IMG/VR virus record: IMGVR_UViG_3300032116_000004 | Coordinates: 186,001 to 250,000 of that record | Direction: 5' to 3' (one strand) | Length of the DNA: 64,000 bases | Shown here: positions 1 through 64,000 of the stretch, in pieces | Layout: each line of letters starts with the position of its first letter | Numbering within the stretch: position 1 is the stretch's first letter | Notes under the pieces: generated by a model | Told to the model about the DNA's origin: nothing | Database searches by the model: none | What the model saw: only the letters and a program-made list of their open reading frames with translations | Position numbers and translations under genes: made by a program

Positions 1-15
1 AACTCGGAGAAAAAA

Positions 16-852
16 ATGACAGAAAAAAAACAAGAATTATTTGATGCGATAAAAAACACAAAGTTGGTAAGCGAAGCACCTTTCCATCCTGGCTATGAAG
101 ATGCTGCCATGAATCTTACCAACACAGGACTGGACGCCATGGTCAATGATCGAGGTTATCAAACGGCCTATCTCGGCGATGCTATCCGATTCCAAATGCG
201 GCGTGAAGGCAAAAGATTCTGGGCTGGAGACAATGTATCGGAATATGTGAATCCTGCCACCAAAGAAATCCTGATCAATGAGGCCACCGAAGCGTTTGAG
301 TTAGTGCTAGATCGTTTGCTGATCGATAGAGAAACGGATCCCAACTCCAAGGGCACCGCACGTCGTTTGGCCAAGATGTATTTCAATGAGATCATGGCCG
401 GAAGATATGAATCTGCACCCGACTGCACTGCTTTCCCCAACGACTCGGCAGACCGATACGAAGGCATGCTGGTGGTGCGCAGTGAGATCCGGAGCATGTG
501 TAGCCATCACCATCAACCAGTGGTTGGAGTGGCCTATATTGGAATCTTGGCCGCACACAAACTCATCGGTCTCAGCAAATACACTCGCATCGCGCAATGG
601 TGTAGCCGTCGCGGAACTCTACAAGAAGAATTGTGCAACGACATCGCCCGAGAGATCATGAAAGTGACCGAAAGTTCTGATGTAGGCGTATATGTGCAAG
701 CCACGCATGGGTGTTGTGAAAATCGCGGCATCATGGCCCATTCTAGCCTTACCCAGACAACCGTTCTAAACGGTGCATTCCGGACGGACCCGGCTGTGAA
801 AAAAGAGTTCATCGATAATATCAAACTGCAACAGGACTTTGCGCCTAGGTAA
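16..852 (+). CDS. folE: GTP cyclohydrolase I
   Basis: Zn motifs SMCSHH and HGCCENRG, GLSKYTRI, RRGTLQE. Confidence 0.95.
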   Translation: MTEKKQELFDAIKNTKLVSEAPFHPGYEDAAMNLTNTGLDAMVNDRGYQTAYLGDAIRFQMRREGKRFWAGDNVSEYVNPATKEILINEATEAFELVLDRLLIDRETDPNSKGTARRLAKMYFNEIMAGRYESAPDCTAFPNDSADRYEGMLVVRSEIRSMCSHHHQPVVGVAYIGILAAHKLIGLSKYTRIAQWCSRRGTLQEELCNDIAREIMKVTESSDVGVYVQATHGCCENRGIMAHSSLTQTTVLNGAFRTDPAVKKEFIDNIKLQQDFAPR

Positions 853-867
853 GTGAGCACTTACCTA
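846..867 (+). terminator. 10-bp perfect inverted repeat at folE end
   Basis: TAGGTAAGTG-AG-CACTTACCTA followed by TTT. Confidence 0.5.
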
Positions 868-868
868 T

Positions 869-897
869 TTGACCAATAATCCTAGATCAACTATAAT
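869..897 (+). promoter_or_regulatory. sigma70-type promoter
   Basis: TTGACC-17-TATAAT. Confidence 0.8.
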
Positions 898-928
898 ATT
901 GATATTATAGACAAATCTGGAACGACCA

Positions 929-3313
929 ATGGATTTCAAACGCAGTATCATTGCTGTATCAATCTCTGGCATAATGTCTACCTTGGCCGGCTGTGGGGGT
1001 GGTGGTGGTGGTGGCACTAGTTCAACGCTCGGTGGTTTTGTCCGATCAGAAGTTCCTTTCCATACTCCTGTGCGCATATCGTCGGCTATAGATCCTTTGG
1101 TCAAAGTCGATGGAGCGGCACCTGTATTTGATATCTTTGAAGCAAATGTCACTGGTAGTGGCAACGATATCATATTGGCAGGTAGACAAACACAATATGC
1201 CACACCCGAAACCTGGAGTAACAGCCGGATCAGTTTGTTCGCATGGCAAAACGGAACTTTAGTCGACCGCACTGCACAGTGGTTTCCGGGTGGTATCAAC
1301 GAAATACTAGGCACAGAACCCAGCGTGAAGTTTGCTGATCTATTCAACACAGGTCGCCAAGACATGTTGGTTGCACCCAGCACGGACATGCAACACTATG
1401 GCCCTGGTTATGTGTTCGCCAACCAAGGCACACATTTCAATCGCATATCAATTCCTCTCAACAATGTATGGGCCCACGACAGCGCCATCGCAGACATGGA
1501 CGGAGACGGTTTTAAAGATTTGCTGTTTGTCGATTATGGACCAAACACCACCTTGGCAATCAACAATCGAGTCAATAACTTTACCGCATATACCGATAGC
1601 AGAGGCACGGCCGGTGATCTGCGGTGGGGTGGATCCAGCATTGTTGCTGACAGTTTTCTAGGCAATGGACAGAAACAGATCATAGTAACTGACAATGCTT
1701 GTAATACTGCCAACGCCGCATGCAGTAATGCTCGCACCACCAAGATGTATAGCTACACCATCGTTGGAGGGCAACTGAATTATCAATACATAGCCGATCT
1801 TCCTGCACCATTGTTGGATCACAATGTGAGAGTGGTATCGCATGATTTCAACGAAGATGGACGACCCGATGCCATTGTTTTTAGCCGTCTTGGTTTCCAT
1901 ACCAAACAAAGTGCCATCCAATTCCTGAAAAACAACGGCGCCGCTGTGTTCCAAGATGTGACCACAGATACACTGGTCGGTTATGATACCAATACCTATT
2001 CTACCTACAACCCCAAATTCCTAGACATCAACGGCGACGGTCGCACTGATATTTTGGTCAGTGCCACAGATTTTTCGGGTAATCAATCCAGCACTCAAAT
2101 ACTGTTGAAAAGTTCAGACGGCAAGTATGTGGCGGCTCATCAAAGGATTTTTACGGATTTTCTCAAGCAAGCCGCGCAGATGACCCAGGAGTTAGGAACC
2201 GGTGCTAACGAAGCCAACAGCACGGTGAACTTGTTCAAAGCGCCAGATGGAAAATATTATCTAGTGACCTTCATCGCATATGAAGCAAACAATGATCGCA
2301 AACTGGCAGTTTACATGAGCCAGATGGGAGGACAAGTCACACTCACAGCGCAGACAGCAGTGGATCTCATCAGACAGAAATGGCCTTACATGAGTGCGGC
2401 CGCGGCCAATTCAGTGTTGGCACAGACAGCGGCCACTTATTGGAATGGCAAAGTTATTGACATTGAGGCCGCAATGAATCCAATTGGTGGTCTTTGGATC
2501 AATTCCAAACCTATCACTGGCCATATCGCTGGTGTAGACATCGGGTCAGGTAGGATGCTGGCCACTGATGCTCTGCATAGACCGTTTGCCATCAATGCCA
2601 AGCCCATGAACACTCAAGGACTCAATGCATGGCAACGCACTGCCAACCCTGTGCAGGATCATGAAATGACCAGTCATGCAGAGTATTTGGTAGGTGGACG
2701 CAGTATGATGATGGATGGCCTGCGTGTGACCAGTGATCAAAACATCAACGGCCAACCCGGTGATGCTTACAGTATTGGAATTCCACGCATCTGGTTCAAG
2801 AAAAACTGGACCTATGGGGCGCAGTATACCAAGTTGGCATTCAACCCCTGGATTAGTTTCAGTGGTGTGTGGGGAACTGTGCGTAGTAGCAGTGTGCTAG
2901 ACAATGTTGTGGCTTATCAAAACGGTGGATTTTCCGCTCGTGGTAGCCTCATGTATGTCAACACCGAAATCAATCCAGGATTGATCACCAGAGTCACACC
3001 GACTGTGGGCACTTGGGCCGAAACAGGTTATCGATGGGACAGCAATAAAAACACACTGGGACTATATCTAGGACTTGCGCCCACTGTGTTGACAGGCAAG
3101 ATAGAAGCAAATTTACCAAGTTCATTTGACAACAACGGACAATTAGTTTACAATAAGCACTCGTTGGACATTATGAGAACTGCAACATACTATGCCAGAG
3201 GTATTTGGACCAAAGACATTGATCGCAAGACCCGCTGGAGGACCAACGTCGCTTCTAACACAGCCGGACAATATCGGATCATGAATGAAATCGTTTGGAG
3301 TCTAGATAAATGA
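929..3313 (+). CDS. FG-GAP/VCBS-repeat lipoprotein with possible C-terminal beta-barrel
   Basis: Lipobox LAGC plus poly-Gly linker; DxDGDGxxD-type repeats (DMDGDGFKD, DFNEDGRPD, DINGDGRTD); amphipathic beta-strand C-terminus. Confidence 0.75.
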   Translation: MDFKRSIIAVSISGIMSTLAGCGGGGGGGTSSTLGGFVRSEVPFHTPVRISSAIDPLVKVDGAAPVFDIFEANVTGSGNDIILAGRQTQYATPETWSNSRISLFAWQNGTLVDRTAQWFPGGINEILGTEPSVKFADLFNTGRQDMLVAPSTDMQHYGPGYVFANQGTHFNRISIPLNNVWAHDSAIADMDGDGFKDLLFVDYGPNTTLAINNRVNNFTAYTDSRGTAGDLRWGGSSIVADSFLGNGQKQIIVTDNACNTANAACSNARTTKMYSYTIVGGQLNYQYIADLPAPLLDHNVRVVSHDFNEDGRPDAIVFSRLGFHTKQSAIQFLKNNGAAVFQDVTTDTLVGYDTNTYSTYNPKFLDINGDGRTDILVSATDFSGNQSSTQILLKSSDGKYVAAHQRIFTDFLKQAAQMTQELGTGANEANSTVNLFKAPDGKYYLVTFIAYEANNDRKLAVYMSQMGGQVTLTAQTAVDLIRQKWPYMSAAAANSVLAQTAATYWNGKVIDIEAAMNPIGGLWINSKPITGHIAGVDIGSGRMLATDALHRPFAINAKPMNTQGLNAWQRTANPVQDHEMTSHAEYLVGGRSMMMDGLRVTSDQNINGQPGDAYSIGIPRIWFKKNWTYGAQYTKLAFNPWISFSGVWGTVRSSSVLDNVVAYQNGGFSARGSLMYVNTEINPGLITRVTPTVGTWAETGYRWDSNKNTLGLYLGLAPTVLTGKIEANLPSSFDNNGQLVYNKHSLDIMRTATYYARGIWTKDIDRKTRWRTNVASNTAGQYRIMNEIVWSLDK

Positions 3314-3705
3314 CTGCTACTTTAAAACAGGCACAACAACAGGGTATCGCCCCATGGGATGATACCTATGGAGAAACTCCAGAATACTATATCTTCCGCG
3401 ATCGATATCCGGTGGCCGAAGGACACTTGCTATTCGTTCCCAAAATCAACAACGATGATGCCATCATGTCCTGCTTCCGTGCGGCTCGCCGCCATGGAGA
3501 ATGGTATGTGATCAGTGGACGATCGGATGCCTACAACATCGGTATGAACTGCGGATCTCAGGCAGGCCAGACTGTGATGTATCCACACATACACATGATA
3601 CCGAGGAGAACCGGTGACTGTGAAGATCCAGTGGGCGGAGTGCGCGGGGTAATCCCAGGGCAGGCCAACTACAAAAAAGATGGTTATCAACAGCCCGATA
3701 AATAG
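3310..3705 (+). CDS. HIT family hydrolase
   Basis: HPxH-like triad HIHMIPR, GHLLFVPK, AGQTV. Confidence 0.9.
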   Translation: MTATLKQAQQQGIAPWDDTYGETPEYYIFRDRYPVAEGHLLFVPKINNDDAIMSCFRAARRHGEWYVISGRSDAYNIGMNCGSQAGQTVMYPHIHMIPRRTGDCEDPVGGVRGVIPGQANYKKDGYQQPDK

Positions 3706-3787
3706 AAATCTCAACAGCGGCCTTTTCGGCGTCATCCCGCTTTACAAACTCTGCCGCCTATGCTAAAATTGACATAGGAGATAGACA

Positions 3788-4303
3788 ATGGCAAAATTTT
3801 ACTCAACAAAAACATACGGTAACGACAGAGGTCTGTCATGCTGTTTTAGACAATGGCGTGCCACACATAGCCACTGCTCAACGCTACATGGATATTCAAT
3901 TGGTATCAAATTAATATTTGAATGTGATACATTGGATGACAAAAACTGGTGCATGGACTTTGGCGGTCTTAAAGAATTCAAAGCATGGGCAGACCACATG
4001 TTTGATCACACTTTGGTAGTAGCTCAAGACGATCCAATGCTGGATTTTTTCAAACACATGAACGAAATTGTGGATATTGAAAGTAAAAATCATCTAAGCA
4101 AACTACCATACGAACGCGGTGCCTTATGCGATTTACGCATTGTGCCCGGTGTAGGATGCGAAATGTTTGCCAAAATGGCTTACGACAAGATGGCAGAATT
4201 ACTTGCAAACGGTGACATGCGTTACCCTATTAATCCAACAGTAAGAGTTAAATCAGTTGAAGTATTTGAACACGGAGCAAACTCTGCCACATACGAAGGT
4301 TAG
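3788..4303 (+). CDS. queD: 6-carboxytetrahydropterin synthase
   Basis: CSTLHGYS, MDFGGLK, FDHTL. Confidence 0.9.
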   Translation: MAKFYSTKTYGNDRGLSCCFRQWRATHSHCSTLHGYSIGIKLIFECDTLDDKNWCMDFGGLKEFKAWADHMFDHTLVVAQDDPMLDFFKHMNEIVDIESKNHLSKLPYERGALCDLRIVPGVGCEMFAKMAYDKMAELLANGDMRYPINPTVRVKSVEVFEHGANSATYEG

Positions 4304-4349
4304 TTTTTTGTGAATAATTAACGGCGTATATAAATATTGTCTCAATACC

Positions 4350-5231
4350 GTGTTGAGACAGGAGAATAGATTGAATCAAAACGAACAGCCAGTGGGTCTC
4401 AGAAAATTATGGACGGATCCGGCTACACACGCTATATCTGTGTTGTTGCCCACTAGGAAACGCCGAGAATCATTGAAGGCCAGTGTGCAGAGCCTGTATG
4501 ATCTGGCAGCTCACCCTGAAAACATCGAGTTGATGTTGGCCATGGATACCGATGACCAGGAAACCATAGATTGGGTCAAAGACAATGTGCTACCTGATCT
4601 CGAACAACGAGGAGTGGATGCTACCTTGGTCACTTTCACTCCCATGGGCTATATCAATCTCCATCAGTATGTCAATGCCTTGGGCCAACTGGCCAATGGT
4701 CGATGGTTGATGTTCTGGAACGATGACGCTGTAATGAAAACACCGTCCTGGGATCTTGAACTGATCAAGCACGATGGCACATTTGCTGTGTTGCGCATGC
4801 CCACACACAACTGTCATCCCTATGCCATATTTCCCATCATACCTCGAGACTGGTATTATCTATTGGGGCATCTCAGCAATCATCAACTTACAGATGCTAC
4901 CATCAGCCAGATCGCATATACCTTGGATATCATGATCAACATTCCAGTAGATGTGCTACATGATCGTCATGATCTCACTGGCAACAACAATGATGAAATC
5001 TATAAAAATCGTCCCATGCTAGAAGGTAACCACAATCATCCAGCAGATTTTAATCACCTCAATTTCAGGCAGAAACGCCTCAACGATGCCAATAGGATAG
5101 CATGGTATCTAGATAGGATAGGTCAGCACAGTGATTGGTTTGATCGAGTCATGACCGGGGAAATAGATCCCTGGACCAAGATGACCAGCAAAGAACAAGA
5201 TCCCAATGGTCAAGTGAGTATCATCCAGTGA
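4350..5231 (+). CDS. GT-A/GT2-like glycosyltransferase
   Basis: ISVLLPTRKR start and FWNDD (DxD-like) motif. Confidence 0.75.
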   Translation: MLRQENRLNQNEQPVGLRKLWTDPATHAISVLLPTRKRRESLKASVQSLYDLAAHPENIELMLAMDTDDQETIDWVKDNVLPDLEQRGVDATLVTFTPMGYINLHQYVNALGQLANGRWLMFWNDDAVMKTPSWDLELIKHDGTFAVLRMPTHNCHPYAIFPIIPRDWYYLLGHLSNHQLTDATISQIAYTLDIMINIPVDVLHDRHDLTGNNNDEIYKNRPMLEGNHNHPADFNHLNFRQKRLNDANRIAWYLDRIGQHSDWFDRVMTGEIDPWTKMTSKEQDPNGQVSIIQ

Positions 5232-6004
5232 AAGACATTGAACGACGTATAGTTGATTACTGGAATCATCAACCCTGCAACATCCGCCACAGCCAAGCAC
5301 CTGTAGGCAGCCAGGAATTCTTTGATGCTGTCACTGCCAAACGCTATCGTGCTGAACCGCACATATTAGATTTTGCCGGATTTCATCTCTGGCGTGGTCG
5401 CCGTGTGCTAGAGATTGGATGCGGCATAGGATCTGACGCTGAACAGTTTGCCCGACATGGTGCCGAATATGTTGGGGTAGACATTTCCGAAGAAAGCCTG
5501 AGATTGTGCCGGCAACGGTTTGATGTGTATGATCTCCAGGGAGATTTCCAGCAAGGATCTGTGACAGATCTTGATTTCTTGCAGAGTCTGGGCAAATTCG
5601 ATCTAGTATATAGTTATGGTGTGCTACACCATTTTCCTGGCATGGGATCACATCTATCTAACATCGCCAATATCCTGCCCTCGGGTGGTGAACTCAGATT
5701 CATGGTCTATGCCCGCAATTCTTGGAAGTATGCTATGATCCAGAAAGGCCTGGATCAGTTTGAAGCACAGGCCGATTGTCCCTACGCTGAAGCATTCACC
5801 CGAGAAGACATAACCAAATTGCTGGACCCACACTATCATGTGGAACGCATCCGGCAAGATCATTGTTTCATGTATGATGTTGCGGCTTACAAACAAGGCG
5901 AGTTCCAACTAGAGCCATGGTTTGAAGCCATGCCCGAAGTCATGAGGCTGGCAGTGAAAGAATATCTAGGCTGGCATCTCTTGGTCAAGGCCAAAAAGTT
6001 GTGA
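5228..6004 (+). CDS. Class I SAM-dependent methyltransferase
   Basis: VLEIGCGIG, FDLVYSYGVLHH. Confidence 0.9.
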   Translation: MKDIERRIVDYWNHQPCNIRHSQAPVGSQEFFDAVTAKRYRAEPHILDFAGFHLWRGRRVLEIGCGIGSDAEQFARHGAEYVGVDISEESLRLCRQRFDVYDLQGDFQQGSVTDLDFLQSLGKFDLVYSYGVLHHFPGMGSHLSNIANILPSGGELRFMVYARNSWKYAMIQKGLDQFEAQADCPYAEAFTREDITKLLDPHYHVERIRQDHCFMYDVAAYKQGEFQLEPWFEAMPEVMRLAVKEYLGWHLLVKAKKL

Positions 6005-6951
6005 AAAAAATAGTTTACGTCACTGGTTGTTTGGGATTCATGGGCGTGCATGTGACTCGGGCCTGTTTAGACGCTGGATTTAAAGTCATAGGTGTGGATA
6101 AAAAGACCTATGCCAGCAACGACTGGGCCTTGATCGAATTCCTTCAGCACAACAATTTCACATGGTTGCACCGAGACATCAATGATCTCGATAGACTTGT
6201 GGACTGTGACTACATCATCAACATGGCCGCAGAAACACATGTAGACAATTCCATAATGAGCAGTGGTGTTTTTTTACATTCCAATGTCAACGGAGTGCAT
6301 CATCTCCTGGAATTGATAAGACAAATCCCTCGCTACAAGCAACCCATCCTGTTGCATTTTTCCACAGATGAAGTCTATGGCGACATCGATCAAGGTAGTC
6401 ACACTGAACAGGATCTGTTAAAACCCAGCAACCCTTATTCGGCTTCCAAGGCCGCAGGCGACATGCTGATAATGGCCTGGGCCAGGACCTATGGTATCAA
6501 GCATGTGATAGTGCGTCCCACCAACAACTATGGCATAGGACAGTATGTAGAGAAACTCATCCCCAAATCAGTGAAATATCTTGAACTGGGGCGCAAGATC
6601 GATCTACACGATCGTGGAGAGCCTCGACGAACATGGTTGCATGCTTCGGATACCGCTCGAGCCGTGATGGCAATCATTGAGTCTGGTCAGGTCAACGAAA
6701 TATTCAACATATCGGGCAACATAGAACTGCCCAACCGAGAAGTGATCAAGAAACTGCTGGCCATCTACTGGAATGAAAACAAAGATCACTGCTGGCAAGA
6801 TTACATCATGGACAGCCAGCGAGAAGGTCAAGATGTTAGATACAGCATCGATGATAGCAAACTAAAAGCACTGGGTTGGCTGCCGCAGGCGGACTTTGAT
6901 CGCGAGTTGGTAGCCATCGTTGACTACTACAAAAAAAACTTTATTTGGTGA
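6001..6951 (+). CDS. rfbB: dTDP-glucose 4,6-dehydratase-like
   Basis: GCLGFMG, AAETHVDNSI, STDEVYG, YSASK, NNYG. Confidence 0.88.
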   Translation: MKKIVYVTGCLGFMGVHVTRACLDAGFKVIGVDKKTYASNDWALIEFLQHNNFTWLHRDINDLDRLVDCDYIINMAAETHVDNSIMSSGVFLHSNVNGVHHLLELIRQIPRYKQPILLHFSTDEVYGDIDQGSHTEQDLLKPSNPYSASKAAGDMLIMAWARTYGIKHVIVRPTNNYGIGQYVEKLIPKSVKYLELGRKIDLHDRGEPRRTWLHASDTARAVMAIIESGQVNEIFNISGNIELPNREVIKKLLAIYWNENKDHCWQDYIMDSQREGQDVRYSIDDSKLKALGWLPQADFDRELVAIVDYYKKNFIW

Positions 6952-6954
6952 TCT

Positions 6955-7623
6955 ATGGGAACATATTATAAAAACGCAGAACCTTGGTTGGATCAGATCG
7001 ATCGTGCGGCTTGGGTAGAATTGGGTGTGGATCGAGGCGAAGGCAGCACACGCTGGTTCAGTGACATGGCCAAAACCAGAGCTACCAAGTTCTACGGTGT
7101 GGACATGGATCCTGATCAGATCGAACGGGCCAGAGTCAACTTGGCTCAGAGCAGGACAGCGACCATACAGTCCGATGGATCTATCGCCATGATCCCCGGT
7201 GATATAGATCCGCATATCGAACTGATCGCAGACAAAGGCGAAGAATTTTTGCGTAAAATGGATCCCGCTGAAAAGATCAGTTTGTGTTATCTGGACAATT
7301 TTGATTGGGATTATTGGTTAGGGCAAGAGGAAGAATCCTTTGTGGCCGGAGTGAAACAACGCTATCGAGACACCATACAGACCGAGATGACCAACACCAA
7401 CAGCCAGCTAACGCATTTGATACAGACCATGCGACTGATTCCTCGGCTCATGCCCAACAGCCTGGTTATCTGCGATGACACTTGGTTTATTCCCGAAGAA
7501 GGTATATTCAGCGGCAAATGTTCTGCGGCTATACCGTTGTTGATATTGCATGGTTTCAAACTGTTGCACCGTGAAGGTTATCGGCAAAACAGCGGTGCCA
7601 TACTGGGCAGGTTCCGTGATTAA
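6955..7623 (+). CDS. Putative methyltransferase-fold protein
   Basis: VELGVDRG, LCYLD, ICDDT resemble Methyltransf_24-type motifs. Confidence 0.55.
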   Translation: MGTYYKNAEPWLDQIDRAAWVELGVDRGEGSTRWFSDMAKTRATKFYGVDMDPDQIERARVNLAQSRTATIQSDGSIAMIPGDIDPHIELIADKGEEFLRKMDPAEKISLCYLDNFDWDYWLGQEEESFVAGVKQRYRDTIQTEMTNTNSQLTHLIQTMRLIPRLMPNSLVICDDTWFIPEEGIFSGKCSAAIPLLILHGFKLLHREGYRQNSGAILGRFRD

Positions 7624-8344
7624 GAACTACATCGTCTCAGCAGTGCGCCCTATCCGTGAAGGATGGCACATAGAAAAACACCAAGAACTCTACAAGAATT
7701 ATCGCGAGATGTATGACCTCAGCGTGGCCAGTTATCGCAAGTTCGTAGAAGAACCATTTGAAGCTGTGCTGTTGGAATCTCCAGTGGACAATAACTACCA
7801 AAACAATTTAGAGACTTGGCAGTTCATCCACGATCTTTGGCATCAGGAACCTTGTAATATCTTGTGGGCAGGCGCTGACACATTCATGACCCAATCCACA
7901 TCGCTGTTCAGCGGTAGATACCCCGAGTATCGATTGTTCAATTACACTGATCCAAAATCGTTTGGGCCTTTTGCACATCACTTCAATGATGATGTGCAAC
8001 TGTATCCACACACCATGAGCGAAGACACCTGGCAGGTAGGTAAGCAGTTCTGGGACACGGGCATGGAAGATCCTGCCATCCGGGAATGGGGATTTGATCA
8101 ACTGCGTCACAATGCCATGTTCTGGAGCCAAGACATTGCCGACGATGACAGATGCCATCCTCATCTGAATTTTATCTGCATGAATCTGCGCACTCTGGAT
8201 CCTGCCATTATCAGATGGCATGAACAATGGAACCGTTGCGAATTCGATAGAGCACATATCTTGCACTTCTGCGCCAGCAGAGGCAGTGCCAGCGTGATCT
8301 CAATCATGAAGGAACTGGCAACACAATTAGGAGTGGCACAATGA
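7616..8344 (+). CDS. Putative nucleotide-sugar transferase (GT-A-like)
   Basis: ILWAGADT and late HF motif, glycan cluster context; GTG start chosen. Confidence 0.5.
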   Translation: MIKNYIVSAVRPIREGWHIEKHQELYKNYREMYDLSVASYRKFVEEPFEAVLLESPVDNNYQNNLETWQFIHDLWHQEPCNILWAGADTFMTQSTSLFSGRYPEYRLFNYTDPKSFGPFAHHFNDDVQLYPHTMSEDTWQVGKQFWDTGMEDPAIREWGFDQLRHNAMFWSQDIADDDRCHPHLNFICMNLRTLDPAIIRWHEQWNRCEFDRAHILHFCASRGSASVISIMKELATQLGVAQ

Positions 8345-9660
8345 AAGAAATATTGGATCTAGTGCGCCAGCACGTCGAACAAAAACAATCTGACAAGACC
8401 TGGGTGGCCGGCAAAGACTTTGTGAACTATGCAGGTCCATATTTTTCGTCTGACGAGTATGTGGCGGCCGCCGAAGCATTGCTAAACGGCTGGTTGGTCA
8501 TGGGCAACAAGAGTCTTAGATTCGAGCAAAAATTCCCCAAAGAGTTTGGCAAAGATCGTGGCGTGCTCACCAACAGTGGTAGCAGTGCAAATCTCTTGAT
8601 GATGACCGCAATGAAGAGCAAACGTGGACACAACTTTCCGCCAGGTACCAAGGTATTGATGCCTATCGCAGGATTCCCAACTACACTGAATCCAACCTTA
8701 CAAAACGGATTCACACCAGTTTTCTGTGACATCGAAATCGATACACTAAACATTGACTTGGATCAAGCAGAACAGATATTGGCCAACGATCCAGACATCC
8801 GGATCATGACTTTTGCTCATGTGCTGGGTAATCCGCCCAACATGGACCGAGTGATGGAACTGGTGCATCGACACAATTTAATCTTGTTGGAAGATTGCTG
8901 TGATGGCTTGGGCACAACCTATGATGGCCGACCATTGGGGAGTTTTGGTCTAATGGCATCGTGCAGTTTTTATCCAGCACATCATATGACCATGGGCGAA
9001 GGCGGCTTTGTGGCCATGAACGATCCACAACAAGAAATCATTGTGCGCAGTCTACGTGAATGGGGTCGTGGTTGCTATTGTGTAGGACCCGAGGCTAACA
9101 AATTAAAATGTGGCACTTGCGGCAAACGGTTCAATGAGTGGATCCCAGAGATGCCAGATCAGATCTTTGATCACAAGTATGTGTATGATGAAATTGGATA
9201 CAATCTAAAACCCATCGAACTACAAGCGGCCATGGGACTGGAACAAATCAAGAAGTTGCCCGAGATACATGCTCTACGGCAACGCAACTACGCTCTGTTG
9301 TTTGAGATCTATGAAAAGTATGAGGAATTCTTCCACTTACCACGTGCCAGAGACAAAGCCGATGTCAGCTGGTTCGCGTTTCCATTGACCATCCGTGCGG
9401 ATGCTCCATTCTCTCGCATGGATATCGTTGACTATCTCGAAGAAAATCTCATACAGACACGCCCTTATTTTGCTGGCAACATCATGTTGCAACCTGCGTA
9501 TAGTCATTTGATGGATCCTGTGGCGGCACGCGACAACTATCCAGTGGCCACATTTACCATGAAGAACACATTCTTCCATGGCTGTAGTCCAGTTATCACT
9601 CCTGAACAGGTCGCCTACATTGGTGAAAAGGTCGACGGATTCCTGAGTCTTTACCTATGA
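8341..9660 (+). CDS. rfbH: CDP-4-keto-6-deoxyglucose 3-dehydrase (RfbH/DdhC)
   Basis: NSGSSAN, SFYPAHHMTMGEGG (His instead of Lys), WGRGCYC, HKYVYDEIGYNLK. Confidence 0.93.
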   Translation: MKEILDLVRQHVEQKQSDKTWVAGKDFVNYAGPYFSSDEYVAAAEALLNGWLVMGNKSLRFEQKFPKEFGKDRGVLTNSGSSANLLMMTAMKSKRGHNFPPGTKVLMPIAGFPTTLNPTLQNGFTPVFCDIEIDTLNIDLDQAEQILANDPDIRIMTFAHVLGNPPNMDRVMELVHRHNLILLEDCCDGLGTTYDGRPLGSFGLMASCSFYPAHHMTMGEGGFVAMNDPQQEIIVRSLREWGRGCYCVGPEANKLKCGTCGKRFNEWIPEMPDQIFDHKYVYDEIGYNLKPIELQAAMGLEQIKKLPEIHALRQRNYALLFEIYEKYEEFFHLPRARDKADVSWFAFPLTIRADAPFSRMDIVDYLEENLIQTRPYFAGNIMLQPAYSHLMDPVAARDNYPVATFTMKNTFFHGCSPVITPEQVAYIGEKVDGFLSLYL

Positions 9661-10283
9661 TCACCCGGCAAGAACTCATCGACTTTGAATCAGACATAGC
9701 ACACTGTTTCAATACGAAACAGATACGGGCACCCATCCATCTCTACGATGGTGCCGAAGATCAGATCATGCGGGTGTTTGAAAAAATCAATGTTGACAAC
9801 GATTGGGTATGTTGCACATGGCGAAATCACTATCAAGCCTTGCTCAAAGGTGTGCCACAAACTTTGCTGAAAGAAAAGATCCTGGCGGGAAAAAGCATGG
9901 TGATGAATCTGCCCGAGTATCGTTTTATCTGTTCCAGCATCGTGGGCGGGATTCCCAGCATCGCAGTGGGACTGGCCCTGGCATCAAAAATACAACAAAA
10001 AGATTCTCGTGTATGGTGTTGGTGTGGAGATATGAGCGCCGAAACCGGAGCCTGGTCCGAAGCCTATAGATATTCTCAAGCACATGATCTACCCATAACC
10101 TTCATAGTAGAAGACAATGAGTTGAGTGTGCTGACACCCACTAGGGAAGTGTGGGGAGAGTCGAGATGGTATCTCCCAGATCAAGAGCCGACCGATTGGT
10201 ATGAAAGCCAGCATCTTATCTACTATCGATATAAAAACAACAAATATCCACATGCAGGAGCAGGTGTCAGGGTGCAATTCTAA
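9657..10283 (+). CDS. TPP-dependent enzyme, E1 alpha-like subunit
   Basis: WRNHY, SSIVGG, GD...EDN TPP motif. Confidence 0.85.
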   Translation: MITRQELIDFESDIAHCFNTKQIRAPIHLYDGAEDQIMRVFEKINVDNDWVCCTWRNHYQALLKGVPQTLLKEKILAGKSMVMNLPEYRFICSSIVGGIPSIAVGLALASKIQQKDSRVWCWCGDMSAETGAWSEAYRYSQAHDLPITFIVEDNELSVLTPTREVWGESRWYLPDQEPTDWYESQHLIYYRYKNNKYPHAGAGVRVQF

Positions 10284-10822
10284 TGACCACACAACATTAC
10301 AATCAATGCCTCAAAGATGCCATGTCATGGTTATCACAACAGCCTGGCACTGTGTTTCTGGGCCAGGCTGTGAGATATGGCGGAACCGGATGTTATGAAA
10401 GCCTTACAGTGGTCGACGACACACGCAAAATAGAATTCCCCATAGCAGAAAATTTCCAAATTGGTGTCAGCACTGGCTTGGCCATGGCAGGATTGATTCC
10501 TGTGTCCGTGGTTCCTCGATGGAATTTTCTACTGTGTGCTACGGATCAGATAGTGAATCATCTCGACAAAATGGTCACTCTCAGCGATGGTGCCTGCCGC
10601 CCAAAGGTCATCATCCGTGTGGCTGTTGGCAGTGAAATACCCGTGGATCCACAAGACCAACACAAAGGTAATTTCAGTGAAGCGTTTAGATTGTTGTGCA
10701 AACACATAGACATCATTGAGTGCGATACTCCGGAAAGCATATTGCCAGCCTACCAACATGCATATCAGAGGCAGGATGATCGGAGCACCATCGTGGTTGA
10801 GTTTCCGGACTACGGTAAATGA
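10283..10822 (+). CDS. TPP-dependent enzyme, E1 beta/transketolase pyrimidine-binding subunit
   Basis: PIAENFQIG, DQIVNHLDK, DPQDQH. Confidence 0.85.
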   Translation: MTTQHYNQCLKDAMSWLSQQPGTVFLGQAVRYGGTGCYESLTVVDDTRKIEFPIAENFQIGVSTGLAMAGLIPVSVVPRWNFLLCATDQIVNHLDKMVTLSDGACRPKVIIRVAVGSEIPVDPQDQHKGNFSEAFRLLCKHIDIIECDTPESILPAYQHAYQRQDDRSTIVVEFPDYGK

Positions 10823-11625
10823 AAATACTGATCACTGGAGGCCATGGATTCGTTGGGCGTTTCCTGGGCCAATATCTGGCTCACAGTCACGACGTTTATG
10901 CACCCGGAAGGGATCAATTGGATGTATGCGATCCTGGCGCTGTGGATCGTGTTTTGAGCAATGGCTATGATTGGATCATCCACTGTGCCGTATCAGGTCG
11001 CAATCAAACTCTAAGCACGGATCCTGCCATAGTTTCCAACAACATCAGGGCCTTGAACAATATTTTATCAAAACGAGACAGTTGGGGATCATTGATCAAT
11101 ATAGCCAGTGGAGCAGAATTTGATCTTGACACCGATATCGATCGTGCCAAAGAACAAGATATCTGGATCCGAAATCCACAGCACAGTTATGGCCTGAGCA
11201 AAAATTTAACAGCAAAGATAGTGGCGGCGTTACCAAATTGCGTCAATCTCCGTTTGTTTGGGTGTTTTGATCCCAGCGAATCCGATCCCAGACCTATCAA
11301 AAGGTGCCAAGGGTTGGTCTCACAAGGATTGCCTTTTTTGATAGAGGACAGGCCTTTTGATACAGTTTCAGCAGGAGATTTTGCTCGGGTGGTTTCGGCT
11401 GTTTTGGATGGTAAAATACGTGACAACGATTTGAATGTAGTGTATAATAAAAAACATACATTGGGTGAAACATTGAAAATTTACTGTAGATTACACAACT
11501 ATGATCCAGATTTGATCAGGATCTCAGACAAACCGGGCAGGAGTTATACCGGTGATGGCAGCCGACTGCATGCACATGCTTTGCCCTTGGTCGGACTAGA
11601 ACACAGCCTCAGAGAATACCTATGA
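10819..11625 (+). CDS. NAD-dependent epimerase/reductase
   Basis: ITGGHGFVG, YGLSK. Confidence 0.85.
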   Translation: MKILITGGHGFVGRFLGQYLAHSHDVYAPGRDQLDVCDPGAVDRVLSNGYDWIIHCAVSGRNQTLSTDPAIVSNNIRALNNILSKRDSWGSLINIASGAEFDLDTDIDRAKEQDIWIRNPQHSYGLSKNLTAKIVAALPNCVNLRLFGCFDPSESDPRPIKRCQGLVSQGLPFLIEDRPFDTVSAGDFARVVSAVLDGKIRDNDLNVVYNKKHTLGETLKIYCRLHNYDPDLIRISDKPGRSYTGDGSRLHAHALPLVGLEHSLREYL

Positions 11626-12194
11626 AAAAAGTCTACGTGAGTTGGTCTGACGTGCAACGACAGGTGCAGGAATTAGTGCGACAGATGTGGTTGGATCAAT
11701 GGCGACCAGATTATGTGGTAGGTATCACCCGAGGTGGTCTGGTTCCAGCCAACCTGATCAGCCAGTATCTGGATTGTCCGATGTATACTCTAGGCGTTCG
11801 ATTGCGCGACGGCAACGATGGTGATTGCGAAAGCAATCTTTGGATGCCAGAAGACGCTTTTGGTTACCATAGAACCGACGACTTGCCGGGATTTAGCAAT
11901 TCCGCCTTGCGTAAGAACATCCTGATAGTGGATGATATCAATGACTCTGGCGCCACTATAAACTGGATTCGCAAAGATTGGCAAGGGTCTTGTTTGCCTA
12001 ACGATCCTGCCTGGGCCGAAGTCTGGGGCAATAATCTACGCCTTGCTGTGCTCTATGACAACGAATCCAGTGAAGCAGAACTCATAGTAGATTACGCAGC
12101 CGAACGTGTGAACAAATTTGAAACACCACAGTGGATCGTGTTTCCGTGGGAAGAGTGGTGGCGTCATTGGAATCCCGAAGAACAACATGTATGA
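11622..12194 (+). CDS. Type I phosphoribosyltransferase (Gpt-like)
   Basis: VGITRGG, ILIVDDINDSGAT, WIVFPWE. Confidence 0.9.
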   Translation: MKKVYVSWSDVQRQVQELVRQMWLDQWRPDYVVGITRGGLVPANLISQYLDCPMYTLGVRLRDGNDGDCESNLWMPEDAFGYHRTDDLPGFSNSALRKNILIVDDINDSGATINWIRKDWQGSCLPNDPAWAEVWGNNLRLAVLYDNESSEAELIVDYAAERVNKFETPQWIVFPWEEWWRHWNPEEQHV

Positions 12195-12648
12195 TGTGGT
12201 AGTTGTCATGGTGCATGTATGGCAAGACATGCCCAAATTGGAAAACATACGTTGGAAAGAATTCTCTGCACTGATAGTAGATGATGCCAACAAGATTTCT
12301 TGGCCCAAAATATGGCAGTTTGATTTCATAGATAAAACAGCATGGTTGAATTTGACTGCCAATAAACCAGATATTGCAGATAAGATAATGGATCAAGGCA
12401 AAGTGCCCCATCCTGCCATAAGATATGGATACAACGATTGGATATCAACATCTGATGGGCAAACAGCAGATATCATAAAACTACTCAATCCAAAAATAGT
12501 GATGTTTGGAGGCCTCCACAAAGATTTGTGTGTCACAGGCGTCAAACTAGCCGTAGAAGATGATCAACGAGAATACTTTGTCAGTGATAGATTGAGTTAT
12601 ACTTGGAAACAAACCGCCGCGGCCATATACAAGGATTGGGACAAATGA
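12187..12648 (+). CDS. Hypothetical protein, weak isochorismatase-like fold
   Basis: VMFGGLHKDLCV resembles cysteine-hydrolase motif; ATG overlapping upstream gene chosen. Confidence 0.4.
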   Translation: MYDVVVVMVHVWQDMPKLENIRWKEFSALIVDDANKISWPKIWQFDFIDKTAWLNLTANKPDIADKIMDQGKVPHPAIRYGYNDWISTSDGQTADIIKLLNPKIVMFGGLHKDLCVTGVKLAVEDDQREYFVSDRLSYTWKQTAAAIYKDWDK

Positions 12649-13073
12649 TAGAGCCATTGCGCGATGATCTAATGGTGCAACAACAGTTGCCTGCCGGGCG
12701 CACAGTGAATGGTGCTTGGCAACACATGGTGGCTGTGATCATGCTGAACCAAACTGGACGCAAACCGGTAAAAACAGTTTTCCCTATCTTTATGGATAGA
12801 TGGTCTACGCCCGATCGATTCCTTCGAGCCACTGAGAAAGAAGTCAAGGATGTAATCTGTCCTTTGGGCATGGTCAATGTTAGATATAAAAGATTACATG
12901 GCATGACTCAAGATTTCTTGACCTGGCAACACGAAGATGCTACAATGTTATATGGCATTGGCAAATATGGGTCAGACAGTTATGAAATCTTTTTCAAGAA
13001 CAACTATGCTGTTGATCCCACAGACAAAGAACTAAAACGCTATTTACAAGAAGAAATTTTTGAAATCATCTAA
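12645..13073 (+). CDS. HhH-GPD DNA glycosylase, MBD4-like
   Basis: VIMLNQT, PLG, LYGIGKYGSDSYEIF, DPTDKELKRY. Confidence 0.85.
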   Translation: MIEPLRDDLMVQQQLPAGRTVNGAWQHMVAVIMLNQTGRKPVKTVFPIFMDRWSTPDRFLRATEKEVKDVICPLGMVNVRYKRLHGMTQDFLTWQHEDATMLYGIGKYGSDSYEIFFKNNYAVDPTDKELKRYLQEEIFEII

Positions 13074-13081
13074 ATACAATC

Positions 13082-13981
13082 ATGGAAAAAATCACTTACA
13101 CAGAAATATTTTATAGCCTCCAGGGCGAAGGCCGATGGGCCGGCGTGCCTTCGGTATTCTTCCGCACCTATGGTTGCAACTTCCGTTGTAAAAAGTTTGG
13201 CCGTCCACGCGATGAAATCCTTGAAGGACACAACCCCGAAGTCACGGACATCATCGAAATGGTTCGGGCCGAACCCGAACGTTATAAGAAGTTTGAGGAT
13301 CTGCCCCTTGTGACCACAGGATGCGATACCTACGCTTCGATCTATCCTGAGTTTAAGAGTTTCAATCACATCGACGACACAGACACTATCGTAGACAAGA
13401 TGCATGCTATGATTCCCAACAATCGTTGGAACTCCGACGGATGGAACGACAATGACATCCATCTTGTTGTCACTGGCGGAGAACCACTGTTGGGGTATCA
13501 GCAACTGTATCCGCAACTGTTAGAACGCTGTAGGGCCAACGGACTGAAAAGTCTGACCTTTGAAACCAATGGAACCCAAGATCTCTACCCCGAAGTGCAT
13601 GAATACTTGTTTGAAGAATTCACGAGGCACGGTCGAGATTATGACAGGCTCACATTCAGTGTCAGTCCAAAACTACCCTGTTCTGGAGAGTCGTGGGATC
13701 GTGCTATCAATCCCAAGATCATCAAGAATTATGAGATGATTGGTTATACCTACGTGAAATTTGTGGTAGCTACACGCCAAGACGTGGAAGATGCCGAACG
13801 TGCAGTGGCTGAATTCCGCGAGGCAGGATTTGGCGGGCCTGTGTATCTCATGCCCATGGGTGGTGTTCCGCAGGTATACAATCTCAACACGCAAGAAGTG
13901 GCACGTTTAGCCATGGAACGTGGATGGCGTTACAGTCCCAGACTGCAAGTGGATATCTGGCGCAACGCCTGGGGAACATGA
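13082..13981 (+). CDS. queE: 7-carboxy-7-deazaguanine synthase (radical SAM)
   Basis: EIFYSLQGEG, FFRTYGCNFRC...GCDT, TGGEP, ETNG, SPK. Confidence 0.92.
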   Translation: MEKITYTEIFYSLQGEGRWAGVPSVFFRTYGCNFRCKKFGRPRDEILEGHNPEVTDIIEMVRAEPERYKKFEDLPLVTTGCDTYASIYPEFKSFNHIDDTDTIVDKMHAMIPNNRWNSDGWNDNDIHLVVTGGEPLLGYQQLYPQLLERCRANGLKSLTFETNGTQDLYPEVHEYLFEEFTRHGRDYDRLTFSVSPKLPCSGESWDRAINPKIIKNYEMIGYTYVKFVVATRQDVEDAERAVAEFREAGFGGPVYLMPMGGVPQVYNLNTQEVARLAMERGWRYSPRLQVDIWRNAWGT

Positions 13982-13982
13982 T

Positions 13983-14465
13983 TTGTCAAACAAGGCCAAG
14001 GGTCGCACGAGCTATGATACCCAAGCCGGTAATGTAGTCGTTGAGTTCTTCAACAGGAACGTAACGCCTTATCCTACTGAAGCTGGCGGACCTAAGTTTG
14101 ATCTTATTCCCATCGAAAAGCAAAAAGACATCATGGTCAATGTGGCCAGGATGCATGCTGAACAAGAATATCATCGCATACTAGAACTGGTAGAAGTGCT
14201 ACAACGACAGGCCGCGGGAATTAAACGTCGGTTGGATGTCACTGACATGGTGCATCAAGCGCACTATCAGTTCCAGACCTATCATGGCCAATGTTATTGG
14301 TTAGCCCATGATCACATGCACCAAGGTAGGATAGCATTGTTGCACATGGGACCAGGAGAATGGAGCACAGGTGCCCCGGACTGGTATGAATATATCTGCC
14401 GAGTGAAGTGGCTAGGTGACTACACTTGGGCAGAAGTTGATGATCAAGGAAACGTCATAGAATGA
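13983..14465 (+). CDS. Hypothetical protein (DUF2452-like)
   Basis: Open frame, TPYPTEAGGPKF; TTG start chosen. Confidence 0.6.
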   Translation: MSNKAKGRTSYDTQAGNVVVEFFNRNVTPYPTEAGGPKFDLIPIEKQKDIMVNVARMHAEQEYHRILELVEVLQRQAAGIKRRLDVTDMVHQAHYQFQTYHGQCYWLAHDHMHQGRIALLHMGPGEWSTGAPDWYEYICRVKWLGDYTWAEVDDQGNVIE

Positions 14466-14824
14466 CCGTGATACACATTGATCGAGAAGCCGGGCCCAAA
14501 GAAGTCAGTTATAAGATAGAACGTCCTGATGGTGGGTGGAAACGTAACTTTACCGAATCCGAAAAAAACAAACTGTCGCCCATAGCCGAAACCTTGGCCA
14601 TGATGGATGGCAATGCATTCTTTACCAACTCTGATGTGGTAGAAAGTTATCTGCCCGAAGCCCATGCCATATATGAAAGCAACGGCGGCGACACGGGTTG
14701 GGCTAGTGAATGCAGTTGGCTGCGAGATTGGCGCATGATACAAGAAGATACCACACTCAAGGATGCTTACGATAAATTACAAGTGCTATTGGCGCTGAAG
14801 AGGAAAGAAAATGGGAATATTTGA
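14462..14824 (+). CDS. Hypothetical protein
   Basis: ATGA-coupled ORF. Confidence 0.6.
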   Translation: MTVIHIDREAGPKEVSYKIERPDGGWKRNFTESEKNKLSPIAETLAMMDGNAFFTNSDVVESYLPEAHAIYESNGGDTGWASECSWLRDWRMIQEDTTLKDAYDKLQVLLALKRKENGNI

Positions 14825-15227
14825 TCTGTTCAAAAGAAAAGAAAAAGTCAGTGAAACTGCGGTTTCCAACGAAAATGTTGACAAAGATATAAAAAAGTCT
14901 GCAGAACCAACAAAAAGTAAGAAAAAGTCTGAGAAAGAATTAGCCACAGAACGTGGTGAACCTTACATCGAAATACTGAGAATGGACGTCAACCCCAATG
15001 ACATCAACACCGGCGCATTTGAGTTTGATTGGAATGACAAGTTCGTGGCCAATCTCATACGAGCAGGATATCAAGGCAAAACCGATGCTGACCTAGTGGA
15101 TCAATGGTTCCAGAATGTGTGTCGCAACGTGGTGCTAGAAACCTACGAACAGTATGAAGCCATGAACAACGACAGCCGTTACATGCAGAGCAGAGATCTC
15201 GGAGATGGTCGGAGAGAGATAGGATGA
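14811..15227 (+). CDS. Hypothetical protein
   Basis: Coupled ORF, SD present. Confidence 0.65.
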   Translation: MGIFDLFKRKEKVSETAVSNENVDKDIKKSAEPTKSKKKSEKELATERGEPYIEILRMDVNPNDINTGAFEFDWNDKFVANLIRAGYQGKTDADLVDQWFQNVCRNVVLETYEQYEAMNNDSRYMQSRDLGDGRREIG

Positions 15228-15742
15228 TATTCAATCACATCAAACAACTGCATGCCGAAGGCAAGAAGATTGGCATCACATTCTCGACCTTTGACATGTT
15301 GCATGCTGGCCATATTGCCATGCTGAGCGAAGCTAAAAATCACTGTGACTATCTCATCTGTGGTTTACAAACTGATCCCACCATAGATAGACCTGACACC
15401 AAGAACCGCCCTGTGCAAAGTATCGTAGAACGACAGATACAGTTGGCGGCCTGCCGTTATGTGGATGAGATTGTGATATATTCCACCGAACAAGATCTAC
15501 GAGATCTTTTGCTGATACTGCCCGTGGATGTTCGTATCTTAGGAGTAGAATATCAAGGAAAGAATTTTTCCGGACAGGCTGAATGTGAGCAACGTGGAAT
15601 AGATATCATATTCAATGGCAGAGATCACAGTTTCAGTTCCAGCGGTCTGCGCCAACGTGTGGTAGCAGCCGAGCACGAAAAAGAAATCAAGAAAAAAGCC
15701 GCACCCGTTGGCAACGATGATAACCCGACAACGAGTCCTTGA
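15224..15742 (+). CDS. Cytidylyltransferase (TagD-like)
   Basis: STFDMLHAGH (HIGH), YVDE, RDHSFSSS. Confidence 0.9.
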   Translation: MIFNHIKQLHAEGKKIGITFSTFDMLHAGHIAMLSEAKNHCDYLICGLQTDPTIDRPDTKNRPVQSIVERQIQLAACRYVDEIVIYSTEQDLRDLLLILPVDVRILGVEYQGKNFSGQAECEQRGIDIIFNGRDHSFSSSGLRQRVVAAEHEKEIKKKAAPVGNDDNPTTSP

Positions 15743-16491
15743 TGATTTTAACCAATGGTTGTAGTTTTACTGAAGGTTTTTATCTTGCTAACAAAAATGA
15801 CGCTTGGCCTGCACAACTTGGATCTTTATTAAATTCCACAGTGATGGATCTGTCGTTAGGTGGGGCGAGTAATCAAAGAATTTTACGGACCACACAAGAA
15901 TCTCTGGTCAATCATAAAAATATTGATTTGGTAGTGATCGGGTGGACCGGAAACGAACGCAATGAAATTTTTTCAACTGATGGCGATTACGTGAGAGCCA
16001 CGTTTGGCGGCTGCCTTGGCGAAAAAACAGACAATCGCAACAATCAGGAATATCTTGAAATCTTGCATAAGAATTGGGTGAAATATAATTTCAACGAATG
16101 GTTAAATTATCGTAATTGGATCTACGACGTCTTGTTACTGCAAGATTATCTTGATTTTGCAAAAATTCCTTATAAATTTTTTTCAGCATTTGGTGAGAAT
16201 CTTATCGCCGATTTTTTAAATAAAGATCAAAAAAGCCTCGACTTGGTCCGGCACGCTTGGGCTCCATGGAATCGAGAACAATTCTCTCCGGATATGGAGC
16301 GAAATCTAGATTGGAAAGAAATGTGTGATTTAATAACAAAGATAAACCTTGATCGTTGGATAACTAAAAATGAACACACGATGGATAGTTATCTGATGTC
16401 TATAGGAATAATCGAAAGAGAACCAGGAGGACATCCTGTGGAAAATGGTCATCGGTGTTGGGCAGAAAAAATAGCGACTGAAACACGATGA
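15739..16491 (+). CDS. SGNH-hydrolase-like protein
   Basis: NGCSFT, GGASN, GGHP. Confidence 0.65.
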   Translation: MMILTNGCSFTEGFYLANKNDAWPAQLGSLLNSTVMDLSLGGASNQRILRTTQESLVNHKNIDLVVIGWTGNERNEIFSTDGDYVRATFGGCLGEKTDNRNNQEYLEILHKNWVKYNFNEWLNYRNWIYDVLLLQDYLDFAKIPYKFFSAFGENLIADFLNKDQKSLDLVRHAWAPWNREQFSPDMERNLDWKEMCDLITKINLDRWITKNEHTMDSYLMSIGIIEREPGGHPVENGHRCWAEKIATETR

Positions 16492-17189
16492 TATTATATG
16501 TCAACGGCGACAGCCATACAGCCGCGGCCGAAGCTGTCAATGCTTATGCTTTTGCTGAGGATGATCCTAATTTAGGATATCTGCACAGACTACCCCATCC
16601 AGATAATCTAGCTGTGAGTTGGGGGAGATTACTGTCTGAAACGCTCAAAGCCGCATTCCACTGTGATGCAGAATCAGCAGCCAGCAATGACCGCATCATG
16701 CGTACCACACGAAGTTGGATTGACAAACACCAGCGTGATTGGTCCAGGACACTGATGATCATACAATGGTCTACTTGGGAGAGAGAAGAGTGGTTGCATG
16801 AAGAAACCTACTATCAAGTCAATGCTTCGGGCATCGACGATGTTCCACTTGAATTACAAGACCGATACAAACAGTTTGTGGCGTCAGTGGATTGGCAAAC
16901 CAAGACTCAACATTGGCACCAACAGATATGGCAACTGCATCTAGATCTTGCGCAACGTGGCATAAGGCATGTGTTCTTTAATGGCAACTCAGATTTTTCG
17001 GCCGTGCCAAATCGTCTGGAATGGGGCGCCAATTATTTGGAACCTTACAGTCCAGAACACTCATTTTCCATCATCTTGTCCAAAAATTATCAAACAGTGG
17101 CACCCAATTCCTATCATTTTGGTCAGGAAGCTCATAGATTTTTTGCTCATTTTATGTTACAATACTGTATCGCCAACAAATTGATATGA
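16488..17189 (+). CDS. SGNH-hydrolase-like protein (paralog)
   Basis: NGDSHT, AASN, YHFG...AH. Confidence 0.65.
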   Translation: MILYVNGDSHTAAAEAVNAYAFAEDDPNLGYLHRLPHPDNLAVSWGRLLSETLKAAFHCDAESAASNDRIMRTTRSWIDKHQRDWSRTLMIIQWSTWEREEWLHEETYYQVNASGIDDVPLELQDRYKQFVASVDWQTKTQHWHQQIWQLHLDLAQRGIRHVFFNGNSDFSAVPNRLEWGANYLEPYSPEHSFSIILSKNYQTVAPNSYHFGQEAHRFFAHFMLQYCIANKLI

Positions 17190-17192
17190 GCC

Positions 17193-18194
17193 ATGCGTTA
17201 TCTACTGATTGACACTGCCAACATGTTTTTCCGTGCCCGACACGTGGCTTTCCGTGCCGAGGATCCATGGGAGAAAGTGGGCTATGCCCTACACATCACC
17301 TTGAGTGCTGTGAACAAGGTGTTCAACAAATTCCAAGCGGATCATGTGATATTTGCGTTGGAAGGTCGCTCGTGGCGCAAGGATCACTATGCTCCTTACA
17401 AAAAGAATCGCGCCGATGCTCGTGCCGCGCTCACAGAACGTGAACAAGAAGAGGATCGCATGTTCTGGGAAACATTTGATGCGTTCAAAGACTATCTCAG
17501 TATCAAGACCAACTGCTCGGTGATCCGCGAACCCAATGCTGAAGCCGATGACATCATCGCACGTTGGATTGACCTACATCCCAACGACGAACATTACATC
17601 ATTTCATCTGACACTGACTTCGTGCAACTTTTGGCTGGCAATGTGCATCAATACAACGGCATTACTGACGAACTGCTCACTGTCAAAGGTATCTTTGATG
17701 CCAAGGGCAAGGAAGTGATAGACAAAAAGACCAAAGAACCCAAACGCATACCGGACCCTGAATGGTTGTTGTTTGAGAAATGCATGCGTGGCGATGTCAG
17801 CGACAATGTGTTTTCGGCCTATCCTGGTGTGAGAACCAAAGGCACTAAAAACAAAGTGGGCCTGTTGGAAGCCTTTGCTGATCGCACATCCAAAGGTTAT
17901 AATTGGAATAATCTCATGCTACAACGCTGGACTGATCACAACGGCGAAGAGCATCGTGTTTTAGACGACTACAATCGTAATCGTGCGCTGATCGATCTAC
18001 GAGCACAACCCGACACAGTAAAACTGGCTGTAGACACGGCCATACACGAGCAGATTTCACACAAAGATGTAGGACAAGTTGGTAGCCACTTCATGAAATT
18101 CTGTGGTAAATACCAACTCAACAGAGCCAGCGAACAAGCAGAACAGTTCGGACGATGGCTCAATAAAACATATCAAGGAGTTTTAAACCCATGA
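17193..18194 (+). CDS. T4 RNase H-like 5'-3' exonuclease
   Basis: LLID, YKKNR, EADDII, SSDTDFVQL, GDVSDNV. Confidence 0.9.
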   Translation: MRYLLIDTANMFFRARHVAFRAEDPWEKVGYALHITLSAVNKVFNKFQADHVIFALEGRSWRKDHYAPYKKNRADARAALTEREQEEDRMFWETFDAFKDYLSIKTNCSVIREPNAEADDIIARWIDLHPNDEHYIISSDTDFVQLLAGNVHQYNGITDELLTVKGIFDAKGKEVIDKKTKEPKRIPDPEWLLFEKCMRGDVSDNVFSAYPGVRTKGTKNKVGLLEAFADRTSKGYNWNNLMLQRWTDHNGEEHRVLDDYNRNRALIDLRAQPDTVKLAVDTAIHEQISHKDVGQVGSHFMKFCGKYQLNRASEQAEQFGRWLNKTYQGVLNP

Positions 18195-18634
18195 TCCTGG
18201 CAAAACCTGTTATAGCAAACAAATACTGGATTCTCAAAGAAGACGATCAAAAAATAGGCTCCGTAGAGGCTGAAGGTGGTGTGTTCCGTGTGCGCATGTA
18301 TGATGCGGCCGAAGAATTCAAGACCATCAAAACCATAAAAAACAAAACACGAATCATATTCGAAGAACCACCTGCACAGAAAAAAACCAAAAAAGAGCAT
18401 GCGGTCAACGGCTTCGCTACAGATGCCACACCTCACAATGCTATCTATGATGTGCAACGTCGTTTGCCCATCTACACCAAGAAGAACAAATCAAAATCAT
18501 GGTTTGCCGCGGGGTGGTATCAGATCAACACCACTGGCTCGTGGGAAACTGTGTTTTGCCCCAAACTGATCTTGCTCCAACGCTACGAGTATCGCGGCCC
18601 TGCACACTCAGCCGATCAGTTCACGTTCAGTTAA
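18191..18634 (+). CDS. Hypothetical protein
   Basis: Coupled ORF. Confidence 0.65.
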   Translation: MILAKPVIANKYWILKEDDQKIGSVEAEGGVFRVRMYDAAEEFKTIKTIKNKTRIIFEEPPAQKKTKKEHAVNGFATDATPHNAIYDVQRRLPIYTKKNKSKSWFAAGWYQINTTGSWETVFCPKLILLQRYEYRGPAHSADQFTFS

Positions 18635-18840
18635 TGAGCCGGTTACACATCTCCAAATTCATAGATCGGGTGCAACACTTTGAACAGCGTGGTGCCCGAG
18701 ATTTCACCTGCCCGCTGGTGGATGCCAAAAATCTACACGCTGACATCACGAGATTACTGCTCGAACTAGAAGAACTGCGTGAAAAAGGCCAGCAGGGCGA
18801 ATCTCGCATAACCGTGGAGATGCAGGGCGGAAGTTTTTAA
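18634..18840 (+). CDS. Hypothetical protein
   Basis: TAATG coupling. Confidence 0.55.
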   Translation: MSRLHISKFIDRVQHFEQRGARDFTCPLVDAKNLHADITRLLLELEELREKGQQGESRITVEMQGGSF

Positions 18841-18878
18841 TCTACCCAGTTTATCATAAATAAACTGGAGAGATAAAG

Positions 18879-19178
18879 ATGAGTAGACCCAAGCCCAAAG
18901 TCTTGGTCGAACTGACCAACAAATCAACTTATAAAACCGAACAGGTGCTGGCTTCAGAAGGTATCTGGGCGGTGTTCTTTGATGACAAACCTATCAACCT
19001 CAAAACGTCAAACTTCCTGGTGCAGTATCCTGGACCCAAATACAAAAAAGTAAGTTTTTCCAATCCTGGTCATGCCATCAACCTGGCCAAGAAACTCAAT
19101 CAACAATTCAAGACAGACAAGTTTTCTGTAGTGCTACTCAAATCGGGAGATAGGATCTATCCCGATGGCAAACAATAA
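18879..19178 (+). CDS. Hypothetical protein
   Basis: GGAG SD, basic ORF. Confidence 0.7.
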   Translation: MSRPKPKVLVELTNKSTYKTEQVLASEGIWAVFFDDKPINLKTSNFLVQYPGPKYKKVSFSNPGHAINLAKKLNQQFKTDKFSVVLLKSGDRIYPDGKQ

Positions 19179-19518
19179 AAGAGAAATCACCCAACGCCTG
19201 CTGGCATTGATTCCTGACCAATCAGTGAATCTCGACCATGCTTTGAAAGTCTGGTATATGAACATCAGAGACACAGGTGGCTTGCGACTCACTGCCATTG
19301 GTTATGCTGTGTTGAGGACCTTGGACATAGAATCCTGGAACATGGATCTAGATCCAAAAAAGATCAACAAGAAGACCATACTGGAACTGGATCGCAAACT
19401 ACAGTGGCCTTACTACATTGACACCAAGAAACGACAGATCATCTTTTTCTCCAGCCGCGAAGCCATGCTGGCCACACTGTATGGCGACCTGGGATCATTT
19501 CTCAAACAGTATTCTTAG
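19165..19518 (+). CDS. Hypothetical protein
   Basis: Coupled ORF. Confidence 0.65.
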   Translation: MANNKREITQRLLALIPDQSVNLDHALKVWYMNIRDTGGLRLTAIGYAVLRTLDIESWNMDLDPKKINKKTILELDRKLQWPYYIDTKKRQIIFFSSREAMLATLYGDLGSFLKQYS

Positions 19519-20472
19519 ATCTTCAGCGGCACGACGACGTATGCTGTCAGCATAGTCACCCATGAGATAGTCAAAGTTACGATCGATTTTTTCTTTGACT
19601 CTATCAAGATCGATGTCTTGGCGCAGTGTATCAATGTTGCGTTCTATGGCACTATACATCCGGGTATCCTTGTGCTCAGTGTCATATGAATAGTCATAGA
19701 TTTCAGGATATGTGTCAAATCCCAGATTCTCAACATCTTCCATGCACAGCCGATGGCCGATGCACATGAATGGATGCCGGGCGGCGATGGCCAACAAGGT
19801 CTTTTCTGTGACGATGCCTCCCACATCTTGATAAAGGCTTTCTGTGATGATGGATGATCTAGCACTCTGATACACAGGCAACATCTTGACGAAATTGTCT
19901 ACATTGTTGAAATTGTAGGCCTGATAGGGATGTATGTCTATGGGATTGAATATCGAGTGGCTGACAAAGCCCGAAGGTTCGTGTCTCAGCAGATTGTAGA
20001 CTTCTTGCCGATATTCTCGAGCACGGCCATTGAGACAGATCCAATTGTGTCGAATGTCTTTTTTGGTAACATCTTTCCATTCAGCCCATCGGGCTTTCAG
20101 TTGATGCACCAGTTCATAACTGTGGCTAGCGAAGTTCACTATACGTATATTTCCTTGATAGATGTCTCGCAGTCTGTGATCCCAACACACGAAGATTATC
20201 TTGCTCTGTTGTTCTGGAGTGAACTGTTGTTCCAGCCAATGCAGTTCCACGCAAAGATTATCGTAAAAATGTATGAAATCCTGTGCATGGATAACCAGCC
20301 GGAAATTCTTGCGATACCAACGCTCTCGAGCGATATCAGGTAGATTGATGTTCCATCGACTGCTCACTATGGGCCTGCCCAGGGCGCAAGGAACGAACTC
20401 AAAGTCCAGTCCACGAGCCCGGAGCAACAGGATCATTTCTTTGTTAAAATTGGGTTCCGTGTAGTTGGGCAT
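19495..20472 (-). CDS. 'TEK-motif' putative glycosyltransferase (GT10-like C-terminus)
   Basis: SIITESL...IVTEKTL...HPFM...GFD..DYSYD, shared with four paralogs in this window. Confidence 0.55.
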   Translation of the reverse strand: MPNYTEPNFNKEMILLLRARGLDFEFVPCALGRPIVSSRWNINLPDIARERWYRKNFRLVIHAQDFIHFYDNLCVELHWLEQQFTPEQQSKIIFVCWDHRLRDIYQGNIRIVNFASHSYELVHQLKARWAEWKDVTKKDIRHNWICLNGRAREYRQEVYNLLRHEPSGFVSHSIFNPIDIHPYQAYNFNNVDNFVKMLPVYQSARSSIITESLYQDVGGIVTEKTLLAIAARHPFMCIGHRLCMEDVENLGFDTYPEIYDYSYDTEHKDTRMYSAIERNIDTLRQDIDLDRVKEKIDRNFDYLMGDYADSIRRRAAEDLRILFEK

Positions 20473-20483
20473 TGAATCAGGGG

Positions 20484-20512
20484 TTGACCAGGAATTAAAT
20501 TTCGGGTAAAAT
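20484..20512 (+). promoter_or_regulatory. sigma70-type promoter
   Basis: TTGACC-17-TAAAAT. Confidence 0.6.
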
Positions 20513-20514
20513 TG

Positions 20515-20532
20515 TGTTGTAAATCAGCAACA
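20515..20532. promoter_or_regulatory. Palindromic operator-like site
   Basis: TGTTGT-N6-GCAACA, similar to 48606-48623. Confidence 0.5.
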
Positions 20533-20582
20533 CCGCACAAATGCTAGGTTAGCAAGCACTAACTTAGTGGTTTTCTGCCCGG

Positions 20583-20612
20583 TTGACCAAAAATACCCTT
20601 TTCGGTTATAAT
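20583..20612 (+). promoter_or_regulatory. sigma70-type promoter, leaderless
   Basis: TTGACC-18-TATAAT, ATG 6 nt downstream. Confidence 0.75.
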
Positions 20613-20618
20613 ATATGT

Positions 20619-20960
20619 ATGGACAGTAAAAAAACACCCCGTAAAAAGCGAGCAGATCGCACCCACATCATCTACAAGATCATGTCGGGCACAGACTTCT
20701 ACATTGGCGTCACTGCCAAGACCGAAACCACTGTGCTGAAATCGGTGCGGGTTCGCATGAACAAACATCTGTATCGTAGCAGGAGCGAAGACCGATCTTG
20801 GGCACTCTACGAAGCCTTGCGTGAGCGTGGTTCGGAGTGTTTTTGTTACTCTATCGTGGCTGTGGTGCGTGGCAAGCGAGAAGCACATCAAGTTGAGCGT
20901 GCCTTGATCCGCGAACTCCGGCCCAATTTGAATACTGACGTGCGTGAAAGGAGAGCATGA
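20619..20960 (+). CDS. Small GIY-YIG-like nuclease
   Basis: IIYKI...FYIGVT...R..H...E..LI. Confidence 0.7.
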   Translation: MDSKKTPRKKRADRTHIIYKIMSGTDFYIGVTAKTETTVLKSVRVRMNKHLYRSRSEDRSWALYEALRERGSECFCYSIVAVVRGKREAHQVERALIRELRPNLNTDVRERRA

Positions 20961-21112
20961 TGGGATATTTTTCTAACCTAGCCATTGACATCGAAGAGGC
21001 CTTGTTCCAAGGCGCCACCGTGGAGCAGATCGCTGAGCGATTCAACTTGTCAGTGCCGGCGGTCGCCGCCTACATCGAGCAATTGGAACAATGTGATCGT
21101 GACCCAAATTGA
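20957..21112 (+). CDS. Small HTH-like protein (51 aa)
   Basis: Manual translation: GATVEQIAERFNLSVPAV; GGAG SD. Confidence 0.5.
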   Translation: MMGYFSNLAIDIEEALFQGATVEQIAERFNLSVPAVAAYIEQLEQCDRDPN

Positions 21113-21118
21113 TTGGTG

Positions 21119-21148
21119 TTGACCAAAAATTGAATATTGCAGTATAAT
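21119..21148 (+). promoter_or_regulatory. sigma70-type promoter
   Basis: TTGACC-18-TATAAT. Confidence 0.7.
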
Positions 21149-21173
21149 AAAGTAAATCGTAAAGGAGCAAAAC

Positions 21174-21407
21174 ATGGATGCTTATGAATATCAGGGTAAA
21201 TTTTATGACGGACGCCACGGCGGGGCATTTGATCGTGGATCTGCGGATTCATACTATCACCGCCCACGCCGGCCACACATCTATCTAGGAGCCACTGGAT
21301 CCAGTCCCCAAATCAACGAGGAACACATGGATCCTGCCGACGTTGAAGCCTACAATGCTGGCTATGACTACAACGAACGTTTTGGCGACAAAAAATCTTG
21401 GGACTAA
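21174..21407 (+). CDS. Hypothetical protein
   Basis: AAGGAG SD. Confidence 0.7.
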   Translation: MDAYEYQGKFYDGRHGGAFDRGSADSYYHRPRRPHIYLGATGSSPQINEEHMDPADVEAYNAGYDYNERFGDKKSWD

Positions 21408-21416
21408 GGAATAGAT

Positions 21417-21596
21417 ATGACACTGATAGAATTTGAACAAAAACTTGAAAACTGGGAATTGGAAGACCAGTATGCTGAATACATCATGGACCATGCCGCA
21501 GGAGATCGTGTGATTTGCAACGGTGACACTTTGTTGGCGGCCATGGAAGATGGCTATCTGTTAGAAGACTTCAAAGACAGTTTGGTAACACAATGA
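21417..21596 (+). CDS. Small acidic hypothetical protein (59 aa)
   Basis: Manual translation MTLIEFEQKLEN...; AAGGA SD. Confidence 0.55.
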   Translation: MTLIEFEQKLENWELEDQYAEYIMDHAAGDRVICNGDTLLAAMEDGYLLEDFKDSLVTQ

Positions 21597-21757
21597 ACGA
21601 ATTTGAAGTGATCTTGGTGCATGAGGATCTGCGCCAAAAAGGCATAAAAAATTATACCATGCGACAAGGCAATGACTGCATCTGGGTGTCATACGGCCTT
21701 GTTGACTGCTATTATATTTTCCGTGAAGGACAGATCGTAGACATACAATTTGACTGA
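21593..21757 (+). CDS. Small hypothetical protein (54 aa)
   Basis: ATGA-coupled, MNEFEVILVH... Confidence 0.5.
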   Translation: MNEFEVILVHEDLRQKGIKNYTMRQGNDCIWVSYGLVDCYYIFREGQIVDIQFD

Positions 21758-21758
21758 A

Positions 21759-21890
21759 ATGAACACTACCAAACAACCCGCAAAGACACGCAACTGGGTA
21801 GCCAAACACAATCGGCACCGGGCTGTGGTCATGCGAGTCCGCACTTGGTATCAGCGCCAGCCCAAACATCGCAACAAGGAAGTATCATGA
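21759..21890 (+). CDS. Small basic protein (43 aa)
   Basis: MNTTKQPAKTRNWVAKH... Confidence 0.45.
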   Translation: MNTTKQPAKTRNWVAKHNRHRAVVMRVRTWYQRQPKHRNKEVS

Positions 21891-22282
21891 AGATTGGTTT
21901 TAGTTATAGCCGATGTGTGTGTGATATTGCGGAAGGCAATGTCAACATGGACGATGTGTTGATCATCATTGCCCGTACCAACTTTGACCCTCACAATGAT
22001 GAACAGTGGCAAGGTATTTGGGGCGGATATCGACATGGGGGTCATAGTCGTGCCGAATGGAACCATTGCCGAGACAGTGATGAACAACGCTACCGAGACA
22101 TCTCTTTGGAACTTTATGAATCAGGACGTCTGCATCAGCCCAGACAGTTTGGCGCACACCCTCGTCGCAGTCCGTATGTGTGGGTGGATACTGGCCCTGT
22201 TGGCCACGAACAATACCAACAACCTGAGAGTGTGCAACAGGCTTGGCAAAACTATTTGATGCTGTCAACATTGACGAGGTAA
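21887..22282 (+). CDS. Hypothetical protein
   Basis: AAGGA SD before MKIGFS. Confidence 0.65.
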   Translation: MKIGFSYSRCVCDIAEGNVNMDDVLIIIARTNFDPHNDEQWQGIWGGYRHGGHSRAEWNHCRDSDEQRYRDISLELYESGRLHQPRQFGAHPRRSPYVWVDTGPVGHEQYQQPESVQQAWQNYLMLSTLTR

Positions 22283-22284
22283 CC

Positions 22285-22662
22285 ATGGGATTCCAAAAGA
22301 AACGGGCGATGGCCAAAGATAAACTCATTGATTGGAGTCTCCAGGACAGCCGTTACATGGGGATGAAGTTCAGCGATGACTTCAAAGGATCCATTGAACG
22401 CTACCTGCTACAGGGACTCAAGCCCGGTGGTTTTGGCGAAGCCATGCTGGCCTGTGACTGGGAACGTGCTCTTTACAGTGCCGATACACACAATCGACAG
22501 GTGTTATGGGCCGTGGCCATATGGGTGCGCGAACACATGCCCGGGGGATCGTGGGGCAGTTATGAAACAGTAGAGGCATGGTGCCGCGATGAAGATGGTC
22601 GCCGCAGTGAGTTTCTCAATGCGTGGGAAAAAGAACGAGTTTGGTTAACATTAGTGAAATAA
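22285..22662 (+). CDS. Hypothetical protein
   Basis: GAGG SD. Confidence 0.6.
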   Translation: MGFQKKRAMAKDKLIDWSLQDSRYMGMKFSDDFKGSIERYLLQGLKPGGFGEAMLACDWERALYSADTHNRQVLWAVAIWVREHMPGGSWGSYETVEAWCRDEDGRRSEFLNAWEKERVWLTLVK

Positions 22663-22671
22663 GGAGCAGTC

Positions 22672-22890
22672 ATGGATGATAGACTTTACAATGTAGTGAA
22701 AAATCGATGCCAGTGCCGTCAGTGTGATGACATCATCGAATCCAAGCATAGACACGATTTTGTGCGATGCCGGTGTGGCGCTATCTTTACCGATGGTGGA
22801 ACAGCCTACATCCGTAGAGGAGCCAGAGATCTTGGCGACATCATTGACCTTTCTGAATACCAACTCAAGGAGTTAAACCATGGAGTATAA
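22672..22890 (+). CDS. Small zinc-finger-like protein
   Basis: CQCRQC...HDFVRCRCG..FTDGG. Confidence 0.7.
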   Translation: MDDRLYNVVKNRCQCRQCDDIIESKHRHDFVRCRCGAIFTDGGTAYIRRGARDLGDIIDLSEYQLKELNHGV

Positions 22891-23110
22891 GATCGACGGA
22901 CTCACCCGGAAGCAAGTGGCCTTGTTGGACATCATGTGGACCTTGGATGATGAACAATCAGTTGAAAACTTTGTGCGCAGTCTTCCACGTGCTGACCAAC
23001 AACAGGCCCAAAGCCTTAAAACTCTGTTGATACACGAGATGATGGAAGAATTCCTTGAAGGTATCACAGAGTTTCCTGACGCACAAGAAATCATCCAACG
23101 GGTAAAATGA
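22880..23110 (+). CDS. Hypothetical protein
   Basis: AAGGAG SD. Confidence 0.65.
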   Translation: MEYKIDGLTRKQVALLDIMWTLDDEQSVENFVRSLPRADQQQAQSLKTLLIHEMMEEFLEGITEFPDAQEIIQRVK

Positions 23111-23811
23111 TGCTACATTTCCAAACTATCTATACTGTCAATCAGGGTCGTTCCAGACTCAAAGGCAATCGTTATGACAGCCCGTGGCATAGGCATCGTG
23201 ATGATGGTGCCAGCCGAGATGGCGATGAGATGTCAGTGTTCACTTTTAGCAAACAGGCCCAGGCCGAAAGCCAATGCAACTTAGATCACTGTTTGACCGT
23301 GGCCCGAGACCATGCCATGAGCCTGCTGGTCATAACTCCCAACAGGATCCAAGTAGGTGGTGACGGTGATGGCCCCAAAGCACACAACACCGCTGATGTC
23401 CTATTCACGAAATCTTGGCTGAGAGAGCACAATGATTGGTTAGAATCAACTTCCGATATCGCACCAAAGATCGAAGAAAGCCAACACGGGCAGTTCCTAG
23501 ATTTCTACACTTATCGCAGGAGCGTCTGTGTGCAGGAACATCAAGGAGTATACGATGTGGTCACAGGCCAACGCATAAAACCTCGCCGTGAAATCATCGA
23601 ACGCATGTGGGCCTTGGGTTTCGCCGCATATCGTGGTAGACCTCTGACCATGGCTCGTCCACGCTGGGCCGGCGAGCGTGAAGAACTAGAGGAAATCACT
23701 GCCTTGGCTGATCGCTATTGGACCAGGCGCAGTCGCAGTGATGCTGCCAAGAAACTGGTGTCAACATTCACATCGATCAATCGCTACTGTGCATGGCCCG
23801 GTGCATGGTAA
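23107..23811 (+). CDS. Hypothetical protein
   Basis: Coupled 234-aa ORF. Confidence 0.65.
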   Translation: MMLHFQTIYTVNQGRSRLKGNRYDSPWHRHRDDGASRDGDEMSVFTFSKQAQAESQCNLDHCLTVARDHAMSLLVITPNRIQVGGDGDGPKAHNTADVLFTKSWLREHNDWLESTSDIAPKIEESQHGQFLDFYTYRRSVCVQEHQGVYDVVTGQRIKPRREIIERMWALGFAAYRGRPLTMARPRWAGEREELEEITALADRYWTRRSRSDAAKKLVSTFTSINRYCAWPGAW

Positions 23812-23818
23812 AAGGAGC

Positions 23819-24211
23819 ATGACAATGATACACAGCAATAAAAAGGATCTACGCAACTGGAGATTCCTGGGCATGGAGATGGAAGCCCTGGGCACCAGAC
23901 TGGATGCGGCCAGACAGTCTCTTAGCAGTGCCGACTCTGCATGGGCTCGGTGGTATTGGACTGAAACTGTAGACCGACTGATGTTGCAATGGCGTAGCCT
24001 ACCGATCATGCACGATGGCGATGCTACCATGACACAGATGCCGCGTTGGTCCATCAACTACGAATGGTGGGAAAGCTCAACTGAGGTTGGTTACACTGGC
24101 TTGGAAGGGCTAACTGACAGTCTGTTTGACAAGATATTCCGAGCAGAAGATCTAGATGCAGTATGGCGACGGCATAGAGATACCAGATTGATGAAGTGCA
24201 ACTGTCAATGA
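23819..24211 (+). CDS. Hypothetical protein
   Basis: AAGGAG SD. Confidence 0.6.
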   Translation: MTMIHSNKKDLRNWRFLGMEMEALGTRLDAARQSLSSADSAWARWYWTETVDRLMLQWRSLPIMHDGDATMTQMPRWSINYEWWESSTEVGYTGLEGLTDSLFDKIFRAEDLDAVWRRHRDTRLMKCNCQ

Positions 24212-24438
24212 CACAGTATGAATCGTGGCCACCGCCAGACTGGCCCGAAGTGGTCATAACCTGGAGAACCATGTTAGACTATTCAGATTACAGTCCCAAC
24301 ATGATCATGCATTGGATAGACAACGCCCCTGGCGGTCGTTATCATTTGCATGGATTCCAAGCCACAGAAGGATTCGCTTTCCGTTTTGAACGACCAGAGG
24401 ACGCTGTTATGTTTGCATTGAGGTGGCTAACAATTTAG
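24208..24438 (+). CDS. Hypothetical protein
   Basis: Coupled ORF. Confidence 0.55.
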   Translation: MTQYESWPPPDWPEVVITWRTMLDYSDYSPNMIMHWIDNAPGGRYHLHGFQATEGFAFRFERPEDAVMFALRWLTI

Positions 24439-24470
24439 CGGCATACATCCAAGGGCACCATAATTAACAA

Positions 24471-24656
24471 ATGTCTAACTACATTATTTCTTTTATTTTT
24501 TTTGTCATCGGAATCTTTTTCAAGTATCATTCCTCAAATCTGACCATGGGAAGTTTACGAGACATGGGACCCGGATTCTATCCCGACATGATATCTAACT
24601 TACTCATCATCATTGCGATATTGATCGCGGCAAAACAGGCAATATGGAAATCATAA
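24471..24656 (+). CDS. tctB: Short TctB-like membrane protein
   Basis: MGSLRDMGPGFYP loop between two TM helices, directly before tctA. Confidence 0.65.
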   Translation: MSNYIISFIFFVIGIFFKYHSSNLTMGSLRDMGPGFYPDMISNLLIIIAILIAAKQAIWKS

Positions 24657-26122
24657 ACAACTTATCGTTGGGTATTTCCACCGCTTTTACCTGGACCAAC
24701 ATCTTATATTGCTTTGTAGGAACTTTCCTGGGCACACTGGTGGGAGTTCTTCCAGGACTGTCTCCATTGACTGCTGTGGCTATATTATTACCATTAGTTT
24801 ATTCCATCGGTGATCCAGTAACTGCACTAATATTGTTGTCGGGAATTTATTACGGGTCTCAATATGGTGGATCAACCACATCAATACTGCTGAAAATACC
24901 CGGAGAAGTACCGAGTCTAGTGACTGCCATCGACGGTTACGCTATGACCCGCAACGGTCGCGGTGGCGCGGCACTGACCATCGCCGCATTGGCCAGCTTT
25001 TTCGCAGGAACGATCACCACATTGTTGATAGCGATTTTTGCTAAACCATTGGCACAAATCGCATTTGCATTTGGATCAGCAGAATACACATCTCTCATGG
25101 TCATGGGCCTGTTGGCATCTGTGGCACTCACCAATGGGCCGTTCCTTCGTGGAGTAGGCATGGTATTGATCGGAATCTTGCTAGGAACTGTGGGAATAGA
25201 CATCAACACCGGAATAGAAAGATTTACCTTCGGATCTCTGACTCTCATGGATGGTATAAATTTTGCGATCATTGCCGTGGGTGTGTTTGGGTTTGGGGAA
25301 ATGATTTATAATCTCTTCCACGGACAAAAAATTTCAGCACAGATACCAAAATTTAAAGATTTATATCCTACAAAAAAAGAATTAAGAGACAGTGTGGGTC
25401 CTGGAGCCAGAGGAACACTGATTGGTAGCTTGCTGGGGATTTTGCCCGGTGGCGGTGCTTTGCTTTCTTCCTTTGCCAGTTATGTGGTAGAGAAAAAACT
25501 GTCCAAAGATAAAAAAAGTTTTGGTAAAGGAAATATAGCCGGAGTGGCCGGTCCCGAAGCCGCCAACAATGCCGGGGCCCAGATAAGTTTTATCCCAATG
25601 CTGAGTCTGGGGATCCCCACCACTCCCATAATGGCATTGATGATAGCATCATTGATGATCTTTAGCATACAACCTGGTCCAGAAGTGGTAAACTCTAACC
25701 AATCTTTGTTTTGGGGATTGGTGGTATCCATGTGGTTGGGGAACTTAATGCTGGTAATTTTAAATATCCCGTTGGTCGGGGTATGGGTCAGTGTGCTGAG
25801 AATCCCACAGGTTGTGTTATTCAGCATAATATTCTGTATCTGTGTTTTTGGCATTTATGTGATGAATAATAACATCACTGAAGTATGGCTATTACTACCA
25901 TTTGCTGTGCTGGGTTATATTTTCCGTAGATTAGATTGCGAGCCGGCTCCACTGGCCATGGGGTTTGTCATCGGTTTGTTGTTTGAAGAATATTTTAGAA
26001 AAGCCATGATGATATCAAAGGGTGACTGGATGATTTTTTTACAGAGTCCGATCAGTGCTACGTTTTTGTTGATATCATTGGTTGTGATCGCAATTAGTAT
26101 AATATTTAAAATTAAAAAATGA
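24644..26122 (+). CDS. tctA: Tripartite tricarboxylate transporter permease
   Basis: GVLPGLSP, YYGSQYGG, GPEAANNA, LGIP. Confidence 0.95.
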   Translation: MEIINNLSLGISTAFTWTNILYCFVGTFLGTLVGVLPGLSPLTAVAILLPLVYSIGDPVTALILLSGIYYGSQYGGSTTSILLKIPGEVPSLVTAIDGYAMTRNGRGGAALTIAALASFFAGTITTLLIAIFAKPLAQIAFAFGSAEYTSLMVMGLLASVALTNGPFLRGVGMVLIGILLGTVGIDINTGIERFTFGSLTLMDGINFAIIAVGVFGFGEMIYNLFHGQKISAQIPKFKDLYPTKKELRDSVGPGARGTLIGSLLGILPGGGALLSSFASYVVEKKLSKDKKSFGKGNIAGVAGPEAANNAGAQISFIPMLSLGIPTTPIMALMIASLMIFSIQPGPEVVNSNQSLFWGLVVSMWLGNLMLVILNIPLVGVWVSVLRIPQVVLFSIIFCICVFGIYVMNNNITEVWLLLPFAVLGYIFRRLDCEPAPLAMGFVIGLLFEEYFRKAMMISKGDWMIFLQSPISATFLLISLVVIAISIIFKIKK

Positions 26123-26391
26123 TCGATTATTATTACGAATTTCCTGAAGGACATCGAGTGTTTGGGGAGCCCACACGCTATGCATTGTTGCGAGGGTATC
26201 ATCCTGAAGAAGCATCTACCAGCCAGCATCTATTCCATAGTCAGTGCTGTTTGGAATCCACCCGTGTGTGGTTGGAAAATGCCAATGGTGCATATCTAGT
26301 GCGCCGTGGTCGGCGAGATGTGCATGAACCCATACATGCCAAAGAAATGACCTGGGTCAAACTGCAGGCCCGAGAATTAGAGATCATATAA
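26119..26391 (+). CDS. Hypothetical protein
   Basis: Coupled ORF. Confidence 0.55.
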   Translation: MIDYYYEFPEGHRVFGEPTRYALLRGYHPEEASTSQHLFHSQCCLESTRVWLENANGAYLVRRGRRDVHEPIHAKEMTWVKLQARELEII

Positions 26392-26412
26392 AAACCGCCC
26401 CTCGGGCGGTTT
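26392..26412. terminator. Bidirectional intrinsic terminator
   Basis: AAACCGCCC-CTC-GGGCGGTTT between convergent genes. Confidence 0.75.
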
Positions 26413-26453
26413 GCTGACCATTTGGCTTATTATACGCTGTCAGCCAGCGAGTG

Positions 26454-27458
26454 TTATTTGATCTGACTCCATACACGCTGACGGATCTGTTGTGTAAGAC
26501 TGTCAGGCAGTGGAACGTAGTCTAAGTCAATGGCATCTTTCTTCCCGTTACGGAACGCCCAGTCAAAAAACTTCAATGCTTCTTGGCTTTGATTTTTGTT
26601 TGCAGGATCTCGATACATCAAAATAAATGATGCTGTGGTCACTGGCCATACTGCATCGCCACGCTGATCAACTATACTCAATCCCATACCAGGCACAGAG
26701 AACCAATCGGCACCAGCGGCTGCGGCCGCGAATGTTAGATCATCAGGATGGACCCACTTGCCTGATTTGTTTTGCAGTTGGAGATAGGTCAACTTGTTTT
26801 TCTTGACGTAGGCATATTCCACATAACCTATGGAACCTCGGATGCGGGCCACATTGGCAGCCACACCTTCGTTGCCTTTGCCTCCCATAGCTGTGGTGGG
26901 GATCCATTTCACAGCAGGACCACGTCCCATACGATCTGCCCATTCTTTGCTTACTGTGGCAAGATAGTCTGTCCAGTTGAATGTTGTGCCAGAACCGTCG
27001 GCCCGATGCACCACAGTGATTGGTTGGTCTGGCAATGACTTACCAGGATTCAATGCTGTGAGTTTAGGATCATTCCACTTGGTGATGTTGCCCATGAACA
27101 CATCAGCCATTACGGGACCAGTGATGCGCAGTTCACCTGGCTTGAATCCATCCAAGTTAACGATAGGCACAGTGCCACCAATGATGGCAGGAAACTGAAT
27201 CAGACCTTCACGATCAAGTTCTTCGCCTTTCATGGGTGCGTCGGATGCCCCAAAGGTCACTGTTTTGGCTTTGATTTGGCGGATGCCGCCCGATGAGCCA
27301 ATGGATTGATAGTTGAGACCAATATTGGTTTCTTTCTTGTAGGCTTCGGCCCATTTTGCATAGATGGGGTAGGGAAAAGTTGCACCTGCCCCGGTGATAT
27401 CGGCTGCCTGTGCTGTAACCGCGACTGCGGCCAGTAGTGTCAGTATGAGTTTTTTCAC
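26454..27458 (-). CDS. pstS: Phosphate ABC transporter substrate-binding protein
   Basis: GAGATFP, GSSGG, FGASD, RADGSGTT, GNEGV. Confidence 0.96.
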   Translation of the reverse strand: MKKLILTLLAAVAVTAQAADITGAGATFPYPIYAKWAEAYKKETNIGLNYQSIGSSGGIRQIKAKTVTFGASDAPMKGEELDREGLIQFPAIIGGTVPIVNLDGFKPGELRITGPVMADVFMGNITKWNDPKLTALNPGKSLPDQPITVVHRADGSGTTFNWTDYLATVSKEWADRMGRGPAVKWIPTTAMGGKGNEGVAANVARIRGSIGYVEYAYVKKNKLTYLQLQNKSGKWVHPDDLTFAAAAAGADWFSVPGMGLSIVDQRGDAVWPVTTASFILMYRDPANKNQSQEALKFFDWAFRNGKKDAIDLDYVPLPDSLTQQIRQRVWSQIK

Positions 27459-27557
27459 TGTGATCTCCTTTTGGTTGAGTAGTGATGTGCGACTTGCACA
27501 AGATTATTTAAGTATAGCAGTATGACCGTTTTGTTACACTTGCGAAAAAGGTTGAGG

Positions 27558-27586
27558 TTGACTCACAATGCTGGTTCAGTTATAAT
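27558..27586 (+). promoter_or_regulatory. sigma70-type promoter
   Basis: TTGACT-17-TATAAT. Confidence 0.85.
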
Positions 27587-27595
27587 ACATGCTTA

Positions 27596-27672
27596 GGGCC
27601 TATAGCTCAGTTGGTTAGAGCAGTGGACTCATAATCCATTGGTCCCTGGTTCGAGTCCAGGTGGGCCCACCA
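27596..27672 (+). tRNA. tRNA-CAT, probably Ile2 (lysidine)
   Basis: Full cloverleaf, CTCATAA loop, G1-C72, CCA. Confidence 0.9.
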
Positions 27673-27687
27673 TACAAAGAATACAGC

Positions 27688-27957
27688 ATGACATTACCAG
27701 ACGAAAGATATCGAGCCATTGTATATGCCAAGCAGTTCTGCGAAGATTTGTTGGATCCTAAGAAGACTCCTCGTGTGCCCAGAGACATCCGCCGCAGGGC
27801 GCTGGGAGTTCTAAGGCATTTTCCTGACGAGTATTATCTTTCCATGTTGGCAGAAGCACGTCCGGATATCATAGAACGCAGAGGCGAACCATTTGAACCT
27901 CTGTATAAAATGATCAAACAATACGAGTTGGAGAAACAATCATGCGACAAGAACTAG
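27688..27957 (+). CDS. Hypothetical protein
   Basis: MTLPDERYRA...LRHFP. Confidence 0.65.
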   Translation: MTLPDERYRAIVYAKQFCEDLLDPKKTPRVPRDIRRRALGVLRHFPDEYYLSMLAEARPDIIERRGEPFEPLYKMIKQYELEKQSCDKN

Positions 27958-28403
27958 ATCAACTGCTGTGCGAACGCTATCCCAAGATATTCGCCAATCG
28001 ACACGCTGATATGAAGACCACGGCCATGTGTTGGGGATTCGAACATGATGATGGATGGTTCAATATCATCGATCAGTTATGTGCCAACATCCAACATCAT
28101 ATCGATTGGAGAGAAAAACAACGCCAGTGGACCATTACTTTTAACAGTAAGGCTGCACCAGAAGAACTGAAAGACATTCCGGAAGTTGTTTCGCAAGTCG
28201 TTGCAGATCAAGTAAAGGAAAAGTTTGGTGCTCTGCGCTTTTACTATCATGGTGGTGACGATATCGTAGATGGCATGGCACGCATGGCTGAATCCATGAG
28301 CGCAGTGACCTGCGAACAGTGCGGTGCACCAGGCCGTCAGCGGGGCCGTGGCTGGATCGTGACACGCTGTGATGAACATGCAAAGGAAGACGAAAATGAC
28401 TAA
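27942..28403 (+). CDS. Hypothetical protein with C-terminal CxxC
   Basis: QVKEKFGALRFY...CEQCG. Confidence 0.7.
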   Translation: MRQELDQLLCERYPKIFANRHADMKTTAMCWGFEHDDGWFNIIDQLCANIQHHIDWREKQRQWTITFNSKAAPEELKDIPEVVSQVVADQVKEKFGALRFYYHGGDDIVDGMARMAESMSAVTCEQCGAPGRQRGRGWIVTRCDEHAKEDEND

Positions 28404-28710
28404 ACCAGAAAAGAAATTACTGAGTGGCACGGGCAAGATCGCAAACGCACAGCCCGGTGAGCCACTCAAGGTGGTTTTCGAACCCGGTTGTTTCGATCAC
28501 ATTGACGTGGAAAGCCAGGAAGAACTGGATCGGATCATGGCGGAAATACAGACCATGTTTGCTGGCATGTCTCGCGAAGAATTGGAAGCACAGAGCCGAC
28601 CACTCACGGACGAAGATATCGACGACCTGGATCCAGAAGAACGCGAAGCATTGATGCAGGCATTGGAACAGGCCCATGACCAAGAAACCCGAAAGCAACG
28701 TCTCAATTAA
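28396..28710 (+). CDS. Acidic hypothetical protein
   Basis: AAGGA SD. Confidence 0.6.
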   Translation: MTKPEKKLLSGTGKIANAQPGEPLKVVFEPGCFDHIDVESQEELDRIMAEIQTMFAGMSREELEAQSRPLTDEDIDDLDPEEREALMQALEQAHDQETRKQRLN

Positions 28711-29200
28711 GGTAGCGTCCAGCCCTGATCGGCATACCTTCCAGCGAGAAGGATATCTAAAACGCTGTGAAGAAAAAGGGGAAGAACCCAACCAAGCCTA
28801 TCTCGAGATGTGGGACAAGGTCAAACAGCAGGATGCCGAGTGGCACCAACAACAACATGTCAATGATCTCGAATATGACTTGAGATCAACTGACTGGATC
28901 GTTGCCAAAGCACGGGCCAGTGAATCTTACGCACAAAATATCTACGCGGCCTTGTGCAACATGCAGTGGCAAAAGATAGATGTATGGCCCGTGCTCAAAG
29001 ATGAACTCTGGTCATGCTCATGGCGCAGTGCCGGGGGTATCGTGGCCGATCTACGTGGTGAAGGTGACTATATCGATTGGTATTGTTCAGGCATGGCGGA
29101 CAAAGACGACACTGGATTCGTTCCAGAAGGCGCTGTGACAGATGAGATCCGGGAGGACTTCCAACGATTGGGGTGGCAGCCTGTGCCCTATGACGAATGA
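28676..29200 (+). CDS. Hypothetical protein
   Basis: 174-aa ORF. Confidence 0.65.
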   Translation: MTKKPESNVSIKVASSPDRHTFQREGYLKRCEEKGEEPNQAYLEMWDKVKQQDAEWHQQQHVNDLEYDLRSTDWIVAKARASESYAQNIYAALCNMQWQKIDVWPVLKDELWSCSWRSAGGIVADLRGEGDYIDWYCSGMADKDDTGFVPEGAVTDEIREDFQRLGWQPVPYDE

Positions 29201-29341
29201 TGGTTATTGATTTTTCCTATGATCAATATAAAAAAATATTCAGAAAAAACCTATAAAAACCATTGATCTAATAGCTATATACTGCTACAATTTTATATCA
29301 GTAGAAACACTGAGTCTCACAAAACTTCACAGGAGAAACAC

Positions 29342-29875
29342 ATGAAAACAGTAGGAAACAAAATCGAAAAATTCGCCATCACTGGCGTGAACCCAGGCAA
29401 GGACGATTTCTTCACCATCACAGAAGAATCATTTGCAGGCAAGTGGAAGGTCATCGTTTACTATCCCAAAGACTTTACATTCGTGTGCCCAACAGAAATC
29501 GTGGCCTACGACAAACTACACGGCGACTTCGCTGATCGTGATGCTGTGTTGCTCACAGGATCCACAGACAATGAGTTCTGCAAACTGGCATGGCAAGCCG
29601 CACATGAAGATCTCAAGAAGATCCGGCATATCCAGTTCGCTGACACACAGCGTGGTGAGTTGAGCCTGGTTGAGCAATTGGGTGTGTTCTTTGCACCAGC
29701 AGGCGCCGCACTCCGTGCTACCTTCATCATCGATCCCGAAGGTGTGATCCAGCATGTCACTGTCAACAATTTAAACGTAGGCCGTAGCCCAGAAGAAACT
29801 CTGCGTATCCTTGACGCTCTTCAAACAGGAGAGAAGTGTGCATGCAATCGTGCAGTGGGTGGAGAGACTCTATAA
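29342..29875 (+). CDS. ahpC: Peroxiredoxin
   Basis: YPKDFTFVCPTE, DALQTGEKC. Confidence 0.95.
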   Translation: MKTVGNKIEKFAITGVNPGKDDFFTITEESFAGKWKVIVYYPKDFTFVCPTEIVAYDKLHGDFADRDAVLLTGSTDNEFCKLAWQAAHEDLKKIRHIQFADTQRGELSLVEQLGVFFAPAGAALRATFIIDPEGVIQHVTVNNLNVGRSPEETLRILDALQTGEKCACNRAVGGETL

Positions 29876-30390
29876 TGACTGCCTGGGTAGATCAAATCAA
29901 GGAAACCATACCTGATTACGCCAAGGACACTCGTCTCAACATTGATGCAGTGATCAAACGCTCGTCTTTGCCCATAGAAGAAGCAGAAGCCGTGGCTTTG
30001 GCGGCTGCCTTTGCTACAGGCAATACGAAACTGTGGACCTGGATGCAGGGCCAGATCGCAGACCAAAAGGAAGCCGAGGCGGCCATCACAGCCGCTAGTC
30101 TAATGGCCATGAACAATGTATGGTATCCCTACGTCGAAATGGCCGAAGACGAGCGACTCACTGGTTTGCCAGCACAACTACGCATGAATGCTATTAGCTC
30201 CCATGGTGGGACGACCAAGGCTCGATTTGAGAGCTATAGTCTAGCCGCCAGTATCGTGGGCAAGTGCCACTTCTGCGTAAAAGCGCACTACGAAACACTC
30301 AAGAAGGAAGGCTACTCAGTAGAACAACTGCGAGACATCGGTCGGATCGCCGCAGTGATCACAGCAGTGGCTCGAGTGCTCAATAGCTAA
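29875..30390 (+). CDS. ahpD: Alkyl hydroperoxide reductase D
   Basis: MAMNNVWY, GKCHFCV..H; coupled to ahpC. Confidence 0.92.
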   Translation: MTAWVDQIKETIPDYAKDTRLNIDAVIKRSSLPIEEAEAVALAAAFATGNTKLWTWMQGQIADQKEAEAAITAASLMAMNNVWYPYVEMAEDERLTGLPAQLRMNAISSHGGTTKARFESYSLAASIVGKCHFCVKAHYETLKKEGYSVEQLRDIGRIAAVITAVARVLNS

Positions 30391-30430
30391 ATGTTACCAT
30401 GGCGGAGTTTAGTCTTTAAATACTCCGCCC

Positions 30431-31615
30431 ATGGAACTCCTCGAACAAAATCCCAAACTTGGTTTTTACACAGTAAACGGTAAGAACTTTTATTCTAAAC
30501 CTCAAGCCCTGCTAGAGGCCACCGCCACTGGTCAGTTTCCCACATGGAACTTCAATCGAGAAGTTTTTAGTCGCATGGACACAACCAAAGAGCCTCAGTT
30601 GAGCTTACGCGAACTGTATCGTATGCGGGCACAGCAACTGAGAGACCGATATGATTACATCCGATTGGAGTTTTCAGGTGGGTCAGACTCTGCTACAGTG
30701 CTCTATAGTTTTATCAACAACAACATACATCTCGACGAGGTGGTATTCCGCTATCCCATGCAAGGAGATAAAAATCTCGGCCCCGATGCCAAGAACATGA
30801 AGGCCGAAAATACCTTGAGCGAGTGGCACTTTGCGGCCAAACCTATCTTGCAAAAGTTGGCTGTCACCCATCCAACTATCAAGATCACCATGCATGATTT
30901 TTCCGACAACATCTTAAAATATCAAGGCGATGAATCATGGGTCAACAATGCCAAAGATTACTTACATCCTGAGCACACGTTCAAACACGACCCCTTGGGT
31001 CTAAAAGGTCACAAAGAGTTGGCCGAAACTGGCAAGCAGATTTGCATCCTCTATGGTGTGGACAAGCCCAAGGTCTGTATCAAAGATGGTCGTTGGTGGT
31101 TGTATTTCTTGGACATACAGGCCAATCACAGCCAGAACCAGCGTGGTCCTTATGACAACATTACCACAGAATATTTCTACTGGCAGGCTGATCTTCCGGA
31201 ACTCATAGTCAAACAAGCCCATACCATACGCAACTGGTTCATGACTCCCACTGCACAGCATCTACAGTTCCTAGTGCGTTGGCCCAATCACAGTGTAGCA
31301 CAACGTGGTGCCTACGAACAGTTGGCCAAGCCCTTGATCTACCCTGACTATGATCCCACCACATGGCAAACTACCAAGTCAACCAACAACTTCTACTCAG
31401 AAATGACTTGGTGGTTCTTCAAGAACTTCAAGGACACACGTTTCTACCAAGTCTGGGAAGCCGGTCTAGCGCACATGGTCAATTCCATTGATCCCAAGTT
31501 CTTTACCTATGAGCAAGGCCGTGCTGTGGGATTTGTTGGCTTCATGGATCAGTTTTACGATCTTGGGCCCACCGACTACGTAAATACCGACATCATCCAA
31601 GGATCTCTCAAATGA
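30431..31615 (+). CDS. PP-loop (adenine nucleotide alpha hydrolase) protein
   Basis: FSGGSDS; paralog of 47439-48575. Confidence 0.65.
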   Translation: MELLEQNPKLGFYTVNGKNFYSKPQALLEATATGQFPTWNFNREVFSRMDTTKEPQLSLRELYRMRAQQLRDRYDYIRLEFSGGSDSATVLYSFINNNIHLDEVVFRYPMQGDKNLGPDAKNMKAENTLSEWHFAAKPILQKLAVTHPTIKITMHDFSDNILKYQGDESWVNNAKDYLHPEHTFKHDPLGLKGHKELAETGKQICILYGVDKPKVCIKDGRWWLYFLDIQANHSQNQRGPYDNITTEYFYWQADLPELIVKQAHTIRNWFMTPTAQHLQFLVRWPNHSVAQRGAYEQLAKPLIYPDYDPTTWQTTKSTNNFYSEMTWWFFKNFKDTRFYQVWEAGLAHMVNSIDPKFFTYEQGRAVGFVGFMDQFYDLGPTDYVNTDIIQGSLK

Positions 31616-32511
31616 AAAAGTTTTTATTATCAATTGCCATTGCATTGGCGGCATTTTCTTCACACGCTCAACAGCAGATTTCTATAGTGTGGCCATTTGG
31701 CATGGGCGACACGCAGGCACAATATAGTCGCAGTCTAGTAGAAGAACTCAACAAGAATCAAAAGGCCTACACTTTCATCTTAGAAAATCGCCCAGGGGCC
31801 GGAGCTACCATTGGTGCCAAACATGTGGCAAGCACACCCAATTCTATTTTGTCCGCGTCCACAGCATTCTTTGTGAGACCTAACTTTTATCCTGAGGAAA
31901 GTCACAGTGTAGCAGACTTCCGGCCCTTGATGACACAGTGTGCCGCGCCCATGGTCATTGTGAGCAAACGATATCGCAATTGGAACGAAGTTGACAAATC
32001 AAAATCCATCAACATTGGCATTTCTGGGCTGGGTGCTACATCGCACTTGATGGCCATGGAGATTGTCAAGCAATATCCCAATGCTCAACCTGTGCCCTAC
32101 AAGGGCACTCGCGAAGCCAGTATAGATGTGATTGCAGGCAATATTGAACTCAGCGTGGCATTCTTGGGCGAGGTAGAAGGATTCCTTGATCGCGGTGATT
32201 TGTATGCTTTGGGTATTTCGGGCAGGAAAAAAGTGCGCGGCATAGCCACACTGGAAAGCCAAGGATTTGCTGGAGTGGGCGAAGTGGTCAACATGCACAG
32301 TCTACAAGTGCCACGATCCATGCCCGACTCACAGTATCAACAACTGCGCGGCATGATCATGCAAGCCGCTCGTGCTGATTCAGTCCAACGGGCCTATGCC
32401 GTGGACTACTGCGAATCCAGCAATCTTGATGCCATAGCCACACAGCGTTGGTTTGATTCACAGGTTGCCCTGTGGAAACGCCTGAGCCAAGGTGTGAAAC
32501 TGGCTAAATAA
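31612..32511 (+). CDS. Bug/TctC periplasmic binding protein
   Basis: Signal peptide, ENRPGAG..IG, VPYKG. Confidence 0.9.
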   Translation: MKKFLLSIAIALAAFSSHAQQQISIVWPFGMGDTQAQYSRSLVEELNKNQKAYTFILENRPGAGATIGAKHVASTPNSILSASTAFFVRPNFYPEESHSVADFRPLMTQCAAPMVIVSKRYRNWNEVDKSKSINIGISGLGATSHLMAMEIVKQYPNAQPVPYKGTREASIDVIAGNIELSVAFLGEVEGFLDRGDLYALGISGRKKVRGIATLESQGFAGVGEVVNMHSLQVPRSMPDSQYQQLRGMIMQAARADSVQRAYAVDYCESSNLDAIATQRWFDSQVALWKRLSQGVKLAK

Positions 32512-32656
32512 AAATGGCAGCGCCGGTCAGGTGATCGACGCCGGTTACAACGACGCCTAGGGTAGCAAACCCTTTTACCAGCATGATATGCCTGGAACGC
32601 CGAACCGTAGCGAGCAATCGCAAGCACATTTAAACTACCAAATTTGGATATAAAAA

Positions 32657-33616
32657 ATGAGCAAAACTACTAAGATTCGTTGGGTTATAGCCCATGAGCC
32701 TTTGAACCTTTTCCTTCGTGCCGCTGAAGATTTTGAGCGTCGTGTAAACGAACAACAAAGCGAGCACAAGATCGAAGTGGAAATCATGACCTTGACAGAA
32801 TACAGCCAGCGTTACAACGATGGTGTCGTCATCACCAAGCACGATCTCTTGGATCTCATGGAACAGGGCAAAATTGAAATGAGCCAGATGTATACCACAT
32901 GGCTCGCAGAACGCTATGAGCAAGACTTCTTGGCATTCGATCTACCATTCCTGTTCCGGGATCACGAGCATGCTACTCGCGTGTTCGAGAGCGAGATCGG
33001 CGAAGGTCTGTTACAGAAACTCACAGACAAGTCAAACGTGCGTGGCCTTTGCTACACATATTCCGGTGGTTTCCGCCAGATGATCGCTAACAAGAAAGTT
33101 TCTACTCTAGAAGAACTTGCTGGCACACCTGTGCGTTCAAACCGTAATCCTGTGGCACAAGCAACTATCGCTGCCTTGGGCATGAAGCCTGTTGTGGCCG
33201 AAGTTGAAGATCTGCGTCGTGTTGTTGTAGAAGGTCAAGCCGAAGGTGGCGAAACCAACTATCCTCGCATGTATCCTCTGCGCCACAATGAAGTCACCAA
33301 GTCAGTGATCGACACTGGTCACAGCTTGTTCTTGACATCGATGATCATTGGTGATCAGTTCTGGTCATCATTGAGCCCAGAAGTGCAGGCCGTGATCAAG
33401 ACTGCCGCTATCCTGGCCGGACGTGAAGAGCGTGCTGAAACCATCCGTGATGGTGCTCGTGCCGAGAAGCGTCTAGTGGAAGAAGAAGGCGCCAACATCG
33501 TCAAGTGGACACAAGAGCAACGTGAAGCCGCCAAGGTTGCACTGAGTGGTGTTTACGATCAGTTCCGTGATTCATTCACACCTGGTCTCATTGAGGCGAT
33601 TGAAAAGAAGGCTTGA
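32657..33616 (+). CDS. dctP: TRAP transporter substrate-binding protein (DctP-like)
   Basis: FDLPFLFRD, GGFR, EGGET; no evident signal peptide. Confidence 0.8.
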   Translation: MSKTTKIRWVIAHEPLNLFLRAAEDFERRVNEQQSEHKIEVEIMTLTEYSQRYNDGVVITKHDLLDLMEQGKIEMSQMYTTWLAERYEQDFLAFDLPFLFRDHEHATRVFESEIGEGLLQKLTDKSNVRGLCYTYSGGFRQMIANKKVSTLEELAGTPVRSNRNPVAQATIAALGMKPVVAEVEDLRRVVVEGQAEGGETNYPRMYPLRHNEVTKSVIDTGHSLFLTSMIIGDQFWSSLSPEVQAVIKTAAILAGREERAETIRDGARAEKRLVEEEGANIVKWTQEQREAAKVALSGVYDQFRDSFTPGLIEAIEKKA

Positions 33617-33636
33617 TAAGTAGGCAAGCATAAAAC

Positions 33637-33664
33637 AAAAACCCTACCAAGTGTAGGGTTTTTT
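33637..33664 (+). terminator. Intrinsic terminator
   Basis: AAAAACCCTAC-CAAGT-GTAGGGTTTTTT. Confidence 0.85.
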
Positions 33665-33687
33665 GTTGTAAAAAGGTAAACCAGAGG

Positions 33688-33716
33688 TTGACCTTATATA
33701 AATAAACCTATACAAT
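33688..33716 (+). promoter_or_regulatory. sigma70-type promoter for leaderless leader ORF
   Basis: TTGACC-17-TACAAT, ATG 7 nt downstream. Confidence 0.8.
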
Positions 33717-33723
33717 ACACACT

Positions 33724-33840
33724 ATGATGAAAACTTTAAGACCTTATTCGATATCATTTATGCAGAAGGAGCCAACAAGTCTCTTGTGGCACCCCACCTG
33801 CCTACGTAATGATGCGATTGGTCCGGAGGGTTCTGAGTAG
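33724..33840 (+). CDS. Putative attenuator leader peptide (38 aa)
   Basis: MMKTLRPYSISFMQKEPTSLLWHPTCLRNDAIGPEGSE*; 33 distinct codons. Confidence 0.65.
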   Translation: MMKTLRPYSISFMQKEPTSLLWHPTCLRNDAIGPEGSE

Positions 33841-33867
33841 AAATCAGATTGTAAAAATTATTCTACA

Positions 33868-33906
33868 CAGGACCCCGGAACTAAAAACTCCGGGGTTTCT
33901 GTTTTA
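33868..33906 (+). terminator. Attenuator-type intrinsic terminator
   Basis: CAGGACCCCGGA / TCCGGGGTTTCTG followed by TTTTAT. Confidence 0.8.
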
Positions 33907-33925
33907 TACACAAAGGAAAAAGAAG

Positions 33926-34105
33926 TTGACAGAAAAAATAGATTACAGTAAAATTGCCGATCGTGTTGTCGAACAAGCATTTGAGCATAGTGGGTTTGTC
34001 CTAGATGAACATGATATGCAACGATTGCTCCAAGGCAAGATAGATCGGGCTCGAAAAGAAATCGATGCTAGGGCTACATGTCCAGTCTGGCACACTGATC
34101 GATAA
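33926..34105 (+). CDS. Small hypothetical protein (59 aa)
   Basis: AAAGGA SD, TTG start; overlaps a TTGACA-17-TAAAAT match. Confidence 0.45.
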   Translation: MTEKIDYSKIADRVVEQAFEHSGFVLDEHDMQRLLQGKIDRARKEIDARATCPVWHTDR

Positions 34106-34106
34106 T

Positions 34107-34311
34107 CGAGCAAAGTGTAGTGGGAAACGAGGTCCCAGAGCGCACTCTAAACATGCTCTAAACGGGCGGGGTCCTGGATTGAAATCTCCGGCGGTAACGG
34201 AGAAAGTAAGATAGGCAAGCGGAGGATGTCTCCGCTTTGGCTCTGGCAACAGAGCCCATATTCAAACACATGACCGAGCAGTCAAGTCAATGAGTCGTGT
34301 GTTTGAATATG
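34107..34311 (+). ncRNA. Unassigned structured RNA
   Basis: Hairpins TCTCCG/CGGAGA, AAGCGGAG/CTCCGCTT, GGCTCTG-GCAA-CAGAGCC, 14-bp stem 34257-34270/34298-34311. Confidence 0.45.
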
Positions 34312-34314
34312 CAT

Positions 34315-34404
34315 GGGGGTTGTTCTCTACGGCGGACTGTAAATCCGTTGCCTTTAATATGTAGAGTGGCCGGCGATTAGGTTCGATTCCTTCAGTCCCC
34401 ACCA
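34315..34404 (+). tRNA. Atypical tRNA-Tyr(GTA)-like gene lacking a canonical D-arm
   Basis: CTGTAAA anticodon arm, TTCGATT loop, CCA. Confidence 0.6.
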
Positions 34405-34409
34405 AACAT

Positions 34410-34484
34410 GGTCTCATAGTATAATGGTTAGTATAGCGGCTTGTCACGCCGTTGATAGGAGTTCGATTCTCCTTGGGACCGCCA
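34410..34484 (+). tRNA. tRNA-Asp(GTC)
   Basis: Cloverleaf, CCA. Confidence 0.92.
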
Positions 34485-34490
34485 AACAAT

Positions 34491-34565
34491 TCCAAGGTAG
34501 CACAGCGGTAGTGCAGAAGACTGTTACTCTTTTGGTCGCAGGTTCGATCCCTGCCCTTGTAGCCA
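34491..34565 (+). tRNA. tRNA-Asn(GTT)
   Basis: Cloverleaf, one acceptor mismatch, CCA. Confidence 0.88.
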
Positions 34566-34571
34566 TGATCT

Positions 34572-34661
34572 CCCCCGCTAGCTCATGGAGAGCAGGTCGG
34601 CTTATAACCGATTAATCTAGATAAGGTCCAGGATGAGGTTCGATTCCTCAGCGGGGGACCA
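34572..34661 (+). tRNA. tRNA with TAT anticodon and long variable region
   Basis: CTTATAA loop, short D-loop, CCA. Confidence 0.8.
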
Positions 34662-34670
34662 AAAAAATAT

Positions 34671-34747
34671 TACGGCGTAGTTCCAACTGGCAGAACGACA
34701 GTCTCCAAAACTGTATGATGGGGGTTCGAATCCCTCCGCCGTAGCCA
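34671..34747 (+). tRNA. tRNA-Trp(CCA)
   Basis: Cloverleaf, CCA. Confidence 0.9.
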
Positions 34748-34754
34748 ACACAAT

Positions 34755-34832
34755 GTGAAGGTGGCAGAGAGGTCCAATGCAAGAGTCTGCAAAACTCTAA
34801 AACCGTCGGTTCGAATCCGACCCTTCACTCCA
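34755..34832 (+). tRNA. tRNA-Cys(GCA)
   Basis: Cloverleaf, U73, CCA. Confidence 0.92.
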
Positions 34833-35210
34833 TTAGAATTCTAGTCGTAGGCCTATGCTGAGATTGTTTATAACCAAAGCGGATTCCATACCAGTGACCA
34901 CTTTGAGATACAGAGTGCGGTTACGGCCTTGGAAATAATCTGCCGCAAAATAGTTGGCTACCATCCAAGTCACGAAATGCAGATCCACTGCTTGCGTGGT
35001 AGGATGCCGGCCCAACAACGGATTACGTTCATAGTAGCCTTCAGCATATCTGCGAGTCATGTTGCGTGTGGTCGCCCAATCACCCAGAATGGCCGCGTTG
35101 GATGCCAAGAACCAATTTTGTTGCTCTGTGGTCCAGTTAGACCAGGCCCAGCTAGCACTGGGCAACCATAGCAGGATGGCCAAGAGTTTTTTCACAACAA
35201 TATTTAACAA
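34833..35210 (-). CDS. Secreted/membrane hypothetical protein within the tRNA array
   Basis: Signal peptide KKLLAILLWLPSASWA, C-terminal Phe. Confidence 0.65.
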   Translation of the reverse strand: MLNIVVKKLLAILLWLPSASWAWSNWTTEQQNWFLASNAAILGDWATTRNMTRRYAEGYYERNPLLGRHPTTQAVDLHFVTWMVANYFAADYFQGRNRTLYLKVVTGMESALVINNLSIGLRLEF

Positions 35211-35211
35211 T

Positions 35212-35301
35212 GGAAGCGTGGCAGAGTCTGGTTTATTGCACCGGTCTTGAAAACCGACGATCCGAAAAGGTCCGTGAGTTCGAATCTCACCGCTTCCGCC
35301 A
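35212..35301 (+). tRNA. tRNA-Ser(TGA)
   Basis: Long V-arm, G73, CCA. Confidence 0.93.
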
Positions 35302-35306
35302 AACCT

Positions 35307-35396
35307 GGAGAGGTCCCATAATGGTATTGGAGCGGATTGCTAATCCGTCGGTCGGCGTAATCCGGCTTCTGGGTTCAAGTCCCAGTCTCTCCGCCA
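35307..35396 (+). tRNA. tRNA-Ser(GCT)
   Basis: Long V-arm, G73, CCA. Confidence 0.93.
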
Positions 35397-35399
35397 TAT

Positions 35400-35591
35400 C
35401 CCGTCCATAGCAAACGTGATTGCTGTCGCTTACTCAGCGTTACGAGTCGGGGGCGGAGAACCGTTAAGCAGAGTGCCCTTTTATTGGGAGTCCAAACCGC
35501 TGTGCTGAATCACAACAGCGAAGAAGTTAACAACGTGATGACAGAGTAGACAACTCAGGACGGGGCGATGTGGAAACGTGGCCGTCCACCA
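35400..35591 (+). ncRNA. Unassigned structured RNA ending in ACCA
   Basis: GGACGG can pair with CCGTCC at 35401 or 35582; ends ACCA. Confidence 0.4.
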
Positions 35592-35621
35592 AATATGTTT
35601 TTAGACAGGTGTGAATTCACT

Positions 35622-35696
35622 GGTGTGGGTAGTGTAATGGTAGCACACTTGATTGTGGATCAGGTAGTGCGGGTTCGAATTCCGTCCTTCACCCCA
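35622..35696 (+). tRNA. tRNA-His(GTG)
   Basis: G-1:C73, CCA. Confidence 0.9.
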
Positions 35697-35705
35697 AATG
35701 TGTGA

Positions 35706-36173
35706 TCAAGTGGGTGTTACTTGCCCGGTAACAGCATCCACATGCACAGGTCGGCGTGTGACAAATGCGAAATCATAGAAAGGATTGAAGCGATAGTCTA
35801 CTGTTTTGCGCAGTCTGCAGAATGTCCAGGTGTCGGTGATTCCGGCCTTGGCCATGGCCTGCTGTGCTTGGGCGCAACTCAGTTTGGGTGGATACACAAA
35901 CGCCGTGCATTCGGCCACTCGCGAATCATCAATCACAGGTGAGGTGGCATGTCCTGATGTATCAATGGTTATGGCATAGGGTTTTTGATCTTGAGAACCT
36001 TGCCAAACAGTATACATGGTTCCGCCTGCATTGGCTTCGGCGAGATAAAATTGCGATGCGCTCTGATAGAGATCCATGAGACTCTTGCCGCCCCATATTT
36101 GCTGATCGTATGTCAAGGGCGATAACACCCCCAGTCGTCTGAGATGTTTCTTTACAGCGGCTATGATTTTCAT
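35706..36173 (-). CDS. Hypothetical protein
   Basis: 155-aa ORF with SD, inserted in the array. Confidence 0.65.
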   Translation of the reverse strand: MKIIAAVKKHLRRLGVLSPLTYDQQIWGGKSLMDLYQSASQFYLAEANAGGTMYTVWQGSQDQKPYAITIDTSGHATSPVIDDSRVAECTAFVYPPKLSCAQAQQAMAKAGITDTWTFCRLRKTVDYRFNPFYDFAFVTRRPVHVDAVTGQVTPT

Positions 36174-36213
36174 GGTTAATCCCCTTTATTCGAGTATTTA
36201 TAGGTGTTTTTTT

Positions 36214-36290
36214 GCCCCGGTGACGGAATTGGTATACGTGTTGGTCTTAGAAACCAAATTTTAGGAGTTCGAGTCTCCTCTGGGGCACCA
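36214..36290 (+). tRNA. tRNA-Leu(TAG), short variable region
   Basis: Cloverleaf, A73, CCA. Confidence 0.9.
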
Positions 36291-36303
36291 AATTTATTAG
36301 TAT

Positions 36304-36380
36304 GCGGTAGTGACGGAATCGGCATACGTATCGGACTTAAAATCCGAGTTTTGTGGGTTCGAGTCCCACCTTCCGCACCA
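36304..36380 (+). tRNA. tRNA-Leu(TAA), short variable region
   Basis: Cloverleaf, A73, CCA. Confidence 0.9.
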
Positions 36381-36385
36381 TACAA

Positions 36386-36464
36386 CGGAGTGTAGGCTAG
36401 TCTGGTCCAAGTCGCCTGCTTTGGGAGCAGGAAACCGCAGGTTCGAATCCTGCCACTCCGACCA
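36386..36464 (+). tRNA. tRNA-Pro(TGG)
   Basis: CGGAGTG acceptor, CCA. Confidence 0.93.
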
Positions 36465-36465
36465 A

Positions 36466-37659
36466 TCACAAAGGATGTCTTAATAGATCTTTTAAACAAC
36501 GATTTGATTCATCTAGCGTGAGTCTTTTTAATTTGTCATGAAATCGCTGTTTGGCAAAATCCAGGTTAGCATCAAACCTTTGTTGATTTTGATTCCAGAG
36601 TCTGACAGTATCAACAGGATTTGTGAGCAAGTGCTTGTTATTACTCACGGCGGTATACAATCTATCTATAGGGTTATCTATGATGTCATACGAATGATCA
36701 ATGATGTCGTCAAACATATCAAATCCAAAACTACGATAAAGATCTACGGTTCCTCGACTAGATATCATGATAGGAAAATTCCGAGCATATATCGTGTGGA
36801 TAAATTTTTCATCGATGTTAATAGTTGGCTCGCAGAAAAGTCTATTTGAAACCAATTCTACAAAACTTGTTCTATACAAAGGACGCAGATTGTTTCCAAA
36901 ATTGTTCACGTTATCAAAGTCTAGCACTGTGTCAGATCCAGCCTCTGTCAAATAGATGTCGTTGCCATTATCATCACCAAATCGTAAATTATCAGGATTT
37001 GATATCATCTTGTCAAACCCTTGGCACATGATCTGTTTTACATGATCATTGTGATCATGATATTGCCAAGGGTTGTGATCAAGGAAATCCCTGCTAGGCA
37101 ATTTATCTAATTGTTTGTATAAATGACCAGTGCTGATATGGCAGCAATTATCTAGATCTAATCCATACAAAAGGCTACAGAGAGCCAATCGATGAGTGCG
37201 CATTTGTCTATTCAGTGCGATGCCTATTTTTTTAGATTGTTGATTCTTGTCGTTGATTGGGGATAATTTTGCATATAGATCATCTTCAGGAACGGTAAAC
37301 CATTTGCCTACTCTTACATTGGGCAGATTGAAATATCCATCATGATAATGATTACCTTGTAACATAAAGACAATGGTTTTTTCAGGAGATGCGAGCGCCA
37401 GGTTCCTGATGTCTTGGAAAATAGTGGGTTCTTGGCCTTCAGTCCAATAATCATACTCCTGTGGGAAATTGCCGTAATGAGGACTGTCTTCCAAAATCAA
37501 AAACAACAGGTTTTCGTTGAGATCAAGGTTTAACCATTGATTCCAAGATGTTATATGCGTAAAAACACTGTCGTGCGGCACAGAAATGGCATCAGTCACT
37601 GTGTCAAATAATTTTCGTGCCATGGGCAATCTGTGTGGCACATGAGTAAAATATTTCAT
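36466..37659 (-). CDS. 'TEK-motif' putative glycosyltransferase
   Basis: FVELVS..INIDEKF..NFP..GFDMFDDIIDHSYD; ATG 37659 chosen to avoid tRNA overlap. Confidence 0.6.
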   Translation of the reverse strand: MKYFTHVPHRLPMARKLFDTVTDAISVPHDSVFTHITSWNQWLNLDLNENLLFLILEDSPHYGNFPQEYDYWTEGQEPTIFQDIRNLALASPEKTIVFMLQGNHYHDGYFNLPNVRVGKWFTVPEDDLYAKLSPINDKNQQSKKIGIALNRQMRTHRLALCSLLYGLDLDNCCHISTGHLYKQLDKLPSRDFLDHNPWQYHDHNDHVKQIMCQGFDKMISNPDNLRFGDDNGNDIYLTEAGSDTVLDFDNVNNFGNNLRPLYRTSFVELVSNRLFCEPTINIDEKFIHTIYARNFPIMISSRGTVDLYRSFGFDMFDDIIDHSYDIIDNPIDRLYTAVSNNKHLLTNPVDTVRLWNQNQQRFDANLDFAKQRFHDKLKRLTLDESNRCLKDLLRHPL

Positions 37660-37681
37660 ATACAAATTTATGTAAACCCAT

Positions 37682-37759
37682 GCCCCCTTGGACAAATAGG
37701 TAAAGTCGTCTCTCTCAAAAGGAGAAGTTCTCTCGGTTCGAATCCGAGAGGGGGTACCA
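37682..37759 (+). tRNA. tRNA-Leu(CAA), short variable region
   Basis: CTCAAAA loop, A73, CCA. Confidence 0.85.
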
Positions 37760-37765
37760 AACAAT

Positions 37766-37841
37766 GCAGGTATAATTCAGCTGGAAGAATGTCACGTTGC
37801 CAACGTGGATGTCGTCGGTTCGAACCCGACTACCTGCTCCA
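37766..37841 (+). tRNA. tRNA-Gly(GCC)
   Basis: Cloverleaf, U73, CCA. Confidence 0.92.
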
Positions 37842-37915
37842 GAATTATGTCCCAGGCCTCCGACTATTGGCCACTCGTTGATGCGCAGTGGTTGCGTCTG
37901 TGTTTTCTTTTTCTT

Positions 37916-37990
37916 GCATCGTTAGTTTAATGGTAAAACGCCCTCCTTACAAGTGGGATAGCGGTGGTTCGATTCCATCACGATGCACCA
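37916..37990 (+). tRNA. tRNA-Val(TAC)
   Basis: Cloverleaf, CCA. Confidence 0.88.
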
Positions 37991-37992
37991 AT

Positions 37993-38068
37993 GCCGCTTT
38001 AGCTGATGTGGTCATAGCACCGGTTTGAAGCACCGAGGAACCTGGTTCGATCCCAGGGGGCGGCACCA
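37993..38068 (+). tRNA. tRNA-Phe(GAA)
   Basis: TTGAAGC loop, CCA. Confidence 0.88.
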
Positions 38069-38074
38069 CTCTGT

Positions 38075-38148
38075 TGGGGGTTAGTTAAATGGTATAACCA
38101 CGGATTTTGATTCCGTTATTATAGGTTCGATTCCTATACCCTCTGCCA
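38075..38148 (+). tRNA. tRNA-Gln(TTG)
   Basis: Cloverleaf, CCA. Confidence 0.88.
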
Positions 38149-38154
38149 ATCATC

Positions 38155-38230
38155 GGGACGTTAGCTCATTAGGTAGAGCAGTAGACTTTTAATCTATTGG
38201 TGGTGGGTTCGAATCCCGCACGTCCTACCA
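38155..38230 (+). tRNA. tRNA-Lys(TTT)
   Basis: Cloverleaf, CCA. Confidence 0.93.
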
Positions 38231-38234
38231 ATAT

Positions 38235-38309
38235 GGTAATGTAGCATAACGGTAGTGCTCCACCTTCATACGGTGTTCAGTGTAAGTTCGACTCTTACCA
38301 TTACCACCA
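38235..38309 (+). tRNA. tRNA-Met(CAT), elongator
   Basis: TTCATAC loop, G1-C72, CCA. Confidence 0.85.
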
Positions 38310-38314
38310 AATAT

Positions 38315-38390
38315 CCGGCCGTGGTCTAATGGATAAGGCAACGCTCTTCTAAAGCGTCCGATGTGGGTTCGATTCCTGCCGGCCGGGCCA
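38315..38390 (+). tRNA. tRNA-Arg(TCT)
   Basis: Cloverleaf, CCA. Confidence 0.92.
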
Positions 38391-38392
38391 AA

Positions 38393-38468
38393 CGGTCCTT
38401 AACTCAATGGATAGAGTGCCAGTCTTCGAAACTGGAGGTTGGGAGTTCGAGTCTCTCAGGACCGGCCA
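38393..38468 (+). tRNA. tRNA-Arg(TCG)
   Basis: Cloverleaf, CCA. Confidence 0.92.
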
Positions 38469-38470
38469 AT

Positions 38471-38544
38471 GCTCGGGTAGTTAAATGGTATAACGGCCGA
38501 CCGATAATCGGCTATTCCTGGTTCGATCCCAGGTCTGAGCACCA
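38471..38544 (+). tRNA. tRNA-Ile(GAT)
   Basis: CCGATAA loop (C33), CCA. Confidence 0.88.
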
Positions 38545-38635
38545 ATTTTGCCAAATCAGTCAACGCTGAACACTGCTGTGACGTTATATAAGTGTAGGAC
38601 ATAATTCCTACAGTTTCTAACCAAAGGAGAACTTT

Positions 38636-38845
38636 ATGAAACTCGTAACCACACTCGTAGCAAGTTTGTTTGCAGTATCCGCTTTCGCACAAGCACCTGC
38701 CAAGAAAGAAGAAAAGAAAGAAGCAGCCAAGCCTGCCGCAGCCGCTCCTGCACCTGCCGCCAGTAAGCCTGCCGACAAAAAGGCTGAGCCTGCCAAAAGC
38801 GACGCTAAAAAAGACGATAAAAAAGCCGAAGCCGCTAAGAAGTAA
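38636..38845 (+). CDS. Small secreted Lys/Ala-rich protein (Asr-like)
   Basis: Signal peptide ...SAFAQ then KKEEKK/PA repeats; AAGGAG SD. Confidence 0.7.
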   Translation: MKLVTTLVASLFAVSAFAQAPAKKEEKKEAAKPAAAAPAPAASKPADKKAEPAKSDAKKDDKKAEAAKK

Positions 38846-39071
38846 TCCAACCAGGTATATCCTGGTCCATGTAGAGGGCAACGAAGATGGGTATTCCATC
38901 GACGATGAAAACATCTATGTAGGCTACAGGAGACCTGAAGTGGTAAAAGATCTCAAAGATACTGTCGCTGATGACGAGGATCTTTCGGATTATATAAAAA
39001 CCCGTTTGTTTTTAGCCCGACAGTTGGCCTTGATGAAAGCAATGGGATATGATTTAAGGACCCGAGTCTGA
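38670..39071 (+). CDS. Hypothetical protein (start uncertain, probably 3' of 38845)
   Basis: Open frame ending YIKTRLFLARQLALMKA. Confidence 0.35.
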   Translation: MQYPLSHKHLPRKKKRKKQPSLPQPLLHLPPVSLPTKRLSLPKATLKKTIKKPKPLRSNPTRYILVHVEGNEDGYSIDDENIYVGYRRPEVVKDLKDTVADDEDLSDYIKTRLFLARQLALMKAMGYDLRTRV

Positions 39072-39086
39072 CTCGGGTTCTTTTTT
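39057..39086 (+). terminator. Intrinsic terminator immediately before tRNA-Ala
   Basis: AGGACCCGAGT-CTG-ACTCGGGTTCT-TTTTT. Confidence 0.75.
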
Positions 39087-39160
39087 GGGGGATTAGTTAA
39101 ATGGGATAACATCGGCTTTGCAAGCCGAGATTGAGAGTTCGATTCTCTCATTCTCCACCA
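39087..39160 (+). tRNA. tRNA-Ala(TGC)
   Basis: G3:U70, CCA. Confidence 0.92.
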
Positions 39161-39169
39161 TCCAACTCG

Positions 39170-39199
39170 TTGACAGTCACTAAATATTTTTGTTATAAT
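39170..39199 (+). promoter_or_regulatory. sigma70-type promoter
   Basis: TTGACA-18-TATAAT with TG. Confidence 0.75.
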
Positions 39200-39220
39200 C
39201 AAGTAACCAAGGAGACTGCG

Positions 39221-39382
39221 ATGGAACAGAAAAAACAACCAGTGCCAGAATATTTCTTCAGTGCCGGTGAATGGGACAGACTGGGTTGTGGTCCTTTGCC
39301 ACCAGAGCGCAACAAGGATCGTCTGCAGATTCCGGAAAAGAGCGTGCAAAACAAAGATGACGCTGGCCTTGGCTACGATTGA
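39221..39382 (+). CDS. Small hypothetical protein (53 aa)
   Basis: AAGGAG SD. Confidence 0.55.
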   Translation: MEQKKQPVPEYFFSAGEWDRLGCGPLPPERNKDRLQIPEKSVQNKDDAGLGYD

Positions 39383-39620
39383 TGTGATCATGGCCAACAT
39401 GGTTTTTGCTGTTGCTGTGATGTGGCTACTGATTGAAGATTTTCGCACAGAAATGCGGAATTTGTCGGCTAAGTAATTTTACTATGCAGGAGTATGCACC
39501 CAAGGGCTCTTGAAAAATCTCTTGGAATTGTTGATGTGGTGAGAGGCCACAGGTCACGCGAGGACCGTACATGTCCTGATAGTCTCGTGAAAGAATTGTT
39601 GTATGAAGCAAAGAGAAAAG

Positions 39621-39855
39621 TGTTCAAGACATGGGTTCGAATCCCATCACCTCCACCTAAGTGTATAAGGTATATTTAGGTGGGGGTGCTCCGGTAATCG
39701 ATTGAGCAAAGAGTAAATGAGTGGACAACACGATAGGCGATGATCGTTAATCAAGCAAACTTTATAACTGCAAACGATGAGTTATACGCTCTAGCCGCCT
39801 GATAGGCACTAGATGAGGATTTTCCGGTTGTGCCTTATAACCCAAACAACCGGTT
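39621..39855 (+). ncRNA. ssrA: Circularly permuted (two-piece) tmRNA
   Basis: T-arm plus CACCTCC-ACC (39631-39657) precede the 5' strand GGGGGTG (39682-39688) with G3:U70; tag ANDELYALAA* at 39770-39802 after ATAACT; outer ends approximate. Confidence 0.9.
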
Positions 39856-39882
39856 GACTCTTTTTTATTTTCCTGTTATAAT
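39854..39882 (+). promoter_or_regulatory. sigma70-type promoter
   Basis: TTGACT-17-TATAAT with TG. Confidence 0.85.
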
Positions 39883-39889
39883 TAACAAT

Positions 39890-39901
39890 CGTTCTTTAAC
39901 A
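39890..39901 (+). promoter_or_regulatory. rrn-type boxA antitermination site
   Basis: CGTTCTTTAACA versus rrn TGCTCTTTAACA, just after the start site. Confidence 0.65.
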
Positions 39902-39916
39902 ATTCACAGCATCAAT

Positions 39917-39991
39917 GCTCGGTTCGTCTATCGGTTAGGACACCGCCCTTTCACGGCGGGAAGAGGGGTTCGATTCCCCTACCGAGTACCA
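39917..39991 (+). tRNA. tRNA-Glu(TTC)
   Basis: Cloverleaf, CCA. Confidence 0.93.
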
Positions 39992-40520
39992 TAAGCAAAC
40001 ATATCGGCCCCAGTGTCATACCTAATAGGTCTGCGGCAACACTGGGTGAAATCCTGTCGCAGGGACAAAGGTATGTTTGCTTATGGTAAATGGTGTGAGC
40101 GAAAGAACGCCTCGCCAGCAATACCCTGACCATCGGGGGAGATAACCACCCTAAGCCGCTGTAACCGTAATAGGACGCACTCGTTGGCTACGAGATGAAC
40201 ACGCGAGAGGGGGACTGGGCACCAGGCTGATACCCTGGGCAAAATGTCTGGACCTTAAACACAAGATGGTGTCATTTATCATTTCAACATAGACAGACAG
40301 TGATGCATACTATATTCCTGGCGGTACTACAAGCCCGGGTCACTCACTGCTATGTTTAGCCATACTGGATCGATCCGAGTATACGGTAGTTTTCCAGTCA
40401 CTGGCAACCCCAATCGGTCTGGGCTACACTCTGTGCTCTGTATGATCTGACGGAACGTTGATCCTCTACATCACAGGTCACTGAGCATCAACACAGACTC
40501 CGCATAATCGTAAGCGGAAC
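39988..40520 (+). ncRNA. Large unassigned structured RNA region
   Basis: 18-bp closing stem 39988-40005/40070-40087 and many hairpins; no + strand ORF of 60 aa or more. Confidence 0.5.
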
Positions 40521-40527
40521 TAACAAT

Positions 40528-40602
40528 CGCGGAGTATATCAGTGGCAGATGGCGAGTCTCATAAGCTCGAGGTCAGTGGTTCGAATCCACTCTCCGCAAC
40601 CA
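40528..40602 (+). tRNA. tRNA-fMet(CAT)
   Basis: C1:A72 mismatch, CCA; anticodon stem lacks the 3 G-C pairs. Confidence 0.85.
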
Positions 40603-40608
40603 AATAAA

Positions 40609-40686
40609 GCGGGTAGATCGTGGCAAGGGGCGCCCAGCAGTCTTCCAAACTGATCATGCGGAGTTCGACTCTCCCTACCCGCTCCA
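40609..40686 (+). tRNA. tRNA-Gly(TCC)
   Basis: CTTCCAA loop, U73, CCA; unusual D-arm. Confidence 0.82.
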
Positions 40687-40930
40687 GGACGTTCCGTGTA
40701 GCAACGGATAGTGCGACCCGCACGATGAGAAGTGGTGTAGCAACCACGGGTGGTCCCAGTCTAACCTAACTGGCGCTGGCAATGCGACAATCCCGAGGGT
40801 GGCGAGCGGGTGCCTACCAGCCCAAGTAGTCCTGCTGAGGGACTGGAAGCCGATGGGCCAAAGGTGGTAACACGAATCCAACCAGGACGCTGGCAGGCAA
40901 CAAAAAGACCGCGGCTCTCGGGCAAGCACT
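40687..40930 (+). ncRNA. Unassigned GC-rich structured RNA before rpoZ
   Basis: Two hairpins with identical GTAGCA loops (40693-40708, 40732-40747). Confidence 0.45.
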
Positions 40931-40952
40931 TTCTAAACACAAGGAGAATGTC

Positions 40953-41180
40953 ATGGCAAGAATCACATCAGAAAAAGCAGTAGAAGCCGTAGGTAATCGT
41001 TATGATCTAGTGTTGATCGCTAGTCGCCGAGCACGTGAGTTATCCAACGGCCATGCTCCTCACATCACGACCGACGATACTACCACAGTCAAGGCCATCC
41101 GCGAGATTGAACAAGGTCATGTGGGCAGAGATTACCTAAATAAAAACCCAGAAATAAACAAGAAAAAATCCAAATCTTGA
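40953..41180 (+). CDS. rpoZ: RNA polymerase omega subunit
   Basis: MARIT...NRYDLVLIASRRAREL...AIREIEQG. Confidence 0.92.
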   Translation: MARITSEKAVEAVGNRYDLVLIASRRARELSNGHAPHITTDDTTTVKAIREIEQGHVGRDYLNKNPEINKKKSKS

Positions 41181-41211
41181 TTTTTATTGCAAAGAGATAT
41201 ATACACATATT

Positions 41212-41646
41212 ATGCTATCATTCATACGCGAACTCACTGATCCACTGTTAGATTATCTCAAGGACGATCCAGTGCGTCCCGAGATCTCACGCGAATTCCG
41301 TGTGAGTGGTCAGCGTTTCGTGTCAGCCCTGGTAGACGATCAACCACGTGCCATGGTCTGCGTGAGCCTGCATGATTTTGTGCCTGAGACTGTGGCGGAT
41401 CTGTCGCAGGACCCTGCGGAACCCAACACAGCGATATTTTATACTATCTGGAGTTATGCTCCTGGAGCGGCCACAGAACTGTTGTTTGCCACAGTGGATC
41501 AAATCCGAGAACTTTATCCCACTGTGCGACGATTCGTCACACTGAGTCCCAAGACAGAAATGGCTCGCAAATTCCATCTACGCAACGGGGCACATGTGCT
41601 GAGAGAAAACACAGACACTGTCAACTACGAATATATAATTGCATGA
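41212..41646 (+). CDS. GNAT-like protein resembling malonyl-CoA decarboxylase C-domain
   Basis: AIFYTIWS...RFVTLSP. Confidence 0.45.
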   Translation: MLSFIRELTDPLLDYLKDDPVRPEISREFRVSGQRFVSALVDDQPRAMVCVSLHDFVPETVADLSQDPAEPNTAIFYTIWSYAPGAATELLFATVDQIRELYPTVRRFVTLSPKTEMARKFHLRNGAHVLRENTDTVNYEYIIA

Positions 41647-41810
41647 CCAAATTCACTGACACTCTACGGGCCGCGCTAGAGAAAAAACATGCCGCGGCAC
41701 ATCCTGACACCAAGTCGGATGCCAAAGATGATGGCAAAAGCAAACCTAAAAGGACACCGCCGGTGATCACGGGTAAACCAGTAAAGAAAGTCACTGGACG
41801 TGGACGCTAG
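41643..41810 (+). CDS. Small basic protein (55 aa)
   Basis: ATGA-coupled, MTKFTDTLRAALEKK... Confidence 0.55.
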   Translation: MTKFTDTLRAALEKKHAAAHPDTKSDAKDDGKSKPKRTPPVITGKPVKKVTGRGR

Positions 41811-41912
41811 TATTTGGAACTTGCCTTGGTGGCAACTGGGTTGGGGACTGGCAGTGGTAGCCAACTACATTTATTGGATCTTTGTTGATCCTGTGTTGCA
41901 TACAGAACGCAG

Positions 41913-41941
41913 TTGACCAAAAACTGCTTTTCTAGTATAAT
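41913..41941 (+). promoter_or_regulatory. sigma70-type promoter, leaderless
   Basis: TTGACC-17-TATAAT, ATG 6 nt downstream. Confidence 0.8.
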
Positions 41942-41947
41942 GCTAGA

Positions 41948-42313
41948 ATGGACTTTTACATAGATGAAGCATATCTCACTGATGTTGTAGTGCGGACTGA
42001 ATATCCTCGCTACAACGATCGCACAGAGCTGACTGCAGAAGAACTTATCTCGGTAATAAAACATCCTGCGCCTGCTGTTAGTATTGGCACCAAAGATCAT
42101 CCTGAGTTTGCTTGCCTACGTGAGCAGTTAGAACAAGATGGATATATTCAAGTTCAACGTGGTTGGTGGAACGGTGATCGTGTGTTAAAGCCATTCCAGT
42201 TAAACGATGTAAAATTTAAAAAAGGTGATCAGTTTCCCTGTGCCGCGGCCATGAACGGTCATTTAAAGTTTCGAAAACTATATAAACAAAAGAAAGGAGG
42301 GCACAATGCCTAG
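41948..42313 (+). CDS. Hypothetical protein
   Basis: Leaderless ORF. Confidence 0.65.
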   Translation: MDFYIDEAYLTDVVVRTEYPRYNDRTELTAEELISVIKHPAPAVSIGTKDHPEFACLREQLEQDGYIQVQRGWWNGDRVLKPFQLNDVKFKKGDQFPCAAAMNGHLKFRKLYKQKKGGHNA

Positions 42314-42896
42314 TGTATTTTTAGTATCAGACACGCACTTTGGTCACGCAGGTGTGTGCCGCTTCACACTCAACGACGGAGTAACCAAACTTCGTCCCTG
42401 GGATGATCCAGAGGAGATGGATGAGTTCATGATCAAGGCCTGGAACGAACGTGTCCGACCTACAGACAAAGTCTACCACTTGGGCGATGTTGTGATCAAC
42501 AGAAAAGCGTTGAAAACTCTTGCTCGTCTAAACGGTGACAAGGTCTTGATCCGCGGCAATCACGACATCTTCAGAGATGATGAGTATCGAGCATACTTCC
42601 GTGAGCTTCGTGCTTACCATGTGATGAATGGCATGATCTTGAGTCATATCCCTATCCATAGCGAAAGCCTGGGTCGGTTTGGTGTCAACATCCATGGTCA
42701 CTTGCATGCCAACCGGGTGATGAAAGCCATGCCGCCGGCATACAGGCCTGATATCATAGATCCACGTTATCATTGTGTGTGCGTGGAACAAACTGACTTT
42801 GCTCCTATCTTGTTCGAAGATGTGATCAAGCGCATCGAAGCAGAAGGTGGTACTATCGGTTTTCAAAACGGCAACGGCCCTCGAGGTGCAGATTGA
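42306..42896 (+). CDS. Calcineurin-like metallophosphoesterase
   Basis: SDTHFGH, LGD, GNHD, SH, HGHLH. Confidence 0.92.
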   Translation: MPSVFLVSDTHFGHAGVCRFTLNDGVTKLRPWDDPEEMDEFMIKAWNERVRPTDKVYHLGDVVINRKALKTLARLNGDKVLIRGNHDIFRDDEYRAYFRELRAYHVMNGMILSHIPIHSESLGRFGVNIHGHLHANRVMKAMPPAYRPDIIDPRYHCVCVEQTDFAPILFEDVIKRIEAEGGTIGFQNGNGPRGAD

Positions 42897-43063
42897 TGAC
42901 ATATCCAAGGATCAAATTCTGGGAAGCCACCATCCGCACCCCAGATGGTCAAGAGTTTAAAGACCGTGTGGGAGCAGATACGGCCGAACAGGCTCGTAGA
43001 CTTTTGCAAGAACGGCATGGCCCACGTGCAGTGCCTTACTTGCCGCGCATGATCCCCAGTTAG
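42896..43063 (+). CDS. Small hypothetical protein (55 aa)
   Basis: TGATG coupling, MTYPRIKFWEA... Confidence 0.55.
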   Translation: MTYPRIKFWEATIRTPDGQEFKDRVGADTAEQARRLLQERHGPRAVPYLPRMIPS

Positions 43064-43200
43064 GGCCACAGTCAGCCTTGCTCACTTGGCCAGCGCCAAT
43101 AAGTGCCGATAGCAAAATGACTGGGTGACGTCGGGTAATACCGCAAGAGCCGTAGATACCATAAGTCTGCGCCGGACTGGGTAACCGGCATACATATTTC

Positions 43201-44388
43201 ATGCCAAAAATCATTTCCATAGAACCTGCCATTGATCCTAATGCCAGACCTACATTCTTACTAGATTGGGAATTGACCATGAAGTGCAATCTAGACTGTA
43301 GTTACTGTCCTACTCCAGATCAGGTTCCTGTATCTATGGCCTATCATGACAATTCAGCTGATCATCCATCGTTGGAAAAATGTCTATCGACTATAGATTT
43401 CATGTATGAATATGTGGATCTTTACATGCAACAAAAACCACGATGGAATAGGTCTGTGGTGCTCAATATCTACGGTGGAGAGAGTTTGTTTCATCCAGAC
43501 ATAGAAAAGATCATGGCTGCGGTCAGAGACAAACATAAGCCTTATCGAGACAGTTGGCCATTGACTGTGACTTGCACAACCAATGGCGTCGTTGGTCCAA
43601 ATCTCATGAAGAGAGTGGTAGGCTTTGTAGATGAATTCACAGTGAGTTATCATGCGGAATCATTGTCCAAACAAAAACAACAAGTGCTAGACAATCTTCG
43701 TTTGATAAAAAATAGTGGCCGTCGTCTCAAGTGTGTTGTGCTCATGCACGGCGATGAAAAATTTTGGCCAGAATTGCAAGAAGTCATTGCTTTCTGCCAA
43801 CAAGAGAATATTCGATATCTTCCCCGGCATTTGGATGGTCATGTCAATGCCAATTATGGCCCCAAACAAATACAATGGTTCCAAAATTTATGGAATCAAC
43901 GCAGTCCTGGCCATGCCGCGATCAAACAGCGAGAAATTATTGAACACAAACAACAAACACTGACGAGCAATGTAGATCTATCTGATGTGGGCAGGGCCTG
44001 TTGCGGCGGCAGATTGATGTGTGTCAATCAAGAAATGAAAGATCCGATATTTTACATTCCTGACAATAACTTCCTGGGCTGGAAATGCAGTGTGAATTGG
44101 TATTTTTTGTATGTTAAACAACACACCGATGAAGTTTATCTCAACAAAGACTGTCGCATGAATTTTGACGGGTCTGTATCACCAATCGGTTATCTCAATA
44201 ATACCACGGAAATTTTAGATTGGCTCAAAACTAGATTCCATGGATCCAACCTTCCCGTCATCACCTGTGCCAAAAATCTTTGCACATGTGGTCTGTGCGC
44301 ACCAAAAAGCCAATCCGAATCTAACTTTCGTGAGATAATGCGTAAACATGTAGCCGATATCAATGTTTTTGATGTTGACACAGCGTGA
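43201..44388 (+). CDS. Radical SAM protein
   Basis: CNLDCSYC, GGE, TTNG, Cys-rich C-terminus. Confidence 0.9.
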   Translation: MPKIISIEPAIDPNARPTFLLDWELTMKCNLDCSYCPTPDQVPVSMAYHDNSADHPSLEKCLSTIDFMYEYVDLYMQQKPRWNRSVVLNIYGGESLFHPDIEKIMAAVRDKHKPYRDSWPLTVTCTTNGVVGPNLMKRVVGFVDEFTVSYHAESLSKQKQQVLDNLRLIKNSGRRLKCVVLMHGDEKFWPELQEVIAFCQQENIRYLPRHLDGHVNANYGPKQIQWFQNLWNQRSPGHAAIKQREIIEHKQQTLTSNVDLSDVGRACCGGRLMCVNQEMKDPIFYIPDNNFLGWKCSVNWYFLYVKQHTDEVYLNKDCRMNFDGSVSPIGYLNNTTEILDWLKTRFHGSNLPVITCAKNLCTCGLCAPKSQSESNFREIMRKHVADINVFDVDTA

Positions 44389-44411
44389 TGATTATCGTAA
44401 AATAACATTCT

Positions 44412-44485
44412 GCCCTGTTAGTTAAATGGTATAACAGTTGATTTGTAATCATCAATTGGCAGTTCGATTCTGTCACGGGGCACCA
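44412..44485 (+). tRNA. tRNA-Thr(TGT)
   Basis: Cloverleaf, CCA. Confidence 0.9.
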
Positions 44486-44508
44486 ATCTAATATAAAAGG
44501 AAACAGTC

Positions 44509-44673
44509 ATGCTAAAACCCAACTCCACATATCGAATGAGCAAGGCTGCCAAGACATATCTGGCATTCAATTGGTATCGACTTGGCATCCGTTCTATCAT
44601 GCGTGCCACTGTCGAAGCCGAATTGGCAGACAAGATCCAACCTCGGGGCCGGCGCGACAAAAATGATGCCTAA
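44509..44673 (+). CDS. Small basic protein (54 aa)
   Basis: AAGGA SD, MLKPNSTYRMSK... Confidence 0.5.
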   Translation: MLKPNSTYRMSKAAKTYLAFNWYRLGIRSIMRATVEAELADKIQPRGRRDKNDA

Positions 44674-44684
44674 TAAGTAAAGGC

Positions 44685-45257
44685 ATGTTGCACACCGAAC
44701 TTGCTCTGCATCTTGGCCCAGGACTTTGGTATCTACCACAAGTATTTGACATTGCAACCTATCGTGAGATACGTCGATCATATCGGGAAACTGTGACAGG
44801 GTGGCAATGCCTCGGCCCCAACAGGCTCATGAGCCTGCCCAACAACCCAGATTACTCATATCTGCGTGAAGTGGCTCTGGACATCAATCTCGCTGTGAGC
44901 GAATTGACTGATCATAGATTGCGTCCATTGGATCAGACCATATTCGTGGATCTCCCTGGTCATCAACTCACATGGCATTTTGACCACAACAATTATCGCG
45001 TATTGCTCCAGGTCTACTGCGGAGATATCGCACAGCCCGGTATGGGCACTCAGTGGTATGTGGGCGAAAAAAATACAGAATTGTTAGAACAATATGGCAC
45101 AGATAAAATAGTAGATGTGACGGGCCTAGAAACAGTGGAAACAGCCTACGCACCCAATGCGGGCTACATCAACGATAATACTGTCAAAAAAGCACATGGC
45201 ACCCGCCGTGTAGGGCCGGGTCTCAGCAGAGAGAGCGTGCTTTTTACTTTTGGATAA
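44685..45257 (+). CDS. 2OG-Fe(II) oxygenase-like protein
   Basis: WHFD...AHG...RES. Confidence 0.7.
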   Translation: MLHTELALHLGPGLWYLPQVFDIATYREIRRSYRETVTGWQCLGPNRLMSLPNNPDYSYLREVALDINLAVSELTDHRLRPLDQTIFVDLPGHQLTWHFDHNNYRVLLQVYCGDIAQPGMGTQWYVGEKNTELLEQYGTDKIVDVTGLETVETAYAPNAGYINDNTVKKAHGTRRVGPGLSRESVLFTFG

Positions 45258-45343
45258 ATTTTCTTGTCAGATTGTATTTTACGTAAGTAATGCGTTATTA
45301 TCGTCGCACGTAATAACAGATCAAACTTTCGAAAGGAAATACA

Positions 45344-46483
45344 ATGAAAAAAACAGCGATTGCAGGTATCCTGGCAGCGACTCTAGCGGGTGCCGTGCAT
45401 GCTCAGAGTAATGTCACAGTCTACGGTGTATTGGACACAGGTGTAGTCAGTGCAAGTAACTCCGGCACGGCCAATGGTCAGTTCACAGGCGTAGTAAGTG
45501 GTATCCACGGAGCCAGCCATATTGGTTTTAGAAGCACTGAAAAAATTGATAACAAATTGACAGTAGGTGTCAAAATTGAATCCGACATCAACGTGGCAAA
45601 CGGAACACAAGGACTAGCATCAGGATCTGGTTCAGCTAACGCTGTGTTTGCTCGTGGATCCAATGTGTTCTTGCAACACACTGACCTTGGCACAGTGACG
45701 ATCGGTCGACAAGACAATGCGGCCTGGAGCACATATTCCAGCCTAGACTCGCGTCGCCACAGCAACTTTGGTGGTAATCCTGTGTTCCTGTCGGATGGTT
45801 CCAGTTTCGGCGGTACGGCCACTTCCAAAACAGGACTGAGCAAATACACAGGTGGTCCATTTGTGAGCCAGGCAATTCGCTATGATACGCCAACGTTTGG
45901 TGGGTTCAGCGCGACCTATGCTCGTATGTTTGGTAACGTAGCTGGTGACATGGATGCCAGCGCAGCCGACCAAGTGGTCTTGCGCTACGACAACAAAGGC
46001 ATGGTGTTTGGTGCTGTGGGTTATTACAATACCAATGCCAGCACTGGTACAAGCCAAGGACGCAACAATTATGCAGGCGTAGGTATCCGTGCTACCAAAG
46101 ATCTCACTCTGTTGACCAACTACTGGAAGATGGAAGACCCCAACGGTGCCGGAGCCGCAAACACCAAATTTGATCTTTACAGCGTGGGTGCTCGTTATCA
46201 GATCAATCCTAAGTTGGAGGCCACTGTTGGTTTCTATCGCTTAGAGGACAAGATCAACAGCAACAATGGTGCTGATCGTCAGTCCGCTGGTCTAGCATAC
46301 TCACTCAGCAAGCGCACCACACTCATGGCCATGGCTTCTTATGCGCAAAACAAAGGAACCACTGGATTTGCAGCCTGGGGCGGCGGTGGATCTAATGCCA
46401 ATACTTTAGGCAACAGTTTTGGATTGAATGCCGCTGGAATTGATCAGAAGGCCTATGCTGTAGCGATCCGTCACAGCTTCTAA
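45344..46483 (+). CDS. Gram-negative general porin (Burkholderiales-type)
   Basis: AQSNVTVYGVLD, TIGRQ, YSLSKRT, terminal RHSF. Confidence 0.93.
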   Translation: MKKTAIAGILAATLAGAVHAQSNVTVYGVLDTGVVSASNSGTANGQFTGVVSGIHGASHIGFRSTEKIDNKLTVGVKIESDINVANGTQGLASGSGSANAVFARGSNVFLQHTDLGTVTIGRQDNAAWSTYSSLDSRRHSNFGGNPVFLSDGSSFGGTATSKTGLSKYTGGPFVSQAIRYDTPTFGGFSATYARMFGNVAGDMDASAADQVVLRYDNKGMVFGAVGYYNTNASTGTSQGRNNYAGVGIRATKDLTLLTNYWKMEDPNGAGAANTKFDLYSVGARYQINPKLEATVGFYRLEDKINSNNGADRQSAGLAYSLSKRTTLMAMASYAQNKGTTGFAAWGGGGSNANTLGNSFGLNAAGIDQKAYAVAIRHSF

Positions 46484-46503
46484 AAACAAAAAGGAATACA
46501 ATC

Positions 46504-47442
46504 ATGAAGAAAATCGTTACTTCTGCGATGATGTCATTCCTTTTCGCTATCTCTGGGCCGTCGCTGGCTCAGTCGATAGTGGGAGGGTTTGGTAGCACGA
46601 CTACAGAATACAAAATCATCACCAACAATCCAGTGGGGGCCGGTGCTGATGTGTTGGCACGCAAAATCAGCCAGATCATGCAAGAACGTCATAACATCAA
46701 CAGCAAGGTCTACAATATCACCACAGGCGGCGGTTTAGCATCCGCTCAAGAATTTAAGAAGGAACGACTTGCAGTCACTATCACCAGCGCCAGTGCATTG
46801 GCTTATCTACCTATACAACTAGGCAATGTAGGTTATACCCGTGCAGATTTTAACGTGATCAACGAGATTGGGATCGGCGGGGTCATTTGGTTTTCTTCTG
46901 CTGACAGCGGGATCAATGATCTCGATGATCTTGTCAAAGTTTTACCTACCTTGCCCAAGTCATCGGTTTCTGTTGGTGCTGCCGACGGTGGTTCGAACGC
47001 CCAGGCATTCTTGAAAACCAAGAATCTAAAAGTTCCTGTGGTCACTTTCCGTTCAAACTCAGATGCTGTGTTACAGGTGGCCGGTGGTCATGTGCCGGTT
47101 GGCGTGGTTACTTTGACCACTGAGCAGATTTGGACTTTTGCGGCAGAGAAAAAGATCAAGATCCTTGGAGTCACAAGCAAAAAGACCCTGGAACATCGTG
47201 GACATAAGATCCCATCAATCAATGAGAAATTTGGAGTTCCTATCCTACCGGGCGGTGCTTTCTTGGCCATGACCCCGGGCGACACAGTCGAGCATCGTGC
47301 TCTCAAAGTCGCTTTGTTGGAGGCTCTCAAAGATCCAGAAATCGAAGCCATAAAGAAAAAATACTGGCCCATGGGTAACTACATCACGCTGGATGAAATC
47401 ATTCAAGTGGCACAGAAAAATCAAGATCTTATCAAGAAATGA
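46504..47442 (+). CDS. Divergent Bug/TctC periplasmic binding protein
   Basis: Signal peptide, GAGADVLAR, QVAGGHV, KILGVT. Confidence 0.8.
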   Translation: MKKIVTSAMMSFLFAISGPSLAQSIVGGFGSTTTEYKIITNNPVGAGADVLARKISQIMQERHNINSKVYNITTGGGLASAQEFKKERLAVTITSASALAYLPIQLGNVGYTRADFNVINEIGIGGVIWFSSADSGINDLDDLVKVLPTLPKSSVSVGAADGGSNAQAFLKTKNLKVPVVTFRSNSDAVLQVAGGHVPVGVVTLTTEQIWTFAAEKKIKILGVTSKKTLEHRGHKIPSINEKFGVPILPGGAFLAMTPGDTVEHRALKVALLEALKDPEIEAIKKKYWPMGNYITLDEIIQVAQKNQDLIKK

Positions 47443-48575
47443 CCCTGAGTAAAAATCGCGGATACTGGAGAGTCAACGGAGAATGCTTTGACAACAAAGT
47501 CAAGGCTATACTGGCGGCACAACACCAGGGACTCGGATTTGATGATGTCAGTTATCATTACAATGATGAGTGGTATGATCAACATGACTGGTCAGTGGAG
47601 CCAAAAGAAACACTGGATGAACTGTATCTAAAAAGAGCCCAACAACTGAGAGAAAAATACAAGACTCTTATTTTGCGATACAGCGGTGGCGCCGACAGCC
47701 TCAACATACTAAGGACTTTCGTTGATAACAACATCAAACTTGATATAGTCACTATGAACGAGTGGCATGCACCTGGCACAGATCCGTGGCTTTCAATTGC
47801 CAACGTAGAAAAAAATCTAATAGCCAAACCGTTCGTCGAGGATCTTGTCAAAAAAGGTGCAAACTTCAAAGTAATTGTCAATGATTTCAGTCCTACCATT
47901 TCGGTGTTAGGGTCTGATCCTGGTTGGATATTTGACATCGATGCTCCTAGATTTAATTGTATCGATATAACTGCTCATAGAGCATGCACCACTGAAGAAT
48001 TCGAAGAATGGAATGATCCTTCTACCGCGGTGATTGTTGGCGTAGACAAGCCCAAAGTTTGGGTCAGAAATGGAGGTAAAATTTGGTATTTTTCGCAAAA
48101 TGATACATTACACTCGATGCACAATCGGGCTGATCATATGATACCGGAACCTTTTTATTGGTCAGCAGATCTGCCGGAATTGGTCATAAAACAATGCCAT
48201 GTTGTTAAAAATTATTGGAGGCACCATCTAGACAAAGTAGATATAACCGAAAATGATAAACAATCAATACAGAAAAAAACTCAAGTGATTCCTTTGATTT
48301 ATCCTAAATATTATGGTCACCTGGATCCTCATGCTTCCGAACTTCCTTACTGGGATCATGATGACATAAATTCACAATATCGAAACGGAAACCATCAATC
48401 TCCGCGTGGATATGGCTGGGATTGGGAGTTCCATAAGTCTCCATATTTTAAAGTCTGGAAAGACGGCATAGACCTGGCAGACAGAATTATCCATCGACGG
48501 TTTAAAACCAAAGATACTATCTGGGAAAATGGGCTACTTGTCTGCCGGACTAAACCTAGATGGTTAGGTAAGTGA
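47439..48575 (+). CDS. PP-loop (adenine nucleotide alpha hydrolase) protein
   Basis: YSGGADS, GVDKP, FYWSADLPELVIKQCH shared with 30431-31615. Confidence 0.65.
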   Translation: MTLSKNRGYWRVNGECFDNKVKAILAAQHQGLGFDDVSYHYNDEWYDQHDWSVEPKETLDELYLKRAQQLREKYKTLILRYSGGADSLNILRTFVDNNIKLDIVTMNEWHAPGTDPWLSIANVEKNLIAKPFVEDLVKKGANFKVIVNDFSPTISVLGSDPGWIFDIDAPRFNCIDITAHRACTTEEFEEWNDPSTAVIVGVDKPKVWVRNGGKIWYFSQNDTLHSMHNRADHMIPEPFYWSADLPELVIKQCHVVKNYWRHHLDKVDITENDKQSIQKKTQVIPLIYPKYYGHLDPHASELPYWDHDDINSQYRNGNHQSPRGYGWDWEFHKSPYFKVWKDGIDLADRIIHRRFKTKDTIWENGLLVCRTKPRWLGK

Positions 48576-48584
48576 TCACTGACC

Positions 48585-48606
48585 ACCCTGCTACAAGCAG
48601 GGTTTT
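48585..48606 (+). terminator. Intrinsic terminator
   Basis: ACCCTGCT-ACA-AGCAGGGT-TTT. Confidence 0.75.
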
Positions 48607-48623
48607 GTTGTATTTTTACAACA
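48606..48623. promoter_or_regulatory. Palindromic operator-like site
   Basis: TGTTGT-N6-ACAACA, 10 nt before -35. Confidence 0.55.
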
Positions 48624-48633
48624 ATCATTTAGA

Positions 48634-48662
48634 TTGACCAGAAATAGCCATTTTGCTACAAT
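48634..48662 (+). promoter_or_regulatory. sigma70-type promoter
   Basis: TTGACC-17-TACAAT. Confidence 0.75.
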
Positions 48663-48694
48663 ATAGGTATAGTAAACATTACAGGAGCCCTACT

Positions 48695-48946
48695 GTGAAA
48701 TCACTCAAAGCCTATGTAGATCAAAAGAATCAATGGAACGCTATTTTTGGCGGCCGGCCATTGGTCATTGGCCAAGATAATCAACGCATCGCCGACATGA
48801 TCGACGGTGATCTTTCCCCAGAAAATCTCACCTGCGACGGAGAATTGCCTCGCAGTCAAGTTCAAACTCGTTATCGTCAACTCACGGCCGCGGCACAAGA
48901 ACTACGTCGTCTAGATCCCACAGTAAAGTTTTATGAGTTCTCTTGA
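48695..48946 (+). CDS. Hypothetical protein
   Basis: AGGAG SD, GTG start. Confidence 0.6.
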   Translation: MKSLKAYVDQKNQWNAIFGGRPLVIGQDNQRIADMIDGDLSPENLTCDGELPRSQVQTRYRQLTAAAQELRRLDPTVKFYEFS

Positions 48947-48947
48947 G

Positions 48948-48976
48948 TTGACTGAAAAATCAATTCAGCATACAAT
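48948..48976 (+). promoter_or_regulatory. sigma70-type promoter
   Basis: TTGACT-17-TACAAT. Confidence 0.7.
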
Positions 48977-49008
48977 TATAAAATCGTAAACAAGAAGGAG
49001 TAAGCCCT

Positions 49009-50103
49009 ATGTCAGTTGAACATCGCACCGTTACCGCGGTTGGTGCCCGCAAATCGATCAAGAAGTGCTTCGACAAGAAGCGTCCCCTGTTCCTGTGGGG
49101 TCCCCCCGGAATCGGCAAGTCAGAAGTGGTAGCAGACATCACCCGCGAATTGGGCGGTTTGATGATCGACCTTCGCTTGGGCCAGATGGATCCAACCGAT
49201 ATCCGTGGTATTCCGTTTTATAACAAAGAAGTAGGCAAGATGGATTGGGCACCCCCCATTGACTTGCCCGATGCAGAAACCGCCAGCCAGTATCCGGTAG
49301 TGGTATTGTTCTTGGATGAGATGAATTCTGCGGCTCCGGCTGTGCAAGCGGCCGCTTACCAGTTGGTGCTCAACCGCCGTGTGGGCAAGTATATCCTGCC
49401 AGACAATGTAGTGCTGGTAGCCGCGGGCAATCGCGAATCAGACAAAGGTGTGACCTATCGCATGCCTACTCCGTTGGCCAATCGCTTCGTCCACTTAGAG
49501 ATGCGAGTTGACTTTCCTGTGTGGCAAGAGTGGGCTGTCAATAACAGCATCCACAAAGATGTGGTAGGTTACTTGAGTTTTGCCAAGCAAGACCTCTACG
49601 ACTTTGATGCAAAATCTGCGTCACGCTCGTTTGCTACTCCACGCTCGTGGACCTTTGTGAGCGAACTCTTGGCAGACGAAGATGTGGACGAGACCACTTA
49701 CACTGATCTCATCGCAGGTGCTGTGGGTGAAGGCTTGGCAGTGAAGTTCATGGCGCATCGCAAAATCGCATCTAAGATGCCCCGGCCTGAAGACATCTTG
49801 TCAGGCAAGGAAAAAGAACTCAAGGTCAAAGAAGTATCGGCCATGTATAGCCTGGTGATCTCCATGTGCTATGAACTCAAAGGTGCTATCGAGCGCAAGG
49901 TCAAGGATTCAGAGTTCCATGCCATGTCTGACAACTTCTTCCGCTACATGATGGACAATTTCGAGACTGAACTGGTTGTGATGGGTGCTCGTATCGCGCT
50001 CACCACATACAATCTTCCGTTCCAACCTACCAAGCTCAAGAACTTCGACGAGTTCCATCAGCGGTATGGCAAGTATATTCTCAGCGCAAGCCAGAATTCC
50101 TAA
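49009..50103 (+). CDS. MoxR-like AAA+ ATPase
   Basis: GPPGIGKS, LFLDE, AAGN, NRF, TPRSW. Confidence 0.92.
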   Translation: MSVEHRTVTAVGARKSIKKCFDKKRPLFLWGPPGIGKSEVVADITRELGGLMIDLRLGQMDPTDIRGIPFYNKEVGKMDWAPPIDLPDAETASQYPVVVLFLDEMNSAAPAVQAAAYQLVLNRRVGKYILPDNVVLVAAGNRESDKGVTYRMPTPLANRFVHLEMRVDFPVWQEWAVNNSIHKDVVGYLSFAKQDLYDFDAKSASRSFATPRSWTFVSELLADEDVDETTYTDLIAGAVGEGLAVKFMAHRKIASKMPRPEDILSGKEKELKVKEVSAMYSLVISMCYELKGAIERKVKDSEFHAMSDNFFRYMMDNFETELVVMGARIALTTYNLPFQPTKLKNFDEFHQRYGKYILSASQNS

Positions 50104-50114
50104 ACGGTTCAGGG

Positions 50115-50387
50115 TTGGATCCACTTTCGGAAACGAGACATAGGGCTATGTCGGATCCAACCCATCTTTTCTCCCAACCACCCGTGAGGGTGGTTTTCGC
50201 ACCTTACGATCATGACCGAGTGCAGGAAGTCCTGGTGCAAGTGTGTCGAGAATTTGGCCGTCCTGGAGCACGTTGGAAGTATCGTAGTCCCGACATAGGC
50301 ACCATCGAAGACAATGTATGGGTGGTGGATTTCCATTTTGCCAATCCACATGATGCAATCATATTTGGTCTTAAATATCAACGATGA
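50115..50387 (+). CDS. Hypothetical protein
   Basis: ORF in operon order. Confidence 0.5.
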   Translation: MDPLSETRHRAMSDPTHLFSQPPVRVVFAPYDHDRVQEVLVQVCREFGRPGARWKYRSPDIGTIEDNVWVVDFHFANPHDAIIFGLKYQR

Positions 50388-50737
50388 GATACAAGATAGT
50401 CAAACTGGATGGTCGTTGGAGTTACAGAAAATACTTCGAGTATGCTGTGATTTTTTCTGGTCGCATGAGCAACAGCCAAGGTCCCATGCAGTTTGCCGAA
50501 GCACAGAAATATTTCTTTGATATCTATGGCTGGAGTGCCGAGATACGCCAGTGGGCTGACATCCGAGAGTATCATCACAATGTGTGGAACTATATCAAAC
50601 CCCCGCCCGTGGGAATCATGCCCGAATGCGTGAACCCCATGTGGTCATGGACCAATGGCTACGAAGATCTGCGTATATACGTGAAAAGCCAGCAAGAACT
50701 CACGCTGTTCACGCTGAAATACCCGGTTGACCAATAA
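50384..50737 (+). CDS. Hypothetical protein
   Basis: Coupled ORF. Confidence 0.6.
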   Translation: MRYKIVKLDGRWSYRKYFEYAVIFSGRMSNSQGPMQFAEAQKYFFDIYGWSAEIRQWADIREYHHNVWNYIKPPPVGIMPECVNPMWSWTNGYEDLRIYVKSQQELTLFTLKYPVDQ

Positions 50738-50755
50738 TTCCATTTTATGTATAAT
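50727..50755 (+). promoter_or_regulatory. sigma70-type promoter
   Basis: TTGACC-17-TATAAT. Confidence 0.8.
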
Positions 50756-50781
50756 AATAGAATACAGTGAAGGAGCACCCT

Positions 50782-52065
50782 ATGTCTACAGCACAAACTA
50801 CCACCCAAAACAAAGACGACGCTAAAAAGTTTGAAAATCTCCTGGGCCCCATGGATCCCAAACTAGATCGCGAAGTGCGCGAGATGCTGGTCACTGCCCG
50901 TGTGGGACTCCTGCTCCGTGCTTCATTCTTTGGCAATCTGGCCACTCGTTTGAAGTTGGTCAATGCCGATGAGTGGTGTCCTACTGCCGCCACAGACGGG
51001 CGCCATTTTTATTATAACAGCCGATTCATCAAACTACTCAAACCCAAAGAGATCGAGTTTTTGTTTGGGCACGAGGTCTTGCATTGTGTGTATGATCACT
51101 TTGGTCGCCGTGGCGATCGTGATCCACAGTTATTCAATATCGCCAATGACTTCTGTGTCAACGCAGATTTGAAGAAGCATCGCGTGGGCGAGTTCATCAC
51201 TTCAGTGCCTTGCTTGTATGATGCCAAGTTTGAAGGCAAGAGTTCTGAAGAGATCTATGACTATCTCTACGAGAACGCTGAAAAAATCAACATCAATGAC
51301 CTCATCGACAAATTGCTGGATGAGCACATGGATGGCGACGAAAATGGCGATAGCGGGTCCGATGGCGACAAAGAAGGCAAGGGCAAAGGTCGCCCCAAAC
51401 TGAGTGCCGAAGAGCGTGCCAAGATCCGTGACGAGATCAAAGAAGCCATGCTGGCGGCCGCCCAAGCATCGGATGCAGGCAACATCCCGGCCGGTGTCAA
51501 ACGCATGATCCAGGATTTAACCGATCCCAAGATGAACTGGCGCGAACTGCTCCGTATGCAACTCGAGAGCACTATCAAGAGTGATTACACTTGGATGAAG
51601 GCCAGCCGACGTGGTTGGCACATGGATGCTGTGATGCCGGGCATGCGGAACACTGACGCTATCGATATCGCAGTGGCCATTGACATGAGCGGTTCAATCT
51701 CAGATGCGCAAGGCAAGGACTTCCTCAGCGAAGTCAAGGGCATCATGGAAAGTTTCGATTCCTATCGCATCCATTTGTTCACGTTTGATACCCAACCATA
51801 CAATCCGCAGAACTATAATTCCGACAATCTCGAAGATATCACAGACTATGATTTGCAAGGTGGTGGTGGCACCGACTTTGATGCTATATTCCAGCACTTG
51901 AAAGAAAACGAGATCGAACCCAAGCGCCTGGTGGTGTTCACAGACGGTTATCCGTTTGGAAGTTGGGGCGATGAAAACTACTGCGACACAGTGTGGATCA
52001 TCCACGGAGACAAAAATCCAAACCCACCCTTTGGTGTATGGGCACTGTATGAGGAGCAACAGTGA
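50782..52065 (+). CDS. DUF2201-type metallopeptidase/VWA protein (MoxR partner)
   Basis: TAATDG, HEVLH, DMSGSI MIDAS, GGGTDF, VFTDG. Confidence 0.9.
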   Translation: MSTAQTTTQNKDDAKKFENLLGPMDPKLDREVREMLVTARVGLLLRASFFGNLATRLKLVNADEWCPTAATDGRHFYYNSRFIKLLKPKEIEFLFGHEVLHCVYDHFGRRGDRDPQLFNIANDFCVNADLKKHRVGEFITSVPCLYDAKFEGKSSEEIYDYLYENAEKININDLIDKLLDEHMDGDENGDSGSDGDKEGKGKGRPKLSAEERAKIRDEIKEAMLAAAQASDAGNIPAGVKRMIQDLTDPKMNWRELLRMQLESTIKSDYTWMKASRRGWHMDAVMPGMRNTDAIDIAVAIDMSGSISDAQGKDFLSEVKGIMESFDSYRIHLFTFDTQPYNPQNYNSDNLEDITDYDLQGGGGTDFDAIFQHLKENEIEPKRLVVFTDGYPFGSWGDENYCDTVWIIHGDKNPNPPFGVWALYEEQQ

Positions 52066-52194
52066 CCTTCAGTGAATTCATATACTTCGCCTGTGGCTTC
52101 TGGATGGGTTGGTGGATCGGTGAACCAATCATTCGATCTATCCCCAAGATCATTCGCGAGATCAGAGAAACCCGCTGGAGGCAATGAAGCAGAC

Positions 52195-52533
52195 ATGATC
52201 ACTAACTTGCACTCACGATCAGATTGGCTTTATACCAATACCAGTCCCAGTTCAGTGTATGTGGGCAATCAGCAGAGTGCAGGCATGTTGAGATATAATA
52301 CCCAAAGCAATCAACTGGAAGTGTATGACGGAAACAACTGGTTGAGTTTTGGCTCTGGTGCTACAGTAGGACTGTCTCCAGAAGCCGAGCAAATCTTGAG
52401 TTGGGGCAGAGAAAAAATGGCCGAAGAACACGAACTAGAGAAACTCATGAAAGATCACCCGGGTTTGAAGGAATTACACGAGAAATTCCTACTAATGAAG
52501 GCCTTGGTAGCACGAGAGTCTAAAAAACCGTGA
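52195..52533 (+). CDS. Hypothetical protein with fibre-type motif
   Basis: GMLRYN..LEVYDGNNW; start uncertain. Confidence 0.55.
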   Translation: MITNLHSRSDWLYTNTSPSSVYVGNQQSAGMLRYNTQSNQLEVYDGNNWLSFGSGATVGLSPEAEQILSWGREKMAEEHELEKLMKDHPGLKELHEKFLLMKALVARESKKP

Positions 52534-52576
52534 GATCAAGATCAAAAAGGTAAAACTGAAACAAAAACTACTCTGC

Positions 52577-52600
52577 AACCGCCGCTAAGGCGGTTTTTTT
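52577..52600 (+). terminator. Intrinsic terminator
   Basis: AACCGCC-GCTAA-GGCGGTT-TTTTT. Confidence 0.85.
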
Positions 52601-52645
52601 GTGGCATAAACTACGTAGATTTCTTTTTCGCTCGTAAATAGATGT

Positions 52646-52849
52646 ATGGAGAACCAACCCCAGAATCTATCAGTGTCAGACTTGATCATGCTTCAAAGCA
52701 TAGTGCAAGTGGCCTGTGAACGCGGTTGTTTCCGTGCCGATGAAATGAGCCAGATAGGTCAATGCTATGATCGATTGAGTGCTTGGTTGGCACAAATGAC
52801 TGCACCAGCAGAAACAGAGACACCCAACGAAGAAACAAAAGGAGAATGA
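52646..52849 (+). CDS. Hypothetical protein
   Basis: Coupled to next gene. Confidence 0.6.
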   Translation: MENQPQNLSVSDLIMLQSIVQVACERGCFRADEMSQIGQCYDRLSAWLAQMTAPAETETPNEETKGE

Positions 52850-53529
52850 CAATGTTCATTAAACACGTAGGTAAACAAGGCGATCGCAGGGTAGCCATTA
52901 TATTCAGAGAAGTGCCAGGTGAGGACCATATGTGTTTGGTCGTATATCCCGACGTTCTTCCAACTCACATGCATGATGCGCTGATGAAAGCCATCGAAAC
53001 ACCCGAAGCACAGCAGAGCGACAATCTAGCCGATGCTGTCCACAGACAGATGTTCCCGGATGGTCGTCCCATGCTAGTGGCTTTGCATTCAGAAGGCATG
53101 TTGAAAAAGATACAGACCGAAACAGTGATCGTGACCCCTACACCCACTGCTTCATGCAAACTCAGCGAACTCAACGACATCCTTCGCCAGATGAAAGAAG
53201 GCAAACAGGCCGTAGATAAGTTGGCCGAACTGGATGCCAATGCCGGAATTTCCGGCAAAGCCAAGGTCCGTGACGGTCTAGGACGTGAACTGCGTTCACC
53301 ACCTGCTGCCAGGACCAATCTCGCAGGCAGTAATCAAGTGTTGACAGACGACGCACTGGCTACAAATCTCCGACAACAAGCCGAGCGCATGTCTGCCGAA
53401 GCCAAGAGTCTATTGGCCGAGAGTGCCAGATTGATGGAGGAAGCGGCCACCATGACCGGCGCTCCTACCAAACCCGCTAAACCTAAAAAAACAACTAAAT
53501 CAAAGGTAGCGGATGCGGCTCAAAGTTGA
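52846..53529 (+). CDS. Hypothetical protein with coiled coil
   Basis: AAGGAG SD. Confidence 0.7.
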   Translation: MTMFIKHVGKQGDRRVAIIFREVPGEDHMCLVVYPDVLPTHMHDALMKAIETPEAQQSDNLADAVHRQMFPDGRPMLVALHSEGMLKKIQTETVIVTPTPTASCKLSELNDILRQMKEGKQAVDKLAELDANAGISGKAKVRDGLGRELRSPPAARTNLAGSNQVLTDDALATNLRQQAERMSAEAKSLLAESARLMEEAATMTGAPTKPAKPKKTTKSKVADAAQS

Positions 53530-53815
53530 TGACGTAGAAAAATGGGAAGAAGTGATCTCGTCAGTAGACAAAGATCACATCCCTATCGATTGTGTCAAAA
53601 AAGTCACAATCAAACTCAAGGGTAATCGACAGAAATCTATCAATCTAGAAATCCTGCGCCGTAATGGGCTGGATATCGAAGAGATTGAATCTGTGATGGC
53701 ACGCACCATGAATGAACTGGGCAACCAGATAGTAAATATCGATTTTGTTATCGATGTAAACACAGTGGCCCGTCATGTGCAACCACTCACTGACAAAATC
53801 CTAGGAAAACTATGA
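53513..53815 (+). CDS. Hypothetical protein
   Basis: Coupled ORF. Confidence 0.6.
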   Translation: MRLKVDDVEKWEEVISSVDKDHIPIDCVKKVTIKLKGNRQKSINLEILRRNGLDIEEIESVMARTMNELGNQIVNIDFVIDVNTVARHVQPLTDKILGKL

Positions 53816-54483
53816 ATGTTCGTTTGGTATCCTACAGTCAACCCACAGGTGAATTTAGACACATGGGCATCCAAGATGCGCAAGAACTCATTGCGTATTG
53901 CGCCCGTGTCAGCAATCCCGCCAACCAACTCAACACTGAATCATCAGAAAAGCTCATCAGATACTTGGTCCGACATCAACACTGGAGTCCACTGGAAATG
54001 GTCTCAGCCTGTTGCGAAATTACCACAACCAGAGACATCGCCAGACAGATACTTAGACATAGATCATTCTCATTCCAAGAGTTCAGTCAGCGATATGCTG
54101 ACCCTACTCGAGACCTCTCGTTCGTATGTAGAGAAGCACGGCTTCAAGACACTGCCAATCGCCAAAACAGCATCGCCGTGGATGATCCAATGTTACAGAT
54201 CGAATGGGAACGTGCCCAACAACGAGTTATCTATGCCGCCAAGCGAGAATATGAGTGGGCTATCGCTAATGGCATAGCCAAAGAACAGGCCCGTGCTGTG
54301 TTGCCAGAAGGTTTGATCGAAAGTAGGCTCTACATGAACGGCACCTTGCGTTCATGGATACACTTCATCGAACTGCGCAGTGGTAATGGCACACAAAAAG
54401 AACACATGGAAGTGGCTCGTGCCTGCGCCGAGGTCATAGCCAAAGTATTTCCTATGGCCACAGATCTGGTTGCACAATCCTAA
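53812..54483 (+). CDS. thyX: FAD-dependent thymidylate synthase
   Basis: HWSPLE, RQILRHRSFSFQEFSQRY, LRSWIHF..LR. Confidence 0.96.
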   Translation: MNVRLVSYSQPTGEFRHMGIQDAQELIAYCARVSNPANQLNTESSEKLIRYLVRHQHWSPLEMVSACCEITTTRDIARQILRHRSFSFQEFSQRYADPTRDLSFVCREARLQDTANRQNSIAVDDPMLQIEWERAQQRVIYAAKREYEWAIANGIAKEQARAVLPEGLIESRLYMNGTLRSWIHFIELRSGNGTQKEHMEVARACAEVIAKVFPMATDLVAQS

Positions 54484-54498
54484 TATACCTGTTATACT

Positions 54499-54738
54499 GT
54501 GACTGTGAAGGTCATATTCCATTCTTTTACCATGGGCGATGTAGATGATTTAGATATCTATGTGGCCCAACCCATTTACGAATGGCAACAGACTGACAAG
54601 GGAAAATGGGTCATGGACAACGCTTCCGACCTTAAGTATTATACCAGTGCCGACCCAACGACCTTTGGGCATAAAATCACCATCCAAGGGAAACTGGAGG
54701 ATATCAAAGCAACGGAGTATTATCTGCGATGGAGTTGA
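54499..54738 (+). CDS. Hypothetical protein
   Basis: ORF after TTGCAC-17-TATACT. Confidence 0.55.
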   Translation: MTVKVIFHSFTMGDVDDLDIYVAQPIYEWQQTDKGKWVMDNASDLKYYTSADPTTFGHKITIQGKLEDIKATEYYLRWS

Positions 54739-55865
54739 TAAAACATTTTTCATTTATTCTTCCATACATCAACGACCTTTTTGATCAGGATGTAATGGTC
54801 ACTGTTAGTTTTGATAGAGATTTTAATATACAGCAGTCAAATATCGTAATATTGACAACCGACCATTGGGGAGATGACGAATACCTTCTGACCCCACCCG
54901 ACTGCCGTCCTCAATCAATGATTGACTGTCTGAAAATTAAAGTCCGCCAATATCCAACAAAAACTTTTTATCTCATGACTGTCTGCCCTTTTCTAGAAGA
55001 ATTTTTTACAGATGAGAAAAATTTAATTGTTATACATTGGGGAAATGATTTCATGCTACATCCAGATACTGACTATTCTGGGATTAGTCCTGTAATGGAA
55101 AAAGAATTTTCTAAAAATTGGCATTGGGTTTCATTATCTAATAATCTAAGAGTTCACAGAAGCATTTGTCATCTAATACTTTTAGGACTAGATATAAAAC
55201 ACGGTTATCAAAGATTTGACCCATCGTGGATTATCAGGCACGAATCTTGGAAATCATTCAAGTCATATCTAAAATATAACAAATATCCTTATCTGAATAG
55301 TATCTCTAGAAAATTCTATCCTGTCATGGAAAAAGGATTTTTAAAAGTTAAAAACTCAGAAGGATATGATGCAAAAAAGTATCTGCACAGGGATAACAAA
55401 TCTGCAGAAGTGGGGATGAACCTAAAAGAAAATTTTAATCAATCTCTCAAGAACGTTTTCTACCAACATAGCGCAATCGAAGTGGTGACAGAAACTGTTT
55501 TTATAAACCAAACTGGAATAATTACGGAAAAATATCTTAACACTGTATATGGCAGCAATTTTCCTATCATAATTGGCATGCACAGAACTGTTGCTCACCT
55601 AAGATCTTTGGGATTTGATATGTTTGACGACATTATCGATCATTCTTATGATGAGATCGTTGATCCTTATGTCAGAATGACAAAAGCTATCACGGATAAT
55701 CGAAAAATGCTCGAGGACAAAGGTGTTGCTATTTCTGCTTGGTTTGATTGTCAAGATAGATTCCAACAAAACTATCGTCTAATCGAGGCAATTTATCAAA
55801 ATAAGGAACACATGGTGAAACAACAAATACATAATACTCTAGATAGAAAAAAAACACGAAACTGA
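54729..55865 (+). CDS. 'TEK-motif' putative glycosyltransferase
   Basis: EVVTET..IITEKY..NFP..GFDMFDDIIDHSYD. Confidence 0.6.
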   Translation: MELIKHFSFILPYINDLFDQDVMVTVSFDRDFNIQQSNIVILTTDHWGDDEYLLTPPDCRPQSMIDCLKIKVRQYPTKTFYLMTVCPFLEEFFTDEKNLIVIHWGNDFMLHPDTDYSGISPVMEKEFSKNWHWVSLSNNLRVHRSICHLILLGLDIKHGYQRFDPSWIIRHESWKSFKSYLKYNKYPYLNSISRKFYPVMEKGFLKVKNSEGYDAKKYLHRDNKSAEVGMNLKENFNQSLKNVFYQHSAIEVVTETVFINQTGIITEKYLNTVYGSNFPIIIGMHRTVAHLRSLGFDMFDDIIDHSYDEIVDPYVRMTKAITDNRKMLEDKGVAISAWFDCQDRFQQNYRLIEAIYQNKEHMVKQQIHNTLDRKKTRN

Positions 55866-55918
55866 ATATTTCTTCAAATGGCACAAATAACTAATTTTAT
55901 CAGCGAAAGTTTATTATA

Positions 55919-56896
55919 ATGCGAAAAATTTTAGTCACTGGAGGTTTGGGACTCATTGGACACAATGTTGTTCGCCGCCTCATTGATGCAGGACACGAGG
56001 TATCTGTAACAGATACACAAACCAACTACGGGTTGGTTCCACAGGATGAACTAGATTATCTCATGGCCGAGCGGCGTGCTAAGATTCCAGAGATGAATCT
56101 GCGCACACATCGCATAGATATCGCAGATCAGGCTGGAATCGACTGGCTCGTCAAACACTATCAACCCGATACTGTGATACACATGGCCAGTTTTCCCCGG
56201 CAGAAAGTGGTCAATGTCAACCCCATGATAGGATCACGTGCCATGAGCGAGGGCTTGCTCAATTTGCTAGAAGCCGCAAAGAATAATCATGTGTGCAAAT
56301 TCATATATATTAGTAGCAGTATGGTCTATGGAGACTTCACTGACGATGTCACAGAAGATGCTGAATGCCGTCCACAAGGGCAGTACGGCATCATGAAACT
56401 TGCAGGAGAATGGCTTGTCCGAGATTATAGTAGGCGTGGTTTTTTTGATCATGTCATTATTCGTCCTTCCGCTGTATACGGAGAACTCGATGTTGAAGAT
56501 CGTGTTATTTCAAAGTTTCTGTTGACAGCCATGCGTGGCGGCACACTCAAAGTCAATGGTGCCACCGAAACTCTCGATTTCACTTATGTGGGTGATGCCG
56601 CCGACGGTATAGTTGCGGCGGCCTTGAGCACCACAGCCAATAATCAAACCTATAACATTACCAAGAGCCATTCATGGAGCCTGCTGGACGCGGCTAACTT
56701 AGCTGTGCGGATAGTAGGGAAAGGTTCGGTAGAAGTGCGTGACAAAGATGCCGATTTCCCCAGCAGAGGTGCGCTCAACATCGATGCCGCACGACGAGAT
56801 TTCGGGTATGATCCCAAGGTAGATATCGAAGAAGGTTTCCAGAAATACTATGAGTGGCTTAACAGTTCCCTTTACTGGTCTCCGAAAACAGTATAA
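55919..56896 (+). CDS. NAD-dependent sugar epimerase/dehydratase
   Basis: VTGGLGLIG, SSSMVYG, YGIMK. Confidence 0.9.
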   Translation: MRKILVTGGLGLIGHNVVRRLIDAGHEVSVTDTQTNYGLVPQDELDYLMAERRAKIPEMNLRTHRIDIADQAGIDWLVKHYQPDTVIHMASFPRQKVVNVNPMIGSRAMSEGLLNLLEAAKNNHVCKFIYISSSMVYGDFTDDVTEDAECRPQGQYGIMKLAGEWLVRDYSRRGFFDHVIIRPSAVYGELDVEDRVISKFLLTAMRGGTLKVNGATETLDFTYVGDAADGIVAAALSTTANNQTYNITKSHSWSLLDAANLAVRIVGKGSVEVRDKDADFPSRGALNIDAARRDFGYDPKVDIEEGFQKYYEWLNSSLYWSPKTV

Positions 56897-57947
56897 CAAT
56901 CTCCGCCAGGAGATACTAGACGCCACAGACGAAGTGTTGCGCAGTGGCCAACTCATGAATGGCAATTTCACTGCCGAATTTGAGTCTTGGTTGGCCAAAC
57001 GCAATCATGTAAAATATGCCATATGTGTCCACTCTGGCACATCGGCCCTGGAAGCCATCGCGGAATTCTACGCCAAAAACTCTGCTGTGCCCAATCCTCC
57101 CACTGTGTTGATTCCCAGCCTGACCTATGCGGCCACGGCCAACGCTTTTATACGTGCAGGATGGGATGTTGTGTTTATTGACACCGATCATCATGGTATC
57201 ATTGACGTCAAAAAAATACCTACGGATATTAGTTATCAGGCCGTTGTGTTGGTAGGGCTGTATGGCGCCTCAGTGAGCCACATGGGTGACATATCCACCT
57301 GGCGGCAATGGACGCTGAACGACAAGATCGTGATTGAAGATGCGGCACAACACTGGTTGGCCGCTGATTGCACTCGTATTGGTAGAGCATCTGCCTTGTC
57401 ATTTGATCCCATGAAGAACTTACCTTGCTATGGCAACGGGGGTGCAGTGATCACCAATGATTCAGATCTCCTGCACTGGGTCAGAGCCTGGAGAGACAAC
57501 GGTAAATCCACCAACAACGACACAGGAACCAACAGCCGTATGAGCGAGATTGACTGTGCCCATATGATGGTCAAAGCACGACATATCGACACGTGGCAGA
57601 TCCGTAGGTCTAAGATAGCAGGATATTGGAGAGAACGTCTAAAGAATACTGATATCCGTTGCTTGATAGATCAAGACAACGAACATGACCATGCTTATCA
57701 TAAGTTCGTGATTGACATCAACAATAGAGACATCCTGCAAAAAAATCTAGCCATACGCAAGATAGAGACCAAGATACACTATGTCCAGCCCTTGCATGAA
57801 ATTGGCTTGTTCCGTGCGTATCAAGGGCCCGATATCTTGAGTTGTGCTAGTGCTTTGAGTCGACGTGTATTGAGCCTGCCGTTGTATCCTGAACTCACTG
57901 ATCTTGAAGTTGAGTATGTCATTGATCAGGTGACAGATTGCGCCTGA
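56850..57947 (+). CDS. DegT/DnrJ/EryC1/StrS aminotransferase
   Basis: SGTSALE, IEDAAQ, SFDPMKNL..YGNGG, NSRMSE. Confidence 0.92.
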   Translation: MSGLTVPFTGLRKQYNNLRQEILDATDEVLRSGQLMNGNFTAEFESWLAKRNHVKYAICVHSGTSALEAIAEFYAKNSAVPNPPTVLIPSLTYAATANAFIRAGWDVVFIDTDHHGIIDVKKIPTDISYQAVVLVGLYGASVSHMGDISTWRQWTLNDKIVIEDAAQHWLAADCTRIGRASALSFDPMKNLPCYGNGGAVITNDSDLLHWVRAWRDNGKSTNNDTGTNSRMSEIDCAHMMVKARHIDTWQIRRSKIAGYWRERLKNTDIRCLIDQDNEHDHAYHKFVIDINNRDILQKNLAIRKIETKIHYVQPLHEIGLFRAYQGPDILSCASALSRRVLSLPLYPELTDLEVEYVIDQVTDCA

Positions 57948-59523
57948 GCAAGGCATAACTGGCCAGCCAAGACCACTCATAACTTTTCTTCAACGCATCA
58001 AAGTCACCGTTGACTTCATCATAGTAAGCCACAGCATCCTCGGCTCCCCAGATTGACCATTGTCCATTGGGATTTCCTGCACCTGCTGTGAGCCATTTCT
58101 TCAGCCTGTATTGACTTTCTACATCTGTCTGACCACGCAATTTAACGCACTCGCGGAAGGCAGTGCGCCATGCTGACCAAGCAGTGTAAGCATATCGGGC
58201 TGTGCCCGACACTACGGGCACCACTTCATGTTCGTCATCCAGTGTGAAATCCAGTCCTCGACCGGCATTGGCCAAAACCAATCTTTTGTTGTAAGCGATC
58301 ATGGCTTGATGTCCATAGGTCAATCCTGTGATAGGGTTGAAAGCATGGAAAATGTAATGTTTAGCGGCCTGCATGCGATCTGGTTGCCAAGACCAATCAA
58401 AATCGTTGACCACTTCTAACTTCGCGAACACAGCGAAAAACCAATCAGTGTTGGATGCTTGAGCTGCCGCATGATAGGCTGCCGCACGGCCGTTGACACC
58501 ATCGCTACGCACTGCTCTATTGTCATGCCCTCTTTGCAGGGCATAAATCAAAGTCTGCCAATTTTGATCAGCATTGGGTTCACCGTTGGAAATAAAAACG
58601 ATATCAAGGGGTCTGTCATTGTTTTTGTTTTTGTGTGTTTTATCTATGTAGGGATAATCATATAACTGTGTTTTGAGATGATTTTTGGCCTCTCTAGGGA
58701 CCAGCACAGAACTGGCTCCAGGTGTGAGTGGAATGACAGTCTTGACCTTTTCTCTCCAGAGATTCATGGCGGGCACATCTTCAACAGCATCGTGCCGCAC
58801 AAACTGCACCACCGGTGCCTGGAAATCGTATGCCCACACAGCGGGCACTTGGCTGTCATGCTCGTGTCGGCACACAGGCACAGGACGCCGAGGTACTGAT
58901 TGGCCTTCTACGAAGTGTATGGTATCAAACCATTCCAGCAAAGCCAGTTCCTTGGATTTCTCAAGGAAACTGGGAACATGCACCAGAAAAGTATCCCCAA
59001 ACTTCTGATCATCGCTGGCCCATACGTGCAACATGTCCTGCTGCCATTCTGACGGATGCCAGGTAAAATCAAACCTGCTGTAATCACACACACTGGACAC
59101 TATCCACACATATTGATGTTGGCATTTGCCGAGTATGCGCCTGAGTGTGCCAAAATAGTCTGAAATATATCGAGTCTTTTCTCGACACGGGATCAGCAGA
59201 CCATCTCCATGATCTATACCTATCCTTGGATAGCTGCCTATGCGTTGGATTATGTCATGAGTTCGGTTGACATCTCGCATACTGGTTTTGGGTATAAGAT
59301 ACGTTCCACCATTTTCCTGATGCTGGCTAGGCCATACATGAGTTTGTGCAGATTCCCATGGCACAGGTTCCCATGACCAATCAAATCGAGAATAGTCGTT
59401 CAGACCGTCTACTATCCATAAGTATCTCGTGCGACTGAGTTCAATAGCATGATCAACAGATTCTGCTTTCCGTTCATGTGGGAACAAATAGGTAGGATTA
59501 TTTAGATAAAAAACGTCAAACAT
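57919..59523 (-). CDS. Two-domain glycosyltransferase-like protein
   Basis: LWIVD, DIVFISNGE, WRTAFRE; glycan cluster context. Confidence 0.55.
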   Translation of the reverse strand: MFDVFYLNNPTYLFPHERKAESVDHAIELSRTRYLWIVDGLNDYSRFDWSWEPVPWESAQTHVWPSQHQENGGTYLIPKTSMRDVNRTHDIIQRIGSYPRIGIDHGDGLLIPCREKTRYISDYFGTLRRILGKCQHQYVWIVSSVCDYSRFDFTWHPSEWQQDMLHVWASDDQKFGDTFLVHVPSFLEKSKELALLEWFDTIHFVEGQSVPRRPVPVCRHEHDSQVPAVWAYDFQAPVVQFVRHDAVEDVPAMNLWREKVKTVIPLTPGASSVLVPREAKNHLKTQLYDYPYIDKTHKNKNNDRPLDIVFISNGEPNADQNWQTLIYALQRGHDNRAVRSDGVNGRAAAYHAAAQASNTDWFFAVFAKLEVVNDFDWSWQPDRMQAAKHYIFHAFNPITGLTYGHQAMIAYNKRLVLANAGRGLDFTLDDEHEVVPVVSGTARYAYTAWSAWRTAFRECVKLRGQTDVESQYRLKKWLTAGAGNPNGQWSIWGAEDAVAYYDEVNGDFDALKKSYEWSWLASYALLRRNLSPDQ

Positions 59524-60580
59524 GATTAGAATAGATGAAATTTATTATAACATATTCCTACAAAAAATAAAAGACAAAACGGCCAGCATACATTGGTTTG
59601 AACCATTTGGGACTACTGCGTTTGAAAATATTTGCAGTATGCCCGACATCACCGAACCAGCGACCAGGATTTTATTTTGGGATCAAGAACCATTACATCG
59701 TGATCGTGTGGCTAATGTATTGCCCCGATTCCGTGAATGCTATGGTGATGATCGCGGACCCGACGAAGTAATTATCGTCCATTCAGAGAGAGATAGCGAA
59801 AACATTGATTGGATAGAAAATACCTACGGTGTAAAATCACAATATTATTTTTTCCATGCTTGGGCTTCGCTGGATTGGTATAGAGGCTATGATCGATCTT
59901 TACTATCAATTCCTTTCCAGAATCGCAAAATTAAACATACATTCTTGTGTCCTAACAATATCATCGGCGGTCAACGTAAGCACCGTCTAGAATTATTGTC
60001 AGAGTTGGTAGATAGAGATCTAATAGCAGACAATTTTGTAAGTTTTCCAGAACGCTGTCCTTACGAAAATAAAACCGTGGCAGAACTTTGCCGAGAATAT
60101 GACATAGCGTTAGGATCTATCGATCTTCCTCTAATCATCGATCAAGGATCTGACTATGCTGGCAACAGTCACAAGATAGACATGTGGTCGTTTGCCGATC
60201 TAAGTTTATTACAGGTGGTCACAGAAACAGTGTATTCTGGTCGTAGATCGCATCTTACCGAAAAAACATTCAAATCTATAGTGATGCAACAACCATTTGT
60301 GTTAGTATCCTGTCGAGGTAGTTTAGATTATATCCGATCATATGGATTTAAAACTTTTGGAGAATTCTGGAACGAAGACTATGATGATTATGATGATAAC
60401 ACCAGAATCATGCGTATAGGAAAACTACTCAATGACATCAACAATCTTTCCGTTAAAGAAAAAGTGACTCTACAAAAACACTTGGCTCCTATAGTAGAGC
60501 ATAATTTTAATTGGTTCTACAGCCAACAGTTCGAACATCTCCTTTGGCAAGAATTATCAGATGTGATCGACCAATGGTAA
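59522..60580 (+). CDS. 'TEK-motif' putative glycosyltransferase
   Basis: QVVTET..HLTEKTFK..QQPF..GFKTF..EDYD. Confidence 0.6.
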   Translation: MIRIDEIYYNIFLQKIKDKTASIHWFEPFGTTAFENICSMPDITEPATRILFWDQEPLHRDRVANVLPRFRECYGDDRGPDEVIIVHSERDSENIDWIENTYGVKSQYYFFHAWASLDWYRGYDRSLLSIPFQNRKIKHTFLCPNNIIGGQRKHRLELLSELVDRDLIADNFVSFPERCPYENKTVAELCREYDIALGSIDLPLIIDQGSDYAGNSHKIDMWSFADLSLLQVVTETVYSGRRSHLTEKTFKSIVMQQPFVLVSCRGSLDYIRSYGFKTFGEFWNEDYDDYDDNTRIMRIGKLLNDINNLSVKEKVTLQKHLAPIVEHNFNWFYSQQFEHLLWQELSDVIDQW

Positions 60581-61764
60581 AGTTTTGTGTAGATAAAAGC
60601 GTCGATGGCAAACCATATCCCAATGTTGCTACATGGAATGCCAGACCTTATACCTCAGATTGGCGCAAATTCAGCACCAACTGGCCTTACAGCGAGCCTG
60701 TGCATTTTTTTGAATATCTCGATCAAGAAAATATACCATATCAAATAGTTGATTGGACCCAATCTGACAGATCCACTCTATACCCCATAAGTTTGAGTTT
60801 TTTCGATTTTAATATTGATTGGTTTGTGCTGTTGCCTGTTATGATCAGAGAAAAACTAAGATCAAGAAATATCACACTTTGGTTTTTTTACAGCGAAGGT
60901 GATCATCCTGGACGCATACGGGATCATCTACATGCACAATTTCAAAAATACGACATAGATCTCGGTCTGATACAATTCACCAGCGCCAATTCCGCCGCTG
61001 ATCAATTGTCTGGATTCCATTATTTTGTTGACGATGAATGTTTGTATCGTCTACGCAATACCAATTGCCCTATCAAATTCCATGATCGCCCAAGGAGTCA
61101 CAAATACACAGCATTGGTAAGGACTCACAAGTGGTGGCGGGCTACTACCATGGCCAGAATCTGGGCATTGGGATTACACAATCATGGATTTTTTTCTTAT
61201 AATCACTATCTTTCAGTGGAAGACAAAGAGACTGATAACCCCATCGAAATAGATAGATTTGATAATCTGCGTGCCAATACCTACGAATTTTTACAGCATT
61301 GCCCATTTCGAGCAGACGAATTATCATCACAGGAGCATAATCTGTATGCCACCACGGTGGTCGAACATTTCGAAGATAGTTATCTCAATGTCGTGCTGGA
61401 AACTCACCTGGATGCGGATCAAAGTGGAGGAGTTTTCCTCACCGAAAAAACATTCAAACCCATCAAGAACTGCCAGCTGTTCATGATATTCGGAGCTCGA
61501 GGTAGCATAGCACAATTAAGGAACATGGGGTATGACACGTTCGACCATGTGATTGATCACTCATACGATGTCATAGAAAACAATACCGAACGATGGGATC
61601 GGGCATGCAAAGAATTTGAAAGACTCATGCGCACCGATTTACATTCGATTTACATTGGATGTAAATCAGCATTGGAACACAACCAGCAGTTATTTTTGTC
61701 TAGTAAAGCCAACTGTTTAAATAACCTACTTAAACGAAGCCTTGAAATATGCAACCACTTGTAA
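60574..61764 (+). CDS. 'TEK-motif' putative glycosyltransferase
   Basis: NVVLET..FLTEKTFKPI..GYDTFDHVIDHSYD. Confidence 0.6.
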   Translation: MVKFCVDKSVDGKPYPNVATWNARPYTSDWRKFSTNWPYSEPVHFFEYLDQENIPYQIVDWTQSDRSTLYPISLSFFDFNIDWFVLLPVMIREKLRSRNITLWFFYSEGDHPGRIRDHLHAQFQKYDIDLGLIQFTSANSAADQLSGFHYFVDDECLYRLRNTNCPIKFHDRPRSHKYTALVRTHKWWRATTMARIWALGLHNHGFFSYNHYLSVEDKETDNPIEIDRFDNLRANTYEFLQHCPFRADELSSQEHNLYATTVVEHFEDSYLNVVLETHLDADQSGGVFLTEKTFKPIKNCQLFMIFGARGSIAQLRNMGYDTFDHVIDHSYDVIENNTERWDRACKEFERLMRTDLHSIYIGCKSALEHNQQLFLSSKANCLNNLLKRSLEICNHL

Positions 61765-62804
61765 ACAGTTATACCAGTTGGCAACCTCTAGAAGAAGTGA
61801 TCGTAGGTCGTGCCTACGATCCGGACTACTTTGATTTTTTAGATAACGCCCAAGTCCGCAACCAACTACAACAGATATTGTTTGAAACAGCAGAAGATCT
61901 CAATAATCTCCAACGCACAATAGAATCATATGGTGCTGTGGTCAGACGACCAAATTTACCTCCCAAACAGATCTTTGAAAATAATCAAATGAACGTTGAT
62001 CAGGGCATACCTATTCCCCCCTTGACTCCTAGAGATTGGCAAATCACCCTCGGACAAAAACTGCTACGTATGTTGTCAATACCCGAACTCGATGATGTTT
62101 GTGATCTTTACAAAGATCAAGTGGTGAATCCTCACGACAATGATCAAAATTTAAATGATAATCAAAATTTCGATGAGAATTGCACGCTGAATGGTGCCAG
62201 TGCCAGCTGCATAGTTCGGGTTGGCAGAGACATATTTTTTGACAATTCAGAATTTTTAAAACCAGAACAGAGTCGATGGATCGTTGAAAATCTACTAGGA
62301 CCAGAATATCGTATACACGAAGCTGTCACTGATGGGCACGGGGATGCTGTGTTTGCCATCCTCAAACCTGGAGTTATATTAAGTAGCAAGCACGATAGCA
62401 ATTTAGATTTCGGCAGAGATTTTCCCGGTTGGGAAGTGTGCAAGGTTTGGGATAGCTCAATTTGGGCAGCCATGGAGGTTGGCAAGTTCAAAGAAGATAA
62501 CTTTAACGGCCGCTGGTATGTGCAAGGTCAAACACCCACCGAAGAATTCACGAAATTCGTAGATGAATATCTCAACAAATGGACGGGATTTGTGAGTGAA
62601 ACAGTGTTTGATGTTAACTGTCTGGTGCTAGACGAATCACATGTAATCTTCTCGGCATACAACAAACCAGTATTTGATTTCTGTAAACAGCATAAAATTG
62701 AACCTATCATCTCGGAATTGCGTCACAGCTATTTCTGGGATGGGGGTGTTAGCTGTTGCACACAAGACATCCGGCGACGCGGTGGCTTAGAGACTTATCT
62801 CTAG
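61749..62804 (+). CDS. Amidinotransferase (glycine amidinotransferase-like)
   Basis: SWQPLEEVIVG, PRD, HGD, GGVSCCTQD. Confidence 0.88.
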   Translation: MQPLVNSYTSWQPLEEVIVGRAYDPDYFDFLDNAQVRNQLQQILFETAEDLNNLQRTIESYGAVVRRPNLPPKQIFENNQMNVDQGIPIPPLTPRDWQITLGQKLLRMLSIPELDDVCDLYKDQVVNPHDNDQNLNDNQNFDENCTLNGASASCIVRVGRDIFFDNSEFLKPEQSRWIVENLLGPEYRIHEAVTDGHGDAVFAILKPGVILSSKHDSNLDFGRDFPGWEVCKVWDSSIWAAMEVGKFKEDNFNGRWYVQGQTPTEEFTKFVDEYLNKWTGFVSETVFDVNCLVLDESHVIFSAYNKPVFDFCKQHKIEPIISELRHSYFWDGGVSCCTQDIRRRGGLETYL

Positions 62805-64000
62805 TTGCAAACTTTTACACCGTATAGTTTTTCAAACCGATCAGCATCGTCTCTATCATTGACCATAGGCTCACCGCGTATGTTTAGACTGGTGTTAAGC
62901 AACATAGGACATCCTGTTTCTACATACCAACGTTCTAACAGTTCTCGTATACCTGACCCACAGTCCTTGCTTACTGTTTGAACACGACTGGTCTTATCTA
63001 CATGTATGATAGCAGGAAAATGATCCGGATGGCGACAACGTGCTACCACTTGCATGTAAGGGCTACTGGTATATCCTTGGGGCATCTCAAAATAATCGTT
63101 GACACATTCTTCTAGTATCACAGGTGCAAACGGTCTAAACTGTTGTCTGCGTTTGATCGCATTGACTTTCTCCTTGATCTCGCTGCCTCTAGGGTCTGCA
63201 AGGAGGCTACGGTTTCCGAGTGCGCGGGGACCGAACTCAGCTCTGCCGGAGGCAACTCCCACAATCTGTTCATTAAGTAGCCGAGCCACAAGCTCATCAA
63301 CAGGATAAGGGCCAGGTATATTATACCCAAGATAAGGACTGGTCCAGTTAACTCTATGCCCATGAGCCAAAGCGGCAGCACCAAGGCTGCTACCAGCATC
63401 ACCAGGATTAGGCATGATCCAAATATTTTCATAGATGTCTCCAAGATTTCTATTGGCTAAACAGTTGAGAGCAACACCTCCCATGTATACAAGATTGGTT
63501 TCGCCTGTGAGTTCGCGAGCTTTTTTCATTACACTCATTATGAGATCTTCAGCCACTAACTGCGTAGCGCACGCAATATCTTCATTGGTAGCCGATTCTA
63601 AAAATGTTGAGTCAACTCCTATATGGAAGTTTTCATTGAGTTCAATGCTGTTGTAGTCTTTGATCACGCGATTGCTCAAGGCTTGGTACCACGTATCTCG
63701 ACCCCAGGCGGCCATGCCCATAGTAATGTATTCTTCGTCCATGGGTTTTAGTCCCACACGATCAGTCATGGCGCTGTAGAATAATCCAATTGAGTGTGGA
63801 TACATTTGGCGCCATAGTCTCTGGTATTGTGCCCGACCCTTGTTGTTGTAACATGCACGATAGATGCTAACAGTATCTAACTCACCAATGGCATCTATAA
63901 CAACAACTACTGCACGGTCAAATGGTGATGTTTGAAAACCTGCGGCTGCATGGCTGAGATGATGGCTGGTGCTGACTTCGTTACGAGCCGGATTTTGATA
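62801..64000 (-). CDS. Carbamoyltransferase (NodU/CmcH/TobZ family), 5' end beyond window
   Basis: Frame open to 64000; HHLSHAA, IDAIGE, GGVALN, GRAEFGPRALGNRS, NTSLN. Confidence 0.93.
   Translation of the reverse strand, partial: YQNPARNEVSTSHHLSHAAAGFQTSPFDRAVVVVIDAIGELDTVSIYRACYNNKGRAQYQRLWRQMYPHSIGLFYSAMTDRVGLKPMDEEYITMGMAAWGRDTWYQALSNRVIKDYNSIELNENFHIGVDSTFLESATNEDIACATQLVAEDLIMSVMKKARELTGETNLVYMGGVALNCLANRNLGDIYENIWIMPNPGDAGSSLGAAALAHGHRVNWTSPYLGYNIPGPYPVDELVARLLNEQIVGVASGRAEFGPRALGNRSLLADPRGSEIKEKVNAIKRRQQFRPFAPVILEECVNDYFEMPQGYTSSPYMQVVARCRHPDHFPAIIHVDKTSRVQTVSKDCGSGIRELLERWYVETGCPMLLNTSLNIRGEPMVNDRDDADRFEKLYGVKVCN

Follow-up and report, generated by a model that had tools for sequence, protein, structure and literature searches.

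Enzymes of the PP-loop ATP pyrophosphatase superfamily are marked by an SGGxDS pyrophosphate-binding loop after the first β-strand. Among them, the AsnB-type enzymes, with asparagine synthetase B (AsnB) and its relatives β-lactam synthetase, carbapenam synthetase, and TsnB9, adenylate carboxylates, while QueC (7-cyano-7-deazaguanine synthase) is a single-domain enzyme that amidates a carboxylate with ammonia. Carboxylates or sulfonates are bound by two families of receptors, the TctC/Bug family, associated with the tripartite tricarboxylate transporter TctCBA and rich in orphan receptors that outnumber the membrane units in Betaproteobacteria, and the DctP family of TRAP transporters (for example SiaP and the isethionate-binding DctP), associated with DctQ/DctM membrane partners. 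Phages are known to carry copies of host periplasmic binding proteins, such as cyanophage pstS, presumed to boost nutrient uptake during infection, but such auxiliary genes are usually single borrowed genes. Regulons in which one riboswitch controls both a transporter and an enzyme are also known, for example the preQ1 riboswitches before queC and precursor transporters.

The locus studied here combines elements resembling each of these. It lies in a window of 64,000 nucleotides, positions 186,001 to 250,000 of IMG/VR record IMGVR_UViG_3300032116_000004, which is part of a freshwater jumbo phage record of 315,778 bp with 26 tRNAs and a tmRNA. The preliminary description of the window had not recognized this setting, and the locus is a jumbo-phage auxiliary module rather than a bacterial operon.

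Gene content of the two units

The features of the module and its surroundings, in window coordinates, are the following.

24471–24656 (+): short (61 aa) TctB-like membrane protein whose end overlaps the TctA start
24644–26122 (+): TctA, the large membrane subunit of a tripartite tricarboxylate transporter
29342–29875 (+): AhpC peroxiredoxin
29836–30390 (+): AhpD-like CMD protein, directly upstream of PP1
30431–31615 (+): PP1, 394-aa PP-loop enzyme
31612–32511 (+): Bug1, TctC/Bug-family solute-binding protein with a signal-peptide-like N-terminus, predicted periplasmic
32515–32627 (+): conserved structured RNA leader, a riboswitch-like candidate
32657–33616 (+): DctP-family binding protein without a signal peptide, predicted cytoplasmic
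33637–33663 (strand unspecified): terminator-like hairpin closing unit 1
45344–46483 (+): outer-membrane porin gene preceding unit 2
46504–47442 (+): Bug2, divergent TctC/Bug-family binding protein with a signal-peptide-like N-terminus
47439–48575 (+): PP2, 378-aa paralog of PP1
48585–48603 (+): terminator-like hairpin closing unit 2

The preliminary description reported that an SGGxDS protein overlaps the start of a Bug gene and is followed by DctP, and that the same pair recurs in reverse order behind a porin. This observation is confirmed. PP1 carries FSGGSDS at residues 81–87, and its TGA (31613–31615) overlaps the ATG (31612–31614) of Bug1, which matches TctC PF03401 at E 1.3e-17 (64.7 bits, above the cut-off), has the N-terminus MKKFLLSIAIALAAFSSHAQQ, and has BugD and Bug27 as its closest solved relatives. 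After a 145-nt spacer follows the DctP-like gene, which matches PF03480 at E 5e-44 (151.2 bits). In the second copy, the porin matches Porin_4 PF13609 at E 2.8e-38, while Bug2, with the N-terminus MKKIVTSAMMSFLFAISGPSLAQS, scores 23.8 bits against PF03401, below the 27-bit cut-off, but reaches an hhalign probability of 99.1% (E 1.8e-18) against a profile of the phage Bug proteins. The TGA of Bug2 overlaps the ATG of PP2, which carries YSGGADS. PP1 and PP2 are paralogs, with 29% identity over 322 residues (E 1e-37), and are the only two such proteins in the genome, whereas the two Bug proteins are not detectably similar by BLASTP. No alternative genetic code was used. The hairpin after unit 1 has an 11-bp stem flanked by A and T runs, and that after unit 2 has an 8-bp stem followed by TTTGTTGT. 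The translational coupling emphasized in the preliminary description is not special here, because 4-nt ATGA overlaps are common between neighboring genes in this genome, and the overlap alone therefore says little.

The phage also carries transport parts that belong to the same picture. TctA is clear (PF01970, E 8.7e-143) and is the likely membrane partner of Bug1 and Bug2, although it is present in only 2 of 4 near-complete relatives. The TctB-like ORF scores 25.3 bits against PF07331 (E 1.9e-5), below the cut-off of 29.1, and matches only the first third of the profile. Signal-peptide-like N-termini are found in both Bug proteins and in 59 of 62 homologs, as judged by a hydrophobicity rule and not by a dedicated predictor. 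Compared with TctCBA, this set is phage-encoded, has a TctB cut down to 61 aa, and pairs the receptors with a PP-loop enzyme and a structured RNA leader.

The DctP-like protein starts with MSKTTKIRWVIAHEP, and its ORF cannot be extended upstream. None of 65 homologs has a hydrophobic N-terminus, and no DctM was found in 4 phage genomes, although host partners cannot be excluded. The protein is therefore predicted to be cytoplasmic and not a periplasmic receptor, which would be an unusual use of the fold. The conserved Arg in its VRSNRNP motif aligns with kiRv of 4xfe, and this carboxylate-binding Arg is kept in 15 of 20 DctP-like proteins and missing in five. In about ten related loci the gene is split into two ORFs.

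These properties could suggest that the binding proteins are not nutrient receptors but sponges or decoys, sequestering, for example, a host signal or defense molecule that the PP-loop enzyme inactivates. The lack of a membrane partner for the DctP-like protein in the phage, the recurrent gene split, and the quick diversification of the families in copy number and binding pocket would fit. However, the Bug proteins are predicted to be secreted and accompany TctA, a TctB-like ORF, and a porin, a normal transport set, and no known defense or counter-defense domain was found in searches that did not cover the padloc library. A predicted complex of PP1 with the DctP-like protein scored 0.00, which is not evidence either way. 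We consider this reading very unlikely.

The PP-loop enzyme family and its linkage to binding proteins

PP1 belongs to a large, almost entirely viral family (1,915 clusters at 50% identity) without a Pfam model, and it matched no Pfam, NCBIfam, or PHROG family. PP2 has 367 homologs. In an alignment of 45 diverse homologs, S82, G83, G84, D86, and S87 are invariant, together with R66, R71, Y74, D102, E131, K212, and E247. The AF2 model (pLDDT 91.5) places strand 76–81 before helix 85–95 and shows a Rossmann-like core plus a helical C-terminal part. Foldseek matches it to MnmA, GMP synthase, and LarE with probabilities of 0.97–1.00 and also to TilS, while VIA gives Z scores of 7–11 to AsnB, TilS, LarE, GMP synthase, and NadE. 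The best fold matches are AsnB (1ct9, Z 10.9, 288 residues aligned), human ASNS (10.1), β-lactam synthetase (9.1), TsnB9 (8.9), and carbapenam synthetase (8.4), with 242–288 residues aligned to AsnB and its relatives. The protein is thus a genuine PP-loop-fold enzyme, as the preliminary description held.

The similarity to AsnB is nevertheless only moderate, with an rmsd of 5.4 Å and 9% identity (about 9–11% across this group). There is no PF00733 hit at E ≤ 0.01 for PP1 or PP2 and no match in the phage's own genome. The N-terminal Ntn glutaminase domain with a catalytic Cys after the initiator Met is absent: PP1 starts with MELLEQN and PP2 with MTLSKN, the PP-loop lies at about residue 82, and a distinct N-terminal element of roughly 55 residues is present. 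No sequence-level match to any characterized PP-loop family was found, and a profile search of PDB sequences gave no hit.

We have also considered that the enzyme is a QueC analog. The nearest named clusters by language-model features carry QueC labels and there is weak HMM similarity over the motif, but the scores are far below the cut-off (12.4 bits for TIGR00364 against 150, and 14.5 bits for PF06508), and the protein is about twice as long. No cysteine of a QueC-type zinc site is invariant, and none of 4 phage genomes has a TGT/DpdA gene, so this idea was dropped. An NAD-salvage pathway, combining a Bug27-like receptor, a cytidylyltransferase-like neighbor, and a NadE-like enzyme, was likewise dropped, since the neighbor carries a mannose-6-phosphate-isomerase-type cupin domain and sits among sugar-nucleotide genes.

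The preliminary description would have been contradicted if homologous PP-loop genes showed no association with binding proteins, and the opposite is found. The pairing recurs with shuffled order in about 90 related loci (labeled L with a number below) and is not chance. Of 90 distinct PP genes, 56 have a Bug or DctP-like gene immediately adjacent, against 82 of 1001 (8%) other genes in the same loci, and 72 have one within two genes. The neighbor type changes about 45 times on the PP tree, so the link is kept through rearrangements. The same holds in more distant members, L014 having the order TctC-PP-x-AAA...DUF2201 also seen for PP2, and L095 having PP-TctC. Some PP genes (L012, L031, L051, L098) nevertheless stand without a binding-protein gene nearby, and one near-complete relative has no DctP-like gene.

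An alternative is that the two parts are neighbors without a shared pathway, the enzyme modifying a nucleic acid or nucleotide, as TilS, QueC, or MnmA do, next to independently acting uptake genes. The module lies directly before the tRNA and tmRNA array, in a variable island rich in other auxiliary genes where AhpC, PstS, and TctA come and go, so that some adjacency could be positional, and TilS/MesJ scores Z 8.4, with MnmA, LarE, and QueC also among the fold matches. On the other hand, PP genes sit in operons behind the same RNA leader as TctA and Bug genes (see below), there are 2–4 diverging paralogs per genome, which is unusual for a single tRNA-modification enzyme, the absence of TGT/DpdA argues against a deazaguanine pathway, no Cys is invariant for a zinc site or an Fe-S cluster, and the longest fold alignments are with AsnB-type enzymes rather than TilS. 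Together with the persistence of the linkage through rearrangements, this makes the alternative unlikely, although it is the strongest of those considered.

A conserved structured RNA leader

A structured RNA of roughly 110 nt, not seen in the preliminary description, lies directly upstream of the DctP-like gene. The model of this RNA scores 93.6 bits (E 8e-22) at the locus, 13 of 19 pairs show compensatory changes, and 98% of cells are paired, against 23–55% in slid controls, shuffle controls being in agreement. Folding of the single sequence is not significant on its own (z −0.89), so that the case for the RNA rests on covariation. No Rfam 15 match at E ≤ 1 over window positions 29000–34400 covers the element, and no terminator-type expression platform is evident. 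A loose DNA pattern for the RNA searched in viral contigs gave mostly chance hits, with 1 of 80 true.

The leader occurs once per phage genome, always inside the module, and on the sense strand 2–66 nt upstream of 40 DctP-like and 12 Bug genes. In metagenome contigs it heads [RNA]-Bug-PP, [RNA]-TctA-Bug-PP, [RNA]-PP-x-TctA-Bug, [RNA]-DUF2061-PP, and [RNA]-PP, with TctA behind the leader in L302, L259, and L265 and a porin preceding [RNA]-PP in L275. As with the preQ1 regulons, one conserved leader stands before unrelated gene families (a transporter subunit, two binding-protein families, an enzyme) that plausibly handle one compound, but ligand sensing by this RNA is inferred only.

Proposed role of the module

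The above results suggest a conserved auxiliary module of a clade of freshwater jumbo phages that captures a small anionic, most likely carboxylate-bearing, solute and activates it chemically inside the infected cell. In this view, a porin would let the solute into the periplasm, where secreted TctC/Bug proteins would bind it and hand it to a TctA/TctB transporter, phage-encoded here and host-encoded in relatives that lack tctA, while the DctP-like protein would bind the same or a related compound in the cytoplasm. The PP-loop enzyme would adenylate an acid group with ATP, releasing pyrophosphate, and a nitrogen nucleophile would attack the acyl-AMP to give an amide, as in asparagine synthetase, β-lactam synthetase, and QueC. 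The RNA leader would control the genes as one regulon, probably by sensing a metabolite or ion. The analysis establishes the gene content, the fold class, the invariant motif, the conserved linkage, the absence of signal peptides on the DctP-like proteins, and the structure and placement of the RNA, whereas the transport route, the cleavage of ATP and the rest of the chemistry, the identity of the substrate, and ligand sensing by the RNA are inferred. We hold this explanation with moderate confidence only.

The interpretation given in the preliminary description, an undescribed make-and-bind or scavenge-and-activate small-molecule system, possibly signaling, is partly supported. Scavenge-and-activate is the better half of it, while nothing points to make-and-bind or to signaling. 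Literature searches found no description of the module.

Two more specific versions concern the solute. In the first, it is an iron-chelating carboxylate such as citrate or a carboxylate siderophore, the system helps the infected cell to obtain or handle iron, and the RNA senses iron status or that chelator. TctC is the tricarboxylate (citrate) receptor family, and genes flanking the module in different lineages are iron- or peroxide-related (AhpC and AhpD-like, rubrerythrin, Fe-SOD and an IscA-like protein, ferritin, 2OG-Fe(II)/TauD oxygenases, and radical SAM enzymes). The DUF2061 membrane proteins between the leader and PP belong to a group whose genes are induced by iron limitation or loss of Fur in Caulobacter (PMC3751524) and listed among iron-responsive genes in Shewanella (PMC12442407). 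This is, however, guilt by association without ligand data, the flanking genes are variable, no siderophore synthetase or TonB-type receptor genes were seen, and AsnB-type enzymes are not known to take part in iron uptake, which makes this version unlikely.

In the second, which is even less likely, the solute is an organosulfonate or sulfate ester, and the enzyme activates a sulfur oxyanion, as CysD does, or processes the sulfonate, serving sulfur supply in sulfate-poor lakes. A TauD-family dioxygenase directly follows the leader in L287, the isethionate-binding DctP (8t9t) is among the best solved relatives of the DctP-like protein (E 4.4e-20), CysD, PAPS reductase, and APS reductase appear among the fold matches at Z 6.6–7.4, and peroxiredoxins are induced by sulfate starvation in pseudomonads. 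However, the TauD case is a single locus, the AsnB-type matches are clearly better than CysD, the DctP similarity is generic across the family, and no other cys or ssu genes were seen.

A further reading, possible but doubtful on present evidence, is that the leader is a new riboswitch class whose ligand is the compound handled by the module, and that the PP-loop family, the cytoplasmic DctP-like protein, and the secreted Bug proteins form a previously unknown phage-encoded salvage pathway, importing a specific host-environment metabolite and converting it into something the phage needs.

In contrast to cyanophage pstS, the binding proteins here come with a dedicated enzyme, their own membrane subunit, a porin, and a cis-regulatory RNA, and a whole system appears to have been assembled and kept in an abundant clade of lake jumbo phages. 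The RNA offers a direct experimental handle, as its ligand would probably name the substrate of the whole module and show what these phages take from lake water during infection. A PstS-like gene is carried by this phage as well.

In RNA-library contigs the DctP-like, AhpC, and AhpD-like genes are covered but PP1 and Bug1 are not, which hints at separate expression levels, although contigs cannot prove absence. AhpC (PF00578, E 6e-22) and the AhpD-like protein (PF02627, E 1.1e-10) are variable context and not core, being kept in L001–L004, L072, L076, and L092 but absent in many other loci. Among relatives of TctA, examined for an indication of the host, the best hit is a 7-kb MAG contig that may itself be phage. 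DNA and PP1 protein searches of the cultured-phage collection found nothing, and the nearest cultured phages, by RNase H, are PA5oct-like jumbo phages at about 52% identity.

Gene organization of the two units and their setting in the phage genome

The pairing of a PP-loop gene with a binding-protein gene, as put forward in the preliminary description, holds in both copies. The features that make up the two units are the following.

30431-31615, PP1, a 394-aa protein with FSGGSDS at residues 81-87
31612-32511, Bug1, a TctC/Bug-family protein (PF03401, E 1.3e-17) with a typical predicted signal peptide
32515-32627, a conserved RNA element in the spacer before the DctP-like gene
32657-33616, a DctP-family ORF (PF03480, E 5e-44)
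45344-46483, a Porin_4 gene preceding the second copy
46504-47442, Bug2, a divergent Bug gene
47439-48575, PP2, a 378-aa paralog of PP1 with YSGGADS

The stop codon of PP1 overlaps the start of Bug1 as ATGA, and the stop of Bug2 likewise overlaps the start of PP2. Bug2 lies below the Pfam cut-off, but it reaches 99.1% hhalign probability against a profile of the phage Bug proteins. The two enzymes are 29% identical (E 1e-37) and are the only two in the genome. A third, shorter PP-loop-like ORF (257 aa; G000:C1:123549-124316 of the phage record, outside the window) shows only a weak match to the QueC profile (24.9 bits summed) and is unrelated to PP1 and PP2 by BLAST. A perfect 8-bp hairpin (GGCGGAGT...ACTCCGCC; 30403-30431) ends two bases before the PP1 start codon with no T-run after it, and is possibly a processing or translation-control element.

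The locus is an auxiliary-gene island of a freshwater jumbo phage and not a bacterial operon, the window being part of a single 315,778-bp contig, an IMG/VR virus record estimated to be 91% complete. Nearly all genes are on one strand, and the RNase H is about 52% identical to that of PA5oct-like jumbo phages. The same DNA occurs in lake and freshwater metagenomes from many studies. The genome carries 26 tRNA genes and a tmRNA within 17 kb (27596-44485); the tRNA genes cover all 20 amino acids, with three CAT anticodons and an Ile-TAT, while the tmRNA (39566-39893), which ARAGORN marks with an asterisk, has the tag ANDELYALAA. The island additionally holds an AhpC gene, an AhpD-like (CMD) gene, a 61-aa TctB-like ORF, and the following two genes.

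24644-26122, TctA (E 8.7e-143)
26454-27458 (-), a PstS-like phosphate-binding protein gene, on the opposite strand next to TctA and a classic phage auxiliary gene

The closest bacterial hit to this TctA, 57% identical to it compared with about 32% for any other, is found on L100 (CAZFPR010000130.1), a 7-kb contig binned as a Hyphomicrobiales MAG, and this short contig may be a mis-binned phage fragment.

The PP-loop family and its association with binding proteins

PP1 and PP2 match no Pfam, NCBIfam or PHROG family and no PDB sequence, yet they have hundreds of full-length homologs, all unnamed. A profile search of 1.84 billion representatives finds 1,915 clusters at 50% identity, of which 1,085 are at E<=1e-30, the 150 best listed being 363-434 aa long. 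Structure-based and language-model searches show that the family is almost entirely viral. In an alignment of 45 diverse members the SGGxDS residues are invariant, along with several charged residues.

The AlphaFold model of the enzyme is confident (pLDDT 91.5), and a Foldseek search with it finds only PP-loop enzymes. An exhaustive structural alignment ranks asparagine synthetase B first (Z 10.9, 288 residues), followed by human ASNS, beta-lactam synthetase, TsnB9 and carbapenam synthetase, with TilS (Z 8.4) also in that range, while LarE, GMP synthase and NAD synthetase score lower. There is no glutaminase domain. We therefore place the enzyme in the PP-loop superfamily as a new family which, as inferred from these predicted-fold comparisons, works most like the AsnB-type carboxylate-adenylating, amide-forming enzymes, but which is not a member of PF00733.

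To examine the linkage, about 90 loci were retrieved from IMG/VR and other assemblies, genes were called, and families were labelled with iterated HMMs. The gene order varies widely, including PP-Bug-DctP, PP-DctP-Bug, PP-PP-Bug, Bug-PP-Bug, PP-DctP-DctP-Bug-PP and others. Of 90 distinct PP genes, 56 have a Bug or DctP-like gene as an immediate neighbour and 72 have one within two genes, whereas for other genes in the same loci the figure is 8%. On a tree of the PP proteins the type of neighbour changes about 45 times, and the link is therefore maintained and not merely inherited once. More distant members show it too: locus L095 has PP-TctC, and locus L014 has TctC-PP-x-AAA...DUF2201, the same order as in window 46504-52065. 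In the window the genes following PP2 encode a MoxR-like AAA ATPase (49009-50103) and a DUF2201 metallopeptidase/VWA protein (50767-52065), and their order is kept in the distant locus L014/L015. Near-complete genomes carry 2-3 PP paralogs and partial records up to 4. An absence of association between homologous PP-loop genes and binding proteins, which had been named beforehand as the result that would overturn the proposal, was thus not observed.

The two binding-protein families differ in their N-termini. Fifty-nine of 62 Bug homologs pass a simple hydrophobic-N-terminus rule for a signal peptide, and for the other three the called start appears to lie too far upstream, whereas none of 65 DctP-like homologs passes it. 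The DctP-like ORF of the window begins directly with the mature domain and cannot be extended upstream, and no DctM is encoded in four phage genomes. The DctP-like protein is therefore predicted to be cytoplasmic, which is unusual for this family. Its ligand-anchoring arginine is kept in 15 of 20 copies. In about ten relatives, on many independent contigs (L010, L063, L074, L076, L077, L082, L084, L086, L089 and L093 among the retrieved loci; for example L074:6339-6812 and 6809-7294), the gene is split into two overlapping ORFs of about 160 aa each, the second piece starting MKIRTNRNPVAQ, at the ligand-anchoring arginine. This may represent a conserved two-piece protein or a programmed frameshift.

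A conserved structured RNA leader

The 145-nt spacer before the DctP-like gene holds the conserved element at 32515-32627, in which invariant blocks (GCA-R-CGCC, GACG-Y-CGG, GACGCC, TTTAC, GAACGCC, CCGTA, AAGC) are separated by hairpins that covary. RNAalifold predicts 19 pairs, 13 of them with compensatory changes. On a MAFFT alignment 98% of cells pair, compared with 23-55% when the partners are slid, and there are 101 compensatory cells against at most 13 in the slid controls. No Rfam 15 family matches the element.

A covariance model finds exactly one copy in each of five phage genomes, always inside the module, and 54 copies in 76 loci. In the 53 copies tabulated the element is on the sense strand; 40 stand before DctP-like genes and 12 before Bug genes, nearly all 2-66 nt before the start, and one reaches the end of its contig. 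Twenty further copies from metagenomes head the arrangements RNA-Bug-PP, RNA-TctA-Bug-PP, RNA-PP-x-TctA-Bug, RNA-DUF2061-PP, RNA-PP and RNA-TauD-like. The occurrence of one leader in front of a transporter subunit, two unrelated binding-protein families and the enzyme is the strongest evidence here that these genes form one functional unit, although binding of a small molecule by the RNA is only inferred.

Contigs from freshwater RNA libraries of three studies match the AhpC gene, the CMD gene and the DctP-like gene with part of its leader exactly, while none covers PP1 or Bug1. As contigs cannot show absence or transcript ends, this only suggests that the DctP-like gene is expressed at a higher level.

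Proposed uptake-and-activation module and alternative readings

The preliminary interpretation, that of a make-and-bind or scavenge-and-activate small-molecule system with a possible signalling role, is supported in part; scavenge-and-activate is the better half of it, and nothing points to signalling or to make-and-bind. Our best reading, which we consider about as likely as not, is an uptake-and-activation module for an as yet unidentified anionic solute. In this view, the solute would pass through the porin to a secreted Bug receptor, then through TctA/TctB to a cytoplasmic DctP-like binder, and would finally be adenylated and amidated by the PP-loop enzyme, all under a riboswitch-like leader. 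The gene content, the conserved linkage, and the structure and placement of the RNA follow directly from the sequences analyzed, whereas the transport route, the catalytic chemistry, the nature of the solute and ligand sensing by the RNA are inferred. The main rival explanation is that the enzyme acts on nucleic acids and is only a positional neighbour of the binding-protein genes. A predicted complex of PP1 and the DctP-like protein gave no verdict.

The recurrent iron and peroxide genes around the module, namely AhpC, AhpD-like, rubrerythrin, Fe-SOD, IscA-like, ferritin, 2OG-Fe(II) oxygenases and DUF2061, suggest an iron-chelating carboxylate as one candidate for the solute. DUF2061 is induced by iron limitation in Caulobacter (PMC3751524). 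DUF2061 genes are also listed among iron-responsive genes in Shewanella. In some metagenome contigs (L277:1317-1760, L304:310-786 and L246:2389-2628) DUF2061 membrane proteins with tandem domains lie between the RNA leader and the PP genes. Alternatively, a TauD neighbour and the similarity of the DctP-like protein to the isethionate receptor suggest sulfonates.

The individual parts belong to known superfamilies. What is new relative to the libraries and literature searched are the enzyme family, the predicted cytoplasmic DctP-like protein, the assembly of these parts in phages, and the RNA leader, which may, tentatively, represent a new riboswitch class.

Further genes of the window lie around the two units. 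At 4350-11625 there is a sugar-nucleotide modification cluster, possibly for an unusual sugar, comprising a DegT-type aminotransferase, two epimerase/dehydratase genes, and split E1-dehydrogenase/transketolase-like genes. Upstream of the porin-Bug2-PP2 unit lie the following three genes.

41212-41646, a malonyl-CoA-decarboxylase-like fragment
42306-42896, a metallophosphoesterase
43201-44388, a radical SAM enzyme

A radical SAM gene also precedes the RNA-TctA-Bug-PP arrangement in the metagenome contig L302.

Follow-up and report, generated by a model that had tools for sequence, protein, structure and literature searches.

A short translated leader preceding the tRNA genes of a giant phage and of about a hundred relatives carries a terminator/antiterminator switch and nearly all 20 amino acids, probably to sense the supply of charged tRNAs

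The DNA analyzed here (the window, 64,000 nucleotides) comes from an uncultivated ~315-kb phage and is identical to IMG/VR contigs of 105 kb and 315 kb. Upstream of its tRNA genes, and on the same (+) strand, a hairpin terminator with flanking A and T runs (33637-33668) closes a transporter-like operon and marks the 5′ boundary of the unit described below. This terminator is conserved in three related IMG/VR loci, referred to as L007, L008 and L010. It is followed by a sigma-70-type promoter, TTGACC-17-TACAAT (33688-33716), which is a 10/12 match and is conserved in L007, L008, L010 and a fourth related locus, L002. An ATG found 7 nt after the -10 element opens an ORF without a 5′ untranslated region (33724-33840), the 38 sense codons of which read MMKTLRPYSISFMQKEPTSLLWHPTCLRNDAIGPEGSE and end at a TAG stop codon (33838-33840). 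The ORF uses 33 distinct codons and encodes 19 of the 20 amino acids, Val being absent; only ATG, GAG and GGT are repeated, and four different codons each are found for Pro, Leu and Ser. Downstream lies an intrinsic terminator (33868-33905), consisting of the 5′ arm CAGGACCCCGGA (33868-33879), the loop ACTAAAAAC (33880-33888), the 3′ arm TCCGGGGTTTCTG (33889-33901) and TTTT. This hairpin, which occurs once in the window, was missed by a consensus terminator scan only because its loop is 9 nt, and its T tract is interrupted (TTTCTGTTTT).

The first gene downstream of the terminator is a conserved ORF of 59 amino acids and unknown function (33926-34105), with a TTG start and an AAGGA ribosome-binding site. 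Searches of Pfam and PHROGs gave nothing significant for either this ORF or the leader peptide, an RsiG-like hit at E = 0.006 being below the cut-off. A divergent tRNA-Tyr(GTA)-like gene follows (34313-34403) and is probably the first gene of the array; it gave only a weak Rfam tRNA-clan hit, but aligns to the ARAGORN-called tRNA-Tyr genes of L010 and L008, with conserved anticodon loop, T arm and acceptor end. The proximal tRNA cluster (Asp, Asn, Ile-TAT, Trp and Cys; 34410-34832) is the first stretch of an array that extends to about 44.5 kb, in which ARAGORN detects 25 tRNAs and a tmRNA, all on the + strand, and whose set of 20 specificities would be completed by the tRNA-Tyr-like gene. However, the array is interrupted by three minus-strand ORFs and contains strong promoter-like sites at 39170 and 39854, and the element described here may therefore govern mainly the proximal cluster (Tyr-like, Asp, Asn, Ile, Trp and Cys).

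The initial annotation, made from the sequence alone, described this layout as a codon-sampling attenuator and a candidate general sensor of tRNA depletion, and every one of its sequence statements was confirmed. Uniform sampling of codons predicts 28.45 distinct codons in a leader of this length, P(≥33) being 0.02, and only 2 of 1430 stop-free 38-codon blocks in the window reach 33. However, 16 of 221 small ORFs in the window also reach 19 amino acids, and the single sequence is therefore suggestive rather than decisive. The significance comes from the relatives. A search with the upstream gene of 319 amino acids gave 36 loci, 14 of which carry the same arrangement of promoter, small ORF, hairpin and SD-led small gene. 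Of 115 distinct hairpins with enough upstream sequence, 112 have an ATG ORF of at least 20 codons ending 8-70 nt upstream, and about 100 of these belong to one family, from which 91 members were retained for analysis after de-replication at 93% identity. No relatives were found among cultured phages (INPHARED), where DNA searches with the window leader and with a leader of the main subfamily, and a protein search with an ORF of 794 amino acids, found only tRNA hits or nothing. A search for analogous leaders in another jumbo phage, Xanthomonas phage Xoo-sp13, gave only noise, because its tRNAs are scattered among small ORFs. The host also remains uncertain, since a scan of genome contigs gave only 6 hits, all in MAGs.

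Comparison of the 91 members indicates that the leader ORF is translated. The reading frame contains no stop codon in 91 of 91 members, whereas the other two frames carry 263 and 332 stops and are each open in only 4 of 91. In 46 members the ATG lies 6-10 nt after the -10 element (48 within 12 nt, counted as leaderless), 13 members have a canonical SD, and 30 have a purine-rich AAGAGAAA-type stretch. A strict TTGACN-16..18-TANNWT motif occurs within 130 nt upstream of the leader ATG in 85 of 91 members, and the stop codon, which is TAA or TAG in 89 of 91, lies 19-36 nt (median 28) before the terminator hairpin. Nevertheless, the constraint is on the RNA. Entropies are flat over the three codon positions, at 1.40, 1.31 and 1.47, and conserved codons (TGG, GAT, CGC/CGT, ACA, CCA, GAG and GGC) are fixed at the third position too. 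In the main subfamily these codons are stem partners, UUGGU, which includes the Trp codon, pairing with ACCAG, and GCGAUU with GAUCGC. In the window the structured 5′ domain inside the ORF (33748-33818) is a long irregular hairpin, the apex of which is a smaller hairpin (33771-33790) containing the nearly invariant TGG codon; this apical hairpin is present in the MFE, although the pausing role suggested for it in the initial annotation remains a hypothesis. The MFE of the window transcript is -57.6 kcal/mol (z = -4.2), and the 5′ domains of the family have a mean z of -2.5, i.e. they are more structured than shuffled sequence. The apparent conservation of the peptide is thus a by-product of RNA structure, which is the pattern expected of an attenuator leader and not of a small protein.

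Both helices of the proposed switch covary. For the terminator, RNAalifold on 91 sequences gives 10 pairs, with compensatory changes at 3-4 of them (CG/UA/UG, AU/GC and GC/AU). When the window RNA is truncated before the terminator 3′ arm, the MFE instead pairs GGGUUCUG (33828-33835) with CAGGACCC (33868-33875), and continues with GUAGAA (33837-33842) paired to UUCUAC (33861-33866). The antiterminator 5′ arm (33828-33842), formed by helix H1 GGGTTCTG and GTAGAA, thus includes the stop codon, whereas its 3′ arm (33861-33875), formed by TTCTAC and CAGGACCC, overlaps the terminator 5′ arm. The initial annotation had placed the competing segment at 33822-33835; this segment is real, but the conserved antiterminator is GGGTTCTG plus GTAGAA, and the TCCGG part is specific to this window. 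In the family, a motif R-GGG-T-Y-Y found inside the last 5-12 codons pairs with R-R-A-CCC-Y, which corresponds to the flank plus the first four bases of the terminator 5′ arm. H1 is paired in 91-100% of the 91 sequences at each position, and in 95% of cells overall, with covariation at three pairs (AT 39, GC 32 and GT 15 at one position; CG 62, TA 17 and TG 6 at another; CG 65 and TA 16 at a third). None of 2000 permutations reaches the observed pairing, sliding the partner by one base drops pairing from 95% to 57-65%, and 39 different arm combinations are found. Many subfamilies extend the helix with their own complementary bases (TTCT/AGAA, TCTTA/TAAGA, TTTTG/CAAAA, TTCAG/CTGAG and TTTGTG/CACAAG). 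Note that RNAalifold on MAFFT alignments found only the terminator on the whole leader and nothing on the antiterminator region, as MAFFT had put the GGG anchor out of register, and that the helix was recovered once the alignment was anchored. The whole antiterminator hairpin averages 54 nt and -20.6 kcal/mol (z = -5.5), against -14.9 kcal/mol for the terminator, and its 5′ arm contains the stop codon in about 75 of 91 members.

An equilibrium stall map, which provides no kinetic information, shows how ribosome position could act on these structures. In the window the antiterminator is favored or competitive for A-site codons 1-31 and excluded for codons 32-39, and with a ribosome at the stop codon P(antiterminator) is 0 in all 91 members. 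Without any ribosome, the window leader prefers the terminator (0.84), whereas in 70 of 91 relatives the naked leader prefers the antiterminator. The behavior of the window comes from pairing of early codons (33729-33743) with 33820-33833 in the full-length MFE (GACC:GGUC and neighboring pairs), which constitutes a candidate anti-antiterminator. One compensatory change, GACC:GGTC in the window against GATC:GATC in L007, was observed for this pairing, but in such a small sample it is a hint only.

All 66 members with at least 1.5 kb of downstream sequence have tRNA genes downstream on the same strand, at a median distance of 415 nt (57 within 1 kb) and with a median of 17 tRNAs within 6 kb. In contrast, nine look-alike hairpins that lack the family leader ORF, most of them following a larger gene, have no tRNAs downstream. 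An SD-led homolog (42-59 amino acids) of the first downstream gene is present in 52 of 82 relatives, and in others a tRNA follows directly, within 91-260 nt. The initial annotation had pointed out that an 11/12 promoter match (33926-33954) could bypass the terminator. This sequence lies on the TTG start and first codons of the conserved 59-amino-acid gene and is kept only in the closest relatives, being identical in L002 and L007, reading TTGAAA in L008, and absent from L010 and from most relatives, which start with ATG. However, it may still fire in this clade and thereby bypass the switch.

The most striking result concerns the amino acid content of the leaders. Of the 91 leaders (mean 43 codons), 47 encode all 20 amino acids and 23 more encode 19, the mean being 19.08. 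Composition-matched sampling predicts 2.2 complete leaders when Met is forced, or 4.5 when Met and Trp are forced, with means of 17.2-17.4, and the other two frames of the same RNAs give means of 16.3 and 16.5 with 0 and 1 complete sets. RNA structure and base composition therefore do not explain the signal. Among leaders of 38-53 codons, 47 of 74 are complete, whereas leaders of 30-37 codons never are (0 of 17), and variants of 21-22 codons also exist. Rare residues occur about once each (Cys 0.97, Trp 1.04, His 1.22 and Tyr 1.18). An internal Met, needed to probe elongator tRNA-Met, is present in 92% of leaders against 55% expected, and the two Ser boxes are present in 97% and 93%, the latter being Ser-AGY (77% expected). 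Coverage of 24 decoding classes averages 21.9 against 19.2 expected. The property is spread over 21 of 45 clusters at 50% peptide identity, and the single Cys occupies 28 different alignment columns, Val 17, Tyr 16 and His 14, indicating that presence is maintained and not position. Interestingly, L010, a close relative of the window, has all 20 amino acids in 38 codons, and the window leader has Pro where L010 has Val, although the phage carries tRNA-Val. What is selected is thus one of each amino acid, including an internal Met and both Ser boxes, and not the maximal codon diversity suggested by the initial annotation: the distinct-codon ratio of the translated frame (0.762) hardly differs from that of frame +2 (0.760), and Ile-ATA and Arg-AGR are not enriched, so that not every tRNA species is sampled. 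Moreover, only 4 of 91 leaders hold all 20 amino acids within a strict zone at least 15 nt upstream of the antiterminator arm, where the enrichment is modest (17.6 against 17.1 ± 0.11 for permuted codon order), although diversity is still front-loaded.

With these corrections, the comparative data support the interpretation of the initial annotation, and we consider with reasonable, but not complete, confidence that the unit is a ribosome-mediated transcription attenuator that gates host RNA polymerase transcription from an early-type promoter into the phage tRNA genes. In this model the roughly 185-nt leader is translated from its 5′ end. A ribosome that keeps pace and runs to the stop codon melts or covers the antiterminator, so that the terminator forms and transcription ends at about 33905, whereas if the ribosome is held up at an earlier codon the antiterminator forms first, and polymerase reads through into the small downstream gene and the tRNA array. 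As the leaders are selected to contain every amino acid about once, a shortage of almost any aminoacyl-tRNA should delay the ribosome and induce the array, and the element would act as a homeostatic sensor of tRNA supply. In the absence of experimental evidence, the direction of the switch, its dependence on stalling and the natural signal are inferred, candidate signals being host tRNA decay, tRNA-cleaving defenses, a codon/tRNA mismatch or starvation. In its strongest form, which we regard as only somewhat more likely than not, this would be a universal sensor of aminoacyl-tRNA supply, in which a near-minimal complete set of all 20 amino acids has evolved so that depletion of any one charged tRNA triggers anti-termination and induces a complete phage tRNA set and a tmRNA. 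It would then be the first attenuator that controls tRNA genes and the first tuned to all amino acids at once; no description of such an element was found in Rfam or in the literature searched. Why phages carry large tRNA sets, and when they use them, is an old question, and this element suggests that at least one widespread lineage of giant phages expresses its tRNAs on demand, using the ribosome itself as the meter. The element would also be a compact, portable sensor of translation elongation stress, and its presence could serve as a marker telling regulated tRNA arrays from constitutive ones in metagenomes.

Among the alternatives, the one that survives best, although we consider it unlikely, is that of a translation-coupled terminator reporting only whether ribosomes are loading at all, as a measure of global translation capacity or as a timing device, with an incidental amino acid content. 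Indeed, the switch geometry needs only a ribosome arriving at the stop, leaders of 21-37 codons are not complete sets, and the strict sensing zone rarely holds all 20 amino acids. However, complete leaders are 10-20 times more frequent than expected, and only in the translated frame, internal Met and both Ser boxes are enriched, and rare residues move between positions while their presence is kept, none of which is needed for a simple loading sensor. Still less likely is a free-standing small RNA of about 185 nt acting in trans, or a dual-function RNA. The strong nucleotide-level conservation and structure, the presence of a dedicated promoter and terminator, and the precedent of attenuator-derived sRNAs (rnTrpL, PMC6614838) are in favor of this possibility, which is not exclusive of the attenuator reading, but it does not explain the open frame, the conserved start and stop, the frame-specific amino acid completeness or the covarying antiterminator that overlaps the terminator, and no Rfam family matches the leader in the window or in 7 other loci. 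An attenuator specific for one amino acid, for example Trp through the single TGG present in 96 of 98 leaders at one alignment column, or a reverse, pyrBI-like logic in which translation promotes read-through, is also improbable, since there is never a run of identical codons, the TGG lies in a conserved stem, and a ribosome terminating 19-36 nt before the terminator hairpin cannot cover the terminator but does cover the antiterminator. Finally, a functional small protein followed by an ordinary terminator is very unlikely despite the conserved ORF and aligned motifs (W, NDRTPE), as third codon positions are as conserved as the others, the motifs coincide with RNA stems, the peptides are otherwise very divergent (45 clusters at 50% identity), and no Pfam or PHROG hits were found.

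The closest known systems are the leader-peptide attenuators of enterobacterial amino acid operons (trp, his, leu, thr, pheA and ilv) and of pheST, which similarly combine a promoter-proximal short ORF, an intrinsic terminator and a mutually exclusive antiterminator whose formation depends on where the ribosome sits, with a comparable distance from stop codon to terminator; in this window the possible anti-antiterminator would be a further, 1:2-like, similarity. Differently from these systems, the phage leader has no run of codons for one amino acid but about one of each of the 20, about half of the leaders have no 5′ untranslated region, the stop codon lies inside the antiterminator stem, and the regulated genes are tRNAs, plus a tiny ORF, in a phage rather than biosynthetic or synthetase genes. 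T-box riboswitches also sense the state of the tRNA pool and use a terminator/antiterminator choice to control translation-related genes, but they bind one specific uncharged tRNA directly and have no ORF, whereas here a translated ORF is the conserved sensor and no T-box or other Rfam (Rfam 15) model matches the leader in the window or in 7 other loci at permissive E-values. In the pyrBI and pyrE attenuators read-through likewise depends on the gap between polymerase and the ribosome translating a leader of about 44 codons, but there the ribosome physically blocks the terminator, so that translation promotes read-through, and the signal is UTP-dependent polymerase pausing. Phage tRNA arrays acting as a counter to tRNA-cleaving systems (PMC10264068; PARIS, PMC11464382) give a rationale for deploying phage tRNAs when host tRNAs are lost; however, PMC10264068 mentions no leader, promoter, terminator or attenuation, no such control surfaced for the other papers in the searches made, and the link to defense is here an inference. 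Stringent (ppGpp/DksA) control of cellular tRNA and rRNA promoters also links tRNA gene transcription to the supply of charged tRNA, but it acts at initiation and lowers tRNA synthesis on starvation, whereas the phage element is predicted to raise it by anti-termination.

Upstream of the leader, a full-length TctA tripartite tricarboxylate transporter gene (Pfam E = 8.7e-143) is found in a phage genome, at window positions 24644-26122, and the genes at 31612-32511 and 32657-33616, which lie just upstream of the leader, look like those of periplasmic solute-binding proteins. On the other side of the leader, a short stretch at 34109-34169, located between the 59-aa gene and the first tRNA, is conserved in the related loci L010 and L024 with 82-87% identity.

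A divergent tRNA-Tyr(GTA)-like gene that is missed by ARAGORN was found at positions 34313-34403. It has an odd D arm and a long variable region; its anticodon loop, T arm and acceptor end align with the tRNA-Tyr genes of L010 and of L008 (another related locus), and, if this gene is functional, the tRNA set of the phage would cover all 20 amino acids. A weak Rfam tRNA-Sec-like hit (32.5 bits, below threshold) at 40608-40683, right after a tRNA-Met, may be another unusual tRNA. Interestingly, a phage-encoded tmRNA (tag ANDELYALAA) also sits inside the array at 39563-39893, and its best Rfam model is the betaproteobacterial type, which hints at the host group. Note also that the + strand tRNA array is interrupted by three minus-strand ORFs with no Pfam family (34833-35210, 35706-36173 and 36466-37764), and that two strong promoter-like sites (12/12 and 11/12) lie inside it on the + strand (39170-39199 and 39854-39882). 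The array is therefore unlikely to be a single transcription unit.

We also found that a near-identical hairpin, loop included, follows the C-terminus of a larger protein (MYQVDG...FKLTT) in other phage contigs (loci L037, L045, L047, L107, L108, L129, L136 and L152), where there is no promoter or leader, and where no tRNAs lie downstream in the members examined (L037, L045, L107 and L108). The hairpin itself is thus a reusable terminator module. In addition, the variant units of loci L070, L125 and L133 have leaders of only 21-22 codons, and a tRNA-Gly starts 36-57 nt after the hairpin; these units show that amino-acid completeness is not universal in the wider family. Among 185,579 species genomes, the only hits were six contigs of MAGs, four of which (L157, L159, L160 and L162) carry a family leader (two Haliscomenobacter, one Flavobacteriales and one Polynucleobacter); they are probably phage contigs binned with bacteria.

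What the first reader, a model, noticed from the sequence alone, without database searches (positions are those of the whole stretch)
39621..39855. Phage-encoded circularly permuted two-piece tmRNA with a betaproteobacterial-type tag
Seen: the 3' acceptor half (TGTTCAAGAC-ATGGGTTCGAATCCCAT-CACCTCC-ACC) lies upstream of the 5' half (GGGGGTG..GTAATCGA-TTGAGCA). They form a 7-bp acceptor stem with G3:U70, and helix 2 pairs TTGAGCA with TGTTCAA. A 12-bp hairpin spacer joins the halves, the tag reads ANDELYALAA*, and CCA is incomplete (ACC-T). Established: permuted tmRNAs occur in Alphaproteobacteria, some cyanobacteria and one betaproteobacterial lineage. The tag resembles beta/gamma ANDExYALAA rather than alpha tags. 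Inference: possibly an independent permutation in a phage whose host probably has a one-piece tmRNA; it would rescue ribosomes stalled when tRNAs are cleaved.
Basis: partly seen in the sequence, partly recalled or inferred. Interest (0 to 1): 0.75.

Follow-up and report, generated by a model that had tools for sequence, protein, structure and literature searches.

The report
Jumbo-phage two-piece tmRNA, beta type
A 316-kb uncultured freshwater jumbo phage carries a complete, circularly permuted (two-piece) tmRNA gene of the same type as Rhodocyclaceae bacteria; it is real and probably works, but it shares their permutation and is one of dozens in related phages, not an independent invention.

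Summary
ARAGORN calls a permuted tmRNA with tag ANDELYALAA, and two Rfam models match well above threshold: tmRNA_permuted at 128 bits and beta_tmRNA at 127 bits. It lies inside a 26-gene tRNA array in a 316-kb T4-type jumbo-phage record that recurs in lake metagenomes.

The "independent permutation" idea is refuted. The gene aligns along its whole length with Rhodocyclaceae two-piece tmRNAs. That includes the spacer hairpin created by the permutation, the small AGGCGAU hairpin, the pre-resume motif and the post-tag hairpin loop. Covariation supports both inter-piece helices, the T-arm and the spacer helix.

It is not unique. In a capped sample of 111 IMG/VR contigs with this junction, at least 54 fall in clusters whose representative is beta-type. 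The nearest 29 are related jumbo phages. These phage genes form a branch that is not nested in extant Rhodocyclaceae.

The phage lacks SmpB and a CCA-adding enzyme, so it must use the host's. Two-piece processing, tagging activity, the host and the trigger (tRNA cleavage) remain untested. Phage two-piece tmRNAs were already known as alpha and cyano types. A beta-type phage clade appears undescribed, which makes this a modest novelty.

The parts
39170..39199 (+). Candidate sigma-70-type promoter (TTGACA-18-TATAAT, 12/12), about 400 nt upstream of the tmRNA. It may drive the precursor.
   Evidence: An exact RNA-library contig covers 39496-39647, so RNA (or contaminating DNA) upstream of the gene is present. 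The transcription start is not determined.
39597..39657 (+). Acceptor piece, the 3' half of the tRNA-like domain. It comprises the outer P2 5' strand (39597-39602), a purine-rich unpaired stretch (39603-39620), the inner P2 5' strand (39621-39627), the T-arm (39631-39647), the acceptor 3' strand (39648-39654), discriminator A (39655) and CC (39656-39657).
   Evidence: covariation in P2 and the T-arm.
39658..39681 (+). Intervening spacer, predicted to be excised. Positions 39655-39664 pair with 39672-39681, extending the acceptor stem into a hairpin of about 18 bp in the precursor.
   Evidence: 90% paired across 37 sequences, 5 compensatory pairs. The spacer sequence is shared with the bacterial beta lineage.
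39682..39866 (+). Coding piece. It comprises the acceptor 5' strand (39682-39688, G3 at 39684), a D-loop analogue with invariant GG and UCGA (39689-39701), the inner P2 3' strand (39702-39708), the outer P2 3' strand (39725-39730), a small hairpin CGAT/ATCG with loop AGGCGATG (39731-39746), the tag reading frame, the post-tag hairpin and a U-run.
39770..39805 (+). Tag reading frame. The resume codon is GCA at 39770, the peptide is ANDELYALAA, and the stops are TGA TAG (39800-39805).
   Evidence: A conserved UAA motif lies upstream of the resume codon.
39824..39853 (+). Conserved post-tag hairpin (CCGGTTGT/ACAACCGG with a 14-nt loop GCCTTATAACCCAA), followed by a U-run at 39861-39866. The GC-rich second terminator hairpin found in bacteria and in most phage relatives is missing here.
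39854..39882 (+). Sigma-70-type promoter (TTGACT-17-TATAAT) for the next gene, tRNA-Glu (39917-39991). It marks the downstream limit of the tmRNA unit.

Best explanation
This is a functional ssrA gene of the betaproteobacterial two-piece (circularly permuted) type, inherited vertically within a lineage of uncultured freshwater T4-type jumbo phages.

Inferred mechanism:
1. It is transcribed as one precursor within or beside the tRNA array.
2. The acceptor stem plus a 10-11 bp extension folds into a long hairpin.
3. Host RNase P cuts 5' of G39682. The spacer is removed, the acceptor piece is trimmed to ...ACC, and the host CCA-adding enzyme adds the final A.
4. The two pieces stay together through the acceptor stem and the two P2 helices.
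5. Host AlaRS charges the RNA, using G3:U70 and A73.
6. Host SmpB and EF-Tu deliver it to ribosomes stalled on truncated mRNAs.
7. Translation resumes at GCA 39770 and appends ANDELYALAA, an ...LAA degron for host ClpXP-type proteases. The ribosome is then released.

The benefit to the phage would be keeping ribosomes available during infection.

Shown here: gene anatomy, family membership, structural conservation, presence in many related phages, and absence of phage SmpB and CCA-adding enzyme. Inferred: processing, charging, tagging, and when it matters during infection.
For: - ARAGORN and Rfam calls. Beta_tmRNA is the best-scoring member of its clan.
- Whole-gene alignment with Dechloromonas, Rhodocyclus and Thauera genes, including the spacer.
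- Covariation: 96% of cells paired against about 47% when partners are slid, and 17 compensatory pairs in P2 outer, P2 inner, T-arm and hairpin. The spacer helix is 90% paired with 5 compensatory pairs.
- AlaRS identity elements and an intact tag frame with an ...ALAA end.
- Short-tag relatives keep AND-x-x-[FY]-A-L-A-A.
- A 100% identical copy sits on another IMG/VR record. The 29 closest genes sit on contigs that share proteins at 45-91% aa identity and often tRNA arrays.
- A 95%-complete relative with 71% TerL identity keeps a syntenic copy with compensatory acceptor changes that preserve G3:U70.
- The locus is present in lake metagenomes from more than 10 studies.
- RNA-library contigs match the gene exactly or at 96%.
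- No SmpB, CCA-adding enzyme or integrase is found in the phage.
Against: - No direct evidence of processing, charging or tagging. The RNA data are assembled contigs without end information and could include DNA carry-over.
- The middle P2 helices of the Rfam beta model are not formed in this sequence (non-canonical marks).
- The GC-rich terminator hairpin seen in relatives is missing.
- An unconstrained co-fold does not recover P2.
- The host is unknown, so compatibility with its SmpB and AlaRS is assumed.
Confidence: 0.78

Rival explanations
1. The RNA is made but acts mainly as a decoy or modulator of host trans-translation, for example by titrating SmpB, rather than as a productive tagger. 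This would resemble the tRNA-like-domain-only molecule of mycobacteriophage DS6A.
For: The phage has no SmpB of its own. A TLD-only phage tmRNA that inhibits host tmRNA is described in PMC4131195 and PMC11915505. The middle part of P2 is degenerate here.
Against: The mRNA-like half is fully intact, with a conserved resume-codon context, a canonical degron and double stops. Tags in the clade are conserved at the peptide level. A pure decoy would not need these.
Confidence: 0.1
2. One reading: an independent permutation that arose in the phage from a one-piece gene and only converges on the beta type.
For: The phage genes form a separate, well-supported branch from extant Rhodocyclaceae genes. 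Identity to the best bacterial gene is only about 75%.
Against: The junction itself is shared with the bacterial genes, in sequence (CCACC-TAAGTG...ATTTAG-GTGGGGG) and in covarying structure. So are the gene ends, the small AGGCGAU hairpin, the post-tag hairpin loop and, in relatives, the CUUCGG terminator. An independent event would not recreate these.
Confidence: 0.03
3. It is host DNA: a bacterial ssrA captured by mis-assembly, or a partial ssrA copy serving as a prophage attachment site.
For: tmRNA genes are common integration sites, and phages often carry fragments of them (PMC9004378). Four IMG/VR contigs in my sample do carry bacterial-type genes.
Against: The gene is complete, not a fragment. 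It is flanked by phage tRNA genes and phage promoters. The same 2.1-kb context is present at 0.85-0.92 word share in many independent lake metagenomes, and an identical copy sits on another viral record. No integrase is found in the genome. GC and sequence differ from the bacterial genes.
Confidence: 0.02

Closest known systems
Betaproteobacterial two-piece tmRNA (Rfam RF01850 beta_tmRNA; Rhodocyclaceae, Azonexaceae, Zoogloeaceae and Sterolibacteriaceae, e.g. Dechloromonas, Thauera, Rhodocyclus)
   Same: - Gene order: acceptor piece, spacer, coding piece.
- Identical acceptor stem.
- Shared spacer hairpin, outer and inner P2 helices, AGGCGAU hairpin, pre-resume motif and post-tag hairpin loop.
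- ANDExxAxAA-type tag.
- CCA usually not fully encoded.

   Different: - Carried by a phage.
- About 75% identity at best.
- The middle P2 helices are replaced by a purine-rich unpaired stretch.
- The GC-rich terminator hairpin is lost in this copy.
- AT-richer sequence.
- Sits on a separate branch of the tree.
Phage-encoded two-piece tmRNAs of marine phages (OM43 phage Melnitz, pelagimyophages, cyanophages; PMC9004378)
   Same: A permuted ssrA carried by lytic myovirus-type phages of aquatic bacteria. The proposed role is maintaining the hijacked translation machinery.
   Different: Those are alpha- or cyano-type. Melnitz has a glutamine riboswitch in the gene. Here the gene is beta-type, sits in a large tRNA array in a freshwater jumbo phage, and no riboswitch was detected.
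tmRNAs of huge phages and mycobacteriophages (Al-Shayeb et al. 2020, PMC7162821; Bxz1-like phages and Bacillus phage G, PMC4131195)
   Same: Large phages with many tRNAs also encode tmRNA as part of a translation-support gene set.
   Different: Bxz1-like phages and phage G are listed without any mention of a permuted form; that they are one-piece is my own knowledge, not tested here. Some huge phages also encode SmpB, which this phage lacks.

Membership tests
Rfam RF01850 beta_tmRNA (betaproteobacterial two-piece tmRNA) | Covariance-model score above the curated gathering threshold, and the best score among clan families | tested here: met
   127.2 bits against a cut-off of 84, over model positions 1-331. 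Lower-scoring clan matches were suppressed.
Rfam RF01850 beta_tmRNA | Permuted gene order with the lineage-specific junction (spacer hairpin extending the acceptor stem) | tested here: met
   The spacer is alignable in sequence with Dechloromonas, Rhodocyclus and Thauera genes. The helix is 90% paired with 5 compensatory pairs.
Rfam RF01850 beta_tmRNA | Inter-piece helix P2 (outer, middle and inner segments) | tested here: inconclusive
   The outer (6 bp) and inner (7 bp) segments are present and covary. The middle segments of the model are non-canonical in this sequence.
Rfam RF01850 beta_tmRNA | Small hairpin before the tag, post-tag hairpin with a GCCUUGUUACCAAAG-like loop, and a terminal GC-rich hairpin | tested here: inconclusive
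   The first two are present. The terminal GC-rich hairpin is absent in the window but present in phage relatives.
Rfam RF01850 beta_tmRNA | Occurrence in Betaproteobacteria | tested here: not met
   The gene is on a 316-kb viral record with a T4-type terminase. In the tree it is not nested in the bacterial clade.
Functional tmRNA (any form) | AlaRS identity (G3:U70, A73), T-arm, tag reading frame with an Ala resume codon and a hydrophobic ...AA end | tested here: met
   Read directly from the sequence and from ARAGORN.
Functional tmRNA (any form) | Partner protein SmpB available | tested here: not met
   PF01668 is not found in the phage genome, while the controls rang. The phage must rely on host SmpB, and the host is unknown.
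Two-piece tmRNA | Precursor is cleaved into two RNAs that remain base-paired | not testable with these tools
   Only assembled RNA-library contigs were available, with no read ends.
Two-piece tmRNA | Tagging and ribosome-rescue activity | not testable with these tools
   This needs an experiment.

The most novel reading that the evidence does not exclude
Beta-type two-piece tmRNA may be chiefly a phage-borne gene family. The phage branch is large and highly diverse, with tags from 10 to 33 residues, remodelled hairpins and even an ORF inside the spacer. It is not nested within extant Rhodocyclaceae. The Rhodocyclaceae ssrA, and the second permuted copies in Oxalobacteraceae that keep their one-piece ssrA, could then descend from a phage gene that entered bacteria, rather than the reverse. 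Such phages would deliver a second tmRNA with its own tag into hosts that already have a one-piece tmRNA.
Probability: 0.12. Interest if true: 0.7.

Novelty: new member of a known kind. Interest (0 to 1): 0.35.

Why it matters
This extends the known phage two-piece tmRNAs, which were alpha- and cyano-type in marine phages, to the third (beta) lineage and to a widespread group of freshwater jumbo phages. The permutation junction behaves as a conserved, covarying processing hairpin in bacteria and phages alike.

The phage clade also offers natural experiments on tmRNA design:
- near-identical tRNA-like domains joined to very different tags;
- a spacer that tolerates an ORF;
- loss of terminators.

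It raises a testable question about which way the beta two-piece gene moved between phages and bacteria. For annotation, it is an ordinary call that ARAGORN and Rfam already make automatically.

Tried and rejected
- **Read laying.** The four RNA runs gave only short assembled contigs: exact at 39496-39647 and 39726-39795, and a 96% relative at 39590-39755. There were no molecule ends, so nothing can be said about processing.
- **Co-folding the two pieces.** An unconstrained co-fold paired the purine-rich 5' tail with the U-rich 3' tail instead of forming P2. I rejected this because the U-run belongs to terminators in relatives and the pairing is not conserved. A constrained fold crashed, and the energy is not used.
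- **Phage-encoded helpers.** Searches found no SmpB, CCA-adding enzyme, tyrosine integrase, RtcB, or RF-1/ArfB domain. The T4 Rnl1 search is uninformative because its control never rang.
- **Host inference.** The only hints are TerL relatives that infect Pseudomonadota, and anticodons that favour codons rare in GC-rich hosts; that last point is my own inference.
- **Cultured phages.** BLASTN of the gene against 50,697 phage records found only T-arm matches to tRNAs, even at E up to 1.
- **Literature.** The paper that first described the beta lineage (Sharkady and Williams 2004) is not held. The supplements of the 2025 tmRNA database paper hold no phage breakdown.
- **Herbaspirillum context.** The permuted copy is not in an obvious prophage.
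- **Prevalence among TerL relatives.** Eleven of the twelve long records are 17-60% complete fragments that lack the region, so prevalence in the lineage could not be measured.

Full report
**Observation**

- Inner P2 strand TGTTCAA: 39621-39627.
- T-arm: 39631-39647.
- Acceptor 3' strand CACCTCC: 39648-39654, followed by A-CC and then T.
- Spacer: 24 nt.
- Acceptor 5' strand GGGGGTG: 39682-39688, with G39684 opposite U39652 (G3:U70).
- Inner P2 3' strand TTGAGCA: 39702-39708.
- Reading frame GCA...GCC: 39770-39799, encoding ANDELYALAA, followed by TGA TAG.

ARAGORN calls a permuted tmRNA with that tag. Rfam gives tmRNA_permuted at 128 bits (cut-off 47) and beta_tmRNA at 127 bits (cut-off 84), both matching the full model. 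The gene unit is therefore about 39597-39866.

**Context**

The window is part of a 315,778-bp IMG/VR virus record that CheckV estimates as 91% complete. It has a T4-type large terminase. The closest cultured matches are Pseudomonas jumbo phage PA5oct (52% aa), Sinorhizobium phage Phosso and Agrobacterium phage Atu_ph07.

All 26 tRNA genes of the genome lie in this window, and the tmRNA sits among them. The same 2.1-kb stretch is present at 0.85-0.92 word share in lake and freshwater metagenomes from more than ten studies. An identical copy sits on another viral record (L056). The locus is therefore neither an assembly artefact nor host contamination. The genome has no integrase.

**Relationship to known tmRNAs**

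I scanned for the T-arm/acceptor/spacer/5'-acceptor pattern. It hit more than 120 bacterial contigs, dominated by Rhodocyclaceae, Azonexaceae, Zoogloeaceae and Sterolibacteriaceae, which is the known beta two-piece lineage. It also hit more than 119 IMG/VR contigs.

Alignments of the window gene with phage relatives and with Dechloromonas, Rhodocyclus and Thauera genes show homology along the entire gene:
- the 5' P2 strand;
- the spacer itself (CCACC-TAAGTG...ATTTAG-GTGGGGG);
- the D-loop analogue with invariant GG and UCGA;
- a small hairpin with loop AGGCGAU;
- the pre-resume motif;
- the post-tag hairpin loop.

In phage relatives the CUUCGG-loop terminator is shared too. The spacer is the sequence created by the permutation, so sharing it means one common permutation event.

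The incomplete CCA is likewise a lineage trait. In the bacterial sample, 92 of 109 genes lack the encoded A. By contrast, all 26 tRNA genes of this phage encode CCA.

**Structure under selection**

On a 37-sequence alignment (window, 23 phage genes, 13 bacterial genes), the outer and inner P2 helices, the T-arm and the small hairpin are 96% paired. Slid controls give about 47%. Seventeen pairs show compensatory changes. The acceptor stem is invariant only because the search pattern fixed it, so it carries no information.

The spacer helix that extends the acceptor stem is 90% paired with five compensatory pairs. This indicates a conserved precursor hairpin, presumably a processing signal, in bacteria and phages alike.

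The middle P2 segments of the Rfam model are not formed here. The window subclade has a purine-rich stretch instead.

**Not unique among phages**

Clustering the 111 usable viral hits and running Rfam on cluster representatives gave these results:
- The largest cluster (47 contigs, including the window) is beta-type. Its representative scores 141 bits on RF01850.
- Five smaller clusters are also beta-type.
- Other clusters are alpha-type or match only the general permuted model.

The window falls in an all-viral clade of 30 sequences (SH-aLRT 99). The contigs in that clade share protein genes with this genome at 45-91% aa identity and often carry tRNA arrays. They are related jumbo phages.

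A careful tree was built from 160 beta-type genes with alpha-type outgroups. A supported split (95/89) puts 92 Rhodocyclaceae-type genes plus four viral contigs on one side. The phage beta-type genes plus four Oxalobacteraceae copies fall on the other. The phage genes are therefore not recent captures from extant Rhodocyclaceae. The direction of transfer cannot be decided, because the root depends on AT-rich viral outgroups.

TerL relatives are numerous in IMG/VR, with 599 candidates. Only one other near-complete record was available, and it keeps a remodelled syntenic copy.

**What is already known**

- Two-piece tmRNAs in phages are documented. PMC9004378 counts 53 unique forms, mostly marine and of alpha or cyano type.
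- tmRNAs in huge phages are documented in PMC7162821.
- The 2025 tmRNA database lists 79 phage sequences.
- I found no paper describing a beta-type permuted tmRNA in a phage.
- No deposited phage genome matches this gene beyond T-arm similarity.

**Mechanism**

The phage encodes no SmpB, no CCA-adding enzyme and no RF-1/ArfB-type factor. The RNA must therefore be matured and used by host enzymes: RNase P at G39682, 3' trimming plus addition of the terminal A, AlaRS, SmpB and EF-Tu.

A consensus sigma-70-type promoter lies about 400 nt upstream (39170-39199). Another (39854-39882) directly follows the gene and serves tRNA-Glu. RNA-library contigs overlap the gene, including upstream sequence, but give no end information.

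The intact tag with an ...YALAA end argues for productive tagging rather than a pure decoy role. The proposed link to tRNA cleavage by host defences is untested. No RtcB was found, and the Rnl1 search was uninformative.

**Verdict**

This is a real, well-formed and probably functional phage ssrA of the known beta two-piece family. It is a new member in a new carrier, an uncultured freshwater jumbo-phage lineage, and not a new permutation. Interest is moderate to low for the gene itself. It is somewhat higher for the phage clade as a whole, because of its tag diversity, its remodelled variants and the open question of who gave the gene to whom.

Noticed in passing
L007:5175-5565, L095:3974-4358, L063:4320-4692 and other clade loci: Phage genes whose tRNA-like domain and P2 are 92-94% identical to the window's (L007, L095; L063 about 83%) carry quite different, long tags of 24-33 residues. 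Examples are a 31-residue tag ending ...AANEGRFALAA and a 29-residue tag ending ...ESFAV. These long tags are conserved at the peptide level across divergent contigs. The mRNA-like module seems to be exchanged or expanded independently of the tRNA-like module.
   Followed up: partly
L092, L089, L043, L071, L015, L053, L113 (alignment A1 columns about 157-193): In a subclade the small AGGCGAU hairpin is replaced by a conserved element about 35 nt longer (…GGCAATGTAGAAGCCG-TTAGGATTGGGG…CCCG). This may be a pseudoknot regained at the PK1 position.
   Followed up: no
L341:1496-2116 (G006, 331,654-bp relative): This is a syntenic tmRNA gene with several changes: a compensatorily changed acceptor stem (GGGCCTG/CAGGTCC, G3:U70 kept, CCA encoded), a non-canonical T-loop, a changed D-loop analogue, and a 345-nt spacer holding a 101-aa ORF with no Pfam or PHROG match. 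The tag is ANDEQFALAA. ARAGORN misses the gene and RF01850 scores only 58 bits.
   Followed up: partly
G001:C33:19343-19562, G002:C138:4250-4468, G003:C13:126547-126796 (L253, L254, L251): Herbaspirillum sp. CF444, H. frisingense and another Oxalobacteraceae genome have a normal one-piece tmRNA (tag ANDNSYALAA-like). Each also has a second, permuted tmRNA-type gene at another locus, with non-canonical predicted tags. These copies group with the phage genes in the tree. In CF444 the copy lies among ordinary chromosomal genes, not in an obvious prophage.
   Followed up: partly
window 40608-40683 (+): A tRNA-like element lies directly after tRNA-Met. ARAGORN misses it, and it is sub-threshold in Rfam (tRNA-Sec model, 32.5 bits). 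It has an 8-bp acceptor stem, a UCC anticodon in a 7-nt loop, U73 and an encoded CCA. It may be an unusual tRNA-Gly(UCC).
   Followed up: partly
window 34572-34661 (+): ARAGORN calls a 90-nt tRNA-Ile(UAU) that the Rfam tRNA model did not report at gathering threshold. The length is odd for tRNA-Ile.
   Followed up: no
window 27596-44485: All 26 tRNA genes of the 316-kb genome lie within 17 kb, all on the + strand, and all encode the 3' CCA. Anticodons are mostly U34 types and include UCU, UAA, UAG and UAU. By my inference this suggests a host with higher GC than the phage's 46%.
   Followed up: partly
window 39357-39476 (+) and 39981-40086: A 39-codon hydrophobic ORF lies between the upstream promoter and the tmRNA. 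A 15-nt inverted repeat (ccataagcaaacata / tatgtttgcttatgg) brackets about 75 nt just after tRNA-Glu. Exact RNA-library contigs cover 40139-40423.
   Followed up: no
L167, L170, L184, L187, L188 (Acidimicrobiia / Acidimicrobiales MAG contigs): Several actinobacterial MAG contigs match the T-arm/acceptor/spacer/5'-acceptor pattern, but ARAGORN gave no permuted tmRNA call and they sit on very long branches. They may be chance matches, unusual tRNA-like elements or mis-binned contigs.
   Followed up: no

What the first reader, a model, noticed from the sequence alone, without database searches (positions are those of the whole stretch)
39988..40520. About 530 nt of dense unassigned RNA structure between tRNA-Glu and tRNA-fMet
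Seen: an 18-bp stem (39988-40005/40070-40087) includes the tRNA-Glu ACCA end and closes a multibranch junction. About 430 nt follow with many hairpins (e.g. CCAGG/CCTGG, TCCGC/GCGGA) and a long-range TGACCATC/GATGGTGTCA pairing. There is no convincing ORF. Established: large ncRNAs such as GOLLD and ROOL occur in phage tRNA clusters. No RNase P or group I core motifs were recognised. Inference: a large phage ncRNA, possibly a new class.
Basis: partly seen in the sequence, partly recalled or inferred. Interest (0 to 1): 0.62.

Follow-up and report, generated by a model that had tools for sequence, protein, structure and literature searches.

The report
New large phage RNA among tRNAs
The stretch between tRNA-Glu and the initiator-like tRNA-Met of this uncultured freshwater jumbo phage encodes a real, conserved, heavily base-paired RNA of about 420-620 nt that matches no catalogued RNA family and turns up in lake RNA libraries; what it does is still unknown.

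Summary
Window 39992-40527 lies in the tRNA/tmRNA array of a 316-kb IMG/VR jumbo phage.

Structure:
- D1 (39987-40088) is an 18-21 bp stem that starts inside the ACCA end of tRNA-Glu. Its interior is hypervariable.
- D2a (40089-40276) is closed by a covarying helix and contains an H-type pseudoknot.
- D2b (40277-40527) is 81-98% identical between lineages.

Distribution: I found 12 lineages, all in lake or freshwater metagenomic phage contigs, always between tRNA-Glu(UUC) and tRNA-Met(CAU). All seven lineages checked share the sigma-70 promoter.

Covariation: in the 440-nt body, 38 of 120 predicted pairs covary and 95% of cells are canonical. Slid controls give 5-15 covarying pairs and 33-39% canonical cells.

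Other tests:
- No conserved ORF and no codon periodicity.
- Rfam 15 gives nothing at E<=10, so GOLLD, ROOL, RNase P, introns and YrlA are not matched.
- Exact-match contigs from RNA libraries of three studies cover 40124-40476, and a fourth bridges into tRNA-Met. Flanking non-tRNA DNA is uncovered.
- Natural variants lack D1 plus one hairpin (L112), or the whole body (L110).

Verdict: a new family of large structured ncRNA, released from a tRNA precursor. It resembles GOLLD and ROOL in context only. Function is inferred, not shown.

The parts
39854..39882 (+). Sigma-70-type promoter (TTGACT, 17 nt, TATAAT, with TG before the -10) that heads the unit tRNA-Glu / large RNA / tRNA-Met / tRNA-Gly
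   Evidence: Matches 11 of 12 consensus positions. GGTTGAC and TATAA are invariant in 7 lineages, even where the sequence further upstream is unrelated.
39917..39991 (+). tRNA-Glu(UUC) with encoded CCA; its last 5 nt form the start of the D1 stem
   Evidence: ARAGORN; Rfam tRNA 56.1 bits.
39987..40088 (+). D1: long closing stem (39987-40005 with 40070-40088) around a 64-nt interior. A variable module and a likely processing stem.
   Evidence: MFE z = -5.9. The stem is kept in all homologs that have D1, with 8 of 9 distal pairs covarying. The interior is of four unrelated types and is absent in L112. No RNA-library contig lies on 39998-40104.
40089..40276 (+). D2a: 5' body domain. It is closed by helix 40089-94/40271-76. 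It contains an H-type pseudoknot (40124-27/40136-39 plus 40129-34/40265-70) and hairpins 40180-84/40190-94 and 40222-26/40234-38.
   Evidence: Covarying pairs per helix: 6/6, 2/4, 4/6, 5/5 and 3/5. Identity between lineages is 52-96%. RNA-library contigs cover 40124-40289.
40277..40498 (+). D2b: near-invariant 3' core. It holds helix P-a (40289-92/40350-53 and 40298-306/40339-49). Hairpin P-b (40359-62/40402-05 and 40364-69/40393-98) is dispensable in L112. An invariant strand lies at 40412-40426. P-c spans 40428-35/40472-78 and 40444-50/40457-63. A second invariant strand lies at 40483-40498.
   Evidence: D2b (40277-40527, including the P-d hairpin listed next) is 81-98% identical between lineages, and 185 of 269 columns are invariant. 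Covariation is seen in P-b (5 pairs), P-c (5 pairs) and the P-a base. RNA-library contigs cover 40262-40476.
40499..40527 (+). P-d hairpin (40499-506/40511-18) and a 9-nt linker to tRNA-Met. The hairpin is retained even in the L110 deletion variant, so it may serve the downstream tRNA as a leader.
   Evidence: One compensatory pair, U-A to G-C in L112. The L110 remnant keeps it. An RNA contig at 40462-40600 bridges into the tRNA.
40528..40602 (+). tRNA-Met(CAU) with a C1-A72 mismatch (initiator-like). Its 5' end would define the 3' end of the large RNA after RNase P cleavage.
   Evidence: ARAGORN and Rfam. The sequence is identical in L004. RNase P cleavage is inferred from the general rule for tRNA 5' ends.
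40608..40683 (+). Non-canonical tRNA-Gly(UCC)-like gene, the last RNA of the unit
   Evidence: Only a sub-threshold Rfam tRNA-Sec match, 32.5 bits. Relatives have a canonical tRNA-Gly(tcc) at this place.

Best explanation
Window 39992-40527 encodes a previously uncatalogued family of large structured non-coding RNA, carried by a sub-clade of uncultured freshwater jumbo phages.

Supported by the data:
- It sits in one conserved unit: a consensus sigma-70 promoter, tRNA-Glu, the RNA, an initiator-like tRNA-Met, then tRNA-Gly.
- It folds into a variable long-stem module (D1), a pseudoknotted domain (D2a) and a near-invariant 3' core (D2b).
- It is present in environmental RNA libraries.

Inferred:
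- Host RNA polymerase transcribes the unit as one precursor.
- The RNA is cut out by the enzymes that mature the flanking tRNAs. RNase P at 40527/40528 would make its 3' end. 3' processing of tRNA-Glu would make the 5' side, probably helped by a double-strand-specific cut (host RNase III) in the 18-21 bp D1 stem.
- The freed ~440-nt body acts in trans as a stable RNA.
- Because D2b is conserved like a tRNA while phage proteins have diverged, it probably binds a conserved host component of translation or RNA metabolism.
- In this it would work like GOLLD and ROOL, the tRNA-island RNAs of other phages.
- It is accessory, not essential.
For: Synteny: 12 lineages carry it between tRNA-Glu(ttc) and tRNA-Met(cat).

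Covariation:
- Whole element: 31 of 118 RNAalifold pairs are compensatory.
- Body: 38 of 120 pairs covary and 95% of cells are canonical, against 5-15 covarying pairs and 33-39% canonical cells in slid controls.
- Both stems of the pseudoknot covary.

Conservation: D2b is 81-98% identical, while the window/L004 flanks are about 75% identical at DNA level and the radical SAM protein 64%.

Transcription unit: the promoter is invariant in 7 lineages.

Expression: RNA-library contigs with 0 mismatches lie at 40124-40288, 40139-40289, 40262-40423 and 40266-40476, from three studies. One contig at 40462-40600 (two mismatches, fourth study) bridges into tRNA-Met. None lies on 39249-39569 or 40854-41388.

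Not coding: no conserved ORF and no codon periodicity.

Not catalogued: no Rfam family at E<=10.

Dispensable parts: D1 and P-b are missing in L112, and the body plus tRNA-Met are missing in L110.

Context shared with GOLLD and ROOL: phage location, tRNA islands, a conserved 3' region with a variable 5' region (bioRxiv 10.1101/2024.12.08.627333, read).
Against: - No experiment shows a trans function, a binding partner or the RNA ends.
- Logan contigs cannot show strand, ends or abundance, and the depths are only about 2-3.5x.
- The family is narrow and its members are close, so much of D2b is invariant and says nothing about pairing.
- Several long-range pairs are uncertain and differ between predictions.
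- The phage encodes no RNase III, so the D1 cut would depend on the host.
- One lineage lost the RNA, so any function is conditional.
- One contig bridging into tRNA-Met is equally compatible with precursor RNA or with DNA.
Confidence: 0.6

Rival explanations
1. It is only a cis-acting spacer. On this reading it is a structured processing and insulation element that orders the maturation of tRNA-Glu and tRNA-Met. For example, it could hold the ACCA end of tRNA-Glu in a duplex until cleavage. It would have no life of its own after processing.
For: The D1 stem pairs with the tRNA-Glu ACCA in every lineage that has D1. The P-d hairpin stays next to the downstream tRNA even in the L110 deletion. 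No contig covers D1 in RNA libraries.
Against: A spacer does not need 250 nt kept at 81-98% identity or a covarying pseudoknot. L112 drops D1 but keeps the body. Most tRNAs of the same array are separated by 2-10 nt with no such element. The body itself is found in RNA libraries of three studies.
Confidence: 0.13
2. It is an anti-defence RNA. It would act as a decoy or sponge that protects phage or host tRNAs, or blocks a host RNA-guided or tRNA-targeting immune nuclease. The hypervariable D1 would track a fast-evolving host factor.
For: It lies inside a tRNA array. Its presence is accessory (L110 lost it; more distant relatives lack it). It has a strong consensus promoter. D1 has four unrelated interiors, one with a T-arm-like hairpin. 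tRNA tails and tRNAs are known immune targets (titles listed).
Against: No defence or anti-defence gene is linked to it. The most conserved part (D2b) is invariant rather than fast-evolving. The variability of D1 is equally explained if only its stem matters.
Confidence: 0.1
3. It is a ribozyme, for example a very divergent RNase P-like or other tRNA-processing catalyst. The invariant UGGU of D1 or D2 would dock tRNA ACCA ends.
For: Its size, pseudoknot and near-invariant core are typical of large ribozymes. It has tRNA neighbours and an ACCA/UGGU pairing.
Against: No RNase P, group I, group II or small-ribozyme model matches at E<=10 in four searches. The 5' and 3' ends do not pair as in RNase P. 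L112 lacks D1 with its UGGU strand.
Confidence: 0.05
4. It is a very divergent member of GOLLD or ROOL.
For: It shares their context and layout: phage location, a tRNA island, a conserved 3' region with a variable 5' region, and tRNA-like material in the variable part.
Against: Neither Rfam model gives any hit at E<=10 on the window RNA alone, on the L004 RNA alone, or on three further loci. Its size of 420-620 nt is below the >800 nt of GOLLD.
Confidence: 0.04
5. It is not a functional RNA. It would be decayed tRNA genes or the scar of a mobile element, or it would hide a small protein gene.
For: Other gaps in the same array are lineage-specific insertions. D1 of the L004 type carries a T-arm-like hairpin.
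Against: Compensatory changes maintain about 10 helices. D2b is more conserved than the coding flanks. No frame is conserved and there is no periodicity.
Confidence: 0.02

Closest known systems
[quoted passage not shown]
   Same: It is encoded by phages and prophages, often next to tRNAs, and one member lies downstream of a tRNA-Met. [quoted passage not shown] It was first seen in lake metagenomes, and its function is unknown.
   Different: There is no match to the Rfam model at E<=10. This RNA is 420-620 nt rather than >800 nt. The helices and sequence motifs are unrelated. Oligomerisation was not tested here.
ROOL RNA (Rumen-Originating, Ornate, Large)
   Same: It is a phage and prophage RNA near tRNA islands, of similar size as I recall it. 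It has multiple pseudoknots, no known protein partner and no known function.
   Different: There is no match to the Rfam model. The habitat and host range differ: here it is freshwater jumbo phages with a betaproteobacterial-type tmRNA.
tRNA-punctuated release of RNAs (mitochondrial punctuation model; MALAT1/mascRNA; the stable RNAs C and D of the T4 tRNA cluster). Recalled from established knowledge, not tested here.
   Same: A non-tRNA RNA lies directly between tRNA structures in one transcript, so the tRNA-processing enzymes would define its ends.
   Different: This is a resemblance of mechanism only. There is no sequence relation, and the processing sites were not mapped.
Bacterial Y RNA (YrlA) with Ro/Rsr
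   Same: D1 of the L004/L093 type has a long terminal stem plus a T-arm-like hairpin that abuts the 3' strand, as in the tRNA-like module of YrlA (the comparison is from memory).
   Different: The window's own D1 has no T-arm. There is no Rfam YrlA or Y RNA match. No TROVE/Ro gene is in the phage genome. D1 is dispensable.

Membership tests
GOLLD RNA | Match to the curated covariance model (sequence plus secondary structure) | tested here: not met
   No hit at E<=10 on window 39850-41600, on window 39992-40527 alone, on L004 6762-7358 alone, or on L093/L094/L097.
GOLLD RNA | Phage or prophage location near tRNAs, with a conserved 3' region and a variable 5' region | tested here: met
   It lies inside a 27-tRNA array. 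D2b is 81-98% identical, D2a 52-96%, and the D1 interior cannot be aligned. The feature is described.
GOLLD RNA | Length above about 800 nt | tested here: not met
   Members are 419-621 nt.
GOLLD / ROOL | RNA-only homo-oligomeric nanocage | not testable with these tools
   This needs native gels, SEC-MALS or cryo-EM. The one palindromic loop I examined (40367-40376) does not stay palindromic in L103, L104 or L094.
ROOL RNA | Match to the curated covariance model | tested here: not met
   No hit at E<=10.
RNase P RNA (bacterial A/B, archaeal, other Rfam models) | Match to a covariance model, including the conserved P4 core | tested here: not met
   No hit at E<=10. The 5' and 3' ends of the body are not paired to each other in the covariation-supported structure.
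Group I / group II introns and small self-cleaving ribozymes | Match to Rfam models | tested here: not met
   No hit at E<=10. No joints or back-joins were seen in RNA contigs over the region.
Y RNA / YrlA | Ro/Rsr (TROVE) partner gene and a match to the Y RNA models | tested here: not met
   PF05731 is absent from the 316-kb genome, with positive controls in 2 named genomes. No Rfam hit.
Retron / reverse-transcriptase-associated ncRNA | Adjacent or genome-encoded reverse transcriptase | tested here: not met
   PF00078 is absent from the genome.
Protein-coding gene | A conserved open frame and third-position bias of substitutions | tested here: not met
   The longest stop-free stretch changes strand, frame and place between homologs. 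Variable columns split 91/83/79 by codon phase.
Structured ncRNA (general) | Compensatory base changes beyond controls, plus presence as RNA | tested here: met
   38 of 120 pairs covary against 5-15 in slid controls. Exact-match contigs occur in RNA libraries of three studies, plus a bridging contig in a fourth.

The most novel reading that the evidence does not exclude
The RNA is a third, independent class of large 'ornate' phage RNA from tRNA islands, with its own fold. Its near-invariant 250-nt core would do something active. It might build an RNA-only assembly, as GOLLD and ROOL do. Or it might act as a new catalytic or tRNA-docking RNA on host translation components. The swappable D1 cassette, enclosed by a double-stranded stem, would deliver lineage-specific small RNAs, one type being tRNA-like.
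Probability: 0.12. Interest if true: 0.85.

Novelty: new variant of a known kind. Interest (0 to 1): 0.62.

Why it matters
Large, intricately folded bacterial and phage RNAs are rare. Those whose function is known are ribozymes or scaffolds of central machines. The two phage examples near tRNA islands (GOLLD, ROOL) turned out to form RNA-only cages, and their role is still unknown.

A third, unrelated RNA in the same genomic niche would suggest that tRNA islands are a general home for large functional RNAs in phages. This one has a clear domain structure, natural deletion variants, its own conserved promoter and environmental expression.

It also offers a compact object for structure work and for testing what such RNAs do during infection: about 420 nt in its minimal natural form.

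Its narrow distribution and the lack of a cultured host limit the immediate impact.

Tried and rejected
- Y RNA/YrlA idea, prompted by the T-arm-like hairpin in D1 of L004/L093: rejected. There is no TROVE gene and no Rfam hit. The window's own D1 lacks the T-arm, and L112 lacks D1.
- Retron or RT template idea, prompted by the long stem: no reverse transcriptase in the genome.
- Phage-encoded RNase III or SmpB as partners: neither is present.
- RNase P by eye (a G-rich strand and the CCAGG hairpin look vaguely like P4/P8): not supported by any model.
- Kissing-loop dimer through the palindrome at 40367-40376: the palindrome is not kept in L103, L104 or L094.
- A long-range closure of the whole body (40089-40100 with 40479-40491), predicted: it has no compensatory support, and L101, L104 and L112 change the 3' strand. 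The covarying partner is 40271-76.
- Homolog searches that found nothing:
  - INPHARED phages by blastn matched only the tRNAs.
  - Five more distant jumbo relatives were negative by BLAST and by covariance model R1.
  - Two invariant 20-mers over 185,579 species genomes gave 0 hits and one chance hit in Microvirga.
  - R1 found nothing in 151 sampled genomes of the phylum of that Microvirga genome. That search had no positive control genome, so it is weak.
- The radical SAM neighbour has no relative in cultured phages.
- A duplex-energy scan of the RNA against the phage's tRNAs and tmRNA timed out and was not repeated.
- Supplementary tables of the IMG/VR structured-RNA survey (PMC10690425) are not held. 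I could not check whether a fragment of this RNA is among its 8,495 candidates.
- The count of structure pairs was not used, because it needs a 650-character typed structure string. The same counts were made in scripts.

Full report
**Where it lies.** The window is bases 186001-250000 of a 315,778-bp IMG/VR virus record, estimated 91% complete. Bases 34410-44485 hold 27 tRNA genes and a permuted, betaproteobacterial-type tmRNA, all on the + strand. The finding is the 536 nt between tRNA-Glu(UUC) (39917-39991) and a tRNA-Met(CAU) with a C1-A72 mismatch (40528-40602). Nearby genes are auxiliary ones: TctA, TctC, DctP, a phosphate-binding-like protein, a porin, AhpC, an RNA polymerase omega-like protein, a phosphoesterase and a radical SAM protein. 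Runs that hold the DNA are mostly labelled freshwater or lake metagenomes, though several carry a fungus-metagenome label. No cultured phage is related. A betaproteobacterial host is my inference from the tmRNA type and the transporter genes.

**The observation.** The stem 39988-40005/40070-40087 exists. It extends to U39987-A40088 and encloses two hairpins. This 100-nt module folds with z = -5.9, and the whole region with z = -2.7. Six base pairs of that pairing (40129-34 with 40265-70) are kept through compensatory changes. No ORF is convincing in the window or in L004.

**Relatives.**
- A protein anchor (the radical SAM gene) found one diverged relative in viral contigs: L004, a 343-kb contig with 64% protein identity. 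It has a 597-nt element at the same place.
- A scan of metagenome contigs with a conserved 20-mer added L093/L095, L094, L096, L097 and L098.
- Viral-contig scans added L100 and the 3' fragment L101.
- The 144-aa downstream protein has thousands of relatives. Looking up the contigs of some of them added L103, L104/L105 and L112, and the deletion variant L110.
- In every case the order is tRNA-Glu(ttc), the element, tRNA-Met(cat), tRNA-Gly(tcc), usually just downstream of the tmRNA.
- Phages whose 144-aa protein is 71-77% identical (L106-L109) lack the element.
- Five further jumbo relatives are negative by BLAST and by a covariance model of the core. Their radical SAM proteins are about 50% identical, and three of them are at least 92% complete.
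- Bacterial genomes gave nothing real.

**Anatomy.** Alignments A3, A4 and A7 and a 12-sequence body alignment show three parts.

- *D1 (39987-40088).* This is an 18-21 bp stem whose first pairs use the last acceptor base, the discriminator and the CCA of tRNA-Glu. The first 8 bp are invariant, and 8 of the next 9 covary. What the stem encloses differs completely between lineages. There are four types, and the L004/L093 type has a T-arm-like hairpin abutting the 3' strand. L112 has no D1 at all.
- *D2a (40089-40276).* A helix in which 6 of 6 pairs covary (40089-94/40271-76) closes this domain. Inside, 40124-27/40136-39 and 40129-34/40265-70 form an H-type pseudoknot, and both stems covary. Hairpin 40180-84/40190-94 covaries at 5 of 5 pairs, and 40222-26/40234-38 at 3 of 5. 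Identity between lineages is 52-96%.
- *D2b (40277-40527).* This part is 81-98% identical, with 185 of 269 columns invariant. For comparison, window and L004 are about 75% identical over the flanking 4 kb. Its helices P-a, P-b, P-c and P-d each gain compensatory changes from the more diverged L104, L112 and L101. L112 lacks P-b.

**Covariation overall.**
- Whole element: 31 of 118 predicted pairs are compensatory, or 45 of 156 against 7-14 in slid controls.
- Body: 38 of 120 pairs covary and 95% of cells are canonical, against 5-15 covarying pairs and 33-39% canonical cells in slid controls.
- The sequences are related and few, so these numbers show a maintained structure rather than a formal probability.
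- Some long-range pairs remain uncertain.

**Not coding, not a known family.** The longest stop-free stretch changes strand, frame and place among homologs. Variable columns show no codon phase. Rfam 15 (4,227 models) gives only the flanking tRNAs and noise at E<=10. This held for the region with flanks, the RNA alone, the L004 RNA alone and three other loci. That excludes GOLLD, ROOL, RNase P, group I and II introns, 6S, Y RNA and T-box, as far as those models can see. The genome has no reverse transcriptase, Ro/TROVE, RNase III or SmpB gene.

**Expression.**
- A near-consensus sigma-70 promoter lies at 39854-39882, 35 nt upstream of tRNA-Glu (TTGACT, 17 nt, TATAAT, with TG before the -10). 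Its hexamers are invariant in seven lineages, including those where the upstream sequence is unrelated. The unit therefore travels with its own promoter.
- In Logan assemblies of four metatranscriptome studies, contigs without a single mismatch lie at 40124-40288, 40139-40289, 40262-40423 and 40266-40476.
- One contig with two mismatches at 40462-40600 runs into tRNA-Met.
- No contig lies on D1, on 39249-39569 or on 40854-41388.
- Contigs cannot give strand, ends or level, and the depths are low. Still, three independent libraries hit the same 350 nt and nothing else that is not tRNA-like. That argues for a stable RNA rather than contaminating DNA.

**How it most likely works.**

*Supported by the data:* a conserved promoter-to-tRNA-Gly unit, a maintained multi-domain fold, and presence in RNA libraries.

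*Inferred:*
- The unit is made as one precursor, and tRNA maturation frees the RNA. RNase P would cut at 40527/40528, and tRNA-Glu 3' processing would cut at about 39991.
- The D1 stem is long enough for a host double-strand-specific nuclease. That would explain why only its pairing is conserved, why its interior can be anything, and why D1 is missing from the RNA contigs.
- The P-d hairpin survives even in the L110 deletion, so it may serve the downstream tRNA.
- The body would then act in trans. tRNA-like conservation of D2b, beside diverging proteins, points to a conserved host partner in translation or RNA metabolism. This is a guess.
- The element is accessory: L110 lost the body together with tRNA-Met, and more distant relatives never show it.

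**Comparison and novelty.** The closest known things are GOLLD and ROOL: large phage RNAs near tRNA islands with unknown function. GOLLD also has a conserved 3' region, a variable 5' region and occasional tRNAs in its linker. The resemblance is one of niche and layout only, and the membership test by covariance model fails. I found no description of this RNA in the paper searches I ran. I could not check the candidate lists of the IMG/VR survey. I file it as a new family within the known kind 'large structured phage RNAs of tRNA islands'.

**Scores.**
- Real structured RNA of a new family: about 0.9.
- The processing model: about 0.5-0.6.
- A trans function on host translation or RNA machinery: about 0.3.
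- Interest: 0.62.

Noticed in passing
window 40608-40683: A tRNA-Gly(UCC)-like gene with an odd, enlarged D region. ARAGORN misses it and Rfam scores it only as a sub-threshold tRNA-Sec (32.5 bits). Relatives have a canonical tRNA-Gly(tcc) at this spot.
   Followed up: partly
window 40953-41180: A 75-aa ORF is an RNA polymerase omega subunit homolog (PF01192, E = 2e-14). It lies downstream of the tRNA/RNA unit and is conserved in relatives (L103, L104, L110-L112). The 269 nt before it (40684-40952) are unassigned.
   Followed up: partly
window 39170-39565: A perfect sigma-70 consensus promoter (TTGACA, 18 nt, TATAAT; 12/12) lies just after tRNA-Ala. About 365 nt with no assigned gene follow it before the tmRNA, and this stretch is about 73% conserved with L004. 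It could be a long tmRNA precursor leader or another RNA.
   Followed up: no
window 38636-38845: A 69-aa ORF with a signal-peptide-like start and a Lys/Ala/Pro-rich tail sits inside the tRNA array. Related sequences with 3-nt indels are abundant in one lake metatranscriptome (X17).
   Followed up: no
window 34833-35210, 35697-36213, 36465-37681: Three gaps in the tRNA array (378, 517 and 1217 nt) are absent from L004 and L098, which have their own insertions elsewhere. Minus-strand ORFs in them (125, 155 and 432 aa) have no Pfam match. They look like lineage-specific insertions.
   Followed up: partly
L110:2248-2404 and L112:1903-2321: These are natural variants of the element. L110 keeps only D1, the first bases of D2a and the P-d hairpin, and has lost tRNA-Met. 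L112 is a 419-nt minimal form without D1 and hairpin P-b.
   Followed up: yes
L104:5259-5636, L105:4391-4915, L110:3610-3717: Relatives carry release-factor-like genes or fragments (PF00472 RF-1, PF03462 PCRF) a few genes downstream of the RNA. The window has none at that place.
   Followed up: no
window 24644-33616 and 45344-47442: The phage carries a notable set of host-like transport genes: TctA, two TctC-like receptors, DctP, a phosphate-binding-like protein and a Gram-negative porin. It also has AhpC and a CMD-family protein.
   Followed up: no
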